A stretch of 55,559 nt of DNA from Candidatus Alectryocaccomicrobium excrementavium (GTDB taxonomy: Bacteria > Bacillota > Clostridia > Christensenellales > Aristaeellaceae). The stretch covers positions 1 through 55,559 of the forward strand of contig DVJN01000222.1 of NCBI GenBank assembly GCA_018716755.1, in the 5' to 3' direction. Of this stretch, positions 1-55,559 are shown piece by piece (the stretch's first letter is position 1; each line of letters begins with the position of its first letter). Position numbers and translations under genes: made by a program. A model generated the notes under the pieces. It was given only the letters and a program-made list of their open reading frames with translations. It was not told the DNA's origin and searched no databases.

Positions 1-389
1 AGCCCGCGGTGCACGCGCTCGAGCTGCTCCGAAATGGCGCGGAAGGATTCGCCCAGCCGCGCTTCCAGCGTGGTTTGCAAGCGCGAATCCACGCTCTTGC
101 GCATCTGCTCCATCTGGGTTTCGAGCGCCAGGCGCAATTTTTCCTGATCCGCCCCCGCTGCCTCGCTGGCGCGCGTGAGCTGTGCAGCCGCGTCGCCCAG
201 CGACTGGGTGAGCAGCGAAAGCGTCTGGTTGGCCTGGGCGTTATCGCGCCGGGTTTGCGCGGCGAGCGCGCGCAGGGAGCGGCGCACGCCATGTGCAAAC
301 CGCCACAGCAGCAGTGCCAGCGCGGCCAGCAGCACCACCGTGCCCGCCAAGAAGGCCAGCGCCGGGTTTTCATTGAGAACGTTCCACAT
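1..389 (-). CDS. rmuC: DNA recombination protein RmuC, N-terminal part (the gene runs off the left edge of the window)
   Basis: It is absent from the ORF track because it is edge-truncated. A reverse-strand ATG at 389 is preceded by AAGGAG plus 7 nt. My translation is MWNVLNENPALAFLAGTVVLLAALALLLWRF (a TM helix), then a coiled-coil-like stretch ending in LGESFRAISEQLERVHRG. That resembles the conserved RmuC N-terminal region as I remember it. It overlaps the upstream gene's stop by 20 nt. Confidence 0.65.
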   Translation of the reverse strand, partial: MWNVLNENPALAFLAGTVVLLAALALLLWRFAHGVRRSLRALAAQTRRDNAQANQTLSLLTQSLGDAAAQLTRASEAAGADQEKLRLALETQMEQMRKSVDSRLQTTLEARLGESFRAISEQLERVHRG

Positions 390-1947
390 GGTTTTGCTCC
401 TTTTCCATCAGGGCGAGCGCGCAGCGGATGCCGTCCACCGCCGCCGAGGTGATGCCGCCCGCGTAGCCCGCGCCCTCTCCGCAGGGGAACAGGCCCGCCA
501 GGCTGGCCTGGCAGCGCTCGTCGCGCGGGATGCGCACGGGCGACGAAGAGCGGGTTTCCACGCCCGTGAGCACCGCGTCGTCCGCGGCAAAGCCGCGCAA
601 GCGCCGGTCGAAGAGCCGGATGCCCTCGCGCAGGCCGCGCAGGGCGAAATCCGGCAGGCACTCGTCCAGCCGCCCCCAGGCAACGCCGGGCCGGTACGTG
701 GGCTGCACGCCGCCCGGGCCGCTTGAGGCCTGGCCGCGCAGGAAATCGCCCACCAGCTGCGCGGGCGCGCGATAGCCGCCCAGGGCAAAGGCACGCTGTT
801 CCCACAGCCGCGCGAAGCGCACGCCCGCTAGCGGATCCGCGCCGGGGAAATCCTCCACGCGCACATCCACCAGCACGGCGCTGTTGGCGTTCTCCCCCGC
901 GCGCGCGTGCTCGCTCATGCCGTTGACCACCGTGCCGCCCGCCTCCGAAGCCGCAGCGATGACGCTGCCGCCCGGGCACATGCAAAAGGTGTACACGCCC
1001 CGGCCATCGCCCAGCCGCGCGCTCAGGCGGTATTCCGCCGCGCCCAGCGCCGGATGCCCCGCGAACGCGCCATACTGCGCGCGGTCGATCTGCCGCTGGC
1101 TGTGCTCGATGCGCGCGCCGATGGAAAAGGGCTTGGGCTCCAGGCGCACGCCCGCGCGCAGCAGCATTTCGAACGTATCCCGCGCGCTGTGCCCCACGGC
1201 CAGGATCGCGGCGCGGGCAGGCCATTCCGCCTCCTCGCCGCGCGCGTTGGCCACGCGCAGGCCGCAGAGCGCGCCATTTTCCTGCAAAAGGCCGATGAGC
1301 CGCGTTTGAAAATGGATTTCCCCGCCCAGGGCGAGGATTTTCTCCCGCAGCGCGCGCACCACCTGCCGGAGCCGGTCGGTGCCCACGTGCGGATGGGCCA
1401 TGTACAAAATGTCCTCCGGCGCGCCGCAGGCATGGAGCGTTTGCAGCACGCGCGCGATGTGCGGGCTCTTGATGCCCGTGGTGAGCTTGCCGTCCGAAAA
1501 CGCGCCCGCGCCGCCTTCGCCAAACTGCACGTTGCTCTCCCCGTCCAGCGCGCCCCCCGCCCAGAAGGTTTCCACATCGCGCGAACGCTCTTCCACGCGC
1601 TTGCCGCGCTCGAATATCACGGGCCGCGCGCCCGCCTCCGCCAGGGCGAGCGCGGCGAACAGCCCAGCCGGGCCCAGTCCGATCACCGCCGGGCGCGCGC
1701 GCCACTCCTGCCGGGGCAGGGGCGCGATGGGTGTTTCCCTGGCCTCCTGCGCGCCGGGCACGCGCCGCCGCGTTTCCACATCCAGCGAGTACACAAAGTG
1801 CACGTCACCCCGGTCGCGCGCGTCCACGGATTTTTTGCGCACGCGCACGCGCAGCACCTCGCCCTCGGCGATTTTCAGCGCCCGGGCGGCGACGCGCGCA
1901 AGTGGCGCGTCCAACCCCGCGGACACGTTGTTCACCCGATAAATCAT
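370..1947 (-). CDS. FAD-dependent protein of the COG2509 type (uncharacterised FAD-dependent dehydrogenase)
   Basis: ORF 370..1998, trimmed to MIYRVNNVSAGLD. It has a dinucleotide-binding motif VIGLGPAGLFAALALAEAG and the family-typical NVQFGEGGAGAFSDGKLTT. Its start forms an ATGA overlap with the stop of the upstream gene at 1944-1947. Confidence 0.8.
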   Translation of the reverse strand: MIYRVNNVSAGLDAPLARVAARALKIAEGEVLRVRVRKKSVDARDRGDVHFVYSLDVETRRRVPGAQEARETPIAPLPRQEWRARPAVIGLGPAGLFAALALAEAGARPVIFERGKRVEERSRDVETFWAGGALDGESNVQFGEGGAGAFSDGKLTTGIKSPHIARVLQTLHACGAPEDILYMAHPHVGTDRLRQVVRALREKILALGGEIHFQTRLIGLLQENGALCGLRVANARGEEAEWPARAAILAVGHSARDTFEMLLRAGVRLEPKPFSIGARIEHSQRQIDRAQYGAFAGHPALGAAEYRLSARLGDGRGVYTFCMCPGGSVIAAASEAGGTVVNGMSEHARAGENANSAVLVDVRVEDFPGADPLAGVRFARLWEQRAFALGGYRAPAQLVGDFLRGQASSGPGGVQPTYRPGVAWGRLDECLPDFALRGLREGIRLFDRRLRGFAADDAVLTGVETRSSSPVRIPRDERCQASLAGLFPCGEGAGYAGGITSAAVDGIRCALALMEKEQNHVERSQ

Positions 1948-3167
1948 CTTCGCTTTGCCGCCTCGCTTCCCGCCAGCAAGCCGCTGGCCCAGGCCCATTG
2001 CAGGTTATAGCCGCCGCAGCCGCCGTCTACATTCAGGATTTCGCCCGCCGCGAACAGGCCGGGAACCTTGCGCGACTGCAGCGTGCGCGGATCAAAATCG
2101 CGCGTGTCCAGCCCGCCGGCCATCACCTGCGCGTTGGCGTAGCCCGCGGTGCCCAGCGCAGGCAGCCGCCATTCAAAAAGCAGCGCCTCCAGCGCGCTTA
2201 GCTCCCCCGCCGAAAGCGAACCCGCCGGGCGCGAAAGCGGAGCGATGCCCGCGTTTTTGAGCAGCACCTGGCCCAGGCGCTTGGGCACGAGCCCAGTGAG
2301 AAAATCCTCCAGCGAACGGCCGGCAAGCCGTTCGCGCCGCGCGCGCAAAAAGCCCGGTTCTTCCTCCGGCATGGCGCACACGGCGATTTCCGCGCGCCGC
2401 TTTTCCGCCAGCGCATAGGAGAGCGGCCGCGACACCTGCATCACCGCCGGGCCGGAAACGCCGTAGTCCGCAAAGAGAATTTCCCCCGCTGCGCGCGCGG
2501 CCTCGCGGCCATCCACATACGCGCGCGCCTGTCCTTCCACCCGGATGCCCTTGAGCGCACGCACGGCCTCGGGCGGGGTTTTGATCTGCACCAGCGCGGG
2601 CGCACAGGAAACCAGCCGGTGACCCAGCGCGCGCATCATCTTCAGCCCGCTATCGCTCCCGCCCAGGGCGGGAGCGGCCATGCCGCCCAGCGCGCACACG
2701 ACACTCTTCCCCCAAACCGCGCGGCCATCCCCGGCGCGCGCGCAAAAGCCGCCATGCTGGGCCTCCAGCGCAATGGCGGCGAAATCCGCCACGGTTTCGC
2801 CGCCCGCCTCGGCAAACGCCAGGCGCAACGCATCCACCACGGCGGCGGCCTGATTGCTGCGCGGGAACACGCGTCCGCCGTATTCCTCGCGGCTTTCCAG
2901 CCCGATTTCCCGGAAGAATGCGCGTACCTCTTCCGGCGAAAAGCGCGAAAGCGCACATTCTGCGAACGCGCCATCGCCAAAATAGTCCGCCGCGCGCGCG
3001 CCGGTGTTCGTCAAATTGCAGCGTCCATTGCCCGTAGCCAGCAGGCGTTTGCCCACGCGCGGCAATTTTTCCACGAGGCACACCCGCGCCCCTGCCCGGG
3101 CGGCGGCGATGCCGGCGGCCAATCCCGCCGCGCCTCCGCCCAGCACCAACACATCCGCGCGCCTCAT
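1944..3167 (-). CDS. HI0933/BaiN-family flavoprotein (aminoacetone-oxidase-family FAD-binding enzyme)
   Basis: ORF 1944..3290, trimmed to MRRADVLVLGGGAAGLAAGIAAARAG. The family signature VGKRLLATGNGRCNLTN is present. Its start forms an ATGA overlap with the helD stop at 3164-3167. Confidence 0.85.
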   Translation of the reverse strand: MRRADVLVLGGGAAGLAAGIAAARAGARVCLVEKLPRVGKRLLATGNGRCNLTNTGARAADYFGDGAFAECALSRFSPEEVRAFFREIGLESREEYGGRVFPRSNQAAAVVDALRLAFAEAGGETVADFAAIALEAQHGGFCARAGDGRAVWGKSVVCALGGMAAPALGGSDSGLKMMRALGHRLVSCAPALVQIKTPPEAVRALKGIRVEGQARAYVDGREAARAAGEILFADYGVSGPAVMQVSRPLSYALAEKRRAEIAVCAMPEEEPGFLRARRERLAGRSLEDFLTGLVPKRLGQVLLKNAGIAPLSRPAGSLSAGELSALEALLFEWRLPALGTAGYANAQVMAGGLDTRDFDPRTLQSRKVPGLFAAGEILNVDGGCGGYNLQWAWASGLLAGSEAAKRR

Positions 3168-5302
3168 AGCACGATGCCCAGCTTTTCGATCATTTCGGGC
3201 TCCGTGAGCACCACCAAATGGTGCAGCGCGCGGGAACACGCTGTGTACAGGCGCCGCCGCTCGCCATCGGTGAGCTTTTCTTCGGGCCACACCACCACGA
3301 CGGCGTCGAACTCCATGCCCTTCATCACGTGGTAGCAGCCCACGGCAACATCTGTGGATTCAAACAGCGCGTCGTCGCCGCCGTCCAGCAGATACGCGCC
3401 CTCAATCCTGCGACTGAGCCGGTCCGCCATCTTGGTGGTGCGCGTGACCACGGCCACGCGGTGGTATGCCTTTCGCAAACAGTTCACGGTGGCTACCGCA
3501 TCTTTTTCCGTATAGGCGCGCAACTCAGGCGAAACGCCTTCCCGGCCAAAGGGCACGATTTGATCGCCATCGGGCAAAAGCGCGTTCAAAAAGCGCGTAA
3601 TCGGCAGGCTGGAACGGTAGCAGCGGCCCAGCGTGAGCAGCGGTGCGTTTTCCACCTGGAAGCACGCGCCCCAATTTTCCGGCGCGCAGGGCGGCATACC
3701 GGGGCACGTGCGCTGCTTGGGATCGCCCAGCAGCGTGACCTGCGCCTCGGGATAATACAGCGCCAGCGCGGCGAGCGCCGCATCGGCATAATCCTGCGCC
3801 TCGTCGACGATCATGTGGCGGATCCCCCGGTCGGGCGCGGCAAAGCCCAGATCCAGCATGATATAGGCGATGGCGCCCGCGTCCTCCCACCAGACGCATT
3901 GGGCCTGCGCGTTTTCCCGCGCGGCGGCGGCCAATTCCTCGGGTGCGCCGCGCATCATCTGCGCGAACAGCTCAAGCGGGTGGACTTCCAGCATGCGCCG
4001 GATCTGGCTGCGCACGGGATGCAGCCGCTGCATAACCGCCATGCGCGCCGCCATGGCCAGTTCCTTGCCCTTATAGCGCCCGCTGAACGATTCGGCATAT
4101 TGCTTTTCCAGCGAAGCGCCCCATACCTCCAGCCGCTGCTCCAAAACAGTTTGAATGCGCAAAATGCGCAGCGCGGGCGCGAGCAGGCGGAATTCCTCGC
4201 GATACAGCGCGCGCAGCGAGTCCGCGTCCATCAGCATGCGCTCCTCCAGCTTTATATCGGCAAATTCCGGGCCTTCCTCCCGGTATTGCCGGCAAAACGC
4301 GCGCAGGCGCGCGAGGAACTCCGCGCCGCTCTTATAGCGCACGCTCGCGCGGCGCAGTTCATACCCCGGCTCCATCAGGCGCTCCACCTGCTTGAGCGGC
4401 GGTTCCACTGCCTGCCCCAGAATGGTGCCGAACACTTCGCTCATAGTAGCCGAACGGGTATTCTCTTCTCCCAGCTCTGGCAGCACGGTGGAAATGTATT
4501 CGCTGAACGCGCTGGAGGGCGAAAGGATCACAACGCGCTTCGCGTCCAGCGAATCGCGATAGCGGTACAGCAAATAAGCCGCGCGGTGCATGGCCACAGA
4601 AGTCTTCCCCGAACCCGCCGCGCCCACCACGCACAAAAGGCGCACGTTGTCGTAGCGCACGGCCGCGTTCTGTTCCTTCTGGATGGTGGAAACGATCTGC
4701 CGCATGTGGCTGGTGGTGGCACCGGAAAGGATGTCGAGCAGAATCTCATCGTCAATGGAAACTTCGGTGTCAATATAATACACGAGCCGGCCGTTTTCCA
4801 TTTTATACTGCCGCTTGAGCAGCATTTCACCCCGCATCACGCCTGACGGGCTGTTGTAGGCCACTTCGCCCGGCAGGGAATCGTAATACAGCGAGCACAC
4901 CGGCGCACGCCAATCGTACACCACGCGCTCGCCCGTGGCCGGATCGGTGAGCGAATACAGGCCAATAACGATCTTCTCCACCTCGCTGCCGCCCGCCTCC
5001 CGGAAATCGATGCGGGCAAAAAACGGGTTGAGCAGCATCTGCCGGTACTGGCGCTCGTTTTCCTTGCTCCAGTCGTGCCGCGCGAGAAAGTGGTGCACTT
5101 CCTGCGAAAGCTGCTCCAAATCCTTGGGCGAAAGCGCTGTGGGTTTGAGGCGCAGTTCCTCCCAGGCGTCGGCAAGCATCAGGCGAATGGACTCCATGTG
5201 TTCACCGGCAAAGCCCTTTGCCTTATCAATAGCCGCCGAAAGAAGCTGCTGCACGCGGGCAGCAAATTTTTGCTCCCTCTGTAGCTCTTGCGGTTGCATC
5301 AT
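3164..5302 (-). CDS. helD: HelD-like UvrD-family helicase (RNA polymerase-associated helicase IV type)
   Basis: 712 aa. The N-terminal coiled-coil arm ends in NPFFARIDF. Walker A is GAAGSGKTSVAMHRAAYLLY, and IVDEAQD and a C-terminal GMEFDAVVV helicase motif are present. The RBS is AAGGAGGG upstream of ATGATG. Confidence 0.8.
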   Translation of the reverse strand: MMQPQELQREQKFAARVQQLLSAAIDKAKGFAGEHMESIRLMLADAWEELRLKPTALSPKDLEQLSQEVHHFLARHDWSKENERQYRQMLLNPFFARIDFREAGGSEVEKIVIGLYSLTDPATGERVVYDWRAPVCSLYYDSLPGEVAYNSPSGVMRGEMLLKRQYKMENGRLVYYIDTEVSIDDEILLDILSGATTSHMRQIVSTIQKEQNAAVRYDNVRLLCVVGAAGSGKTSVAMHRAAYLLYRYRDSLDAKRVVILSPSSAFSEYISTVLPELGEENTRSATMSEVFGTILGQAVEPPLKQVERLMEPGYELRRASVRYKSGAEFLARLRAFCRQYREEGPEFADIKLEERMLMDADSLRALYREEFRLLAPALRILRIQTVLEQRLEVWGASLEKQYAESFSGRYKGKELAMAARMAVMQRLHPVRSQIRRMLEVHPLELFAQMMRGAPEELAAAARENAQAQCVWWEDAGAIAYIMLDLGFAAPDRGIRHMIVDEAQDYADAALAALALYYPEAQVTLLGDPKQRTCPGMPPCAPENWGACFQVENAPLLTLGRCYRSSLPITRFLNALLPDGDQIVPFGREGVSPELRAYTEKDAVATVNCLRKAYHRVAVVTRTTKMADRLSRRIEGAYLLDGGDDALFESTDVAVGCYHVMKGMEFDAVVVVWPEEKLTDGERRRLYTACSRALHHLVVLTEPEMIEKLGIVL

Positions 5303-5367
5303 CCGATTTCCCTCCTTCTGCGCGCGGATGTGGCTGGATATCCCCGGCCTGTACGGGCCGCTTTTCT

Positions 5368-5397
5368 ATTATACCATGGTTGTCCATACTCCTGCAA
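5368..5397 (-). promoter_or_regulatory. Putative sigma-A promoter of the helD operon (TTGCAG-N18-TGGTATAAT, extended -10)
   Basis: On the reverse strand, TATAAT lies at 5373..5368 with TGG immediately upstream, and TTGCAG lies at 5397..5392. It sits about 65 nt upstream of the helD ATG. Confidence 0.35.
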
Positions 5398-5658
5398 GTG
5401 CGCACGCAAAGAGCGGGGAACGTCATATTTGCTTTTATCATGGCGCCGAAGAAGGCCGGGAACTCAGTTCTTGCTTTCGGCTCATCTTTTAAGTGAAATG
5501 CAGCAATGAAAAGGGATTTTGCGGAAACCATTCGGATCTGCCGGGCATGGTTTTTCCGCATATTGGAAGAACTGTCAATAAAAACCACGTCCGGCATACA
5601 ATGCGGCGGATTCCGCCCAGTGGCCTGGCACTGCTGGTCCGCCCGGCATCGGCAATAT

Positions 5659-5711
5659 GGAAAAATATCGCAGCGCGCCTCCCTGCTTTTGCAGAGGATT
5701 GTGCGCGCTGC
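5659..5711 (-). terminator. Intrinsic terminator downstream of the URO-D-family gene
   Basis: An inverted repeat GCAGCGCGC (5670-5678) / GCGCGCTGC (5703-5711) has an inner CTGC/GCAG pair. On the minus strand it is followed by a T-run (plus-strand AAAAA at 5661-5665). Confidence 0.45.
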
Positions 5712-5724
5712 CCGGTGAAATGGC

Positions 5725-6780
5725 CTACAAGCGCTCTACCCGGCGCTCTGCCGCATAAATGGCCTCGATATTCGCCGTGGGTACATCCGGCTCAAAAGCC
5801 TGGCTCGCCATCAGAATATAGCCGCCGCTTCCGCCCAGGATGCGCACATATTTTTCCGCTTCCAGGCGTACTTCTTCCGGCGTGCCACAGGGCAACAGAT
5901 GCTGCGTATCAATGCCCCCGTGAAAGGCAATTTTGCCGGCATATGCCACGAGATCTTCCGGGCACAGCCCCTTTACGTGCTGCAAAGGTTCCAGCGCATC
6001 CACGCCGCAGGCGATGAAATCAGGGATCAACGCGCCCACGCAGCCACAGCTGTGCTGCTGATAAAACGCGCCATAGTGGTGCGCCAGATCGACCAGCCGC
6101 ACCGTGTTTTCCCGAAAATACTCCCGCCACATTTGCGGGCTGAACAGCAGGGAAATCTGCGTGCCATAATCGTCGTGCGGGCGCAGAATATCGATCTTCC
6201 CCGCCCCAGCCTCGAAACAGCGGCGATAATATTCCATTTCAAAATCCACCATGCGGTCGAGCAGTGCGCGCGCGATTTCCGGCTCTTCCACCATGAGGAG
6301 CAGGAATTTTTCCATGGGCATCAAATACGTCACAATCTGAAACGGTCCCTCATGTCCGATGAGAATCGCGCGATCCGGGTATTGCTCGCAGGCTCGGGCA
6401 ACCGGCGAATAATCGAACCAATCCGGGTCCGGGAACGAATAGGCGTTTAGATCCGCCATGGTTTCCAGGCGCGCGAGCGGATATTCCGTGGTCGTGTCGT
6501 ATTCATCAATGCTGGTGGTTATGCGGGTGGACATATAACCCCACCAGGATTGCTGCACGAGCTGGCCCTTGGCGTTGTGAAACTGCCTGAGCTTGGGGCC
6601 AATATAGGCGGGGCCGGTGGGCAAAATGTCGATGCGGTACCGGTCGAGCAAATCCCCGTAATTGCAGTGGTATTGCCCGCACAGGCGGCGCGATACCGCG
6701 GAAACCGCCTCAAAGGCAGCGGGAACCCTGTCGACGGGCTGGCAACGCATCGCCCGGCGAACGCGCTCTTTGGACGTCAT
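5725..6780 (-). CDS. Uroporphyrinogen-decarboxylase (URO-D) family protein, function unknown in this context
   Basis: 351 aa, MTSKERVRRAMRCQPVDRVP with overall URO-D/MtaA-like (beta/alpha)8 sequence character. The RBS is GGAGGG plus 6 nt. It is the last gene of the minus-strand sugar ABC cluster. Confidence 0.75.
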   Translation of the reverse strand: MTSKERVRRAMRCQPVDRVPAAFEAVSAVSRRLCGQYHCNYGDLLDRYRIDILPTGPAYIGPKLRQFHNAKGQLVQQSWWGYMSTRITTSIDEYDTTTEYPLARLETMADLNAYSFPDPDWFDYSPVARACEQYPDRAILIGHEGPFQIVTYLMPMEKFLLLMVEEPEIARALLDRMVDFEMEYYRRCFEAGAGKIDILRPHDDYGTQISLLFSPQMWREYFRENTVRLVDLAHHYGAFYQQHSCGCVGALIPDFIACGVDALEPLQHVKGLCPEDLVAYAGKIAFHGGIDTQHLLPCGTPEEVRLEAEKYVRILGGSGGYILMASQAFEPDVPTANIEAIYAAERRVERL

Positions 6781-7135
6781 GTCGATCCCTCCACTTGGCG
6801 TAATGGTATGCTACAGCCATTATACCGAAATGCCCCGCGCGATACAAGCAAAATACTTGCCGAATTGGGAACAGGGAATTGTCATTTGGCGAAATGGCAT
6901 CCATCCCTCAAGCCCGCGGCGGCGCCCAGAGCATTGACAAAGTATCGGAAGAACGAGGCTATAATCAGAAATGACGGCGTGTACGTCATTTCTGGTATTT
7001 TTCGGGAGCAAATGCTTGCATTTGCGGAGAAAAATACTTTCCCGCCCCGATTGCTGGCCGTCGAAGCCCGCGAAGCGGTGCGTAGACAAGCAATCGGGAA
7101 ATCTCGTTGGCAAACCGCAGGTTTGTCAACGATCA

Positions 7136-7167
7136 GGCGCCGCCGCGGGCAAGCCCGCGGCGGCGCC
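7136..7167 (-). terminator. GC-rich perfect hairpin just downstream of the binding-protein gene (possible terminator or attenuator, weak U-tract)
   Basis: GGCGCCGCCGCGGGC (7136-7150), a 2-nt AA loop, then GCCCGCGGCGGCGCC (7153-7167), giving perfect 15-nt arms. It lies 25 nt downstream of the stop at 7192. No clear T-run follows on the minus strand. Confidence 0.35.
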
Positions 7168-7191
7168 ATATTCACTTCCTGCAAATAGGTT

Positions 7192-8751
7192 TTAACCGGC
7201 CATCGCCTGGTAATCGGCATACGCATCCACAAAAATCTGCACATACGCATCCAGATTCATGCTTTGCAGGTTCTCCACATAGGCATCCCACTGATCCAGC
7301 CCCATATCGCCGGAAATGAAGCGCGCTTCGCAGGATTCCACATATTTGGAGATATCCGTGTAATAGGTATTGGCGGTTTCAGTGTCCTCTTCGCTGAGCT
7401 TTACCTTGGGATAGCCCTGCGTGAGGTAGGGCGTGTAAGACTTGGCGGTGTGCTCTTCCAGATCGATCACGTGCGCCGCATTCAGATGGAGCGCGAAGTC
7501 GGGATCCACGTATCCGGGCGTGCCCGTGCCGCAGTTGGGCGTGATCGTACCGCGGTATTCTTCGGAGGAAGCATAGCCCTCGGGAACGTTCTTATCCCAA
7601 TAGGTGCGGGTATCATCGATATAGTCCCAGCCGTAGCCTTCCGGTCCCTGGCTGAGCAGGATGCCGCCTTCCGAAGAGTAGAGGTAATCGACCCAGCGCA
7701 GCGCGGCCTCGGGATCCTTGCAGGTGGAGGAAACCGCGTACACGCCGGTGCTTCCCAGCCAGTTCTGCGGCGCCATGGGCGTGTCGTTCATCTCCGAGGT
7801 GAGCGGAGCGATGGAATCATATTTGGGATAATTCTCGGTGGTGTCCACCAGATAAGAGGCCAGGCAGAAGAAGTTGCCGATCAGCGACTGGTTGCCCTTG
7901 GCCACCAGCTGGTTGCCCGCCTGCGAGAAGCACTCGTTGTCCAGCAGGCCTTCCGCATAGAGTTTGTGGGCGAATTCCAGATAGGCCTTATAAGCGTCGC
8001 TGGTGAAGACATACTGCACGTTGCCTTCGCCGTCCAGATACATATCGCCATTGCCGCCGTTGCTGGTCACCACGCCATAAGCCGCGAGCATGAAGGTGCG
8101 GAACGTGCCGATCATCACATTGCCATCGGTGGCGAAACTGAGGGCGATTTCGTCGTTCTCGCCATTGCCGTTGGGGTCGCCGTTTTTGAAGGCCACGAGC
8201 ATATCATAATATTCGTCGACCGTGGTGGGAACTTCCAGATCCAGCGCCTCGAGCCATTCCTTATTGACCCAGGATTTCGCGGCGACGTAGTCGCGCGGGC
8301 AGGCGGATACCCCGATCAGGGAATAGATGTGCCCATCGGACGAGGTCATCATGGTGCGGTATTCCGGATTTGCCTCCAGGAAGGCGGTGAGGTTGGGCAT
8401 GGTTTCCTCATTGATGTAATCCTCCAGCGGCAGGAACGCGCCCATGCTGCCATATTGCAGCAATTCGGCTTCGCTCAGGTTTGCGCCCATGAGCACGTCC
8501 GGCAGGTCGCCAGAGCCCAGCAGCAGCGCCTTGCGCTCGGGAAGGGTGCTGGAATCCACCAGATCGAACTCCCAGGAAACGCCGGTGATCTTTTCCATTT
8601 CCTGGAAAAACAGCATATCTTCCCAGGGGCCCTGAATGGGTGCCTGAACGGAGAACATGGTGAGGGTAACGGGTTCGACTTCCTCCGCCACTGCGCTCGA
8701 AAGGCCGAGCATCAGCAGCATTGCAAGAACCAGGGACAGGATTCGCTTCAT
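7192..8751 (-). CDS. Extracellular solute-binding protein of a carbohydrate ABC importer (LplA-like, large family-1 SBP)
   Basis: 519 aa. The signal peptide is MKRILSLVLAMLLMLGLSSAVAEE, and the composition is SBP-like, rich in D/E/Y/W/N. The RBS is AAGGAGG. It is adjacent to two MalFG-type permeases. Confidence 0.85.
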   Translation of the reverse strand: MKRILSLVLAMLLMLGLSSAVAEEVEPVTLTMFSVQAPIQGPWEDMLFFQEMEKITGVSWEFDLVDSSTLPERKALLLGSGDLPDVLMGANLSEAELLQYGSMGAFLPLEDYINEETMPNLTAFLEANPEYRTMMTSSDGHIYSLIGVSACPRDYVAAKSWVNKEWLEALDLEVPTTVDEYYDMLVAFKNGDPNGNGENDEIALSFATDGNVMIGTFRTFMLAAYGVVTSNGGNGDMYLDGEGNVQYVFTSDAYKAYLEFAHKLYAEGLLDNECFSQAGNQLVAKGNQSLIGNFFCLASYLVDTTENYPKYDSIAPLTSEMNDTPMAPQNWLGSTGVYAVSSTCKDPEAALRWVDYLYSSEGGILLSQGPEGYGWDYIDDTRTYWDKNVPEGYASSEEYRGTITPNCGTGTPGYVDPDFALHLNAAHVIDLEEHTAKSYTPYLTQGYPKVKLSEEDTETANTYYTDISKYVESCEARFISGDMGLDQWDAYVENLQSMNLDAYVQIFVDAYADYQAMAG

Positions 8752-8817
8752 AGGGATAGCCTCCTTCTTTTATTTGAACTGCCGCGTTGCGGCAATTCCA
8801 TTCCAGCCTTTGCGCCA

Positions 8818-9732
8818 TCAGCCCTTCAGCGAGCCAAGCATGACGCCTTTCACAAAGTGCTTTTGCACAAAGGGGTACACCAGCATGGCGGGCACGGACG
8901 CAGCGATGATTACGCAGTATTTCATCAGCTCGGAAATGCGCGCCATCATGGCCATGGTTTCCGGATCGGAACCGCTGGCGCTGCTGGCCACGGATTCGGA
9001 TTGCAGCAAAATCCGGCGCAGCACCATTTGCAGGGGCACGAGTTCCTGATCCGAGGTGTAGATGAGGGCGGAAAAATAGTCGTTCCAGCGGGCCACGCCG
9101 TAAAATAGCGCCATCACCGCGATAATGGCCTTGGACAGCGGCAGCACGATCTGAAAAAAGCATTGCCAAACGCTGGTGCCATCGATCTCCGCGGCTTCCA
9201 GCAGTTCCTGGGGAATCGTCTGCATGAATGTGCGGGAAACGACAAGGTTATAGGCCGTGAAGCCGCCATTGATCATCAAAATCCAGGGCGTGTTGATCAA
9301 ATCCAATTGCTTCACCACCAGATAGGTGGGGATCATGCCGCCGCTGAACATCATCGTAAAAGTAAAAATAAAGGTGAAAAGGCGCTTGCCCCGCGTGTGC
9401 CTGTTGGCCAGGGTGAAGGCCGCCGGAATGGTCACCACCAAGCTGAAGAGCGTGCCGCCTGCGGTGTAGATCAGCGAATTGCGGTAGCCGCGCCACAGAT
9501 CGTCGTGGTTGAGCATGCGGGTGTATCCCTCGATGGTGTATCCTCTGGGCCAGAAGAGCACCTGGCCGGAGTTGACCAGATTGGGATCCGAAAATGACGC
9601 GATAACAATGAAATACAGCGGATACAGAATGATCAGCAGCATCAGCACCATAATCAGCAGGTTGATGGCGTTGAACACCTTGTCCCCAAAAGGCTCCTGC
9701 ACCCGGGTTTTGGCTCTTGCGGAATGATACAC
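8818..9732 (-). CDS. Carbohydrate ABC transporter permease (LplC/MalG-like)
   Basis: 304 aa with multiple TM segments and an EAA-loop region LLEAAEIDGTSVWQCFFQIVLPLSK. It has a GTG start at 9732 with GGAGGA 6 nt upstream. Confidence 0.9.
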   Translation of the reverse strand: MYHSARAKTRVQEPFGDKVFNAINLLIMVLMLLIILYPLYFIVIASFSDPNLVNSGQVLFWPRGYTIEGYTRMLNHDDLWRGYRNSLIYTAGGTLFSLVVTIPAAFTLANRHTRGKRLFTFIFTFTMMFSGGMIPTYLVVKQLDLINTPWILMINGGFTAYNLVVSRTFMQTIPQELLEAAEIDGTSVWQCFFQIVLPLSKAIIAVMALFYGVARWNDYFSALIYTSDQELVPLQMVLRRILLQSESVASSASGSDPETMAMMARISELMKYCVIIAASVPAMLVYPFVQKHFVKGVMLGSLKG

Positions 9733-9756
9733 GCGCGTTCCTCCTTTCCGCCGCCC

Positions 9757-10701
9757 TTAGAACAGGCTGGTCGAGCTGACTTTGCGGCAGATGGCGTTTA
9801 CAATCAGCAGCAGCGAGAAATTGATCACGGAATTGAACAGGCCGACCGCCGTAGAAAAGGAAAATTGCGAATCCAGCAGGCCTCGCTTATATACATAGGT
9901 GGAAATCAGCTCGCTGGTTTCAATGTTCAGGTTGTTCTGCAACAGCAGCGCCTTTTCAAAACCCACAGAAAGCAACTGGCCAAAATTCATGATTGTGAGA
10001 ATCACAATGATGGGCACCAGCGAGGGAAAATCCACGTGGATCATCTTCTGAAAGCGGGAAGCGCCATCGATGCGCGCAGCCTCGTACAGCGTGGGATCGA
10101 CGCCGGAAAGAGTCGATACATAAAGGATGCTGTTCCAGCCGATGTTCTGCCACACGCCGGTGATGACATAGATCCAGGGGAACAGTTCCGAGCTTTCCAG
10201 AAACGCCTGCTTTTGCCCGCCCAACAGGGCGACGATCTGGTTGATGAGGCCGGAATTGGGCGAAAGGAACAGTGTGATCATGCCGCACATAACCACGGTG
10301 GAAATAAAGTGCGGCGCGTAACTCACCATCTGCACCAGCCGCTTGAAGCGCATGGCCTTCAGCTCATTGAGCAGCAGCGCAAAAATGATGGGGAATGGAA
10401 AACTCAAAACCATGCTCATCAGGCTGATGCGCACGGTATTCCCGATGATGTTTCCAAAATAGTAGCTCTGGAAAAACTGGTTAAAATACTTCATGCCCGC
10501 CCAATCGCTGGCCATCATGCCCCGGTAGGGATTGTAGTCCTTAAAGGCAATCTGCACGCCGTACATGGGCGCGTAATGAAAAATGATGACGTAGGCCAGC
10601 GCCGGCAGAAGGAAAGCATACAGCTGCCAGTAGCGCAGCACATCCATCGCGCCTGCGCGCAGGCTCTTGGCGGCAATTCCCTTTTTTCGCGCGGTTTGCA
10701 C
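9757..10701 (-). CDS. Carbohydrate ABC transporter permease (LplB/MalF-like)
   Basis: ORF 9757..10866. The conserved part begins near RYWQLYAFLLPALAYVIIFHYAPMYG, and the EAA loop is YEAARIDGASRFQKMIHVDFPSL. I prefer the GTG at 10701, preceded by GAGAGGAGAG. The ATG at 10647 is an alternative. Confidence 0.85.
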   Translation of the reverse strand: MQTARKKGIAAKSLRAGAMDVLRYWQLYAFLLPALAYVIIFHYAPMYGVQIAFKDYNPYRGMMASDWAGMKYFNQFFQSYYFGNIIGNTVRISLMSMVLSFPFPIIFALLLNELKAMRFKRLVQMVSYAPHFISTVVMCGMITLFLSPNSGLINQIVALLGGQKQAFLESSELFPWIYVITGVWQNIGWNSILYVSTLSGVDPTLYEAARIDGASRFQKMIHVDFPSLVPIIVILTIMNFGQLLSVGFEKALLLQNNLNIETSELISTYVYKRGLLDSQFSFSTAVGLFNSVINFSLLLIVNAICRKVSSTSLF

Positions 10702-10985
10702 ACAATCTCTCCTCTCTACCGCCGCGATTCGCGCGGCAATTCGGTTGAATACTATTAAATCACAGCCGGATCCAAATGTAAATATGTGATTTTTACACGC
10801 CGGATCTGCATTGACAATTGGCCAAATTTTTTGCCAGATCAACGGGTTATCGATTGTCGATTTCAAAAATCCCTGTCATTTTCAAGCCAAATTGACAATT
10901 TCACATTGCGAATTGGCGAATTCCTGTGCTATAATCGCATGTAAGAATGCCGTTATGGCTAACAATTTGTGGGAGTGTGTGTCCC

Positions 10986-13262
10986 ATGCGCAAACGCATT
11001 TTCTCCTGGGCGGCGGCCAAAGCCTTTCGCCGGCTGCTGGTGAAATATATGATCATCGTCCTGGTTCCGGTGCTGGTGCTGGTATCGGCCACGGCGCTGC
11101 TGCTGCGGGGCAATTTTTTGTCCGCCCAGGCGCGCAAGGTTCAGGACGCGCTGGACAGCGCGCAGAGTTCTGTGAATTACACGCTGGAAGCCGTGGATTC
11201 CATCATCGTCGGCATGGACAAGTCGCGCCTGATCATCCCCTCCATTTTGCAGATCGACGCCTACAGCCGTGTGAACGTTTCCAACCTGCTCAACAACTAC
11301 GCGCTGCTGGATGCGTTTTACGCCAGCCTGTACGCTTACATTCCGCAAACGCCGGATTTCCTGTATTCCCCTTCCGGTACCATGCCGCTGAGCGTGCTGG
11401 CGGAGTTTTGTTTTGCAGATGACGCTACGGCCTTCGCGCGGCAGATTGAGCAAATGGAGGGCTGCGCGCTCCGCGCCAACCTTACGGCCACGGAAGAAGC
11501 GCCCGAGCCGGTTGCGCAATTCCAGCGCAACCATGCCTATTTGTACATATGCCCCGCGCGGGGGCTTTCGAGCACGCCCGCCGTGGCGGTATTTTTGCGC
11601 ATTCCGGAGAGCGTGTTCCTCTCTGCCTATCAGGCGCTGTGGGCGGAACTTGAGCGAAACGATTATGCCCTGTGCGTGCTGGACGAAGCGGGCAACGTTA
11701 TCGGCGTGAGCGGCGGTTTGCTGGATGGTGAAGAGGTGGTATCCGCCTCGCGCCTGCAAGTGCTGGCCCAGAGTCTGGGCGCGGAGTGCTTCCGGGCGGA
11801 GCACGACAATTTTCAGATTTGCTTCTTTTTGCGCGCCGCCGTGCTGCATAGCGCCATTGGCCCGCAAATGAAAACGGTATATGCTGTGATGGGCGCCATT
11901 TTGCTCGTGGCCGCGCTGGCCAGCGTCATTCTGGCGCGGCAGGTCTACCGGCCCATTGCGCTTTTGCACCAGAATGTCATCGCCGGCATCCGTGACATGC
12001 CCATCGACAACACGGAACTCAAGAGCATCGATAAGGCCATTGAAGATATCATGCTCTCCCACCGCAAGCAGGAGGAGCAAAGCCGCCATATTCTGGATAT
12101 CACCAAGCGCCAGCTGGTGTACTGGGCGCTGCTCAACGGCCTGCCGCGCACCCGTCACATGGAGCAGCTTCTGAACATGGCTGGTTTCACCCAGCCGAAC
12201 ATGCTGTTTTGCGTGCTGGCCATCCAGCTGCCCGCCTCCACGCCGCAAAGTCTGGTGGACGAGCTCTGCCAGAGCATACAGGAGGCGGACTGGAGCAACA
12301 GCAGCGTAACCGCCGTGTGGATCCCCAGCCACGATGTGCTCAGCGTGGTGTTCCACATGTTCGTGGAACTGGATTCCCGCGCGCGGCAGGAATACGCCGC
12401 CAATATGCTTCGCATGATTCTGGAGCAATACGGCATTGCTTCGGGCATTGGCGTGGGGCTTTCGCAACCGACGCTGTACACGCTCAGCCGTTCCTACAGC
12501 ACAGCGCGACGCGCCCTGAACGGCGACAGCGTGCCCTACCGCCTGTTTGAAGACCTGCAGGACGAGGGGGCCGACCGGTTTTCCCTCTGCCTGAGCCGCC
12601 TGTGCGCGCATTTCAACGAGGCGGATGTGACAGGCGCGCGGGCCGACGTGGCGCAATACCTGCAAATGCTGGATGAAATCGCCGCCAACCGCTCGCTCCT
12701 GGCGTTTTACACCACCCGCCTGCTCAGCGATCTTTCCCGCTTTCTGGTGGACATGGGCGTTTGGCTGCCCGCGCAGATGGACAGCGAAATCGAGCGGCTG
12801 ATCTTTCTGGATACCAAGGCACTGGCGATGGAGTTGGAAACTTTGCTCGCGCAGGCCGGCGCCAATCCCGCGCCCAGCCCGCACACTCCCAGCACGAACG
12901 AGCCAAACGGCATGCTGCAAAGCGTGCATGAATACCTGGTGGAAAACGCTCTGGACCCGATGTTGAACGTCAACCTGGTGGCGGAAAAATTCGGCCTTTC
13001 CGTGGTAACGCTCAACCGCCGCTTCCGGCAGCGGTATGGCTCCACCATGGTGAGCATCGTATCCGAAATCCGCATGCAAAAGGCCATGGAGCTGCTGCGC
13101 GACAGCGATATGCGCATCAAGGACATCGTCACCGCGGTGGGTTATTTCGATGTGCCCAACTTTTCCCGCAAATTCAAAGCAGCCCTGGGCATGACGCCAG
13201 GGCAATACCGCCGCAGGGAACGCGGCGGGCTGGACGATCAGGAGGAAGCGGACGAAGAATAG
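10986..13262 (+). CDS. Membrane-anchored AraC-family transcriptional regulator (N-terminal TM/sensor region, C-terminal HTH)
   Basis: ORF 10947..13262, trimmed to MRKRIFSWAAAKAFRRLLVKYMIIVLVPVLVLV (TM helix). A second TM lies near VYAVMGAILLVAALASVILA. The C-terminal AraC HTH reads LNVNLVAEKFGLSVVTLNRRFRQRYG...GYFDVPNFSRKFKAALGMTPGQYRR. It is divergent from the ABC importer. Confidence 0.8.
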   Translation: MRKRIFSWAAAKAFRRLLVKYMIIVLVPVLVLVSATALLLRGNFLSAQARKVQDALDSAQSSVNYTLEAVDSIIVGMDKSRLIIPSILQIDAYSRVNVSNLLNNYALLDAFYASLYAYIPQTPDFLYSPSGTMPLSVLAEFCFADDATAFARQIEQMEGCALRANLTATEEAPEPVAQFQRNHAYLYICPARGLSSTPAVAVFLRIPESVFLSAYQALWAELERNDYALCVLDEAGNVIGVSGGLLDGEEVVSASRLQVLAQSLGAECFRAEHDNFQICFFLRAAVLHSAIGPQMKTVYAVMGAILLVAALASVILARQVYRPIALLHQNVIAGIRDMPIDNTELKSIDKAIEDIMLSHRKQEEQSRHILDITKRQLVYWALLNGLPRTRHMEQLLNMAGFTQPNMLFCVLAIQLPASTPQSLVDELCQSIQEADWSNSSVTAVWIPSHDVLSVVFHMFVELDSRARQEYAANMLRMILEQYGIASGIGVGLSQPTLYTLSRSYSTARRALNGDSVPYRLFEDLQDEGADRFSLCLSRLCAHFNEADVTGARADVAQYLQMLDEIAANRSLLAFYTTRLLSDLSRFLVDMGVWLPAQMDSEIERLIFLDTKALAMELETLLAQAGANPAPSPHTPSTNEPNGMLQSVHEYLVENALDPMLNVNLVAEKFGLSVVTLNRRFRQRYGSTMVSIVSEIRMQKAMELLRDSDMRIKDIVTAVGYFDVPNFSRKFKAALGMTPGQYRRRERGGLDDQEEADEE

Positions 13263-13373
13263 CCTTCCCCTCTGTGGGTTCCGCCGCTTTGCCCGGTTGT
13301 TTCGCGCCATGCGCGATGCAATAAAGGGATTTGCACCAAAATCCCGCACTTTGGATGACGAGGAGGGAAAGCC

Positions 13374-15869
13374 ATGTTTGGCTTCGAGTACCCCAGGCCA
13401 ATGCCCATCGGCCGCGTGTGCCTGGAGGTAAGCCTAAAGCCCTTTGGGCTGGATATGAGCGATGCAGGCATCGAAAATACCTGCCGCACGCTGTATGATG
13501 GCTGGCGCGAGCTGATCGGCCACGCGCAATCCGTCGCTGTGCTCCTGTGGACGAGCGATGGCAGCGAAATTCTGGAATACAACGGCGATTTGGAATCGAC
13601 CTTCGATTGGGCGCGCTACATCGGCATCGGCAACCCCAAAAAGGAATTGCCCGCCTGGGATCCCGAGGGAGAAGACCTGCACAGCCGCCCCGTTCTCTAT
13701 TGCAAAAACCCGCCGCAAATGCGCTACAGCGATTTGAAGCGCATCATCGCTGCGCTCAAGCGCGTGGGGCGCGATCTGCTGGGGCTGGAAGTGGAGGTTG
13801 GCGAAACCTTCGATCCCGGCCCGGAATTCGCCTATTCGGATTTCAAGTTTCACCGCCACCCGGAGCTGAATAAGGGCTCCATTCTGGGCATGTGGATCCA
13901 CTGCGCGGGCCAGCTCAAGGGGGATTCATACCGCTATGCCGCATATCCCAGCGGCATCCCCGAGGGCACGTATTTCGGCCGTTTTTTGGGCGAACAGTTC
14001 ATGGCGTTGCGGCGCGACGTGGGATTTGATTTCATCTGGCTGAGCAATGGCTTCGGCTTTTCCCTGCAATCGTGGAACTGGAAGGGCGAGCTGTTCGACG
14101 GCGAAACCTTCGACGATTCCGGCGCGGCGGCCGTGCGCGAAAGCATCCGCACCTTCTGGCGGGAATTCACCCGCGCCACGGGCGATATGCGCATCGAAAC
14201 CCGGGGCAGCAATCTTTCCGCCGGCATGGACATTTCCGCCCACGGCTGTCCGGTGGACGATATTTACCGCTATCCCATGGTGGCCCCGCCCAATTCGCCA
14301 TGGGCGGCGCTGAACTACCGCTTCGGCCTGGAACTGGCGGGCTATATGTCGCGCATCGCGCACTTGCCGCAAAAAGGCTATCTCTTCCGCTACTACACGC
14401 ACGATCCCTGGTGGCACAACAGCCCGTGGTTTGACCGCTACGACCGCATGCCGCACGATATCCTGCTGCCGCTCACGGTGGCGCGCATGGACGAAAATGG
14501 CAAAGTAACGCCGCCCGCCGGCATCAATTTCCTGTCCGCGGACGACTCTTATGGGTACATGCCGCGCCGCTGCCCGGTGGAGGTCACGCCCTATCTGCTG
14601 GACGCCTACAGCCATTATCCCGATGAGCCGGGCCTGGTGACGTGGCTGTATCCCTTCGAGAGTTACGTGCAAATGGGGCTGTACGAGGGCAAAATGGCCG
14701 AAATGTTCATGGATGACTGGCTCATCGAAAACGCCATCGACAACGGCCTGCCGCTCAACACCGTGGTGGCGGATGACGTATTCCTCGCTGCGGATATTGC
14801 GCCCTACCGGGGCAAAATTCTCGTTACCCCCGTTCCGCACGCGGGCAGCGTGGCGGAACAGGCGCTGCTTAAAGCGCTGCGCGCGGGCCTTAAGGTGCTG
14901 GCCTACGGCAGCACAGCCTATGCCTCGCCCGCAGTGCGGGCGCTAATCGGGGTGAAATGCGCGGAAGAAATCGCGGGCGAGTTGACCATCGAAACCGGCA
15001 TTCTGCACGATACCGCGCCGGACGCGCCCCTGCCCGCCCGGCTGCGCCATGCGCCACTGGTATCAAACGGAGGCATTTGCGAGATCGCGGGCAGCGCGGA
15101 GGTCAAAATCCTGGCGCGCGTGAGCGATGGAAAAAACCAGCGCGTTTACGCCACTTATAACGAACACGCGCTGAACGGCGCGCTGGCCTGGATGCGCGGC
15201 AGCTTCCCGCACGACGAAAAGGCGCCCGGCGCCCTGCCCGCCCAGCTCAACCGCCGCGCGTATTTCCCCGTGGCGGCCATGATGCGCGCCATGCTGGAAC
15301 CGCTCGGCGTAGCCATCCGCTTCCAGGCGGAAACGCGCGATGCGGATTTGCCGGTGCTCCACAATTCCATGTACGCCAACGGCCTTTATATCACGGGTTT
15401 TGCCAAGGACAGCACCGTGCGCATCGCGCTGTGCTATCCCGATGGCGCGCCGCTGATGGAAGGCATGGAATGCGTGCTGGAAAACGATATGGCATACTAT
15501 ATGCCCGGCAAAGTATGGCACAAGCGGTGCCGCCTGTTCGCGCGGCAAAAGGAAAAGAGCGTGGTGAGCGTCATGCGCCTCACCGCGGAGCATCCCACCA
15601 TAGACGAGCGTTTCCGCGTTTCCGGGCTAAAGGACGCCACGCTGGTCTTCCGGCCGCCGCTGGGCGCGCGCGTGCGCATCGCGCAGGGCGACGGCAGGAT
15701 GATCGCCAAAACCAACCTGCCCCTCACCTGGGCGGAAGATGGCAAAACCGTGCGTGCCGAACACGTCACGGGCGATGTGTTCGTGGCCTGGCAATGGGAC
15801 GATAGCCCGGCCAGCATGTTGCGCGAGGATCAGCGCCATCCCGAAAAGGTGGAAGAGGCGCGCCGCTAG
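13374..15869 (+). CDS. Large conserved hypothetical cytoplasmic protein. The possible glycoside-hydrolase-like role is inferred from context only.
   Basis: 831 aa with RBS GAGGAGGG and no signal peptide. The composition looks coding, rich in W/Y/F/D/E (for example GFDFIWLSNGFGFSLQSWNWKG, DPWWHNSPWFDRYDRMPHD). I do not recognise a named family or a catalytic motif. Confidence 0.5.
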   Translation: MFGFEYPRPMPIGRVCLEVSLKPFGLDMSDAGIENTCRTLYDGWRELIGHAQSVAVLLWTSDGSEILEYNGDLESTFDWARYIGIGNPKKELPAWDPEGEDLHSRPVLYCKNPPQMRYSDLKRIIAALKRVGRDLLGLEVEVGETFDPGPEFAYSDFKFHRHPELNKGSILGMWIHCAGQLKGDSYRYAAYPSGIPEGTYFGRFLGEQFMALRRDVGFDFIWLSNGFGFSLQSWNWKGELFDGETFDDSGAAAVRESIRTFWREFTRATGDMRIETRGSNLSAGMDISAHGCPVDDIYRYPMVAPPNSPWAALNYRFGLELAGYMSRIAHLPQKGYLFRYYTHDPWWHNSPWFDRYDRMPHDILLPLTVARMDENGKVTPPAGINFLSADDSYGYMPRRCPVEVTPYLLDAYSHYPDEPGLVTWLYPFESYVQMGLYEGKMAEMFMDDWLIENAIDNGLPLNTVVADDVFLAADIAPYRGKILVTPVPHAGSVAEQALLKALRAGLKVLAYGSTAYASPAVRALIGVKCAEEIAGELTIETGILHDTAPDAPLPARLRHAPLVSNGGICEIAGSAEVKILARVSDGKNQRVYATYNEHALNGALAWMRGSFPHDEKAPGALPAQLNRRAYFPVAAMMRAMLEPLGVAIRFQAETRDADLPVLHNSMYANGLYITGFAKDSTVRIALCYPDGAPLMEGMECVLENDMAYYMPGKVWHKRCRLFARQKEKSVVSVMRLTAEHPTIDERFRVSGLKDATLVFRPPLGARVRIAQGDGRMIAKTNLPLTWAEDGKTVRAEHVTGDVFVAWQWDDSPASMLREDQRHPEKVEEARR

Positions 15870-15892
15870 CCGCCCGACTCTTCAAGCAAAAA

Positions 15893-15938
15893 GGCCACCG
15901 GGCCGGGAATCCACACTTCCCGGCCCGGTGGCCTTTTG
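15893..15938 (+). terminator. Strong intrinsic terminator after the 831-aa gene
   Basis: A perfect 16-bp stem, GGCCACCGGGCCGGGA (15893-15908) / TCCCGGCCCGGTGGCC (15918-15933), has a 9-nt loop and is followed by TTTTG. Confidence 0.85.
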
Positions 15939-16083
15939 CTCTTCCGTTCCCAACCGCCGCTCTGCGCTGGGCGCACGCCGCGCCATTTCTCACTCCCAAA
16001 ATTTTACGGGAATCCGTGCCATACGCGTCCCCTAAATATGGTATAATATTTTCTGTCACCGCGGCGGGCTTGCCGGACGCTAT

Positions 16084-16423
16084 ATGGGGAGGTTGCGCTA
16101 CGCCATCGTGCTGATTTGTGCCGTTTCCTTCGCGATGGTGGCCATTGGCCTTTTCCCGCCAACTGATGGGCATGGCCGGGGCCAGGGCCAGCACCATCGC
16201 AGGCGCAGAAACCCATTTCCGCATTCTGGCCTGTTTCCTGCCCGTGAACGCCCTGTCCATGGGCATTGCGCTCCGGACTGGCCGTTTTCGACGATTGGAC
16301 CAGTCAAAGCCCCGTATTCGCGCTGATGGGCGCGTGGTTTACCAGCCTGGTGGATATGATCGTGCGCATGACCTGCGTGCCGCGCCGGTTCAACAGCGGC
16401 AAGTGGCACAACATTCAAGTATA
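16084..16423 (+). pseudogene. Frameshifted C-terminal remnant of a MATE-family efflux transporter
   Basis: Three overlapping frames together give MATE-like C-terminal sequence. They read RYAIVLICAVSFAMVAIGLFP, then RQLMGMAGARASTIAGAETHFRILACFLPVNALSMGIALRTG, then SPVFALMGAWFTSLVDMIVRMTCVPRRFNSGKWHNI. The last piece carries the typical MATE tail R-F-x-S-G-K-W. There is no N-terminal 300+ aa and no intact frame. Confidence 0.5.
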
Positions 16424-16436
16424 TAAGGAGATTTTT

Positions 16437-17099
16437 ATGCTGAACCTAGGATTGCCCGTGGCCATTTTCGACATGGATGGAACGCTGATCGATTCCATGC
16501 CCACCTGGCGCACCCTGAACACCAGCTTTCTCGCGCGCCACAGCCTGCCTGCCACCCCTGAACTGCTGGAAGAGCTGGATCTGCACACCATGCCCGGCAT
16601 CGCGCGGGTGCTCATCGAAACATTTTCTCTCTCCATGACGGTGGAAGAAATCGTGGCGGAGAATTATCAATACATGGATCAGCAATATGACCATCTCGGC
16701 GAAAAACCTGGCGCGCACGCCTATCTGGACGCTCTGCGCGCCGCTGGCGTGCGCATGGCCGTGGCCACCTACACGCCGCTCCCCATGGCGTTGCACGCGC
16801 TACAGGCGCAGGGCATGCTCGATTATTTTGCCTGGGTAACCACACCCGAAGTAGAGGGCATCCGCAAGACCGATCCCGCATTTTTCCGCGCTCTCGCCCA
16901 GAAGATGGCGGTGGCGCCGGAAGAAATCGTCGTATATGAGGACACGCCCGCCGTGTTATACGCCGCCAAAGAAAGCGGCGCGAAGGCCGCAGCCATCGCG
17001 GAATCCGTGTGGCAGGACCATTGGCCGGAAATGCAAAAAAAATGCGATATCGCCATCAAAGATTATCGGGATTTGCTTGCGCAGAACCCAAAAACCTGA
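16437..17099 (+). CDS. HAD-superfamily phosphatase (beta-phosphoglucomutase/sugar-phosphatase-like subfamily IA)
   Basis: ORF 16266..17099, trimmed to MLNLGLPVAIFDMDGTLIDS (HAD motif I DxDGT). The RBS is AAGGAG plus 7 nt. The late motif is VVYEDTPAVLYAAKESG. Confidence 0.85.
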   Translation: MLNLGLPVAIFDMDGTLIDSMPTWRTLNTSFLARHSLPATPELLEELDLHTMPGIARVLIETFSLSMTVEEIVAENYQYMDQQYDHLGEKPGAHAYLDALRAAGVRMAVATYTPLPMALHALQAQGMLDYFAWVTTPEVEGIRKTDPAFFRALAQKMAVAPEEIVVYEDTPAVLYAAKESGAKAAAIAESVWQDHWPEMQKKCDIAIKDYRDLLAQNPKT

Positions 17100-17137
17100 T
17101 ATAATCTTTCATAATGGAATCAATTGGAGGTGCCAAT

Positions 17138-18292
17138 ATGCGCGCAATCGGGAACGGCCGCATCGTCATGCCCATGGGCGTGGTGGAAAACGCGGCGCTT
17201 TTGTTTGGTGAAAAAATCATTGGCCTGGTGGATGCGGAAGCCATCCGGGCCCAGGGCGAAGTGGAATGGATCGATGCCCAGGGGGGCTATGTCATTCCGG
17301 GGCTGGTCGATATGCACATTCACGGCTATCTGGGCGAAGACACCAGCGACGGCAAGGTGGACGGTCTGATAACCATGGCGGAAGGCATTGCCAAAAACGG
17401 CGTGACCAGCTGGTTGCCCACCACAATGACGGTCTCGCTCGCAGAAATCCACGCCGCGCTGGACGCTGTCCGCAAATTGATGGAATTGGGCAAATCCCCG
17501 GACTTCCGGGGCGCACGCGCCCTGGGCGCGAATGCCGAAGGGCCGTTTATCAACCCAAAGAAAAAGGGTGCCCAGGCGGAAACCAACATTCTGCCGCCAG
17601 ACGCCAGCCTGATCATCGGCAATGCCGATGTAATCCGCATCTTTACGTTGGCGCCGGAAATGCCCGGCGCGCTGGAATGCATCCGCACAGTGCGCGAAAA
17701 AACGAATGTGGAGGCTTCCATTGGCCACACGAACGCGACCTATGAAGAGGCCAGGGCCGGAATGGAAGCAGGCGCGCGGCACGTTACGCACCTGTTCAAC
17801 GCGCAAACCCCTCTCGCCCACCGCGATCCCGGCGTCGTGGGTGCGGCGCTGCAGGCCGAAGGCGTGAGTACGGAAATGATCTGCGACAATTTCCACATCA
17901 ATCCCGCCGTGTTCCCGCTGGTGCGCAAGATGAAGGGCGATAAGCTGGTGCTGATCACGGACTGCACCCGCGCGGGCGGCCTGGAAGACGGCGAATACAC
18001 GCTGGGCGGCCAGCCGATTTTCGTAAAGGGCGTGGAATGCCGCCTGGCGGACGGCACCATCGCCGGCAGCGTGCTGAAGCTCAACCACGCCGTGCGCAAT
18101 TATCTGCGGGCGACTGGCTGCCCGGTGTGGGAGGCCGTCAACGCCGCCAGCCTCACGCCAGCGAAAGTCATCCATGTGGACGATCGCAAAGGGAGCCTCG
18201 AGCCGGGCAAGGATGCGGATATTGCCATCCTGGACGGCGATTTCGAAGTGCGCTCCACCATCATCGGCGGCAAAACTGTTTATACGGCATAA
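17138..18292 (+). CDS. nagA: N-acetylglucosamine-6-phosphate deacetylase
   Basis: Trimmed to MRAIGNGRIV, after GGAGG. The amidohydrolase HxH motif is GLVDMHIHGYLG. Family-typical IGHTNATYEE, HLFNAQ and ITDC are present, and the C-terminus is EPGKDADIAILD. Confidence 0.9.
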   Translation: MRAIGNGRIVMPMGVVENAALLFGEKIIGLVDAEAIRAQGEVEWIDAQGGYVIPGLVDMHIHGYLGEDTSDGKVDGLITMAEGIAKNGVTSWLPTTMTVSLAEIHAALDAVRKLMELGKSPDFRGARALGANAEGPFINPKKKGAQAETNILPPDASLIIGNADVIRIFTLAPEMPGALECIRTVREKTNVEASIGHTNATYEEARAGMEAGARHVTHLFNAQTPLAHRDPGVVGAALQAEGVSTEMICDNFHINPAVFPLVRKMKGDKLVLITDCTRAGGLEDGEYTLGGQPIFVKGVECRLADGTIAGSVLKLNHAVRNYLRATGCPVWEAVNAASLTPAKVIHVDDRKGSLEPGKDADIAILDGDFEVRSTIIGGKTVYTA

Positions 18293-18326
18293 TTAACGCA
18301 CATTCTTATTAAGGAGGCGCTTGCCC

Positions 18327-19703
18327 ATGGCTATCAAGTATCTGGCGGAACTGGATCCCGGCTTCGCACCGTTGAGCGTAGAACTGCGCGAATTTGCCGC
18401 GCAGGTGGAAAAAGCGGGGGGCGAAACCCTGCTGATCGCGATTGAGCGCGATCAGGGCTTTGTGTCGCGCTATGATATGCGCGTGCTGCCCGACGGCGTG
18501 GACGACGAAAAGAATTTCCACCTTGCCGAGCGCGTGGTGAAATCCCTGCTGTGGATGCGCGGCGGGTACAGGATTACGCTGTGCGGCCCCAGAGCCCTGT
18601 GCGAAAAGCTGAAGGCCGCCTATGCCCGCAACGGCTTGCGCGAGTTCGACCGTTCCTTCATGAGCGGCATTTACGAAAGCCCCTTTGAGGTCATCCTTGT
18701 GGATTGCCCCCGCAAAATGCCCGAGGCGCGCGAGGGCGCCAGCGCGATCGGCCGCCACCTGGACGGCTGCCGCATCGGCTTCGACGCAGGCGGCAGCGAC
18801 CGGAAGGTCAGCGCCGTGATCAATGGTGAAACCGTCTATTCCGAAGAGGTGCTGTGGTTCCCGAAGGAGAACAGCGACCCGCAATATCAATACGATGGCA
18901 TCCTCGAGGCCATGAAAACCGCCGCCAGCCATATGCCGCGCGTGGACGCGATCGGCGTCAGCTCTGCGGGCGTGTACATCAACAACAAAATCCGCGCGGC
19001 TTCGCTGTTCATCAAGGTATCCGCCGAGGATTTTGAAAAGCGCGTGAAGAACATGTACATCGACGTGGCGCGGGAAATCGGCCCGGATATCCCGCTGGAA
19101 GTGGCCAACGATGGCGATGTCACTGCGCTGGCTGGCGCCATGGATTTGAACGCCAACGCTGTTATGGGCATCGCAATGGGCACCAGTGAAGCGGGCGGAT
19201 ATGTGGACAAGAACGGCAACATCACCGGCTGGCTGAACGAGCTGGCCTTTGTGCCCGTGGACGCCAACCCCGGCGCCATGGTCGACGAGTGGTCGGGCGA
19301 TTACGGTTGCGGCGTGAAATACTTCTCGCAGGATGCGGTGATTAAGCTCGCGCCCGCCGCCGGCATCGAGCTGGACAGCACCCAGCCGCTGGCGCACCGC
19401 CTGAAGGCCGTGCAGAAGCTGATGGCGGATGGGGATCCGCGTGCCCGCAAAATCTATGAGACCATCGGCGTGTACTTTGGCTATGCCATCGCCTACTATG
19501 CCATGTTCTATGAAATCCAGCACGTGCTCATCATGGGCCGCGTAACTTCCGGCGAAGGCGGCGCGATTCTGCTGGAGCGCGCCAGGGAAGTGCTCGCTGG
19601 CGAGTTCCCCGAGTTGCAGATCGAGCTGCACATTCCGGATGAGAGCAGCCGCCGCGTGGGCCAGTCCATTGCGGCTGCCAGCCTGCCGGAAATCCGCAAG
19701 TAA
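18327..19703 (+). CDS. ROK/ASKHA-superfamily sugar kinase with an N-terminal extension of about 140 aa (atypical, no obvious ROK zinc motif)
   Basis: The start is MAIKYLAELD, after AAGGAGG. The phosphate-1 motif is IGFDAGGSDRKVSAV, followed by GVSSAGVYINN and ANDGDVTALAG. The region where ROK proteins carry GExGH plus CxCGxxGC reads NELAFVPVD...DYGCGVKYFS. Confidence 0.65.
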   Translation: MAIKYLAELDPGFAPLSVELREFAAQVEKAGGETLLIAIERDQGFVSRYDMRVLPDGVDDEKNFHLAERVVKSLLWMRGGYRITLCGPRALCEKLKAAYARNGLREFDRSFMSGIYESPFEVILVDCPRKMPEAREGASAIGRHLDGCRIGFDAGGSDRKVSAVINGETVYSEEVLWFPKENSDPQYQYDGILEAMKTAASHMPRVDAIGVSSAGVYINNKIRAASLFIKVSAEDFEKRVKNMYIDVAREIGPDIPLEVANDGDVTALAGAMDLNANAVMGIAMGTSEAGGYVDKNGNITGWLNELAFVPVDANPGAMVDEWSGDYGCGVKYFSQDAVIKLAPAAGIELDSTQPLAHRLKAVQKLMADGDPRARKIYETIGVYFGYAIAYYAMFYEIQHVLIMGRVTSGEGGAILLERAREVLAGEFPELQIELHIPDESSRRVGQSIAAASLPEIRK

Positions 19704-19719
19704 TCCCTTTTCTGTTGTG

Positions 19720-19752
19720 GCCGGGCGTACTTTTCGCGCCCGGCTTTGTTGT
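19720..19752 (+). terminator. Intrinsic terminator after the kinase gene
   Basis: Stem GCCGGGCG (19720-19727) / CGCCCGGC (19737-19744), followed by TTTGTTGTG. Confidence 0.6.
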
Positions 19753-19799
19753 GCCGCTGTGCCATGGGAGATCTTGGCTGAAAGTTTATGCGCCTATGC

Positions 19800-19828
19800 T
19801 TGACAAGCTTCCGTCAAAATGATACCAT
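19800..19828 (+). promoter_or_regulatory. Putative promoter of the MATE gene (TTGACA-N17-TACCAT)
   Basis: TTGACA at 19800-19805, an exact 17-nt spacer, and TACCAT at 19823-19828. It lies about 130 nt upstream of the ATG at 19960. Confidence 0.45.
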
Positions 19829-19959
19829 ATTTTTATGCAGCAGCAGAATCTGGCGTTTTCGCGGCCCGCAGGGCGAAATGTCGCGTGTGGGCGCACTTTT
19901 TTTGCGCATATCTCTGCCGCCCGCGCCAAAGAAAAAACAGGGAATAAGAGGGGATTACC

Positions 19960-21372
19960 ATGGAAAACACCGCCGAAAACAAAATGGGCGTCATGCCCAT
20001 CGGCAAGCTCGTGCTGAACATGTCAGTGCCAATGATGATATCCATGCTCGTACAGGCGCTATACAACGTTGTCGACAGCATTTTCGTCAGCATGGTCAAC
20101 GAAGAGGCGCTTTCGGCGGTATCGTTCAGCTTTCCGGCACAAAACCTGATGATCGGCCTGGCGACAGGCACTGCGGTCGGCGTCAACGCGTTGCTGTCGC
20201 GCGCGCTGGGCGCAGGCGATCGTGAACGCGCCAACCGCGTTGCCGAGCACGGCGTATTCCTCTCTTTCATCGGCTTTTTGGTATTTCTGCTCTTTGGCCT
20301 GTTTGGCAGCCGCGCCTTCATGCTCTCGCAAACGCAAAATCAGATGATCGTCGAATATGGCGTGGATTACCTCACGGTCGTTTGCTGCTTCTCCTTTGGC
20401 ATGTATGGGCAGATGATCTTCGAGCGCCTGATGCAGGCCACGGGCCGCACGTTCTATACGATGATTACCCAGGGAACGGGCGCGATCATCAACATCATTC
20501 TCGACCCCATCTTCATCCTGCCCCAGGGCTATGACTTGGGCCTGTTCCGCATGCCGGTCGGCTTTAATATGGGCACCCAGGGCGCGGCCATCGCAACCGT
20601 CATCGGCCAAATTGTGGCCTTTATCCTGGCTGCGATCATCAACGAGAAAAAGAACGCGGATATCCGGTTGAAGTTGCGGGAATTCCGGCCCAACCTGCAC
20701 CTGATCGGCCGCATATACGCCATCGGTTTCCCCTCCGTCATCATGATGGCCATCGGCTCCGTGATGACGTGGCTGATGAATATCATTCTCATCACTTATA
20801 CTACGGGCAAGGAAACCGCCGCGACAGTGTTCGGCGTGTACTTCAAGCTGAACAGCTTCGTATTCATGCCGGTTTTTGGCCTGAACAACGGCGTGATCCC
20901 CATCCTCGCCTACAACTATGGCGCACAAAAGCGCAGCCGCATGACGCAGGCAATCCGCGTGTCGCTGTGCTACGCAAGCGCTTTCATGCTCATCGGCACC
21001 ATTCTGTTCCTGGCCGTTCCAGATGTGCTACTCGGCTTCTTTAACGCCACGGAAACCATGCTGTCCATTGGCGAACCGGCGCTGCGCATCATCGCTTCCA
21101 CCTTCATCGTTGCCGGTGTGTGCATCGTGCTGGGCTCCGTGTTCCAGGCGCTGGGCTTCAGCATCTATTCGATGATCGTATCCCTGGCGCGTCAATTGCT
21201 CGTGCTGGTGCCGGTCGCCTGGGTGCTCGCTGCCATCGGCCAGCGCATAGGGAACGATACGCTCGTGTGGATTTCCTTCCCCGTCGCGGAAGTCATGTCC
21301 GCGGTGGTCACGGCCGTGCTCTTTATTCGCCTGAACAAAAAGGTCATCAGCCAGATTCCCGATCGCGCATAA
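19960..21372 (+). CDS. MATE-family multidrug/efflux transporter
   Basis: 470 aa. The N-terminus is the typical MPIGKLVLNMSVPMMISMLVQALYNVVDSIFVS, and about 12 TM segments follow. The RBS is AGAGGGG. Confidence 0.9.
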   Translation: MENTAENKMGVMPIGKLVLNMSVPMMISMLVQALYNVVDSIFVSMVNEEALSAVSFSFPAQNLMIGLATGTAVGVNALLSRALGAGDRERANRVAEHGVFLSFIGFLVFLLFGLFGSRAFMLSQTQNQMIVEYGVDYLTVVCCFSFGMYGQMIFERLMQATGRTFYTMITQGTGAIINIILDPIFILPQGYDLGLFRMPVGFNMGTQGAAIATVIGQIVAFILAAIINEKKNADIRLKLREFRPNLHLIGRIYAIGFPSVIMMAIGSVMTWLMNIILITYTTGKETAATVFGVYFKLNSFVFMPVFGLNNGVIPILAYNYGAQKRSRMTQAIRVSLCYASAFMLIGTILFLAVPDVLLGFFNATETMLSIGEPALRIIASTFIVAGVCIVLGSVFQALGFSIYSMIVSLARQLLVLVPVAWVLAAIGQRIGNDTLVWISFPVAEVMSAVVTAVLFIRLNKKVISQIPDRA

Positions 21373-21392
21373 CTGCGCCCGATGATACGAGG

Positions 21393-21431
21393 GGGGCTGT
21401 GAAAAAACTTTTGCTGTTTTTTCACAGCCCC
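21393..21431. terminator. Bidirectional intrinsic terminator between convergent MATE and ugd genes
   Basis: A perfect 15-bp stem GGGGCTGTGAAAAAA (21393-21407) / TTTTTTCACAGCCCC (21417-21431). The A/T runs inside the arms give a U-tract on either strand. Confidence 0.8.
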
Positions 21432-21447
21432 TCCACCAGCTCGTTCT

Positions 21448-22680
21448 TTAATCCCTTCTGAACAGATCCCGCGTGTAGACCTTTTCCTGCACATCGTCCA
21501 GGCAGCTGTCATACCGGTTGGCGATGATCGCCTGGCTCTGCGCCTTAAATTTTGCCAAGTCATTGACCACACGGCTTCCGAAGAAAGTCGCCCCATCTTC
21601 CAGCGCTGGTTCATAGATAATCACCGTCGCTCCCTTGGCCTTGATGCGCTTCATCACGCCCTGAATGCTGCTCTGGCGGAAATTATCACTGTTCACCTTC
21701 ATCGTCAGGCGGAACACGCCGATGACGGTTTCTTTCTCTTTGGCAGAATTCCAGTCGTCGTTGGCTGCATAGGCCCCGGCCAGTTCCAGCACGCGATTGG
21801 CAATGAAATCCTTTCGCGTGCGGTTGCTCTCCACAATCGCCTCAATCAGATTTTCCGGCACATCCTGATAATTGGCCAGCAGCTGCTTGGTGTCCTTGGG
21901 CAGGCAATAGCCGCCATAGCCGAAAGAAGGGTTGTTATAATGGTTGCCGATGCGCGGATCGAGGCACACGCCTTCGATGATCTGCCGGGTATCCAAGCCC
22001 TTCATTTCGGCATAGGTATCCAGCTCGTTAAAGTACGAAACCCGCAGCGCCAGATAGGTATTGGCGAAGAGCTTGACAGCTTCCGCTTCGGTGAAGCCCA
22101 TGATCAGGGTGTCGATGTTTTCCTTCAGCGCGCCTTCCTGCAGCAGCGCCGCGAAAGTATTTGCCGCCCCGGCCAGATGGGCATTTTGCACATCCGTGCC
22201 TACGATGATGCGGCTGGGATAGAGGTTATCGTACAGCGCCTTGCTCTCCCGCAAAAATTCCGGGCTGAAGAGAATGTTGCCGCAGTGGTACTTTTCGCGC
22301 ATGGCGGCCGTAAAGCCTACGGGAACCGTGGACTTGATGACCATCACCGCGCCTGGATTGACCTGCGCCACCAGCCGGATCACCGCCTCAACGGCGCTGG
22401 TATCGAAATAGTTCTGCTTGCTGTCGTAGTTTGTGGGCGCGGCGATGACCACGAAATCCGCCTGGCGATATGCGGCTTCAGCGTTGAGCGTGGCCGCAAG
22501 GTCGAGTTCCTTCTCCGACAGATATTTTTCAATGTATTCATCCTGGATGGGTGACTGGCGGCGGTTGATCTTTTCCACCTTTTCCGGCACAATATCCACG
22601 GCCAGCACGTGGTGGTGCTGCGCCAGCAGTATGGCGATAGACAACCCCACATATCCCATTCCCGCAACAGCAATGTTCAT
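21448..22680 (-). CDS. ugd: UDP-glucose 6-dehydrogenase
   Basis: ORF 21448..22782, trimmed to [21 protein letters not shown] (Rossmann GxGxxG). The catalytic-region motif is [14 protein letters not shown]. Length after trimming is 410 aa. Confidence 0.9.
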
Positions 22681-22696
22681 GCTATTTTCTCCTCTT

Positions 22697-23758
22697 TCAT
22701 TGATCGCACCCATAAAATGCCTTATACCATCCGGCGAAACGCCGCAGGCCTTCCCGCAGCGGCATGGACGGCTTAAAGCCAAAATCCCGCTCCAGAGCGC
22801 GGGTATCAGCGTAGGTCACCGGCACATCGCCAGGTTGCATGGGCACGAGTTCCCTGTGCGCCTCGAAATCGTAGTCCTCCGGCAGCACGCCCGCGCGCAC
22901 CAGTTCCTCCGAAAGGATCCGCACAAAATCCAGCAAATTCTCCGGCTGGTGGTTACCGATATTGTATAGCGCATAGGGCGGAACCGGCAAACCATCCTCC
23001 CCCACTTTTTTCTCCGGCGCGCGCTGCATCACGCGAACGATACCCTCCACGATATCATCGATATAGGTGAAATCGCGCTGGCAATTGCCAAAATTGAAAA
23101 TCTGGATGGTTTCACCCCTGCGCAGCTTGTCCGTGAAGCCAAAATACGCCATATCCGGCCGCCCCGCCGGGCCGTAGACCGTGAAGAAACGCAACCCGGT
23201 GCAGGGGATGTTGTAAAGCTTGGCATAGGCATGGGCCATGAGTTCGTTGCTCTTCTTGGTGGCGGCATAAAGGCTCACGGGGTTGTCCGCTTTGTCCTCC
23301 GTAGAATAGGGCACCTTGCTGTTGCTGCCGTAAACGGAGGAAGAAGATGCGTACACCAGATGTTCCACCGGATGGCGCCGGCAGGCTTCGAGAATGTTGT
23401 AAAAACCGATCACATTGGATTCGATGTAGGCATCCGGATGGGTGATGGAATAGCGCACACCCGCCTGCGCGGCCAGGTTGACCACGATTTGGGGCGCATA
23501 TTCGTCAAAAATTTTCTCGATCGCCGCCTTATCCGCCAAATCACCCCTGACAAACACAAAGCGCGGATGCTTTTCCAGTGCGCTCAGGCGGTATTCCTTC
23601 AGCCGCACGTCGTAATAATCGTTGACGTTGTCCAGGCCAATGATCCTGGCATCCGGCACATCCTGAAGCAAACGCCGGGCCAGGTTCGCGCCAATAAAGC
23701 CCGCCGCACCAGTAACCAAAATGCTCCGGTCCCTCAACTCTACATTTTTTTGCAACAT
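22697..23758 (-). CDS. NAD-dependent epimerase, UDP-glucuronate 4-epimerase-like (SDR family)
   Basis: ORF 22697..23920, trimmed to [26 protein letters not shown]. It carries YASSSSVYG and the catalytic YAATKKSNE (YxxxK). It sits 16 nt upstream of ugd on the same strand. Confidence 0.85.
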
Positions 23759-23834
23759 AATACCTTTCCCTTTCGGCCTGCTGCATCGGGAACGCACAAC
23801 CGGCGGCTTCCCGATCCGCCACCATTCTGAAAAC

Positions 23835-23863
23835 AGCATATCACCAGCGGAAGCATCTGTCAA
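23835..23863 (-). promoter_or_regulatory. Putative promoter of the epimerase-ugd pair (TTGACA-N17-TATGCT)
   Basis: On the reverse strand, TTGACA lies at 23863..23858, followed by an exact 17-nt spacer and TATGCT at 23840..23835. Confidence 0.45.
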
Positions 23864-23872
23864 GAGCGCACG

Positions 23873-23906
23873 AAAAAAACCGCGCCCGGAATCCCGGAAA
23901 ACGCGG
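23873..23906 (-). terminator. Terminator-like hairpin plus U7 tract immediately after the NusG-paralog gene
   Basis: The reverse strand reads CCGCG-TTTT-CCGG-GATT-CCGG-G-CGCGG followed by TTTTTTT (plus-strand A-run at 23873-23879). The stem is interrupted, about 9 bp in total. Confidence 0.45.
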
Positions 23907-23936
23907 CAAAAAACAGGCATTCGGCAAAGCCGGCGC

Positions 23937-24491
23937 TCACTGCGCCCGCAGAAGGGCGCATTCCCCGTCTCTATCTTTATCTTCGCCTTCTATCCATTCA
24001 TACGCCAGCCAGATTTCCCTAAACAGGCTCATCGGTTCAAACGTTATGCATACCGCCTTTCTTCGGCGGTCTATCCTCGTGATTCTCCCGCCCAGTTTCC
24101 GAAACGCGTCGTCCGCAATTTCAACCCGGTCGCCAATTTTAAGCACTTTCAACGCGCCCACGCAGCCATTCCATTCCCATAGCCAATCGGCGAATTCCCT
24201 ATCGCGCCCGATCAGCACATCCTGCCGGGTATCCGCGTAGGTCAATGTGCGAAGGATATATCTTACCCCGCTAAATCCGTAATACGCCGCCTTTTCTTCA
24301 TTGGAATACACAAACACGTAACCCGGCAACAGGGGAAACGGCACCAGCGACCACGCCCCGCCGGACAACACCGCTTTCAGCCGTTGTGGAAACAGCGCCC
24401 AGCCGTGGCCACTGGCCCAAATGGCATCCGCTACGGCCTGTTCTTTTCCTTCCGTACAAAACAGGCAATGAACATATTGATACGCGGCCAT
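23937..24491 (-). CDS. NusG-family paralog (specialised antiterminator of the LoaP/UpxY type)
   Basis: ORF 23937..24578, trimmed to MAAYQYVHCLFCTEGKEQAVADAI, after GGAAAGG. The NGN-like core includes PLLPGYVFVY. A KOW-like segment reads IGDRVEIADDAFRKLGGRITRIDRRRKAVCITFE. It lies directly upstream of nucleotide-sugar genes. Confidence 0.65.
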   Translation of the reverse strand: MAAYQYVHCLFCTEGKEQAVADAIWASGHGWALFPQRLKAVLSGGAWSLVPFPLLPGYVFVYSNEEKAAYYGFSGVRYILRTLTYADTRQDVLIGRDREFADWLWEWNGCVGALKVLKIGDRVEIADDAFRKLGGRITRIDRRRKAVCITFEPMSLFREIWLAYEWIEGEDKDRDGECALLRAQ

Positions 24492-24636
24492 CTTTCCGCC
24501 TTTCCAATTCCATCCTGCTCCACTTGCCGCTCTCATGCAGCAAAGAACCCGCCGGGCAACCACCCATTTTCCTCCCACGGCGCAAGGCAGATGAAAAACG
24601 AATCTACAAGGAAGTATTAACTCTTACTTTTTAAGT

Positions 24637-24665
24637 ATTATTACATAAACAGATAGCACTGTCAA
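24637..24665 (-). promoter_or_regulatory. Putative promoter of the NusG paralog (TTGACA-N17-AATAAT with TG extension) in an AT-rich island
   Basis: On the reverse strand, TTGACA lies at 24665..24660, followed by a 17-nt spacer ending in TGT and AATAAT at 24642..24637. This predicts a leader of about 140 nt. Confidence 0.45.
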
Positions 24666-24753
24666 GCACTCTTTTGATAAATTCACGGATTCTCTTGGCA
24701 TAAAGCGCAAAAAACATTATCTCCAGCCCGTTCTTCTGCAAAAAGCGCACATT

Positions 24754-25557
24754 TCAATTCATTTGCCGGTAACGGCCAGGCGGCACGCCCATAACCTTGT
24801 GGAAGTAGCGGATAAAATAGTTCACATCGGCAAAGCCTGTGTTGCGCGCGATCTCTTCCAGAGGGAACCCGGCCAGCAGGAAATCCCGCGCCTTTTCAAT
24901 GCGCAAATGCAACAGATACTGCATGGGCGGCTGCCCATAAACCGCCACAAAGGCGCGCCGGAAACTGCTCACACTCATGCCACAACACTGCGCCAGCTCT
25001 TCAAGGGAAACAGGCTCGCTGTATCGTTCTTCCATTCGCCTTTTGGCAGGCAGAGTGCGGCTATAAGCGGCGACATCCATGGTGAGGGAAAGGCATTCGG
25101 CAAGATAATCCGCCAGCAGGGCAATCAATTTGGCCTTCGCCTGCATGCGGTAGCCCGTGCGCATGCGCCTCCAGGTTTCGGCCAATTCCTCAAAGCGGGC
25201 CAGATAGCGGGCAAAGTCGCGAGGGCGCAGCACGTGCATTTCCGCTTTGGAAAGCCAATCGGGCAGGGAGGCCGCATCCCCCAGAAAATTGACCGTGTAA
25301 TGCAAAAAAGGGATCTCCCCCACTTTCCGCACGCTATAAGCGGAAGATGCGGGCAACAGCGCGATTTCCCCCGCAGAAAGCGTGCGCACATGCCCGCCGG
25401 AGAAAGCATATTGCGCCTGGCCGCTGCGCACGCACACCAGGCCGTGCACATCGCGGCCCCGCGCATAGGCCGCCATGGCGTCATCCGTATAAAACGCAAA
25501 TTCGTGCGCGAGCACCACGCGCGAAACATCCACATCGAAATCGGCGGAACGTTGCAC
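24754..25557 (-). CDS. AraC-family transcriptional regulator (cupin sensor domain plus HTH)
   Basis: The C-terminal HTH reads LEELAQCCGMSVSSFRRAFVAVYGQPPMQYLLHLRIEKARDFL...GFADVNYFIRYFHKVMGVPPGRYR. I prefer the GTG at 25557 because AAAGGGGGA lies 6 nt upstream. The ATG at 25599 (the track start) has no SD. Confidence 0.8.
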   Translation of the reverse strand: MQRSADFDVDVSRVVLAHEFAFYTDDAMAAYARGRDVHGLVCVRSGQAQYAFSGGHVRTLSAGEIALLPASSAYSVRKVGEIPFLHYTVNFLGDAASLPDWLSKAEMHVLRPRDFARYLARFEELAETWRRMRTGYRMQAKAKLIALLADYLAECLSLTMDVAAYSRTLPAKRRMEERYSEPVSLEELAQCCGMSVSSFRRAFVAVYGQPPMQYLLHLRIEKARDFLLAGFPLEEIARNTGFADVNYFIRYFHKVMGVPPGRYRQMN

Positions 25558-25700
25558 AGCTTTTCCCCCTTTCGCGTGCCAGCGCAAAATTCTGAGCATA
25601 TTATGCTATTTTCGGGCGCTTTGTGCCTTGCGGGCCGGGTTAATTTCTGGTATAGTTTTATCATAAAAGCGCGTATGCGCAAAACAAAGGGGGAAACGCG

Positions 25701-27134
25701 ATGCGCCGCAAGCCAGTGATTGCCATCGTGCCGCTGGGGCACTACATCTATTTTGAACAGTTTGAAGGCCTGCGCGAGGAGCTCATGCGCAAAGCCGGGG
25801 AATTCTTGCCCTATCTGGAGGACTCGGCAGAGATATTTGTGACAGAATATGTGGACACGGTGGAGCGCGCCTTTCAGGTGGTCCGCTCGCTCAGGCAGCA
25901 GGATGTGGATGGCGTTTTTATGCTGCTCACGACCTATCTTCCTTCATCTCTGGCCGCGCCGTTTGCCAACTATCTGGGCGATGTGCCCCAAGTGCTGGTG
26001 GGGATCCAGCCGCTTGCGCACCTGGATTATGCAAACTGCACGACTTACATGCAGCTGGTAAACGACGACATCTGCGCCATGCCCGAAATTGCAGGCGTAT
26101 ATGGGCGGCTGGGGCGCGCGATTCCGCCCTGCATAGTGGCCGCTTCCCAGCAAGAGGAAGACATTCGCGCCAAAGTGCGCGCCTGGCAGCGCGCCATGGT
26201 GGCCAAAGCCGCCTTCAAATATGCGCAATTTGGCTATCTGGGGCACACGTATGAGGGCATGTACGACATGCACACCGATCCCACCGCGTTTTCCGGCGCC
26301 TTCCGCGCGCACGTCAAAATGCTGGAAATGTGCGAGCTGGACAAGCTGGCCCAGGCCGTTTCCGCGGAGGATATCGCACAAAAGATCGCCGTCATCCGCG
26401 AAACGTTCTCCATCCAGGATCCCTCCATAGACCCGCTCACGGATTACGTGCGAGACGAGGATCTGGAGTGGTCGGCCCGCATGGCCTGCGCGCTGGACGC
26501 CATGGTGGAAAAGAACGATCTCACCGCGCTGGCGTATTACTACAAGGGCGAGGGCGGCAACCTGTACGAGCGCATGGGCGCAGCGCTGATCCTGGGCAAT
26601 ACGCTGCTTACTTCCTCGGGCATCCCGCTGGCGGGCGAAGCCGACCTCAAAACGGCGGCCACCATGCTCATCATGAACCGGTTGGGCGGCGGCGGTTCGT
26701 TTGCAGAGCTGCACCCCTTTGACATTGAGGGCAACTGCGTGCTGATCGGGCACGATGGGCCGCACAACATCGCCATCAGCCAGGGCAAGCCCATTTTGCG
26801 CAAGCTGAAGAAATATCACGGGAAATCCGGCAGCGGAATCGGCGTGGAATTCTCCCTCCGCGCGGGCGATATCAGCATGCTGAGCATGAATTGTCAGGCA
26901 AACGGCCGCTTCAAGCTGGTAGCGGCGGCGGGCGTATCTCTGCCGGGCGCCATTCCGCAAACGGGCAACACCAACACGCGCGTAGCCATTCCGGGCATGA
27001 ACGTGTGCGAGTTCATCCGCCGGTGGTGCGAAGCGGGGCCCACCCATCACCTGGCGCTGGGCACGGGCAACCGCCTGCTGGAAATCCGTTGTTTTGCACG
27101 CCTGATGGGGCTGGATCTGGAAGTCATCGAATAG
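25701..27134 (+). CDS. L-arabinose/L-fucose isomerase family protein (substrate unknown)
   Basis: 477 aa with RBS AAGGGGGA. The overall resemblance to the arabinose-isomerase fold family rests on an N-terminal VIAIVPLG...YF region, a central FGYLGHTYEGMYDMHTD, and GEADLKTAATMLIMNRL. The assignment is at family level only. Confidence 0.6.
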   Translation: MRRKPVIAIVPLGHYIYFEQFEGLREELMRKAGEFLPYLEDSAEIFVTEYVDTVERAFQVVRSLRQQDVDGVFMLLTTYLPSSLAAPFANYLGDVPQVLVGIQPLAHLDYANCTTYMQLVNDDICAMPEIAGVYGRLGRAIPPCIVAASQQEEDIRAKVRAWQRAMVAKAAFKYAQFGYLGHTYEGMYDMHTDPTAFSGAFRAHVKMLEMCELDKLAQAVSAEDIAQKIAVIRETFSIQDPSIDPLTDYVRDEDLEWSARMACALDAMVEKNDLTALAYYYKGEGGNLYERMGAALILGNTLLTSSGIPLAGEADLKTAATMLIMNRLGGGGSFAELHPFDIEGNCVLIGHDGPHNIAISQGKPILRKLKKYHGKSGSGIGVEFSLRAGDISMLSMNCQANGRFKLVAAAGVSLPGAIPQTGNTNTRVAIPGMNVCEFIRRWCEAGPTHHLALGTGNRLLEIRCFARLMGLDLEVIE

Positions 27135-27167
27135 CGCCCGGGGCAAAATGGAAGGAGGGAAAAACCT

Positions 27168-30100
27168 ATGGATATGCCGCTGGAAAAAGCCTTCGCCGCG
27201 CCGCCGGATCTATGCCGGGGCACGGATTTCTGGATGCTGAACGACGCGTTGGATGAAGGCGAGCTGCGCCGCCAGCTGCGCGCCATGCGCAGCCAGGGCG
27301 TGGCCAGCGTGATCGCGCGCACCTACATCGGCCTGCGTTCGGATTATCCCGGCGCGGACTGGATGCAAAAAATGCGCGTTGTGGTAGACGAGGCCCGGCA
27401 ACTGGGCATGACGGTATTCATGCAGGCGGGTTATATGCCCGAGGCCGTTTTGAACCTGCCGCCCGAGTATTCGCTCGGCGATATCCGCTGCTATCCCGCC
27501 GGACATGGCGAGGGCGAACGGCTCGACAGCCACGGTGGCATCGACTATTGCCATGTCAAGAGTATGAGCATTCTCGATATGCTCTCGCCGGAGGCATGCG
27601 CCTTCTATGTGAAGCAGAGCTATGAAGACATGTGGAAGGATTTCAAGGAGGATTTTGGCAAAACCATCCTCTCCGTGTGGGTGGATGAGCCCAGCTTCCG
27701 CAAGGTCTCCCTGCCCTGGACAGACCGCCTGCCCGATACCTACGCAGCGCTGTGGGGCGAGGCGTTCCCCATGGATCAGCTGCACCTGCTGTTTGTGGAT
27801 GGCGAGGGCGACCGCCTCCTGCGCCTGCGGTATTGGCGCACGGTGCTCCATCTGATGAAAAACGCCTATTTTAAATCCGTGCGGGACTGGTGCAACGCAA
27901 ATGGCGTGTGGTTCAGCGGACATCTGATGGCGGAGGACACCATGGAATCCCAGATCAGCGCCACCTGCTTCACCATGCCCATGTACAAGTATTTCGACAT
28001 CCCGGGCATCGACTATCTCACCGCGCAAATGCACTGGGTGCATGGAGAAATCAAGCCCGAAAAGCCCTATAACCGGCAGTGGCCGGAATTCGCGGCCTAC
28101 ACCACGCCCCTGCAATGCTCTTCCGCCGCGCATCAGGCCGGACAGAATGTGGTGTTAGCGGAAATGTACGGCGTGAGCACGGAAAACCTGGGGCTGCGGG
28201 ACCAGAAGCAGATGTTCGATCATTTCGCTTCGCTGGGCATCAACCACCGCAGCGTGCACGGGCTGTTCTATTCGCTGCGCGGGCGCGGCAAGCGCGCCTA
28301 TCCGCCCCACGTGCACGATTATCAGCCCTATTGGCCCAAATACCATCTACTCACGGACGCGCTCGCACGCGAAAGCGCCTTTGTGCGCGCAGGCGTGCCA
28401 GTCAAAGACGTGCTGCTCCTGCACCCCATCGAAACCGGTTTCAGCCTGTATCACGGCGTGGGACCGGATGGTGCGCAACATAACGCGGCGCTTCAGCGGG
28501 AAGATCAGGCCTTTTCGCAGACAGTGCGCGCGCTCGTGGGCATGCAGGCAAATTTTGAAATGGGCGATGAAGATACCATCGCCGAGATGGGCGCCCTTTC
28601 GGCAGAAGGAAAGTTCGCCATCGGCCAGATGACCTATGGCACGGTAATCCTGCCTCGCATGGCCTTTATCCGCGAGAGTACGCTCGCGCTGCTAAAGGAA
28701 TTCCTGCGCGGCGGCGGAACCGTGCTGGCGCTGGACGGTTTCCCCGCCTGGACGGACGCGGGCCGGGCGCTGGATGCGGCGGACTTTGCCGGCGCAGCAT
28801 GTGTGAAGGGGTTCCGGCAATTGGCGGACGCTCTATCGCGCGTGCCCATGGCCTACCGCTTCGAAAAGCGCAACGACGATACGGGCGTGCAGATTTTCCT
28901 GCGCAGGGAGCAGGACAGCCTGCTCTTTTCCCTCACCAATGCGGATTGCCATCGCGGCGCCGCGGGCACGCTCGTTGTGCCCGGCGCGTATGGCTGCGAA
29001 CGATTCCAGGAACGGGATGGCTCCATCGCCGCCTGGCCGGCGTGGGCGCGCGGCGGCGAGACGTGCGTTCCCATAGATCTGCCCGAGGGCGGCTCCATGA
29101 TGTTGCGCCTGCGCCCCGGCGCTCCTCGCTCCGCACCCGCGCCGAAAACGCCCGTCGCGCACCTGGCGCTGAAAGGCGAATGGCGCATACGGCGCGAAAA
29201 TCCCAACGCACTGGTGCTGGAAATGTTCCGTTACGCGCGGGCGGGAGAGGCACTATCCGCCCAGGCCTTCCCGGTGCTGGCCATTCAGGATGTTCTGCTC
29301 CAGCAGGCATACGTGGGCGAAATCGAGCTGGAAGCGCGCTTTTGCCTGAAAGATGCCTTGCATGGCCTGCGCTTGGCCCTGGAAAGCCCGCGCCAGCAAC
29401 GGCTCTGGCTGGATGGAGCCCCCCTGCCCAATGCCCCGGATGGCAACTATATCACCTTCGCTTTTGAAACGCTCCCCCTGCCGCCGCTCGCAGCAGGCGA
29501 ACACACGCTCACCATCCGGCGGCACTTTGAGCCGTTGCGCAAGCCCACTTCCACGGTCACCTCGCTATTTGAAAACCTGGGCGGCGTGGAATTGGAACCC
29601 GTTTTGCTCACCGGCGATTTTGCGGCGCACTCTGCGCTGGAACCGGCCATTTCCGGCTGTGTGCGCATGAACGAAGATTTTGTGCTCGCAAAGGAAGCGG
29701 AACTGGGCGGCGAAGAAGCTGTCTGCCGGGGATATCCCTTTTACTGCGGCGTGATGGAATGGCAAACGGAATTCTCCCTGCCGGAAAGAGCGCAAAATCC
29801 CCGCCTGGCACTCGATGGCCTGTACGCCGCCGCCGCGGAGGTTTCCATAGACGGCATTGTACGCGGCGACCTGTGCTGGGCGCCCTATCGCGTTTTCCTC
29901 GGCGCTCTCGCGCCCGGGAAGCACGCGCTGCGCCTACGCCTGTTCGGCACGCTACGCAATTTGCTCGGCCCCTGGCACCGGCCCGTAGGCGAAGTTGGCG
30001 CATGCTGGGGCGGATACGACGCGCCCAACCTGCCATGGCTGGGGTTGGAAGCGCTGGAAACGGGAAAGCGCGAGCCCAACTGGTATCTGGACAGGATGCC

Positions 30101-30179
30101 CGACCGCGATGGCTGGACAGAATCGTACCTTTTGCTGCCCATGGGAATCGTGGGGGCGCGCGTGGAATGGGACGCTTGA
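27168..30179 (+). CDS. Large cytoplasmic glycoside hydrolase-like protein (GH106-like N-terminal barrel is my best guess), specificity unknown
   Basis: 1003 aa with RBS GGAAGGAGGG and no signal peptide. The N-terminus is GTDFWMLNDALDEGELRRQLRAMRSQGVASVIARTYIGLRSDYPGADWM, a pattern I associate with PxWxWN-type glycosidases. Confidence 0.55.
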   Translation: MDMPLEKAFAAPPDLCRGTDFWMLNDALDEGELRRQLRAMRSQGVASVIARTYIGLRSDYPGADWMQKMRVVVDEARQLGMTVFMQAGYMPEAVLNLPPEYSLGDIRCYPAGHGEGERLDSHGGIDYCHVKSMSILDMLSPEACAFYVKQSYEDMWKDFKEDFGKTILSVWVDEPSFRKVSLPWTDRLPDTYAALWGEAFPMDQLHLLFVDGEGDRLLRLRYWRTVLHLMKNAYFKSVRDWCNANGVWFSGHLMAEDTMESQISATCFTMPMYKYFDIPGIDYLTAQMHWVHGEIKPEKPYNRQWPEFAAYTTPLQCSSAAHQAGQNVVLAEMYGVSTENLGLRDQKQMFDHFASLGINHRSVHGLFYSLRGRGKRAYPPHVHDYQPYWPKYHLLTDALARESAFVRAGVPVKDVLLLHPIETGFSLYHGVGPDGAQHNAALQREDQAFSQTVRALVGMQANFEMGDEDTIAEMGALSAEGKFAIGQMTYGTVILPRMAFIRESTLALLKEFLRGGGTVLALDGFPAWTDAGRALDAADFAGAACVKGFRQLADALSRVPMAYRFEKRNDDTGVQIFLRREQDSLLFSLTNADCHRGAAGTLVVPGAYGCERFQERDGSIAAWPAWARGGETCVPIDLPEGGSMMLRLRPGAPRSAPAPKTPVAHLALKGEWRIRRENPNALVLEMFRYARAGEALSAQAFPVLAIQDVLLQQAYVGEIELEARFCLKDALHGLRLALESPRQQRLWLDGAPLPNAPDGNYITFAFETLPLPPLAAGEHTLTIRRHFEPLRKPTSTVTSLFENLGGVELEPVLLTGDFAAHSALEPAISGCVRMNEDFVLAKEAELGGEEAVCRGYPFYCGVMEWQTEFSLPERAQNPRLALDGLYAAAAEVSIDGIVRGDLCWAPYRVFLGALAPGKHALRLRLFGTLRNLLGPWHRPVGEVGACWGGYDAPNLPWLGLEALETGKREPNWYLDRMPDRDGWTESYLLLPMGIVGARVEWDA

Positions 30180-30307
30180 TTTCCGAAACCCCGCTGCTCG
30201 CCGGGCAAAGCGCGTAAATTGTGGAAGCCCGCTGCCTTCCGCAAAGAAACGCGGAGCCCGGCTGCCCTTCTCTGCCAGCGCAATGGGAAAAACGGCAAAT
30301 TGCGCAT

Positions 30308-30336
30308 TTGACAAGCGCCGCGCCACACGCTATAAT
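30308..30336 (+). promoter_or_regulatory. Consensus sigma-A promoter of csoR (TTGACA-N17-TATAAT)
   Basis: TTGACA at 30308-30313, an exact 17-nt spacer, and TATAAT at 30331-30336. The ATG is 37 nt downstream, with AAGGAG between. Confidence 0.65.
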
Positions 30337-30372
30337 GCTGATATACCCTCTTGCGCAAAGGAGAACGCGAGC

Positions 30373-30648
30373 ATGAAACAATGTATGGACGCTGCCAACC
30401 TGCACCGCAGGCTGAAAAAAATCGTCGGACAAGTGCAGGCCATCGACCGCATGGTGGATGAAGATGTGCCCTGCGAAGACATCCTGTCCCAGATCAACGC
30501 GGCGAAATCCGCGCTGAACCGCGTTGGGCAGATTGTGCTGGAAGGACATATCCAGCACTGCGTGCGCGATGGCCTGGAGCACGGCGACGCGGACAAGACC
30601 ATAGAGCAATTTACCAAAGCAGTGGAGCGGTTTGCCAACATGCAGTGA
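30373..30648 (+). CDS. csoR: CsoR/RcnR/FrmR-family metal-sensing repressor, CsoR-type (x-C-H-C fingerprint)
   Basis: 91 aa: MKQCMDAANLHRRLKKIVGQVQAIDRMVDEDVPCEDILSQINAAKSALNRVGQIVLEGHIQHCV... The motifs are family-typical (RLKRIxGQ-like, Cys34, and His59-x3-Cys63). Confidence 0.85.
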   Translation: MKQCMDAANLHRRLKKIVGQVQAIDRMVDEDVPCEDILSQINAAKSALNRVGQIVLEGHIQHCVRDGLEHGDADKTIEQFTKAVERFANMQ

Positions 30649-30686
30649 GGCAAATTGGAAAATTTCCCCAAATTCTCTTGCAGGCA

Positions 30687-30715
30687 TTGACAAACACCGC
30701 AGGGATGGTTATACT
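30687..30715 (+). promoter_or_regulatory. Promoter of the riboswitch-controlled corrinoid transport operon (TTGACA-N17-TATACT)
   Basis: TTGACA at 30687-30692, an exact 17-nt spacer, and TATACT at 30710-30715. Confidence 0.6.
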
Positions 30716-30732
30716 GTTTTTATACATTCACC

Positions 30733-30908
30733 GCGCGTTGGTGTGCGCATGGCTTTCCATGCGCGTGAAAAGGGAAGCGGGTGTAAATCCCGCACAGGAC
30801 CGCTACTGTGATTGCTTCGGGCACGGCCCGATCGTTCCGCCACAGTCCACCGGGTTTCGGGAAGGGCGCGGAGCTATACGCATCAGTCAGGAGACCTGCC
30901 AACAGCGC
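30733..30908 (+). promoter_or_regulatory. Cobalamin (B12) riboswitch aptamer
   Basis: The conserved core is GAAAAGGGAAGCGGGTGTAAATCCCGCACAGGACCGCTACTGTGA. A P2-like hairpin GCGCATGG-CTTTCC-ATGCGC is present. The B12 box is AGTCAGGAGACCTGCC at about 30886-30901. P1 pairs GTTGG with CCAAC. It lies upstream of a BtuFCD-like operon. Confidence 0.9.
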
Positions 30909-30983
30909 TTTGGAACATCCCTCGGCATCAGGGGCATTCCATTCGCGCGCCCGGCAAATCCGGGTGCAGGTATGTTTCTGTTG

Positions 30984-31013
30984 CCCGCGTCCATGGAAAA
31001 TGGCGCGGGTTTT
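30984..31013 (+). terminator. Riboswitch expression-platform terminator
   Basis: CCCGCG-T-CCAT / ATGG-CGCGGG stem followed by TTTTG. It lies between the aptamer and the first gene. Confidence 0.6.
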
Positions 31014-31099
31014 GCATTGCCGTGGGTTTACACCGCCATATCGGGCCTTTGTGCCCGATGGGAATACGCGGCAATGCCGCACAAGGAGGTTTTCCAACC

Positions 31100-31996
31100 A
31101 TGAAAAAAACCCTGGCCCTTTTTCTCGCCCTGGCGCTCATGCTCTGCGGCGCGGCCATGGCCGAAACCGTTTATCCCTATACGGTGACGGACATGGGCGG
31201 CAACGAAATCACCATCGAAGAGCAGCCCACCGTGGTGGTCTCCCTCACGCCGAGCAACACGGAAGTGCTCTATGCACTGGGCGCGGGCGCGCTTGTGAAG
31301 GGCGTGGATTCCTACTCCAACTATCCGGCGGAAGCGGCGGAAAACGCGACGATCGTCGGCAGCTATGCAGACACGGACATTGAAGCCGTTCTGGCCCTGG
31401 AGCCGGACGTCGTGTTCGCCGGCGCCGGCACGCTGCAGGAAGAAGCGCGCGCCCAGCTGGCCGATGCGGGCGTAGTCGTTGTGGAATCGGAAGCCATGGA
31501 TTATGCCTCCATTCCCGCCAGCATCCAACTGGTCGCCGGTATTCTGAATATCGACGCGCAACCGCTGCTCACCGAAATGAGCGATAAGGAAGCCGCGCTG
31601 CTCGAATCCGCGCCCGAAGCGGGTTCCTGCACCGTGTATTTCGCCCTCTCTTTTGGCGAGTATGGCGAATGGAGCGCTGGCCCCGGCACCTTTATCGACA
31701 CCATGATTACCATGGCCGGCGGCACGAACATCATGAACGATCCGGAAAATCCCTGGCCGAACCCCTCGCTCGAGAGCATTCTGGAAGCCGACCCGGATGT
31801 TATCCTCGTTTCCGGCGGCGATGAAATGGCCCAGCTTTTGCTGGAAGGCGACGCCTATCAGGATCTGACCGCCGTTCAAAACGGGCATGTTTATGGCGTG
31901 GACGCGGATATGTCCAACCGGCCCGGCCCGCGCATCGTGGATTCGCTCGGCGAATTTGTGGCCGCGATCAACGACGCGCTCGCGGCGGAAGAATAA
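31100..31996 (+). CDS. ABC transporter substrate-binding protein, cobalamin/siderophore (BtuF/FhuD cluster A) type
   Basis: Trimmed to MKKTLALFLALALMLCGAAMA (signal peptide), after AAGGAGG. The motifs SLTPSNTEVLYALGAG and the C-terminal PGPRIVDSLGEF are typical of BtuF-like PBPs. Confidence 0.85.
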   Translation: MKKTLALFLALALMLCGAAMAETVYPYTVTDMGGNEITIEEQPTVVVSLTPSNTEVLYALGAGALVKGVDSYSNYPAEAAENATIVGSYADTDIEAVLALEPDVVFAGAGTLQEEARAQLADAGVVVVESEAMDYASIPASIQLVAGILNIDAQPLLTEMSDKEAALLESAPEAGSCTVYFALSFGEYGEWSAGPGTFIDTMITMAGGTNIMNDPENPWPNPSLESILEADPDVILVSGGDEMAQLLLEGDAYQDLTAVQNGHVYGVDADMSNRPGPRIVDSLGEFVAAINDALAAEE

Positions 31997-32080
31997 ATTC
32001 CTTTCGCGGCGAATCTTTCAGCGGCCGCGCGGGGCGCAAACCGCTCCGCGCGGCCGCCATTTTGCGAAAGGAGCATCGGT

Positions 32081-33136
32081 GTGCAAAAGACGTATCGTTT
32101 CGGGGGAAAGTCCTTCCCGGCGTTCTCCGCCGCGCTGGCCATCGCCTCCGTGGTTTTGCTCATCGCGCTATGCATGTTTGGCAGCGCGCGCCTGAGCATG
32201 GAAGAAGTCGTGCGCGGCGCGCTCAACCGGTATTTCGCCATTGGCGAAAAATCCGGCAACGATGGCGCCATCGTCAATCTGCGGCTTATGCGCACGCTCA
32301 TGGCCTATGTCACCGGCGCGGCGCTCTCCGTTTCCGGCGCGTGCATGCAAGCGGTGTTTGGCAACCCCATGGCGGAGCCGCATGTGCTGGGCGTTTCCTC
32401 CGGTGCGGCGCTGGGCGCGGCCATCGCCACGGTGTTTGGCCTGGAAGCCACCAATCTGGGGCTGAGCGCGCTCAGCCTATGCGCCTTTGGCGGCGCCATT
32501 TTTGCGGCGGCAGCGGTACTGGCGCTCTCCCGCATCGATGGCCGCACGGGCACCGCTTCTCTGCTGCTGGCTGGCGTCGCCATGGGCGCGTTCCTTTCCG
32601 CCATGCTTTCAGGATTGCTGGCGCTCAACCGGGAAAAGGCGGATTCCGTTTATATGTGGACGATGGGCAGCTTCGCCGCCGCAAGCTGGAGCAAGCTCCG
32701 CCTGGCCGCTCCCGTTACCGCGCTGGGTTGCCTGATTTCTACTCTGTACGCGCGCGATTTAAACCTTATGCTTGCTGGTGAATCCGACGCCTACACGCTC
32801 GGGCTCAACGTGCGGCGCACGCGCATTTTAACGCTGCTGTTGTCCACCCTCATGACCGCAACCGTGGTTTCCATGACCGGCGTCATCGGCTTTGTCGGCC
32901 TGATGGTGCCGCACGTCGCGCGCCTGCTGGTCGGCCCGGATCACCGCCGCTTGCTGCCCGCGTGCGCGCTGATGGGCGGAATCTATCTCATGTGCATGGA
33001 CACGCTGGCCCGCTCGCTGTTTTCCAGCGAAATCCCCGTGGGCGTGCTCACCTCGCTCGTCGGCGGGCCATTCTTTCTGTTCATGCTGCGCAAATCGCGC
33101 GGCGCGCGGCTCCGGCGGAGGAGGAAACGGGCATGA
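32081..33136 (+). CDS. FecCD/BtuC-family ABC transporter permease
   Basis: 351 aa with a GTG start. Typical motifs include GAALSVSGACMQAVFGNPMAEPHVLGVSSGAALGAA and IGFVGLMVPHVARLLVG. Confidence 0.9.
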   Translation: MQKTYRFGGKSFPAFSAALAIASVVLLIALCMFGSARLSMEEVVRGALNRYFAIGEKSGNDGAIVNLRLMRTLMAYVTGAALSVSGACMQAVFGNPMAEPHVLGVSSGAALGAAIATVFGLEATNLGLSALSLCAFGGAIFAAAAVLALSRIDGRTGTASLLLAGVAMGAFLSAMLSGLLALNREKADSVYMWTMGSFAAASWSKLRLAAPVTALGCLISTLYARDLNLMLAGESDAYTLGLNVRRTRILTLLLSTLMTATVVSMTGVIGFVGLMVPHVARLLVGPDHRRLLPACALMGGIYLMCMDTLARSLFSSEIPVGVLTSLVGGPFFLFMLRKSRGARLRRRRKRA

Positions 33137-33903
33137 TCGAAATCCAGCATGTATCCTTTGGTTACGCAGAGGATGTGACCATTTTAAAAGACGTTTCCGC
33201 GCGCTTTCTGCCCGGCCGTGTGGCGGGTGTCATCGGGCCGAACGGCTCGGGCAAAACCACGCTTTTCCGCCTGATTGCCGGCCTGGAAACGCCTGATGCG
33301 GGTACCATCACTTTGAATGGCGCCCCCATACGCAGCCTGCCGCCCAAAGCCCTGGCGCGCCAGCTGGCTGTGGTGCCGCAAAGCGCGCACATGGACTTTG
33401 ATTTCACCGTGCGCGATATCGTGATGATGGGGCGGCACGCGCACATTCCCCGTTTCCACCATCCAGGCACGCACGATGTGGAGGCCTGCGAACATGCCAT
33501 GCGCGAAACCGGAGTATCCGCTTTTGCGGATAAATTCGTCACCGGCCTGAGCGGCGGTGAATGGCAACGCGTGCTCATCGCGCGCGCGCTGTGCCAGGAG
33601 GCGGGAGCACTCCTGCTGGACGAGCCGGTTTCCAACCTGGATTTGCAATACCAGCTTTCCACGCTGCGCCTGATGCGCGCGCTGGCGCGGGAAAAAAATG
33701 CCTGCGTCGTATGTATCCTGCATACGCTCAACCTAGCAGCGCACTATTGCGACGACGTTCTTTTGCTCTGGCATGGCGCCGTTTATAAGAGCGGCACGCC
33801 GGAGGAAGTCATCACGCCCGCGACGCTGCGGGAAGTGTATGGCGTGGAAGCTACTGCCTGTCCGCTCCCGGGCGGCAAAACGGAAGTGGTTCCGCTCTAT
33901 TGA
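33133..33903 (+). CDS. ABC transporter ATP-binding protein (BtuD/FepC-like)
   Basis: Its ATGA overlaps the permease stop. Walker A is GPNGSGKTT, the signature is LSGGEWQRV, and Walker B is LLLDEP. Confidence 0.9.
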   Translation: MIEIQHVSFGYAEDVTILKDVSARFLPGRVAGVIGPNGSGKTTLFRLIAGLETPDAGTITLNGAPIRSLPPKALARQLAVVPQSAHMDFDFTVRDIVMMGRHAHIPRFHHPGTHDVEACEHAMRETGVSAFADKFVTGLSGGEWQRVLIARALCQEAGALLLDEPVSNLDLQYQLSTLRLMRALAREKNACVVCILHTLNLAAHYCDDVLLLWHGAVYKSGTPEEVITPATLREVYGVEATACPLPGGKTEVVPLY

Positions 33904-33936
33904 GCCTCCAGTATCCTGCCCGTCACAATTAACCGC

Positions 33937-33963
33937 GCCCGGCTTGATTGGCCGGGCTTTTCT
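33937..33963 (+). terminator. Intrinsic terminator after the corrinoid ABC operon
   Basis: GCCCGGC (33937-33943) / GCCGGGC (33951-33957) followed by TTTTCT. Confidence 0.5.
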
Positions 33964-34008
33964 ATGCTACACTGGGCGGGAAAATACTGCGCGTGGGAGC
34001 GACAAACG

Positions 34009-35133
34009 ATGAAAATTTCCAAAAAAGACGCCCTGATGTGGATGGAGTTCTTCGCCTGCCTGCCGGAAGACGAAGAGCTTTTGCCACGCCAACAGGAAAT
34101 CGCCCTGGCGGTGCTATCGCAAATCGAAGCCGCGGTGGACGCGCGCGTCAACGCGTTGCGACGCGTCATTCCCGGCCTGAAAAGCCTCTGCGGCCGTACA
34201 GATTATGTAGGGCCGGACGCAAAATTCCCGCCAGGTTGCCGTTCGTGCCTGCTGGGCACCGGCCTGAGCGCCATCCGCAAAACCAACCGCTGCAACGCCC
34301 AATGCAAATTCTGCTACGATTATGGCGTGCTCGACCGCATCGCGCCCATCGGAGAAGGGTATTGGGAGATTGGAGGCAGCAAGTTCCGCGAAGAGGATCT
34401 GGATCTTCTGCTCGCCATCCATCAGAAACCCACGGGAATTTCCTATGTGTATCTGGAACCTTTCATGGAAATCGAAGTCTACTACGGCGTCATCGCCAGG
34501 TTCCACGCGGCCGGCATCCACCAGCACATGTACACCAACGGCATCCTGGCCAACGAGGAAAATCTGCGCGCGCTGGCACAGGCCGGGCTGGATGAGTTGC
34601 GCTTCAATCTGGGCGCGACGAATTGCGCAGATCGCGTAATCGAAGCCATGGCCATCGCCAAAAAATACCTTCCACGCGTAGGCATCGAAACGCCCATGAC
34701 GCCGGAATTCTTTGAAACCTTCTTCCGCAAAAAAGAGGCGATTCTGGCAACCGGCCTGGATTCCATCAACTGTGCGGAGCTGCACCTTAACGAAAACAAC
34801 CTGGGCAATTACGCTGGCGAACCGCTCTACATGCACCGGCAGGGATACATATCCCCCATCTGGAGCCACGAACTTACGCTGCAATTCCTGCGCCGCGCTG
34901 CCGAAGAAGGCTGGGACGTGGCCGTGCACGATTGTTGCAACCACACAAAGTTTGCCCGCGACCTGAACCTGCGCGCCAAAGAAGGCGGCTGGTTCGGTTC
35001 AAGCGCTTACGCGTGCGAATTTCCACGCCTGCCCTACGCAGCGTTTTTGCCCGTGCTGCGCGATGAAAATTTTTCTTTTCTGGAAGAAGAACCCCTGCCG
35101 GAAGGCTACCGCCCTGGCGATATTGTGCTCTGA
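34009..35133 (+). CDS. Radical SAM domain protein of unknown function (PflA-like, COG2108-like)
   Basis: Trimmed to MKISKKDALMW, after GGGAG. The canonical CX3CX2C is IRKTNRCNAQCKFCY. An extra upstream cysteine pair is PPGCRSCLLG. TIM-barrel-like repeats follow (YLEPFMEIE, MYTNG, LRFNL). Confidence 0.7.
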   Translation: MKISKKDALMWMEFFACLPEDEELLPRQQEIALAVLSQIEAAVDARVNALRRVIPGLKSLCGRTDYVGPDAKFPPGCRSCLLGTGLSAIRKTNRCNAQCKFCYDYGVLDRIAPIGEGYWEIGGSKFREEDLDLLLAIHQKPTGISYVYLEPFMEIEVYYGVIARFHAAGIHQHMYTNGILANEENLRALAQAGLDELRFNLGATNCADRVIEAMAIAKKYLPRVGIETPMTPEFFETFFRKKEAILATGLDSINCAELHLNENNLGNYAGEPLYMHRQGYISPIWSHELTLQFLRRAAEEGWDVAVHDCCNHTKFARDLNLRAKEGGWFGSSAYACEFPRLPYAAFLPVLRDENFSFLEEEPLPEGYRPGDIVL

Positions 35134-35183
35134 CAGGATGTGCAATGCACAAAAGTGCCCATAAATTTCCCCGCACCAAAATT

Positions 35184-35213
35184 TCGGCCCGAAAGCAAAT
35201 GCTTTCGGGCCGA
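35184..35213. terminator. Bidirectional terminator between the convergent radical SAM and msmK genes
   Basis: A perfect 13-bp stem TCGGCCCGAAAGC / GCTTTCGGGCCGA with loop AAAT. AAAATT lies upstream and CTTTTG downstream. Confidence 0.7.
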
Positions 35214-35231
35214 GAGCTTTTGTAGATTCTC

Positions 35232-36353
35232 TTAGCGCTCGAGGATGGTGGCTTCCGTATCCTTATCGAAGAAGTGCAGGCGATTGACGTCGAACGCAAC
35301 TTCGATGGTGTTGCCAGAGCGGGCAGTAGAGCGCGGGTCAACGCGGGCAATGATGTTGCCTTCCTTGCCGGAGGTCTTCAGATACAGGTACGTTTCAGAA
35401 CCCATCAGCTCGACGATTTCCACGGAAACCTTGATCTTGCTGTCGGGGGAAGCGTTGATGAAGCCCTCTTCGTCGTGGATGTTTTCCGGACGGACGCCCA
35501 TGTAGACTTCCTTGCCGATGTAGGAATCGGACACGAACTTCTGCAGCTTGCCCTTCGGAATCTTGATGGCGTTCTCGCCGAACACGGCGTATACATCGCT
35601 GTCGCGCTTTTCGAGCTTGACCGTGAAGAAGTTCATCTGCGGCGTGCCAATGAAGCCCGCGACGAACAGGTTGGTCGGATAATCGTAAAGGTTCTGCGGA
35701 GTATCGACCTGCTGAATGAAGCCGTCCTTCATAACAACGATGCGGGAGCCCATCGTCATAGCTTCAGTCTGGTCGTGCGTAACGTAAATGAAGGTGGTCT
35801 GCAGGCGCTGATGCAGCTTGGTGATTTCCGTACGCATCTGCACGCGCAGCTTCGCGTCCAGGTTGGAGAGCGGCTCGTCCATCAGGAAGACCTTCGGCTC
35901 GCGGACGATAGCACGGCCCAACGCAACGCGCTGGCGCTGACCACCGGAAAGAGCCTTCGGCTTACGGGTGAGCAGGTGCTCGATGTCCAGGATCTTGGCG
36001 GCTTCCTTCACGCGGCGGTCAATTTCCTGCTTGGGCGTTTTGCGCAGCTTCAAGCCGAACGCCATGTTATCATACACCGTCATATGCGGATACAGTGCGT
36101 AGTTCTGGAACACCATGGCGATATCGCGATCTTTCGGGGCGACGTCATTCACCAGCTTATCGCCGATATAGAGTTCACCATCGGTGATTTCCTCAAGGCC
36201 AGCGACCATGCGCAACGTGGTGGATTTACCGCAGCCAGACGGACCAACCAGAACGATAAACTCCTTGTCTTCAATGTCCAGATTAAAATCGCTGACAGCC
36301 GTTACGCCACCCGCATAAACCTTGTAGATGTTTTTCAGCGTCAAACTTGCCAT
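35232..36353 (-). CDS. msmK: Sugar ABC transporter ATP-binding protein (MsmK/MalK/UgpC type), probably energising the orphan permease pairs
   Basis: Trimmed to [16 protein letters not shown], after GGGGGAGG. Walker A is GPSGCGKST, the signature is [14 protein letters not shown], Walker B is [11 protein letters not shown], and a C-terminal MalK-like TOBE region is present. Confidence 0.9.
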
Positions 36354-36552
36354 GAAATAACCTCCCCCTGTTTCGTAAAAAAGGCAAACCGCGTTGCCAT
36401 TTTTCCTACTCTTATTATACAGTCTCAGCGGCCAAAATGCCAGAGCCACATTTCACAAAATTCCTCGTTTATGTTTTGTTGCATTTCTATATCCACCACA
36501 ATTATGAACACCAATTGTAAAATCATTGGATTTTACAGCCAAAAATTGGATC

Positions 36553-37242
36553 TCATCGTTGGCCATAATAGGCATTTGGGCCGTGTTTTCGCTCAAAGTG
36601 CTTGATTTGTAGCGCTTCTGGCAAATCGAGCGCATTAAAATTCAGCAAAAGAGTTAACAGTCCCATGCGTGCCACCTCTTCCAGCGTAATGGCGTTATGC
36701 ACACTCGCGCTTGCCGTCTCCCCCCAGGTGAACGGCCCATGCCCGCGCACGAGTACACCCGGCGTGTGCAGCGGATCGCGCCCCTGAAACGCTTCCACAA
36801 TGACCGTGCCCGTTTCCGCCTCGTAAGCGCGCTGGGCCTCATCCGCGCTGACATAGCGGGTGACGGGGATTTCCCCGAAAAATCCGTCCGCATGCGTAGT
36901 ACCCAGGCAGGGAATTGCCCGCCCCGCCTGCGCCCAGGCCGTGGCGTAAGGCGAATGCGTGTGCGTAATGCCGCCAACCTTGTCAAACGCACGGTAAAGC
37001 GCAAGATGCGTGGGCGTATCGGAAGAAGGGTTCAGCCGCCCTTCCACGCGTTCGCCCGTTTCCAGCGAAACGATAACCATATCTTCCGGTTTCAATTCTT
37101 CATAAGGAACGCCGCTGGGCTTGATGGCCATAATGCCCCGCGCGCGGTCCGCCTGTGAAACATTGCCCCATGTGAGCGGGGCCAGGCGGTTTTTGTGCAA
37201 CTCCATATTCGCCCGATACACCTGTTCTTTCAGTTCCCGCAT
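36553..37242 (-). CDS. araD: L-ribulose-5-phosphate 4-epimerase
   Basis: 229 aa, MRELKEQVYRANMELHKNRLAPLTWGNVS...IKPSGVPYEEL...THTHSPYATAWAQ. It is a class II aldolase/adducin fold with typical AraD motifs. The RBS is AGGAGG. Confidence 0.85.
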   Translation of the reverse strand: MRELKEQVYRANMELHKNRLAPLTWGNVSQADRARGIMAIKPSGVPYEELKPEDMVIVSLETGERVEGRLNPSSDTPTHLALYRAFDKVGGITHTHSPYATAWAQAGRAIPCLGTTHADGFFGEIPVTRYVSADEAQRAYEAETGTVIVEAFQGRDPLHTPGVLVRGHGPFTWGETASASVHNAITLEEVARMGLLTLLLNFNALDLPEALQIKHFERKHGPNAYYGQR

Positions 37243-37270
37243 GCCATTTCCTCCTGTACTCCTGTCGTGC

Positions 37271-37846
37271 TCAATTCAACGCATCCAGCGGCAGGGAGAA
37301 ACTCGGGGCAAATTCCCGCATAAAATCTTCCGCCTCAGGCAGATCCATCCCGGCGATCTGGCGGCGGATCACGCTGCGCGCGCTTTCGAATTCCGCGTTG
37401 CCATAGCCTGCCTCTTCCTCACACTTGACATAGGCGCTGATCTTGTCCGCCGCCTTCACCAGCCGCCATTCCAGGCTGTCCTCCCGGGGAAACAGCAGCG
37501 GGGCGTATTCCGGCTTGAGATCCTCGGGCAAATAGCCCATAAGCTGCTCGCTGGCCATGCGCTCAATCTGCTTGAAAGCGGTTTTGATGCCTGGATTAAA
37601 ATACTTGATGGGCGCGGCGAGATCCCCGGTGACCACTTCCGCCGCCTCGTGATACACGCCCAGAATCACCACGCGGCCAACGTCCACATGCCCGCCATAG
37701 CGCGTATTGTGGATCACCGCCAGGCAATGCGCGATCATGGCGACCTGAAGGGAATGCTCGGCGTCGTTCTCCGGGCAGGTGTTGCGCCGCAGGCCCCAGC
37801 GCCGGATCAGCTTCATGCGCGACATATAAGCGTAAAAATGGAACAT
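37271..37846 (-). CDS. HD-domain 5'-deoxynucleotidase (YfbR-like)
   Basis: Trimmed to MFHFYAYMSRMKLIRRWGLRRNTCPENDAEHSLQVAMIAH, after GGAGGA. The HD motif is YHEAAEVVTGDL. Confidence 0.8.
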   Translation of the reverse strand: MFHFYAYMSRMKLIRRWGLRRNTCPENDAEHSLQVAMIAHCLAVIHNTRYGGHVDVGRVVILGVYHEAAEVVTGDLAAPIKYFNPGIKTAFKQIERMASEQLMGYLPEDLKPEYAPLLFPREDSLEWRLVKAADKISAYVKCEEEAGYGNAEFESARSVIRRQIAGMDLPEAEDFMREFAPSFSLPLDALN

Positions 37847-37987
37847 CCTTTCCTCCCCGCAGCGCTCTCCTATGGGCATATTATAGCATTTTCCGCGCAA
37901 AAAGTAAACCGGCCGCCAAATTTTTCTTGACAAGCGATTTTCTGCGGAGTAGTATAACCATAGGAACTTTCCGGAGGTGCAGCTTGT

Positions 37988-39385
37988 ATGAAACCGTTTA
38001 TGGACAAAAATTTTCTTTTAAAGAATGAAACGGCCCGGCGCCTGTACGCTGTGGCGGAAACGATGCCCATCATCGATTACCACTGCCACCTGAGCCCCCA
38101 GGAAATCGCGGAAAACATCCCATTCCGCAACATCGGCCATTTGATGCTCGGCGGCGATCACTACAAGTGGCGGCTGATGCGCGCCTTTGGCATCGACGAA
38201 AAATTCATCTGCGGGGACGCGAGCGATTACGACAAATTCCTCGCTTACGCCCGCATGCTGCCATATGCCATTGGCAACCCGCTGTATCACTGGACGCACC
38301 TGGAATTGCGCCGCGTTTTCGGCATCGAAGACGTCTTGAACGAGGCGTCCGCGCCCTCCATCTGGGAGAGGGCGAACGCGCTGCTGGCCACGGAAGAGTA
38401 CCGTGCCAAGGGGCTGATTCGCCGTTTCAATGTAGAAGTCATCTGCACGACGGATGATCCCATCGATTCGCTGGAATCCCACCGGGCCATCGCCCGGGAC
38501 GGCGCGTTCGCCACCCGCGTGCTGCCCGCTTTCCGGCCCGACCGGGCCATCAATGCCGCTCGGGCCGGTTTCAGAGAATATATGCAAAAACTCAGCGAGG
38601 TTTCCGGCGTGGACATCCGCACGACCGATGATGTAGTCGAAGCGCTGTCCCGGCGCATAGAATATTTCCACGCCTGCGGCGCGCGCATCAGCGATCACGG
38701 GCTGGACAGCGTGCCGCACGCCTGCTTTGACAGGAGCAAAGCCGACCGTGCGCTCGCCGCGGGCCTCATGGGCCATGCGGTGCGCGCCGGGGATCTGGAC
38801 GCTTACCGCACGCTCGTGCTCGTGGCGTTGGGCAATGTCTACCACAAAATGGGCTGGGCGCAGCAATACCACCTCGGCGCGCTGCGCAGCAACAACAGGC
38901 GCATGTTCGAGCGTCTCGGCCCTGACACTGGCTTCGATTCCGTCGCCGACGCGCCCTTCGCCCACGACCTCAGCCGCATCCTGGACGCGCAGGACGCTAC
39001 CGCCTCTTTACCCAAAACCGTGCTCTATTGCCTCAATGGCACAGCCAATCCCGTCATCGCCACGATGGCCGGCAACTTCCAGGGCGACGGCATCCGCGGC
39101 AAAATCCAGTTTGGCAGCGGCTGGTGGTTCTGCGATACGCTCCCCGGCATGGTCGATCAAATGACCTCTCTGGCCAGTCTGGGGCTGCTCTCGCAATTCG
39201 TGGGCATGCTCACGGACTCGCGTTCCTTTGTGAGCTATCCCCGCCACGAATATTTCCGCCGCATCCTGTGCAACCTCATCGGCGAATGGGTGGAAAACGG
39301 CGAATACCCCGCCGATATGGAAGCGCTGGAAACCATGGTAAAGGACATTTGCTACTACAACGCCAAGCGCTATTTCGGCCTATAA
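37988..39385 (+). CDS. uxaC: Glucuronate isomerase
   Basis: 465 aa. It has the classical UxaC N-terminus FMDKNFLLKNETARRLY...PIIDYHCHLSPQEIAEN, later GNPLYHWTHLELRR, and WWF near the C-terminus. The RBS is GGAGG. Confidence 0.9.
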   Translation: MKPFMDKNFLLKNETARRLYAVAETMPIIDYHCHLSPQEIAENIPFRNIGHLMLGGDHYKWRLMRAFGIDEKFICGDASDYDKFLAYARMLPYAIGNPLYHWTHLELRRVFGIEDVLNEASAPSIWERANALLATEEYRAKGLIRRFNVEVICTTDDPIDSLESHRAIARDGAFATRVLPAFRPDRAINAARAGFREYMQKLSEVSGVDIRTTDDVVEALSRRIEYFHACGARISDHGLDSVPHACFDRSKADRALAAGLMGHAVRAGDLDAYRTLVLVALGNVYHKMGWAQQYHLGALRSNNRRMFERLGPDTGFDSVADAPFAHDLSRILDAQDATASLPKTVLYCLNGTANPVIATMAGNFQGDGIRGKIQFGSGWWFCDTLPGMVDQMTSLASLGLLSQFVGMLTDSRSFVSYPRHEYFRRILCNLIGEWVENGEYPADMEALETMVKDICYYNAKRYFGL

Positions 39386-42300
39386 TCCATCAAACAAACT
39401 GAGCTGTTCCGCCGCCGGCGCGCGCATGCGCGCCGGTATGTTTGCCCGGCGTACATCGCCGGGCAATTCCTGCATAAAGGGCGAATACGCCCCGGCAGCG
39501 GTGAGGATCAGTTCCTCCCGGGCGCGCGTGAGCCCTACGAAGAACAACCTCCGTTCCTCCTCCACATCGCAGGGTTCGCCCTCCCGCTCCAGCGGCAGCG
39601 CACCCTCGCTTACCCCCGCAAGGAACACCACAGGGAATTCCAGGCCCTTCGCGCCATGCAGGGTCATCAGCTGCACCGCGCCGGAAACATAGCTTCTGCC
39701 CGAAGCGCGGCGAATATCCGCCTCCTCGCCGGTGGCCAACAGGCCGAGGAACGACGGCATATCCTGAGCAAATGCCGCCGCAGCCAGCAGCTTTTCCATG
39801 GCGGGATTCTTTCCATGCTCCGCGCTCCAGTTCTCCAGCAGCTTGCGCGGCTTTTCTTTTTCCGCACGGGGCGCAAATTCCAGCGCATCGCGCGCCCACA
39901 GTGCCAACGCGCCCATGTCTCCTACCCCCTGGGCAAAGGCGAGCGGCGAATCCGCCGCGGCATATGCCCGCGCGGCGGCGTCCGCCTCCTCCACCGGGCA
40001 GCCATAGCCCAGCCGCAACGCGAGCGAAAGCGCTGCCGCATCCCTTTCAAGCAGAGACGCAAAGAATCCTATCGCCGCGCGCACAGCGTCATCCTGCAAA
40101 AAATCGCCGCGCCCCGCGATCACGCAGGGGATATCGTCGTGCCGCAGGCAGGCTTCAATGGTTTCCAGCTGGCGGCGCGTGCGGCACAGCACTGCAATTT
40201 CTGAAAAGGCGCGCGCCGTTTCCCGCGCGCTTCCCCCATGTGCGGCGAGCATATCCATGCCGCCGGTCAGGCGGCCGATCTCCTTGGCGATGAAAACGCC
40301 CTCCGAAAACGCGTCCGGCGCGAGCAGCGCCCGCACGGCTTCCCCCGAAGGCCGCATGGCGCGCAATTGCCGTTCCCCGCCGGGATTGGCACGGATGGCG
40401 CTTTGCGCCGCGGCAAGGATCTGCGGCGTAGAGCGGTAGTTCTCCCGCAGGCGGATGGTCTGCAAATCCGGCCAGTCGCGCGCAAGCGCCGCGAAGCAAC
40501 CCGCGTCCGCACCCCGAAAGCCGTAAATTGATTGATCCGGGTCGCCAATGACAAAGAGCGATTGGCCGAACGAGGCGAAGTGCTTCACCAGCACGCGCTG
40601 GACGCCATTGATATCCTGAAATTCATCCACGAGCACATGCGTAAACGCGCGCTTACCGGACAGATCCTTCTCCAGCGCTTCCAGCAGCACATCGTCCAGG
40701 TCCCGGGCGTCCAGTTCCGTCAGCCGGGCCTGATAGGCGCGGTACAATTCCGGCGAAAGTTCCTCGCTTTCCAGACTCGCGCCATTTTTCACCCGGGAAA
40801 CCCGCTCCACGAGCTCGCGGGGCGAGATTCCTTTGTGCCCTTGCGCTTCCAGCACGCCGCGCGCCACATCGCGCGCTTCGCTCTCGCCCAAAATGGGCTT
40901 TTTTTCCAGCAGCGCCAGGCAAATGGCGTGGAACGTGCCAATGTTCATACCGCGCACAGCCTTTTTGCCGCCCAGGCGCGCTTCCAGGCGCGCGCGCATT
41001 TCCCCCGCCGCCTGGCGCGTGAAGGTCACAGCGGTGATTTCCGAAGGCTTCGCGCCGCGTTCTTCCACCAAATACGCAATGCGCTCCACGAGGGTGAAAG
41101 TCTTGCCCGTGCCCGGCCCCGCGATCACGGCCACATGCGGTGCATTCGTTTCCACAGCCTGCCGCTGTTCCGCGTTGAGGCCCGCCGCGGCTTCTTCCCG
41201 TGCCGCGGCCAACAGCGGCGCAGCCGGAAGCGCTTCCCGTGCCCGTTTTTCTTTTTGGGCATTTTCCTGCGCGCGCTTTTCGCGCGCCGCGTCCACGGGC
41301 GAAAGGCCAGGCATGGCCAGTTGCCCTTCCAGCATGGCGAGTTCTCCCGGCTCAAACAGCGAAATTTCCCCATACTCTCCATCGAACCCGCCCTTGCGGC
41401 GCACCCGGCCCGCGCGCAGGCGGCGCACGCCTTCCGCCGCAGCAAAGCCCGCCACGCGCTCAATATCCGCCGGATCCGTTGCGCGCAGGATGTGCATCTC
41501 ATCGCCCAGCGCGCGCAGGAGCGAAAGGTACGCTTCCTGCACGCGGCGGCTGGCCACCCCCGCGCCCATGGACGCGGCCAAAAGCTCCGGCAGGGGCACG
41601 AGGCTTTCAAATGGCTTCGCGCCCTCCGGCCGCACGCCTTCCGGCCGGCTGGCCAGAGCTTCCACGCGGTGCAAAACGCCGATGGTCAGCCGCCGCCCAC
41701 ACACGGGGCACACATCCCCCAGTTTGCGCGCCTCGCCAGGTTCCAGGCAAACGCCGCAGTTGCGGTGCCCATCCAGATGGTATTTGCCCTCTTCCGGATA
41801 AAATTCCAGCGTGCCGAGGAAGCCTTCGCCCGTGGCGATCGCCCGCGACAGCGCGGGATAGGAAAGCCCACAACCCAGCAGATTGGCTTCCCGGCCAAGC
41901 TTGGCAGGCGAATGCGCATCCGAATTGGAAACGAGCGTGCGGCCATCCAGATCCGATACGCGCCAGTTCATCGGCGGATCGGAAGAAAGGCCGGTTTCCA
42001 CCGCGTGGATCTCGCCCGCCAGGTCATCAAAGCATTCTTCCAGGCTGTCGAAGCCGGAAAACGCGCCCAGCAGGGAAAAATGCGGCGTCCAGATATGCGC
42101 AGGAATGAAAATAGCAGACGGGCAGGCGTCCAGCGTGATTTCGAGCAAATCGCGGCAGTCCAGCCCCAAAATCGGCCTGCCATCCGAATGGATATTGCCA
42201 ATGGCTTCCAACCGTTGCGACAGGGTCTGCGTGCTTTCCAGATCCGGCAGGAGAATCACGCTGTGTACTTTGCGGGTTTTGCCGTTCTTTTTATAAATGG

Positions 42301-42568
42301 AGCTGATTTCACCGCTGATCACAAAGCGCGGCGCCTCCCCCTGCACCTCGCAGGGCATGCGCTGATCCGCTTTCAGCGTGTACAGCCCTTCTTCCGCGGG
42401 TTCCAACGCGCTTTGCAATTCCTCGCGCCATGCGGGATGGGTGAAGTCCCCCGTCGCAACCAGGCCGAGGCCCTTGCGCCGCGCCCACAAATCCAGGTGC
42501 GGAAGATCGAGATCGCGGCTGGTCGCGCGGGAATATTTGGAATGAATGTGCAAATCCGCTATGTACAT
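39380..42568 (-). CDS. Fusion protein: an N-terminal EndoQ-like PHP-domain nuclease with a zinc ribbon, and a C-terminal UvrD/PcrA-type SF1 helicase
   Basis: ORF 39380..42625, trimmed to MYIADLHIHSKYSRATSRD, after ACAGGGGA. The PHP metal motifs are DLHIHS, GDFTHP and SNSDAHSP. The Zn ribbon is HRNCGVCLEPGEARKLGDVCPVCGRRLTIGVLHRVEAL. The helicase motifs are AGPGTGKTF, VDEFQDIN, GDPDQSIYGFRGA, NYRSTPQIL, TLHGAKGLEFPVVFL and FFVGLTRAREEL. It overlaps the uxaC 3' end by 6 nt (convergent). Confidence 0.75.
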   Translation of the reverse strand: MYIADLHIHSKYSRATSRDLDLPHLDLWARRKGLGLVATGDFTHPAWREELQSALEPAEEGLYTLKADQRMPCEVQGEAPRFVISGEISSIYKKNGKTRKVHSVILLPDLESTQTLSQRLEAIGNIHSDGRPILGLDCRDLLEITLDACPSAIFIPAHIWTPHFSLLGAFSGFDSLEECFDDLAGEIHAVETGLSSDPPMNWRVSDLDGRTLVSNSDAHSPAKLGREANLLGCGLSYPALSRAIATGEGFLGTLEFYPEEGKYHLDGHRNCGVCLEPGEARKLGDVCPVCGRRLTIGVLHRVEALASRPEGVRPEGAKPFESLVPLPELLAASMGAGVASRRVQEAYLSLLRALGDEMHILRATDPADIERVAGFAAAEGVRRLRAGRVRRKGGFDGEYGEISLFEPGELAMLEGQLAMPGLSPVDAAREKRAQENAQKEKRAREALPAAPLLAAAREEAAAGLNAEQRQAVETNAPHVAVIAGPGTGKTFTLVERIAYLVEERGAKPSEITAVTFTRQAAGEMRARLEARLGGKKAVRGMNIGTFHAICLALLEKKPILGESEARDVARGVLEAQGHKGISPRELVERVSRVKNGASLESEELSPELYRAYQARLTELDARDLDDVLLEALEKDLSGKRAFTHVLVDEFQDINGVQRVLVKHFASFGQSLFVIGDPDQSIYGFRGADAGCFAALARDWPDLQTIRLRENYRSTPQILAAAQSAIRANPGGERQLRAMRPSGEAVRALLAPDAFSEGVFIAKEIGRLTGGMDMLAAHGGSARETARAFSEIAVLCRTRRQLETIEACLRHDDIPCVIAGRGDFLQDDAVRAAIGFFASLLERDAAALSLALRLGYGCPVEEADAAARAYAAADSPLAFAQGVGDMGALALWARDALEFAPRAEKEKPRKLLENWSAEHGKNPAMEKLLAAAAFAQDMPSFLGLLATGEEADIRRASGRSYVSGAVQLMTLHGAKGLEFPVVFLAGVSEGALPLEREGEPCDVEEERRLFFVGLTRAREELILTAAGAYSPFMQELPGDVRRANIPARMRAPAAEQLSLFDGL

Positions 42569-42616
42569 ATAATAATCCCCTGTTCTTTCCGGCTTTCGTG
42601 CTGCGCCAATGGCAGT

Positions 42617-42645
42617 ATTATACACCGGAAACCCGGGGGATGCAA
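42617..42645 (-). promoter_or_regulatory. Putative dedicated promoter of the EndoQ-UvrD fusion gene (TTGCAT-N17-TATAAT)
   Basis: On the reverse strand, TTGCAT lies at 42645..42640, followed by an exact 17-nt spacer and TATAAT at 42622..42617. It lies about 50 nt upstream of the ATG. Confidence 0.5.
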
Positions 42646-42658
42646 TCGCGCTTCTCTA

Positions 42659-43903
42659 TTATTTTCCAGGCGCGAGGGGCAAAAGAACGGCCATTTCCGT
42701 GCCCATTCGCGCGTCGCTGCGGGCCAAAATTTTCCCACCATGCCGCTTGACAATATCCTGCGCTATGGAAAGGCCCAGGCCATAGCCGCTCTGCCCGCTG
42801 CGCGCTGCGTCCGTGCGGTAAAAACGCTCAAAAATATGCTGCAATTCTTCCGGCGGAATCACTGTTCCCGTGTTGTTTACCGTTAGGCGGGCTTTCCCCT
42901 GGCGCACACAAAGCGACACGCGCACGCTTCCCTTCGCTCCCGCATATTTGCACGCATTGTCCAGCAAAATTGCGACGAGCTGCTTAAGGCGCGCCTCATC
43001 GCCCATCACGAAAACGCCGGGATGCACGTCGCTTTCAAAGGCCAGTCCCGCCTCGTAAGCGACGGGTTCAAATGAAAGCGCGCACCCCTGCGCGAGTTCG
43101 CTGAGCGAAACCCGCGTCCGTTCCATAGGCACGCGCGCATCGTCTGAGCGGGCCAGATAGAGCAGATCGTCCACCAGTTTTTTCATGCGCATACCCTCGT
43201 CGCGCGCGTTTTCCACCCAGGTTGCCTGCGCGCCGACCGTACTCTCTGGGTGCGCGGTGAGAATGCCCAAATTGGCCAGCATCACAGTGAGCGGCGTCTT
43301 CAATTCATGTGAAGCATCCGCCACAAAGCGGCGCTGCTGCGCCCAGGCGCGCTCCACCGGCGCAAGCGCCAGGCGCGAAAGCAAAAAGGAAACCAAAAAG
43401 AAGGCGAGCAGGCTGGCCAGCCCCGCCAGTCCCAGGGTGAAATATGTTTGCCGCAGCGAGGCGAATTCGTTCTCCAGCGACACAAAAGCAATGCGGATAT
43501 TCCCATCCTCCTGCCTGATGCAGCGGTACGCCAGCGCCGTTCCCCACAAAACGCCCTGGGATTCTCCCCGGGCTACGATCCGCTCCACCGCCGCGCCAAT
43601 CCACTGCTCGTCCACTTCCACGCGCCGCGCATCCAAAGAAAGGATCTCGCCTTTCCCATTGATCACCACGCGGAACGCGGGCAACAGCGGCGTGCTTCCC
43701 TCCGCCTCTTCGCGCTCGGGTCCAAGGGGCACGCGCCACTCCTCCTCTTCCACCCGCTGCAATTCCACGCGCAACGCGCGATCGCACTCGCTCATCACCT
43801 GGTCATATGCTTCCACGCCCACAATAACGAGCACCGCTGCGAGCACCAGGCTGGCCAGCAGCATGGCCACCACCACAAAGCGAACGCGCAATTGGCGAAT
43901 CAT
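42659..43903 (-). CDS. Sensor histidine kinase (two TM helices, HisKA, HATPase_c)
   Basis: 414 aa. The H-box is FVADASHELKTPLT, the N-box is LLDNACKYA, and the G-boxes are GYGLGLSIA. Its ATGA overlaps the response regulator stop. Confidence 0.9.
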   Translation of the reverse strand: MIRQLRVRFVVVAMLLASLVLAAVLVIVGVEAYDQVMSECDRALRVELQRVEEEEWRVPLGPEREEAEGSTPLLPAFRVVINGKGEILSLDARRVEVDEQWIGAAVERIVARGESQGVLWGTALAYRCIRQEDGNIRIAFVSLENEFASLRQTYFTLGLAGLASLLAFFLVSFLLSRLALAPVERAWAQQRRFVADASHELKTPLTVMLANLGILTAHPESTVGAQATWVENARDEGMRMKKLVDDLLYLARSDDARVPMERTRVSLSELAQGCALSFEPVAYEAGLAFESDVHPGVFVMGDEARLKQLVAILLDNACKYAGAKGSVRVSLCVRQGKARLTVNNTGTVIPPEELQHIFERFYRTDAARSGQSGYGLGLSIAQDIVKRHGGKILARSDARMGTEMAVLLPLAPGK

Positions 43904-44574
43904 GGCCGCATCTCCAGCCGGTAGCCAATCCGCCGCACGGCAGTGATGGATACCCGCGAGCCCAGAAAAGACAGCTTCTTGCGCGAAAAGGAGATATACG
44001 CTTCCACATTGTTGTCCACGGCGTCACTTTCCGCGCCCCATACCTTCACCAGAATATCCTCCTTGGGCACGATGGCCGCGCTGCGTGCAAGCAGCATGCG
44101 CAGCACTTCGAATTCTTTATAGCCCAACCGCACGCTTTTGATGCCACAGGAAAGTTCGCAGGTGGCGAGGTTCAGCCGCACATCGCCAAATTCCATGCTC
44201 TCCATCACCACTTCGCCCTGGCGGCGGAGCAACGCGCGCACACGGGCCAAAAGTTCCTCGGGCGCGAAGGGCTTGGTCATGTAATCGTCCGCGCCGCTAT
44301 CCAGCCCATTGACCTTGCTGGATAGCTCGTCGCGCGCAGTGAGCATCAAAACCGGCGTGGCAAGGTTAGCGGCGCGCATCGCGCGTGCGACGGCGAATCC
44401 ATCCGCGCCCGGCAGCATCACATCCAGGATCACCAGATCGTATTGACCGCTGAGCGCATAATCGCGCCCTTCCGCGCCATCGTAAACGGTTTCCACTGCA
44501 TATCTCTGCTCCCGCAGGATCTCCGCCAACGCCTGCGCCAGCCGCTTTTCATCCTCCACCACCAAAATGCGCAT
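43900..44574 (-). CDS. OmpR-family response regulator
   Basis: 224 aa. It starts MRILVVEDE, has a receiver Asp in LVILDVMLPG, and a winged-helix C-terminus ending in RRIGYRL. The RBS is GAGGAAGGA. Confidence 0.9.
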   Translation of the reverse strand: MRILVVEDEKRLAQALAEILREQRYAVETVYDGAEGRDYALSGQYDLVILDVMLPGADGFAVARAMRAANLATPVLMLTARDELSSKVNGLDSGADDYMTKPFAPEELLARVRALLRRQGEVVMESMEFGDVRLNLATCELSCGIKSVRLGYKEFEVLRMLLARSAAIVPKEDILVKVWGAESDAVDNNVEAYISFSRKKLSFLGSRVSITAVRRIGYRLEMRP

Positions 44575-44648
44575 GCTTCTTTCCTTCCTCTTTCTGCCCG
44601 TATAGCCCTTTCAGTATACGCCGCCAGGCTGAAAAGCGCCTGAAACCT

Positions 44649-46214
44649 TCAGCGCTGGTTCAATTCCGCGTAGCGCAGCACATTGCGGCACAAAAACGCC
44701 ACCAGCAGGGCCAGCGCCGCGTTGACCGCCGCCAGCAGAAAATATCCCGCGGTCTGCGTCCAGGCAACCGATCCCAGCACGCACGCCACTGTGCCCGGCA
44801 CGGCCAGCACAATCATCGCCAGATAATAAAACAGCATCACCAGCACCTTGCTGGCAAGCCCGCCGAACAGGCGCTCGATCATCAGGTTGCCCGCCATGAA
44901 GAGCAGGCCGAACGAAAAGCGCACCAGTACCAGCGCAACGGTTTCCCCGATGGTGAGCCCCAGAATCAGCCCCACGCCCACCATGCACAGCACAGCTTCC
45001 ACGGCCATGCCGCGCAGGCTGGTGCGCAGGCACTGCAGCAATTTTTGAAACGGCGGCTCGGGAATGAGATAGATATAGGGCCGGGTGAGTTCCTTCACCC
45101 ACCGTCCCAGCATCACGCTGGTAACCTGCATCACCGTGGCAAAGATCAAAACCGGCAGGATACCTTCATCGCGCAAAAAGAAAGTGTACGCGAAGGTGAT
45201 CGCCAGATAAATCAGCTCTGGCACGCCGATGAGGGACGCGCGCGCACGCCGGTCCTCGAGCCTGTGCTTATAATACAGCGCGCTCGCGCCTTCGCCGCGG
45301 CTCAGGCCCGTCTTGCCCAGGCGCACCTTTTCCGGCGCGGTTTCAAGGGAGCCGCTCTGCCGCGTGAGCTGCACCTGCTGCTGGTATTCCGTAGCCGCCA
45401 GCACGTCCTCATAGTAAGAACGCTTCATCCGCGAAATCAGGACGGTGAGCAAAACCGGCAACAAAACCACAGGCAGCGCGCCGCACAGCGCCAGGCCAAA
45501 GTCCCCCGCAAAAATGCCGCTCATCACCGCTGCCAGCCATCCCCCCACCGGAAAGAAGCGCATGGCGGGGGAATTCGCGCAATCCACGAGCGCGGCGAGG
45601 GGCGCATCCATGCGGACAAGCGCGCCATAGAGCGCATATCCCGCCGCCAACAGGCATATGCAGGCCGTGACTGCGCGAATGGCGCGCTTGCGCGCCGCGC
45701 TGCCACTGGAAAACGCATAAAGCGCCGTAGCGGTAATCTGCCCCAAAAACACGCTCACGCCATAACAGAGCACAATCAGCAAAAGTCCGCCCGCGCCCAC
45801 GCCATACTGGCCGTGCACCCAGGAATACTGGAACAGCAAAAACAGCCCCAGCACCAGCGCCGTGCCCAGCCCGCGCAAAAGGCCATACATCAAAATGCGC
45901 ACCGGCGGCACGGGCGAGGGAAAGAGTAGATTCACATCCGCCATGGAAAACATGGAGGCGCCGCGCGCAAGCCCCTGCATGGCGAGCATCACAAACATCA
46001 CCGCGTTCAGGGCAAACGCCATGGCAATCAGTTCTCGGACATCCCGCAGGCCTTCTCCGGCCAGATTTTCCGCGCGTATTTCGCCGCCGCCAAACAGCGA
46101 CACGCCCAGAATCGCCACGATCAGAACCGCCACGATCCAAAAAGAAGGCCGCCGCAGCGCGCGCTTCAGGCCATTGGCCAGCGTGCGCCAAAGCAAATAA
46201 GCCAACGCACTCAT
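44649..46214 (-). CDS. Polytopic membrane protein, the putative ABC exporter permease component (putative-ABC-exporter family), substrate unknown
   Basis: 521 aa with about 12 hydrophobic segments. Its ATGA overlaps the preceding ATPase stop. I recognise no FtsX or ABC-2 signature. Confidence 0.65.
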   Translation of the reverse strand: MSALAYLLWRTLANGLKRALRRPSFWIVAVLIVAILGVSLFGGGEIRAENLAGEGLRDVRELIAMAFALNAVMFVMLAMQGLARGASMFSMADVNLLFPSPVPPVRILMYGLLRGLGTALVLGLFLLFQYSWVHGQYGVGAGGLLLIVLCYGVSVFLGQITATALYAFSSGSAARKRAIRAVTACICLLAAGYALYGALVRMDAPLAALVDCANSPAMRFFPVGGWLAAVMSGIFAGDFGLALCGALPVVLLPVLLTVLISRMKRSYYEDVLAATEYQQQVQLTRQSGSLETAPEKVRLGKTGLSRGEGASALYYKHRLEDRRARASLIGVPELIYLAITFAYTFFLRDEGILPVLIFATVMQVTSVMLGRWVKELTRPYIYLIPEPPFQKLLQCLRTSLRGMAVEAVLCMVGVGLILGLTIGETVALVLVRFSFGLLFMAGNLMIERLFGGLASKVLVMLFYYLAMIVLAVPGTVACVLGSVAWTQTAGYFLLAAVNAALALLVAFLCRNVLRYAELNQR

Positions 46215-46924
46215 GCCCGCTCCCCCTTATCGCGCTCGGTAATTTCGAAGAAGAGCTGTTCGAGCGGCTTTTCATCCACGCCCTCGCGGTTTTCGCGCGT
46301 GGCGGCAAAGCGCCCGTTCATCATGATGTGCGCCACATCCCAAAAGTCTTCCACGCTGTCGATCATATGTGTGCTGATGAGCACGGAAGCGCCGCCGCGC
46401 TTCAATTCGCCAAAGAGCTCTTTCAGCTCCTTGATGGCATGCGGATCGAGGCCGACCAGCGGCTCATCGAAGATCACCACTTCGGGCCGTGGCAGCAGCG
46501 CGCAAATCACCGAAAGCTTTTGCTGCATGCCCTTGGAAAGTTCCTTGCCCAGCTTATCGCGCTTATCGTCCATTTCAAAGCGTTCGAGCAACGCGTCCGC
46601 GTAGGCATTGGCCTCGTCGCCCAGCCGGTACGCGCGCCGGATGAATTCCACGTGCTCGCCCACAGTGAGCAGTTCATACACGGCCGGCATTTCCGGCACA
46701 TAGCCCAGCGCATGCTTGGCTTCCAGCGAATCATTGGCATGGCCCGCCACCAGAATCTGGCCCTGAAAGCGCAATAGCCCCGCAATGCACTTGATAATTG
46801 TCGATTTACCCGCGCCATTGGGCCCCAGCAACACGGCCAGCTGCCCATTTTGCACGGAAAACGATATATCATCGTTGGCCAGTACCTTGCCGTACTTTTT
46901 GGTCACATGATTTACCTGAAGCAT
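46211..46924 (-). CDS. ABC transporter ATP-binding protein (ABC-2/DrrA-like)
   Basis: 237 aa. Walker A is GPNGAGKST, the signature is LSKGMQQKL, Walker B is VIFDEP, and the H-loop is STHM. Confidence 0.9.
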   Translation of the reverse strand: MLQVNHVTKKYGKVLANDDISFSVQNGQLAVLLGPNGAGKSTIIKCIAGLLRFQGQILVAGHANDSLEAKHALGYVPEMPAVYELLTVGEHVEFIRRAYRLGDEANAYADALLERFEMDDKRDKLGKELSKGMQQKLSVICALLPRPEVVIFDEPLVGLDPHAIKELKELFGELKRGGASVLISTHMIDSVEDFWDVAHIMMNGRFAATRENREGVDEKPLEQLFFEITERDKGERA

Positions 46925-46976
46925 ACCGCAAAAAATCCCCCTTGTCCTCCAGGCGTGCTCGCCCGGGCATGGGGGA

Positions 46977-47004
46977 ATTATAGCACAAGCGCGCGAAGAC
47001 GCAA
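46977..47004 (-). promoter_or_regulatory. Putative promoter of the ABC exporter pair (TTGCGT-N16-TGCTATAAT, extended -10)
   Basis: On the reverse strand, TTGCGT lies at 47004..46999 and TGC-TATAAT at 46985..46977. Confidence 0.4.
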
Positions 47005-47026
47005 TGCTTTTTCCATCAAAAGTGCG

Positions 47027-48832
47027 TTAGCACGCCTCATCCGTCGCTTTGAGCGTCATAAAAAAGTCCGATCCCTTGCCCACTTCTGTCACAACATCGA
47101 TGGCGCCGCCCATGCGCTCCACCGCCAGCTTGGCAATCGCCAGGCCCAGGCCCGTGCCGGACATGCGCATACGCGAGCGGTCCGCCTTGTAAAACCGCTC
47201 CCAGATATAAGGCAAATCGCGGCTTTCAATGCCTGTGCCCGTATCCCGCACGCCGATCACGGTCTTTTTACCCGCGTGCTCGCTCCTGGCGTAAAGCGTG
47301 ATGGTGCCGCCGGTGGGTGTAAAGCTCAGGGCGTTATCCAGCAAAATGAGCAGCACCTGCATCACGCGCTCCTCATCGGCCATGGCAGTGAGGTTCGCGC
47401 CGGCTTCCACGCGCACTTCAATGCCAGCCTCCTGCGCGCGGGCGGAAATTTGCCGCCGCGCGGCCTGCAAAATCCCCTCCACGCCGATTTCTTCCAATTC
47501 CATCTGCACTACGCCCGCCTGCAGGCGGCTCACATCCAGCATATCGCTGATCAGGTGTTCCAGCCGGATGGTTTCTTTATAAATCACGCGGTAGCAGCCC
47601 TGCCGCTCTTCCTCGGTTTCCATATAGCCGTCGATGAGCGGCTCGACCATGCCGCGGATGCCCGTGAGCGGCGTGCGCAATTCATGGGAAATGTTGGCGA
47701 TGTAATCCCGCCGCAGCTGTTCCAGCCGCGCGGACTCGGACACATCGCGCAGCAGCACCACCGCGCCGGTCACGCAATCGCCATCCATCACGGCGCTCAC
47801 CGTAGCCTCCAGGTTCCGCTCGCTCTCGTTCACCCAGGTGATCACCTGCTTATCCCCGGTCTCGATGCAGGCGCGCACCGCGTCCATCACCATGCGGTGA
47901 TTGGGATGATCCGATTCGCGCAGCGCCTGGAAATCTTTTACTTCCAGCACTTCCAGTGCCGGCAGGTTGCCGTGCATCATCTCGCCCTGCGTGTCCACGG
48001 CGATTACGCCCTCGCCCAGGCTGAGCAGGATCTGCTCCAACTTGCGCTTTTCCGCGCGCAGGTTCGCAATCACGCCATCCAGCCGGCCGGAGAGCAAATT
48101 GAGCGTGCCGCCCAACACACCGATTTCGTCTCCCGTGGACACGGCTACGCGGTCGCCATAGTGCCCGTCGGCCATGCGCAGCGCGGTCTGGTTCATGGAG
48201 ATCAGCGGCTGCGTGAAGCGCCGGCTGATAAACCAGGCGAACGCCGTGGACAACAGCATCGCCAGCGCTACGCCCACAATCAGCGTCATCGACATGCCCA
48301 GCGCCGCCACGTGAATTTCGCTCATTGTGCGGTACGCCATCACCGCCATGTTCACCGTGTTATCCGCCGTGAACACCGGCACAATAGCGAACGCGATCTG
48401 GTTGCCAAAAAACTCCAGGTAGCGCGTGTCCAGCACGGTTTCGCCCGCAAACACGCGCTCTACCAGTTCGGTATCCAGCGCATCGATGATCACCGTGATT
48501 TCCCAATCGCTCTGGGGGTTCTTTTTGCGGTGGGCGATGAATTCATCGCCATACGCCTCCAGCACCATAAAATCGTCGCGCTGGCTTTTTTCAAAAAACA
48601 GGGGATTGACGCTGGGATCCACCTCTTTGGAGTATTCCGCCATGAACTGCGCCTGTTCGGAAAGCTCCGTGAGCGCCTCGCTGGTGATCGAATCCACGCT
48701 GAGCGCAAAGGAAACCACCCCGGCCACCACCACGACAAACAGGCTCAAAAGCACATAGCTCGTGAGCAGTTTGCCAAAAATCCCCATGGATTGCCCGCCC
48801 AAAGCGGCTTTAATCTTCTTCCAGCTTTTCAA
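47027..48832 (-). CDS. Sensor histidine kinase (TM, extracellular domain, TM, HAMP, PAS, HisKA, HATPase_c; PhoR/ResE/WalK-like architecture)
   Basis: 601 aa. The H-box is ANISHELRTPLT, the N-box is LLDNALSFT, and the G-boxes are DTGTGI and GTGLGLAIAK. The TTG start at 48832 overlaps the regulator gene by 23 nt. The ATG at 48787 is an alternative. Confidence 0.9.
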   Translation of the reverse strand: MKSWKKIKAALGGQSMGIFGKLLTSYVLLSLFVVVVAGVVSFALSVDSITSEALTELSEQAQFMAEYSKEVDPSVNPLFFEKSQRDDFMVLEAYGDEFIAHRKKNPQSDWEITVIIDALDTELVERVFAGETVLDTRYLEFFGNQIAFAIVPVFTADNTVNMAVMAYRTMSEIHVAALGMSMTLIVGVALAMLLSTAFAWFISRRFTQPLISMNQTALRMADGHYGDRVAVSTGDEIGVLGGTLNLLSGRLDGVIANLRAEKRKLEQILLSLGEGVIAVDTQGEMMHGNLPALEVLEVKDFQALRESDHPNHRMVMDAVRACIETGDKQVITWVNESERNLEATVSAVMDGDCVTGAVVLLRDVSESARLEQLRRDYIANISHELRTPLTGIRGMVEPLIDGYMETEEERQGCYRVIYKETIRLEHLISDMLDVSRLQAGVVQMELEEIGVEGILQAARRQISARAQEAGIEVRVEAGANLTAMADEERVMQVLLILLDNALSFTPTGGTITLYARSEHAGKKTVIGVRDTGTGIESRDLPYIWERFYKADRSRMRMSGTGLGLAIAKLAVERMGGAIDVVTEVGKGSDFFMTLKATDEAC

Positions 48833-49517
48833 AGCGGTACCCTATTCCCCAAACCGTGCTGATTTCCCAGCGGTTGCCCGGCTTGCACAGCTTTGCGCGG
48901 ATGCGCTTGATATGGCTGTCCACTGCGCGCGTGTCGCCCAAAAAGTCATAGCCCCAGATGGTCTTGAGCAAATGTTCCCGGCTGAATACCATGCCCGGAT
49001 TTTTGGCGAGCGTCCAGATGATTTCGATCTCCTTAGGGGTGCAGGGGATCACCTGCCCATCCAGTTTCACGAGGAACGCGTTCATATCGATTTCCAGATT
49101 GTCCACCACCACGCGCGCCGAGCGGCTCTCGTCGTGCATTTCGCGCATGCGGCGCAGCACCGCCTTCACGCGCGCCACCACCTCCCGGGGACTGAAGGGC
49201 TTTGTAATATAATCGTCCGCGCCCAATTCCAACCCGATGAGCTTGTCGAATTCTTCGCCCTTCGCCGACAGCATGATGATGGGAATATTGGAATTTTTGC
49301 GCACCTCGCGGCAAACCTGCAGCCCGTCCTTTTTCGGCATCATAATGTCCAATATGATGATATCCGGATGGGCCTCCTGCTCCTGCCGCAGGGCCTGTTC
49401 GCCATCGTAGGCGGAAAGCATCAAATATCCTTCGCGCTTAAAATACGCGTTGAGCGATTGATGTACGTTCGGATCGTCATCCGCAACCAGAACGCGGCAA
49501 CCCCGATATTCTTCCAT
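48810..49517 (-). CDS. OmpR-family response regulator
   Basis: Trimmed to MEEYRGCRVLVADDD, after AGGAGG. The receiver Asp lies in IILDIMMPKKDG, and the C-terminal winged helix ends in WGIGYRF. Confidence 0.9.
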   Translation of the reverse strand: MEEYRGCRVLVADDDPNVHQSLNAYFKREGYLMLSAYDGEQALRQEQEAHPDIIILDIMMPKKDGLQVCREVRKNSNIPIIMLSAKGEEFDKLIGLELGADDYITKPFSPREVVARVKAVLRRMREMHDESRSARVVVDNLEIDMNAFLVKLDGQVIPCTPKEIEIIWTLAKNPGMVFSREHLLKTIWGYDFLGDTRAVDSHIKRIRAKLCKPGNRWEISTVWGIGYRFEKLEED

Positions 49518-49710
49518 TGCCTTGCCTCCTGTCTTTTTTTCGATTGTAACGCATTTCTTTGTCAAAAGTATGGCACAGATATAAACAAGTTTTCGTTTGC
49601 CGTTTAAATTCCCTGCCAGCGGCGCATTTTTTCCACTCCGGGCAATGTAACGGTATCATTTCTTTGCCTGCCTGTCAAGCAAAAAACCCGGATTTACCCG
49701 TGAAAATCCC

Positions 49711-49739
49711 TTGAAATCTTGCGCATTCACAGGTATAAT
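49711..49739 (+). promoter_or_regulatory. Near-consensus promoter (TTGAAA-N17-TATAAT) placed so that transcription would start at the ATG of the next gene
   Basis: TTGAAA at 49711-49716, an exact 17-nt spacer, and TATAAT at 49734-49739. The A of the ATG (49746) is 7 nt after the -10. Confidence 0.5.
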
Positions 49740-49745
49740 GGTGGT

Positions 49746-50099
49746 ATGAACAATAAAAGGCGGATTGCATGGCCGCTCGCATGGGCGGCCGAGTGGGTTG
49801 CCATGCTCCTTTTGAGCGCGCTGTGCCTGTTCGCGCCCCTTTGGACGCGGTCGTATTCCCTCGTGCAGGGGATATGCCTGTATGGGATTTTACCCGTGGC
49901 GGGCCTTGCATGCGCGTATGCCAGCGTGCGGCAGGGCGTGAACGGTTTGCTCGCCCTGGCCGCCCCGCCGGGCGCGCTCATCGTTGCGTATGCCGCTTTC
50001 GTCGGCACGCTTCCCACGGGCGGCAGCTGCGCCGCCTCGTTTTTCGCGGCTCTGTTGGGCAGCGCCGCCGGTGTGGAAAAGAACCGAAGGGGAAAATGA
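49746..50099 (+). CDS. Small hypothetical membrane protein (about 3-4 TM helices), possibly translated from a leaderless mRNA
   Basis: ORF 49719..50099, trimmed to MNNKRRIAWPLAWAAEWVAMLLLSALCLFAPLW. It is hydrophobic throughout and ends in a basic tail, EKNRRGK. I recognise no family. Confidence 0.45.
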   Translation: MNNKRRIAWPLAWAAEWVAMLLLSALCLFAPLWTRSYSLVQGICLYGILPVAGLACAYASVRQGVNGLLALAAPPGALIVAYAAFVGTLPTGGSCAASFFAALLGSAAGVEKNRRGK

Positions 50100-50159
50100 T
50101 CTTGTTATTGTACAAAAGCGCGCGCAACAGCGCGCGACCGACGAGGAGGGTTTTTCATT

Positions 50160-51689
50160 ATGGCTGATCACGACCTGCTTTTAACCTGCGACGCGGGCAC
50201 CACCGGCGTGAAATGCACCGTATTTTCCGCCACGGGCGACGCGCTTTGTTCCGTGCGCCGCGGTTATCCCACGGTGTACCCCCGCCCCGGCTGGGCTGAG
50301 CAGGATCCCGACGCCATTCTCGCCGCCGCGTGCGATGGCATCCACGAGCTGCTCATGCAGGTTTCCCCCGTGCGCATTGCCTGCCTGGGGCTATCGGGCA
50401 CGATGAACGGCTGCATTCCCGTCGCCGCAGATGGGCGCGCGCTGCACCCGAACATCATCCATTCCGATTCGCGCACCGGCGCAGAAGTGGAAAAAATTGG
50501 CCGCATCATCAATCCAAAGGAATTCTACGCCTTGACCGGCAACCGGCTCAACACCCATTATACCCTGCCCAAAATTCTCTGGTTCCGCGAAAAAATGCCG
50601 GAGGTTTACAAAAACGTCTGCTGGTGGATGAACATCAAGGACTATATCTATGGGCATCTCACCGGAAAATTTGGCTACACCGATTATTCCGATGCGTCGC
50701 TCACCTGCTGCATGGACATTCATAAAAAGCAGTGGGCTGAATCGCTGCTAAACGAACTCAATATCCCCGTTGCGCACATGCCCCGCATCCTGGCCGGGCA
50801 CGACATCCGCGGCCGCATCTCGCGCGAAGCGGCCCGGCGCACGGGGCTGCACGCGGGCACGCCCGTAGCCATCGGCGGCGGCGACGGCGCCTGCACCGCG
50901 CGCGGCGCGGGCCTGTATGAGCCGGGATATGCCTATTGCTACATCGGCTCCAGCGCCTGGGTGAGCCAGCTCACGGAGGAGCCCATGCTCGATCCGCAGG
51001 CGCGCATCTTCAACGTCACGGATATGGACGGGCAATTCAACCACATGATCGGCACCGTGCAGTGCGGGGCGGCGGCCTTCAACTGGGCCCTGGAAAACTT
51101 CTTCTCCGGTGGCAGCGGCTCCGCGGCGGAAATTTCCGTGGTGGAAAATCTGGCGCGCAGCGTCGCGCCTGGCGCGGAAGGCGTGCTGTTCCTGCCCACG
51201 CTGATGGGAGAGCGCACCCCATATTGGGATGAAAACACCCGCGGTTGCCTGCTCGGTTTCACGCTCTACCACAACCGCCGCCATGTGGCCCGCGCCGTGT
51301 ACGAGGGCATCGCCTTCGCCCTCAATTCCTGCTATCAGATCATGCAGGAACTGGACGGCCGCCAGCACAGCGTCACGCTGGCGGGCGGCGGCGCGCGCAG
51401 CGGCCTGTGGCCGAACATTCTCGCTTCCGTGTTTGGCACGCAAACGCGCGTTCACTCCGCGCCCGGCGAATGCACCAGCCTGGGGGCCGCCATTGCCGCG
51501 GGCGTGGGCGTCGGCCTGTTCCAGGACTACGCCCAGGGAGCCAAAATGGCGCGCACGCGTTCCACGCACGAGCCAAACGAGGCCTGGATGGAAAAATACC
51601 GCGAAATCTATCCCATTTACGCGCGGATGTACGGCCAGCTCAAGCCGCTGTACGATGAAATCGCCGCGCTGCGGCAGGGCGAAGCCTGA
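50160..51689 (+). CDS. FGGY-family carbohydrate kinase (xylulokinase/gluconokinase-like)
   Basis: 509 aa. The N-terminus is LLTCDAGTTGVKCTVFS...YPRPGWAEQDP, with later GGGDGACTARGAG and LAGGGARSGLWPNILASVFG. The RBS is GAGGAGGG. Confidence 0.85.
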   Translation: MADHDLLLTCDAGTTGVKCTVFSATGDALCSVRRGYPTVYPRPGWAEQDPDAILAAACDGIHELLMQVSPVRIACLGLSGTMNGCIPVAADGRALHPNIIHSDSRTGAEVEKIGRIINPKEFYALTGNRLNTHYTLPKILWFREKMPEVYKNVCWWMNIKDYIYGHLTGKFGYTDYSDASLTCCMDIHKKQWAESLLNELNIPVAHMPRILAGHDIRGRISREAARRTGLHAGTPVAIGGGDGACTARGAGLYEPGYAYCYIGSSAWVSQLTEEPMLDPQARIFNVTDMDGQFNHMIGTVQCGAAAFNWALENFFSGGSGSAAEISVVENLARSVAPGAEGVLFLPTLMGERTPYWDENTRGCLLGFTLYHNRRHVARAVYEGIAFALNSCYQIMQELDGRQHSVTLAGGGARSGLWPNILASVFGTQTRVHSAPGECTSLGAAIAAGVGVGLFQDYAQGAKMARTRSTHEPNEAWMEKYREIYPIYARMYGQLKPLYDEIAALRQGEA

Positions 51690-51706
51690 GCGGGTGGCGA
51701 GGAACT

Positions 51707-52437
51707 ATGGCTGAAAACGTCACCCTGCAAAAATACCTCGCCCGGCTCGCGCCCCATGGCCGGGCGCTCTTCCGCATGGCGCACGCCATCACGGAAAACG
51801 CGGAACTGGCCGAATACGCGCTCCTGTCCGCCGTGCGCGCGGCATATCTTTCGCTGGGCGACGACGTCCCCTTTCGCGACAGCATCCGCCACGCGGTAGC
51901 TGGCCAGGCGCTGCGGCAGCTTGCCCGGCGGAACCATGAGGACTATCCCGCCGATTTCAGCTGCTTTGAATTGTCCGGCGATGGAGGCGGCGAAGTGGGC
52001 GCGTGGCTGGCCGCCGAAAAGCCGGAAATCCGCCGCCTTCTGCTGCTGCGCTATGGCTGCGGCCTTGGCTCGAGCGACGCGGGCCGCGCGCTGGGCATTT
52101 CCCGCCAGGCAGCCCGCCGCATGATGGCCGCCGCGCAAGCCAATTTCGGCCGCGCGCTGGGCAACGTTCCATTCGATAAAGCCATGGCCCGCGCCGCCCG
52201 GCGCGAGCTGAACCGCACGGATACCGCTGCTCCGGATATGGGAGCCCTGCTGCGCGCGTTCGAGGCCGACCTGCGCAGCGCGCAAAAGCCGCGGTTTTCC
52301 GTGCGCAGGGCCGTGCGCGCCGGGCTTTGCGGCCTTTGCGCGCTGATTCTGGCCGCCACGTTCTGGCTGTTTGCGGCAATCAGCGCTGCGCCTGAAAGCC
52401 CTCCGGCCACACCGGAAGCCAGTGTAGAGGAATTAAC

Positions 52438-52441
<4 letters not shown>
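51707..52441 (+). CDS. ECF-sigma-like protein carrying a C-terminal extension with one transmembrane helix
   Basis: 244 aa with RBS GAGGA. The sigma-2-like part is LFRMAHAITENAELAEYALLSAVRAAY...FRDSIRHAVAGQALRQLARR. The sigma-4-like HTH is RRLLLLRYGCGLGSSDAGRALGISRQAARRMMAAAQ. A TM segment then follows, GLCGLCALILAATFWLFAAISA. Confidence 0.5.
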
Positions 52442-53955
<1,514 letters not shown>

Positions 53956-53963
53956 CGGTTTGC

Positions 53964-53993
53964 GGCCGCGCCAGCATAATGGCTGGCGCGGCC
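53964..53993 (+). terminator. First of two back-to-back hairpins between the convergent guaB and CNNM-family genes
   Basis: GGCCGCGCCAGC / GCTGGCGCGGCC, a perfect 12-bp stem with a 6-nt loop. The U-tract is weak. Confidence 0.5.
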
Positions 53994-54001
53994 ATAAACG
54001 T

Positions 54002-54031
54002 CCCCTCAGGCGGCTTTGGCCGCCTGAGGGG
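54002..54031 (-). terminator. Second hairpin between the convergent guaB and CNNM-family genes
   Basis: CCCCTCAGGCGGC / GCCGCCTGAGGGG, a perfect 13-bp stem with loop TTTG. Confidence 0.5.
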
Positions 54032-54068
54032 ATGTGTCATCACGTTGCCAGTATCCAAATTGATTTTC

Positions 54069-55343
54069 TCAGCCCACGGCCTTTGCCACATCGCAGCGGA
54101 CGACGCGAATTTTCTGCACGCGGCGGTTCTCCACTTCTGTCACCGTAACGCACAGCCCATCGCGCTCAAATTCATCGCCCACTGCCGCCAGCTTGCCCAG
54201 CGCTTCGCTCACCCAGCCGCTCACGGTGGCGGAATCGCTCTCCCCGCGGATGCCATAATGGCCGAACAGCTTGCCCAGGCTCAGGCTGCCGTTCACCTCG
54301 CAGGCGCCGCCCGGCAGGGGCCGGAAATCCTCCACAATTTCATCGTGCTCATCCCAGATTTCGCCCACCAGTTCTTCCACGATGTCCTCCAGAGACACGA
54401 GGCCGCTCACGCTGCCATACTCATCCATTACCACCGCAAGATGGATGCGGTTCTTTTGCAGATACTGGAGCAGCGCGGAGATCTTCATCCCCGGGGAAAC
54501 CAAAGGAATGGTTTTCAGATAGCGCTCTATGGTGAAGTTCGCGCGATTGGCAAAGAAATCCTTTTCGTAAATCACGCCAACGATGCCGTCGATGTGTTCA
54601 TGGTACACGGGCAGGCGGGAAAAACCCGTTTCCCGGAAAACGCGGTCAATTTCATCGCGCGAAGCCGTATCCTCCACCGCCACCATATCCACGCGCGGCG
54701 TGAGAATATCTGAAACTTCCAAATCGCCAAAGCCAATTGCCGAGCGAATCAGGCTGCTCTCGCTCTCATCAAAACCGCCGTCACTGCGCGCCTTGTCCAC
54801 CAGGAGGCGCAGTTCTTCTTCCATCACATCCGCATCCCCGCCTTCGCTTTCCGCCTCTGCCGCGCCCGGGCGCACGGGCCGCGAAAGCCTTTGCCCCAGC
54901 CATTCCGCGAGCGCGCAGAGCGGGCGAAAACAGGTTGTGAGCGCGCCAGAGAGCCAAAGCAGCCGCATAGCCATGGCTTCCGCGCGGCCGCGCACCCAGA
55001 TTTGCGGCAACAACACGCCCAAAAGCAGCGTCACGGCCGCCAATACCGCAACCGAAACCACCGCCCCCAGGCCACCCCACAACCGGCCAAATAGAAACGC
55101 CGCCACAGCGGCAGCGCAGATATTCGCCATATCCCGCCCCATTTGGATCGAAGGCAGGAGCGCGCCGCCCGGCTCAACGAGCGCGAACACAGCCGCGGCC
55201 TGCTCATTCCCCGCTTCCGCCAGGCTTTTCAGGCGAAGCCTGTTGACATGGGAAAACGCCGCCGCGCACACGGAAAAGCACGCAGAACATGCCAGCAAAA
55301 GCAGAATAACCCCCAGCAACCACAAACAACTATCGCCGTCCAT
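54069..55343 (-). CDS. Hemolysin/CNNM-family protein (DUF21 membrane domain, CBS pair, CorC_HlyC domain)
   Basis: ORF 54069..55370, trimmed to MDGDSCLWLLGVILLLL. TM helices are followed by DILTPRVDMVAVE, a CBS pair (PVYHEHIDGIVGVIYEKD; AVVMDEYGSVSGLVSLEDIVEELVGEIWDEHD), and a C-terminal CorC-like segment. Confidence 0.85.
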   Translation of the reverse strand: MDGDSCLWLLGVILLLLACSACFSVCAAAFSHVNRLRLKSLAEAGNEQAAAVFALVEPGGALLPSIQMGRDMANICAAAVAAFLFGRLWGGLGAVVSVAVLAAVTLLLGVLLPQIWVRGRAEAMAMRLLWLSGALTTCFRPLCALAEWLGQRLSRPVRPGAAEAESEGGDADVMEEELRLLVDKARSDGGFDESESSLIRSAIGFGDLEVSDILTPRVDMVAVEDTASRDEIDRVFRETGFSRLPVYHEHIDGIVGVIYEKDFFANRANFTIERYLKTIPLVSPGMKISALLQYLQKNRIHLAVVMDEYGSVSGLVSLEDIVEELVGEIWDEHDEIVEDFRPLPGGACEVNGSLSLGKLFGHYGIRGESDSATVSGWVSEALGKLAAVGDEFERDGLCVTVTEVENRRVQKIRVVRCDVAKAVG

Positions 55344-55559
55344 GCGGACAATACACGCTCCTTTACGCAAAAACTGCTTTCAGTATAGCGAAAACACCGC
55401 CTGCTGTCAAGCACAATCCCGGGGAAAACACGGAAATCAATTTTGAGCAAGCACCCGAAGAATCATATTTGAATCCAGCAAGCAATCAAACATAAGTTTG
55501 GATAGTGGCCGTTTAGAAGCGGTTCTGGATTTATACTGCTTGATCATTCCCAGGGCGAA

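What the first reader, a model, noticed from the sequence alone, without database searches (positions are those of the whole stretch)
39380..42645. Single-polypeptide fusion of an EndoQ-like lesion endonuclease to a complete UvrD/PcrA helicase, with its own promoter
One uninterrupted 1063-codon ORF contains both parts.

Residues 1 to about 400 carry PHP-type metal motifs (MYIADLHIHSKYSRATSRD, GDFTHPAW, SNSDAHSPAKLGRE). They also carry a zinc ribbon, HRNCGVCLEPGEARKLGDVCPVCGRRLTIGVLHRVEAL. From memory, that combination is the hallmark of endonuclease Q. EndoQ cleaves 5' of dU, hypoxanthine and AP sites, and was characterised as a stand-alone enzyme of about 400 aa in Pyrococcus furiosus and Bacillus pumilus.

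After an Ala/Glu/Arg-rich low-complexity linker (about aa 430-480) comes a full SF1A helicase. Its motifs are AGPGTGKTF, VDEFQDIN, GDPDQSIYGFRGA, NYRSTPQIL, TLHGAKGLEFPVVFL and FFVGLTRAREEL.

Joining a deaminated-base nuclease covalently to a helicase would couple incision to strand displacement in one protein. I am not aware of any biochemical description of such a pathway.

The gene has a good dedicated promoter (TTGCAT-N17-TATAAT). It converges on uxaC with a 6-nt overlap and no terminator between them.
Basis: partly seen in the sequence, partly recalled or inferred. Interest (0 to 1): 0.72.

Follow-up and report, generated by a model that had tools for sequence, protein, structure and literature searches.

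The report
EndoQ nuclease fused to UvrD-type helicase
This gene really does encode one protein joining a damaged-base-nicking enzyme (endonuclease Q) to a DNA-unwinding motor, but the fusion is common in gut Clostridia and other bacteria and was already listed in a 2016 paper, so what remains open is how the two halves work together.

Summary
A 1062-codon ORF lies on the minus strand at 39380..42568 and is intact on independent assemblies. Residues 4-406 are a full-length endonuclease Q (EndoQ) homolog: PDB E = 4e-41, model TM 0.84-0.86 to PfuEndoQ, and all metal ligands, lesion-pocket residues and the Cys4 site present. Residues about 462-1025 are a complete SF1A UvrD/PcrA-type helicase core. 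It is not the PcrA ortholog and has no room for a long C-terminal domain.

The fusion is not rare. 74 of 78 informative species-level genome loci carry it, and at least 597 GTDB species encode a close relative of its EndoQ half. Shiraishi et al. 2016 already tabulated about 34 bacterial EndoQ homologs whose QL[SD]LF beta-clamp motif lies at residues 941-1244. None has been characterised biochemically in the literature I could search.

My additions:
- Both halves keep their catalytic residues across 75 proteins.
- There are two clamp-binding-like motifs, one at the extreme C-terminus (73/75) and one at the EndoQ/helicase junction. Both sit in predicted disordered segments.
- There is no conserved operon partner, and the EndoQ domain is absent from phages and almost absent from plasmids.

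Most likely function: a clamp-tethered nick-then-unwind repair enzyme for dU, dI and AP sites. This is a member of a known but uncharacterised family, of moderate interest.

The parts
39380..42568 (-). Complete CDS: 1062 aa plus a TAG stop at 39380-39382. EndoQ-UvrD-type helicase fusion protein.
   Evidence: ORF list. Start supported by homolog N-termini. Identical product on independent contigs.
42617..42645 (-). Promoter-like site TTGCAT-N17-TATAAT: perfect -10, TTG of the -35, 49 nt upstream of the ATG.
   Evidence: Sequence. TTG-N20-TATAAT occurs 6 times against 0.08 expected in the window. Not called by the stricter consensus scan.
42576..42581 (-). Ribosome-binding site AGGGGA, 7 nt before the ATG.
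   Evidence: Sequence read directly.
41351..42568 (-). EndoQ module (aa 1-406): PHP catalytic domain, Zn-binding domain and C-terminal helical domain.
   Evidence: PDB PfuEndoQ E = 4e-41 over the full length. TIGR00375 matched end to end at 154 bits. Pfam PF27218 MJ0043_C. Model TM 0.84-0.86 to 5zb8 and 7k30. Catalytic residues invariant in 75/75 relatives.
41699..41758 (-). Cys4 zinc site (C271, C274, C287, C290) of the EndoQ Zn-binding domain.
   Evidence: Aligned to the four PfuEndoQ cysteines. C271, C287 and C290 are 75/75 and C274 is 63/75 in the family.
41186..41350 (-). Junction and low-complexity linker (aa 407-461), predicted disordered.
   Evidence: Column identity 0.19-0.38. pLDDT below 50 at 416-432 and 442-455.
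41309..41326 (-). Internal clamp-binding-like motif position (aa 415-420, GQLAMP). It is degenerate in this protein; the family consensus is G-Q-[LMIVT]-S-[LF]-F.
   Evidence: G415 and Q416 75/75, S418 56/75, [LF]419 67/75, F420 62/75. The window is the only sequence with P at 420.
39494..41185 (-). SF1A UvrD/PcrA/Rep-type helicase core (aa 462-1025), motifs Q, I, Ia, II, III, IV, V and VI. The Walker A motif AGPGTGKT is at aa 483-490.
   Evidence: Pfam PF00580 2e-53 and PF13361 3.6e-37. PcrA 1pjr 1.3e-65. Foldseek UvrD, PcrA and Rep E = 1e-37 to 1e-33. Motifs nearly invariant in 75 proteins.
39383..39493 (-). Short C-terminal tail (aa 1026-1062), poorly conserved apart from the terminal motif. 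Too short for a Tudor-like domain.
   Evidence: Median of 41 residues after motif VI in the family. pLDDT below 50 at 1048-1062.
39392..39406 (-). C-terminal beta-clamp-binding-like motif QLSLF (aa 1055-1059), a canonical QL[SD]LF.
   Evidence: 73/75 family members have Q-x-x-[LMIF]-[FLM] in the last 25 aa, and in 40 of them it ends the protein exactly. 68/75 match the stricter regex, against tail shuffles with mean 1.3 and maximum 9. The same motif is tabulated for long bacterial EndoQ homologs in Shiraishi 2016 Suppl. Fig. S1.

Best explanation
The gene encodes a chromosomal DNA-repair enzyme of the long-form bacterial endonuclease Q family.

Shown by sequence and model: an intact EndoQ module, an intact SF1A helicase motor, and two short QLSLF-type motifs in disordered segments.

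Inferred mechanism:
1. The QLSLF-type motif or motifs tether the protein to the beta sliding clamp on DNA, in the way the PIP box tethers archaeal EndoQ to PCNA.
2. The EndoQ module flips out a deaminated or lost base (dU, dI, dX or an AP site) and cuts the phosphodiester bond immediately 5' of it. This leaves a 3'-OH and a 5'-phosphate that carries the lesion.
3. The attached 3'-to-5' helicase is now positioned at its own nick. It loads on the intact strand and unwinds past the lesion, peeling the damaged strand off 5'-end first. This is the geometry PcrA uses at a RepD nick, and UvrD uses at a nick lying 5' of a mismatch.
4. A clamp-bound polymerase extends the 3'-OH. A 5' flap nuclease or 5' exonuclease removes the displaced strand, and ligase seals the gap.

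In archaea, step 3 is attributed to strand-displacing PolB plus Fen1. In this protein it would be built in.
For: EndoQ identity: PDB E = 4e-41 over the full length; model TM 0.84-0.86 to 5zb8 and 7k30.

EndoQ catalytic competence: metal ligands H7, H9, E87, H102, H158, D217 and H219, and pocket residues T161, E191, G193, L194 and S195, are invariant in 75/75 fused proteins. Their roles are taken from Miyazono 2018.

Helicase competence: motifs I-VI are nearly invariant; Pfam and PDB matches.

Selection on the fusion as a unit: 74 of 78 informative GTDB loci are one ORF. All 120 best 90%-identity clusters are 1035-1099 aa with 98-100% query coverage. 125 of the 150 best 50%-identity representatives are 900 aa or longer. 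Divergence of the two halves is correlated (r = 0.75).

Clamp tethering: the C-terminal motif is in 73/75 proteins and the junction motif in nearly all, far above controls. Both lie in segments with pLDDT below 50. The published precedent is that the PIP box is needed for PCNA binding and for the 6-7-fold stimulation of archaeal EndoQ, and that clamp motifs were noted in bacterial homologs.

Housekeeping character: no match in 50,697 phage records and 1 in 72,556 plasmids. The window neighbours are metabolic and regulatory genes. The four most recurrent neighbours elsewhere are YaaA, an Nth-like HhH-GPD protein, OGG and Ogt.

Nick chemistry, and the suggestion that a helicase removes the damaged stretch, come from Shiraishi 2015.
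Against: No activity has been measured for any fused member, so lesion specificity, helicase polarity, clamp binding and cis-coupling are all inferred.

The AlphaFold model gives pTM 0.52 with a disordered linker. No defined interface places the nuclease site next to the helicase DNA channel.

The window protein's own internal motif is degenerate (GQLAMP; it is the only one of 75 with P in place of F), so in this protein only the C-terminal motif is canonical.

The repair-gene neighbours occur in only 3-4 of 79 loci each.

Bacteria with Pol I could in principle process an EndoQ nick by nick translation without a helicase, so why a motor is needed is not explained.

TIGR00375 is matched below its curated cut-off (154 against 326.6 bits).
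Confidence: 0.6

Rival explanations
1. The helicase half is not a strand-displacement motor for excision. It acts as a translocase that helps the nuclease, either by scanning DNA for lesions, by stripping proteins (RecA filaments or stalled RNA polymerase) from the damaged site as UvrD and PcrA do, or by driving release of EndoQ from its nicked product to hand it over.
For: UvrD and PcrA have well-established protein-displacement roles (general knowledge of the family). The model shows two independent modules on a flexible tether and no fixed interface (pTM 0.52). The 2B-like region (aa 841-900) is the least conserved part of the motor (0.15-0.33 column identity), and in SF1A helicases that region regulates unwinding versus translocation.
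Against: The fused helicase has only about 41 residues after motif VI, leaving no room for a C-terminal RNA-polymerase-binding domain of the kind PcrA carries (general knowledge). Nothing in the sequence distinguishes translocation from unwinding. All unwinding motifs are conserved.
Confidence: 0.2
2. It is an anti-phage or anti-foreign-DNA nuclease-helicase that destroys uracil- or hypoxanthine-containing invading DNA, rather than repairing the host chromosome.
For: Nuclease-helicase fusions and UvrD-like helicases are common in defence systems, and the helicase half matches GajB models (best 3e-67). [quoted passage not shown]
Against: The PADLOC hits cover only aa 461-1026 and score lower than PcrA (225 against 295 bits), so they reflect generic UvrD similarity. 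No PADLOC model hits the EndoQ part. The EndoQ domain is absent from 50,697 phage records and found on 1 of 72,556 plasmids. The gene is present in at least 597 species-level genomes at 62-72% identity, which looks like a broadly retained core gene and not a patchy defence island. Neighbours are housekeeping or repair genes with no defence partners. The clamp-binding motifs point to the host replisome or repair machinery.
Confidence: 0.1
3. The two halves work independently. The fusion merely ensures co-expression or co-localisation at the clamp, and there is no mechanistic coupling between nicking and unwinding.
For: The linker is disordered and poorly conserved, and pTM is 0.52. Stand-alone EndoQ forms at about 65-68% identity, with no helicase gene within about 6 kb, exist in the same clade (L060 and L065; also P0085 and P0018). 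The stand-alone Bacillus enzymes are active on their own.
Against: The fused state is retained in 74 of 78 species-level loci and across families of Clostridia. According to the 2016 table the long form occurs in many phyla. Only one split gene was seen (L012). Divergence of the halves is correlated (r = 0.75).
Confidence: 0.1

Closest known systems
Endonuclease Q: P. furiosus / T. kodakarensis EndoQ (PDB 5ZB8, 7K30-33) and the stand-alone B. pumilus / B. subtilis enzymes
   Same: Same three-domain module (PHP catalytic domain, Zn-binding domain, C-terminal helical domain). It aligns end to end (E = 4e-41; TM 0.84-0.86). All metal ligands, most lesion-pocket residues and the Cys4 site are conserved. 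A clamp-interaction motif follows the module, in the position where archaeal EndoQ has its PIP box.
   Different: About 29% identity to PfuEndoQ. Pocket and loop substitutions L168 to T and W144 to H are fixed in all 75 relatives. The motif is a bacterial QLSLF-type motif and not a PIP box. A 600-aa helicase is attached, which the characterised enzymes lack.
Long-form bacterial EndoQ homologs listed by Shiraishi et al. 2016 (Sci Rep 6:25532, Suppl. Fig. S1), e.g. Clostridiales bacterium 1_7_47FAA WP_008716654; probably one of the bacterial 'families by domain organization' of Shiraishi et al. 2017
   Same: Their clamp motif lies at residues 941-1244, which fits the same overall length as this protein. 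They have the same QL[SD]LF-type motif at the extreme C-terminus and include a Clostridiales member. This protein is most simply a further member of that group.
   Different: That supplement does not mention a helicase and lists one motif per protein. The 2017 paper that defines the families could not be read here, so the equivalence is inferred from length and motif position. None of the long forms was assayed.
PcrA / UvrD / Rep SF1A helicases
   Same: Same motor core with all motifs. PcrA 1pjr 1.3e-65, and Foldseek TM 0.57-0.69 normalised to the target.
   Different: Far below the equivalog cut-offs for PcrA, UvrD and Rep, so it is a paralog. Only about 41 residues follow motif VI, ending in a clamp motif and not a C-terminal domain. 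The 2B-like region is divergent. An N-terminal nuclease is attached.
Nickase-directed loading of SF1A helicases: RepD/RepC-PcrA in rolling-circle plasmid replication, and MutL-UvrD in mismatch repair (general knowledge)
   Same: A site-specific nick is followed by a 3'-to-5' helicase unwinding from that nick while the 3'-OH is extended. This is the working model proposed here.
   Different: In those systems the nickase or loader and the helicase are separate proteins, and the nick is defined by sequence or mismatch and not by a lesion. Here the two are covalently joined. The coupling has not been demonstrated.
Helicase-nuclease fusions AddA / RecB / AdnB
   Same: A UvrD-like SF1A motor and a nuclease in one polypeptide. 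They are weaker structural matches to the helicase half (Foldseek E = 1e-26 to 1e-19).
   Different: Those carry a C-terminal PD-(D/E)XK nuclease, act at double-strand ends within multi-subunit complexes, and are not lesion-specific. Here the nuclease is an N-terminal PHP-type lesion-specific nickase.

Membership tests
Endonuclease Q (EndoQ; TIGR00375 / Pfam MJ0043_C) | PHP-type catalytic site with metal ligands equivalent to Pfu H8, H10, E76, H84, H139, D193 (and H195) | tested here: met
   Aligned residues H7, H9, E87, H102, H158, D217 and H219 are present and invariant in 75/75 fused relatives. The residue list comes from Miyazono 2018.
Endonuclease Q (EndoQ; TIGR00375 / Pfam MJ0043_C) | Zn-binding domain with four cysteines | tested here: met
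   C271, C274, C287 and C290 align to the Pfu cysteines. In the family they are 75/75, 63/75, 75/75 and 75/75.
Endonuclease Q (EndoQ; TIGR00375 / Pfam MJ0043_C) | Lesion-recognition pocket (Pfu H139, T142, E167, L168, G169, L170, S171, N191, D193) | tested here: met
   H158, T161, E191, G193, L194, S195, N215 and D217 are conserved. L168 is replaced by T192 in all 75, and N215 is H in 9/75.
Endonuclease Q (EndoQ; TIGR00375 / Pfam MJ0043_C) | Whole three-domain fold, as opposed to a generic PHP esterase | tested here: met
   Sequence alignment covers Pfu residues 5-384 of 400, and no other PHP protein has E below 0.4. The model has TM 0.84-0.86 and about 3.2 A rmsd to 5zb8 and 7k30, with no PolX or HisPPase in the top 50.
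Endonuclease Q (EndoQ; TIGR00375 / Pfam MJ0043_C) | Curated NCBIfam TIGR00375 score cut-off (326.6 bits) | tested here: not met
   154.2 bits, although profile positions 2-374 of 374 are matched end to end. The precomputed Pfam PF27218 MJ0043_C hit is unmarked, i.e. strong. NCBI names close relatives 'endonuclease Q family protein'.
Endonuclease Q (EndoQ; TIGR00375 / Pfam MJ0043_C) | Cleavage immediately 5' of dU, dI, dX or an AP site | not testable with these tools
   This needs enzyme assays. Only the stand-alone archaeal and Bacillus enzymes have been assayed.
Endonuclease Q (EndoQ; TIGR00375 / Pfam MJ0043_C) | Sliding-clamp interaction motif after the catalytic module (PIP box in archaea; QL[SD]LF noted in bacterial homologs) | tested here: met
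   QLSLF at aa 1055-1059. The family shows it in 73/75 at the C-terminus and nearly universally at the junction, both well above controls. Literature precedent. Actual binding is untested, and the window's junction copy is degenerate.
SF1A UvrD/Rep/PcrA helicase superfamily | Motifs Q, I (Walker A), Ia, II (DExx), III, IV, V and VI, and Pfam UvrD-helicase plus UvrD_C above their gathering scores | tested here: met
   PF00580 182 bits (cut-off 23) and PF13361 129 bits (cut-off 25.6). Motifs located and nearly invariant. Foldseek UvrD, PcrA and Rep E = 1e-37 to 1e-33.
PcrA (TIGR01073) / UvrD (TIGR01075) / Rep (TIGR01074) orthologs | Equivalog score cut-offs (911, 1144 and 951 bits) and a C-terminal extension | tested here: not met
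   295, 250 and 250 bits respectively. A median of only 41 residues follows motif VI. It is a paralog and not the housekeeping PcrA.
Gabija GajB or other PADLOC defence helicases | A specific model match plus the partner gene (GajA) or a defence-island context | tested here: not met
   GajB hits cover only the helicase half and score lower than PcrA. Neighbours are uxaC, an aldolase, ABC transporters and a two-component system. No conserved partner in 79 loci. The EndoQ domain is absent from phages and almost absent from plasmids.

The most novel reading that the evidence does not exclude
The long-form EndoQ is a self-contained, beta-clamp-tethered 'nick-and-unwind' excision machine. A lesion-specific 5' incision directly loads and activates the covalently attached SF1A helicase in cis, and its two QLSLF-type motifs (junction and C-terminus) can engage the two clefts of one clamp dimer. 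This helicase-dependent alternative excision pathway would then be a major route for removing uracil, hypoxanthine and AP sites in many anaerobic gut bacteria. No such single-polypeptide pathway has been shown biochemically.
Probability: 0.4. Interest if true: 0.55.

Novelty: new member of a known kind. Interest (0 to 1): 0.4.

Why it matters
EndoQ-initiated repair has been worked out only for the stand-alone archaeal and Bacillus enzymes, and what happens after the nick is still a proposal (strand-displacing polymerase plus Fen1, or EndoV plus 'a helicase').

The fused form appears to be the commonest bacterial version. At least 597 species-level genomes encode a close relative of its EndoQ half, and 74 of 78 sampled loci are fused. 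These include many human- and animal-gut Oscillospiraceae, Lachnospiraceae and Christensenellales. This form carries its own helicase and clamp-binding motifs.

Characterising one member would show:
- whether the downstream step of alternative excision repair can be hard-wired into the nuclease;
- how an SF1A helicase is activated by a covalently attached nickase, as opposed to MutL or RepD acting in trans;
- how gut anaerobes deal with cytosine and adenine deamination.

It would also allow a large set of proteins now labelled only 'UvrD-helicase domain-containing protein' to be annotated properly.

Tried and rejected
1. Frameshift or assembly chimera. Rejected: the identical ORF occurs on independent assemblies and 74 species-level loci are fused.

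2. Short database entries. The first search with the EndoQ part alone listed only 400-750-aa proteins, which suggested that stand-alone or half-fused forms dominate. On inspection many were out-of-frame tails, contig-end cuts or internally duplicated mis-assemblies (P0029, P0036, P0040, P0046, P0001, P0005). The full-length query corrected the picture.

3. Generic PHP esterase. Rejected.

4. Defence system. PADLOC gives only generic UvrD similarity, and the phage and plasmid searches are essentially negative.

5. Conserved operon partner. Clustering all flanking ORFs of 79 loci found none; the largest cluster occurs in 4 loci.

6. Consensus promoter scan. It found nothing in 39000-43000. A relaxed pattern with a shuffle control showed that the site is non-random.

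7. Literature. Shiraishi et al. 2017 (doi 10.1080/09168451.2016.1277946) and Shiraishi & Iwai 2020 (PMC6941527) are not held, so I could not confirm that one of the three 'families by domain organization' is explicitly described as helicase-fused. A search for TIGR00375 found no papers.

8. Stand-alone forms as ancestors. Stand-alone forms in this clade stop at or before the junction motif (for example P0014...GGQL|CSAP...). I read them as secondary truncations, but did not test this phylogenetically.

9. Organism. The window's own species is not among the best 80 GTDB loci (the best is 72% identity, a Ruthenibacterium sp. MAG), so the organism is placed only loosely, among Clostridia with Oscillospirales- and Christensenellales-type relatives.

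Full report
**1. The observation**

The region holds one long ORF on the minus strand. The mechanical ORF runs 39380..42625 from a GTG (1081 aa). The ATG at 42568 follows an AGGGGA ribosome-binding site and gives MYIADLHIHS..., the N-terminus used by all homologs.

The exact 1062-aa product is in public collections, in a 90%-identity cluster of 20 members. It is also encoded, with the same neighbours, on independent metagenome assemblies (L081 and L082). A sequencing frameshift or chimera is therefore excluded.

**2. Flanks**

- Downstream, uxaC (37988..39385, +; Pfam UxaC 8e-204) converges on the gene. The overlap is exactly 6 nt, made of the two stop codons and each gene's last sense codon.
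- Upstream lie a histidine kinase (42659..43903, -) and a response regulator (43900..44574, -), separated from the gene by a 90-nt gap.
- That gap contains TTGCAT-N17-TATAAT at 42617..42645. The strict consensus scan did not call it, because TTGCAT matches only 3 of 6 positions of TTGACA. However, TTG-N20-TATAAT occurs six times in the window against 0.08 expected from shuffles, so the site is not chance.
- Terminator-like hairpins are at chance level (6 found, 5.5 expected). None separates the kinase gene from this gene, so read-through transcription is also possible.

**3. The N-terminal half is EndoQ**

- Against all PDB sequences, the only significant hits for aa 1-430 are P. furiosus EndoQ chains (5zb8, 7k30-33): E = 4e-41, query 4-406 against chain 5-384 of 400. 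The next hit has E = 0.43.
- NCBIfam TIGR00375 is matched end to end but below its cut-off (154 against 326.6 bits).
- The precomputed Pfam family PF27218 is MJ0043_C, and NCBI names close relatives 'endonuclease Q family protein'.
- The metal ligands and pocket residues defined by Miyazono et al. 2018 are all present.
- An AlphaFold2 model of the whole protein (41-sequence alignment, mean pLDDT 81.6) superposes on 5zb8 and 7k30 with target-normalised TM 0.84-0.86 and about 3.2 A rmsd. No generic PHP enzyme appears among the top 50 structural matches.

**4. The C-terminal half is an SF1A helicase core**

- Pfam UvrD-helicase 2e-53 and UvrD_C 3.6e-37.
- PcrA 1pjr 1.3e-65, and UvrD1, UvrD and Rep slightly weaker.
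- Foldseek UvrD, PcrA and Rep at E = 5e-37 to 1e-33.
- It is not the housekeeping PcrA. It scores 295 bits against the PcrA equivalog cut-off of 911, and it is likewise far below the UvrD and Rep cut-offs.
- Only about 41 residues follow motif VI, so there is no room for a long C-terminal domain.

**5. How common is the fusion?**

- Full-length query: all 120 best 90%-identity clusters are 1035-1099 aa at 58-64% identity (two closer, at 88% and 100%) with 98-100% query coverage, and nearly all are annotated with MJ0043_C as well as UvrD-helicase and UvrD_C. The few that carry names are called 'UvrD-helicase domain-containing protein' or 'hypothetical protein', from Agathobaculum, Flavonifractor, Oscillibacter and Christensenellales-type MAGs.
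- 50%-identity representative library (1.84 billion proteins): the EndoQ part has 3646 relatives at E of 1e-3 or better and 1065 at 1e-30 or better. 125 of the best 150 are 900 aa or longer.
Of the best 80, 74 are a single fused ORF (953-1183 aa), 3 are stand-alone with no helicase gene detected in the downstream flank (6 kb for L060 and L065, about 0.45 kb for L032), 1 is split and 2 are cut by the contig end.
- An earlier search with the EndoQ part alone was misleading. It listed many 400-750-aa entries that turned out to be frameshifted, cut or mis-assembled.

**6. Is each half functional?**

In an alignment of the window protein with the 74 fused GTDB proteins:
- EndoQ ligands H7, H9, E87, H102, H158, D217 and H219, and pocket residues T161, E191, G193, L194 and S195, are invariant (75/75).
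- Three of the four Zn cysteines are invariant and the fourth is 63/75.
- Helicase motifs I-VI are nearly invariant.
- The EndoQ half averages 67% identity to the window protein and the helicase half 49%. The two co-vary (r = 0.75).
- The least conserved parts are the linker (aa 421-460) and a 2B-like stretch (aa 841-900).

**7.

The protein ends in ...AEQLSLFDGL, and QL[SD]LF is the bacterial beta-clamp-binding consensus.

- C-terminal copy. 68 of 75 family members match Q[LIVMF]x[LIVMF][FLWY] in their last 25 residues. The expectation from motif density in the protein cores is 0.005 per tail, and tail shuffles give a mean of 1.3 and a maximum of 9. With a slightly looser pattern the count is 73/75, and in 40 of them the motif is exactly C-terminal.
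- Junction copy. It sits at a fixed place 20 residues after the DGEYG that ends the EndoQ module: G415 and Q416 in 75/75, S418 in 56/75, [LF]419 in 67/75 and F420 in 62/75. The window protein is the only one with P at 420 (GQLAMP), so its internal copy is degenerate.
- Both motifs lie in segments with pLDDT below 50 (416-432 and 1048-1062), as expected for short linear binding motifs.

**8. Literature**

- Function. EndoQ cuts immediately 5' of dI, dU, dX and AP sites. It was characterised in P. furiosus and T. kodakarensis, and later in B. pumilus and B. subtilis.
- Clamp. Archaeal EndoQ binds PCNA through a C-terminal PIP box (KD 55 nM for the T. kodakarensis enzyme). PCNA stimulates P. furiosus EndoQ 6-7-fold.
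- Precedent. The same 2016 paper states that beta-clamp consensus motifs occur at the C-terminal region of bacterial homologs. Its Supplementary Fig. S1 tabulates 10 short homologs (motif at about 401-464) and about 34 long ones (motif at residues 941-1244) from many phyla, including Clostridiales bacterium 1_7_47FAA (QLSLF at 1113-1117). The long form and its terminal motif were therefore already catalogued. The short-form motif position coincides with the junction motif of the fused proteins. This suggests the fusion is a short EndoQ with its clamp motif, joined through a linker to a UvrD-type helicase with its own clamp motif.
- Families. Miyazono et al. 2018 say EndoQ proteins fall into three families 'based on the domain organization', two of them bacterial, citing Shiraishi et al. 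2017. I could not read that paper.
- No biochemistry. No paper in the searchable library describes biochemistry of a helicase-fused EndoQ.

**9. Context and rivals**

- Window neighbours are metabolic or regulatory genes.
- Across 79 loci no neighbour is conserved. The four most recurrent clusters (3-4 loci each) are YaaA, an Nth-like HhH-GPD glycosylase, an OGG-type glycosylase and Ogt/MGMT. The association is weak but consistently points to base-damage repair.
- PADLOC matches only generic GajB/UvrD models on the helicase half.
- The EndoQ domain has no match in 50,697 phage records and one match in 72,556 plasmids, a stand-alone copy on a 733-kb Brevibacillus replicon.

These results argue against a mobile defence module and for a chromosomal maintenance gene.

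**10. Mechanism**

Shown: the parts and their conservation.

Inferred:
1. Clamp tethering through the QLSLF-type motif or motifs.
2. A lesion-specific nick 5' of the damaged nucleotide.
3. Loading of the attached 3'-to-5' helicase on the intact strand, so that it unwinds past the lesion and displaces the damaged strand 5'-end first. PcrA uses this geometry at a RepD nick, and UvrD uses it at a nick 5' of a mismatch (general knowledge).
4. Gap filling by a clamp-bound polymerase, removal of the flap, and ligation.

Shiraishi et al. 2015 had proposed either strand-displacement synthesis plus Fen1, or removal 'by helicase activity', as the step after the nick.

Caveats:
- The model gives pTM 0.52 with a disordered linker, so no fixed nuclease-helicase interface is predicted.
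- Stand-alone EndoQ enzymes work without a helicase.
- No fused member has been assayed.
- The alternatives are a translocase or turnover role for the motor, independent action of the halves, and defence. I rate these at about 0.2, 0.1 and 0.1.

**11. Verdict**

The gene is a further member of a large family that was already listed but has not been characterised biochemically. It is not a newly discovered architecture. Interest is moderate. The open and testable question is whether nicking and unwinding are coupled in cis at the sliding clamp.

Noticed in passing
window 41309-41326 (-), aa 415-420: The window protein is the only one of 75 fused family members with proline in place of the conserved phenylalanine in the internal clamp-like motif (GQLAMP against the consensus GQ-x-S-[LF]-F). 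Its C-terminal QLSLF is canonical. This lineage may rely on the terminal motif alone.
   Followed up: partly
window 3164-5302 (-): A second SF1 UvrD-like gene in the window is a HelD-type RNA-polymerase recycling motor (NCBIfam HelD_BACSU, 428 bits against a cut-off of 419). It is unrelated to the finding.
   Followed up: partly
window 30722-30917 (+): A cobalamin riboswitch (Rfam RF00174, 82.7 bits, E = 6.5e-19) lies directly upstream of a periplasmic-binding-protein gene (Peripla_BP_2; ORF listed as 30812..31996). The listed TTG start overlaps the riboswitch, so the true start is probably further downstream.
   Followed up: no
window 13374-15869 (+) and 27168-30179 (+): Two large ORFs (831 and 1003 aa) have no Pfam match at E of 1e-5 or better. 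The second has only a weak, partial similarity to an alpha-L-rhamnosidase model (35.7 bits against a cut-off of 1300).
   Followed up: partly
window 1-4000: GC content is 0.67-0.71 here, against 0.55-0.65 in the rest of the window. The genes are FAD-dependent oxidoreductase-like (370..1998 and 1944..3290, both on the minus strand).
   Followed up: no
window 6819-6847 (-), 17077-17105 (+), 30308-30336 (+), 42617-42645 (-), 49711-49739 (+), 52438-52466 (+): TTG-N20-TATAAT occurs six times against 0.08 expected by chance. Several copies lie just upstream of ORF starts (for example 6780, 42568 and 52495), so this looks like the organism's main promoter signature.
   Followed up: partly
L012 (6001-7400 and 6892-8685); proteins P0014, P0047, P0044; L032, L060, L065: Within the fused clade there is one split gene: in L012 the EndoQ ORF stops at 464 aa and the helicase continues in another frame. 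There are also several stand-alone forms of about 405-433 aa that end at or just before the junction motif. They look like secondary truncations or losses of the helicase. In L060 the stand-alone gene is followed by an Nth-like glycosylase gene.
   Followed up: partly
proteins P0001, P0005, P0029, P0036, P0046 (public database entries): Several close homologs in the public protein collection carry internal duplications, out-of-frame C-terminal tails or deleted helicase cores. These are probably assembly or gene-calling artefacts, and they distort length-based surveys of this family.
   Followed up: partly
L043 (MAG labelled Treponema sp. UBA4873) and L076 (Syntrophomonadaceae MAG): Fused copies with EndoQ halves 67% and 62% identical to the window's occur in MAGs labelled outside the Oscillospiraceae, Lachnospiraceae and Christensenellales. 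This could reflect horizontal transfer or mis-binning.
   Followed up: no
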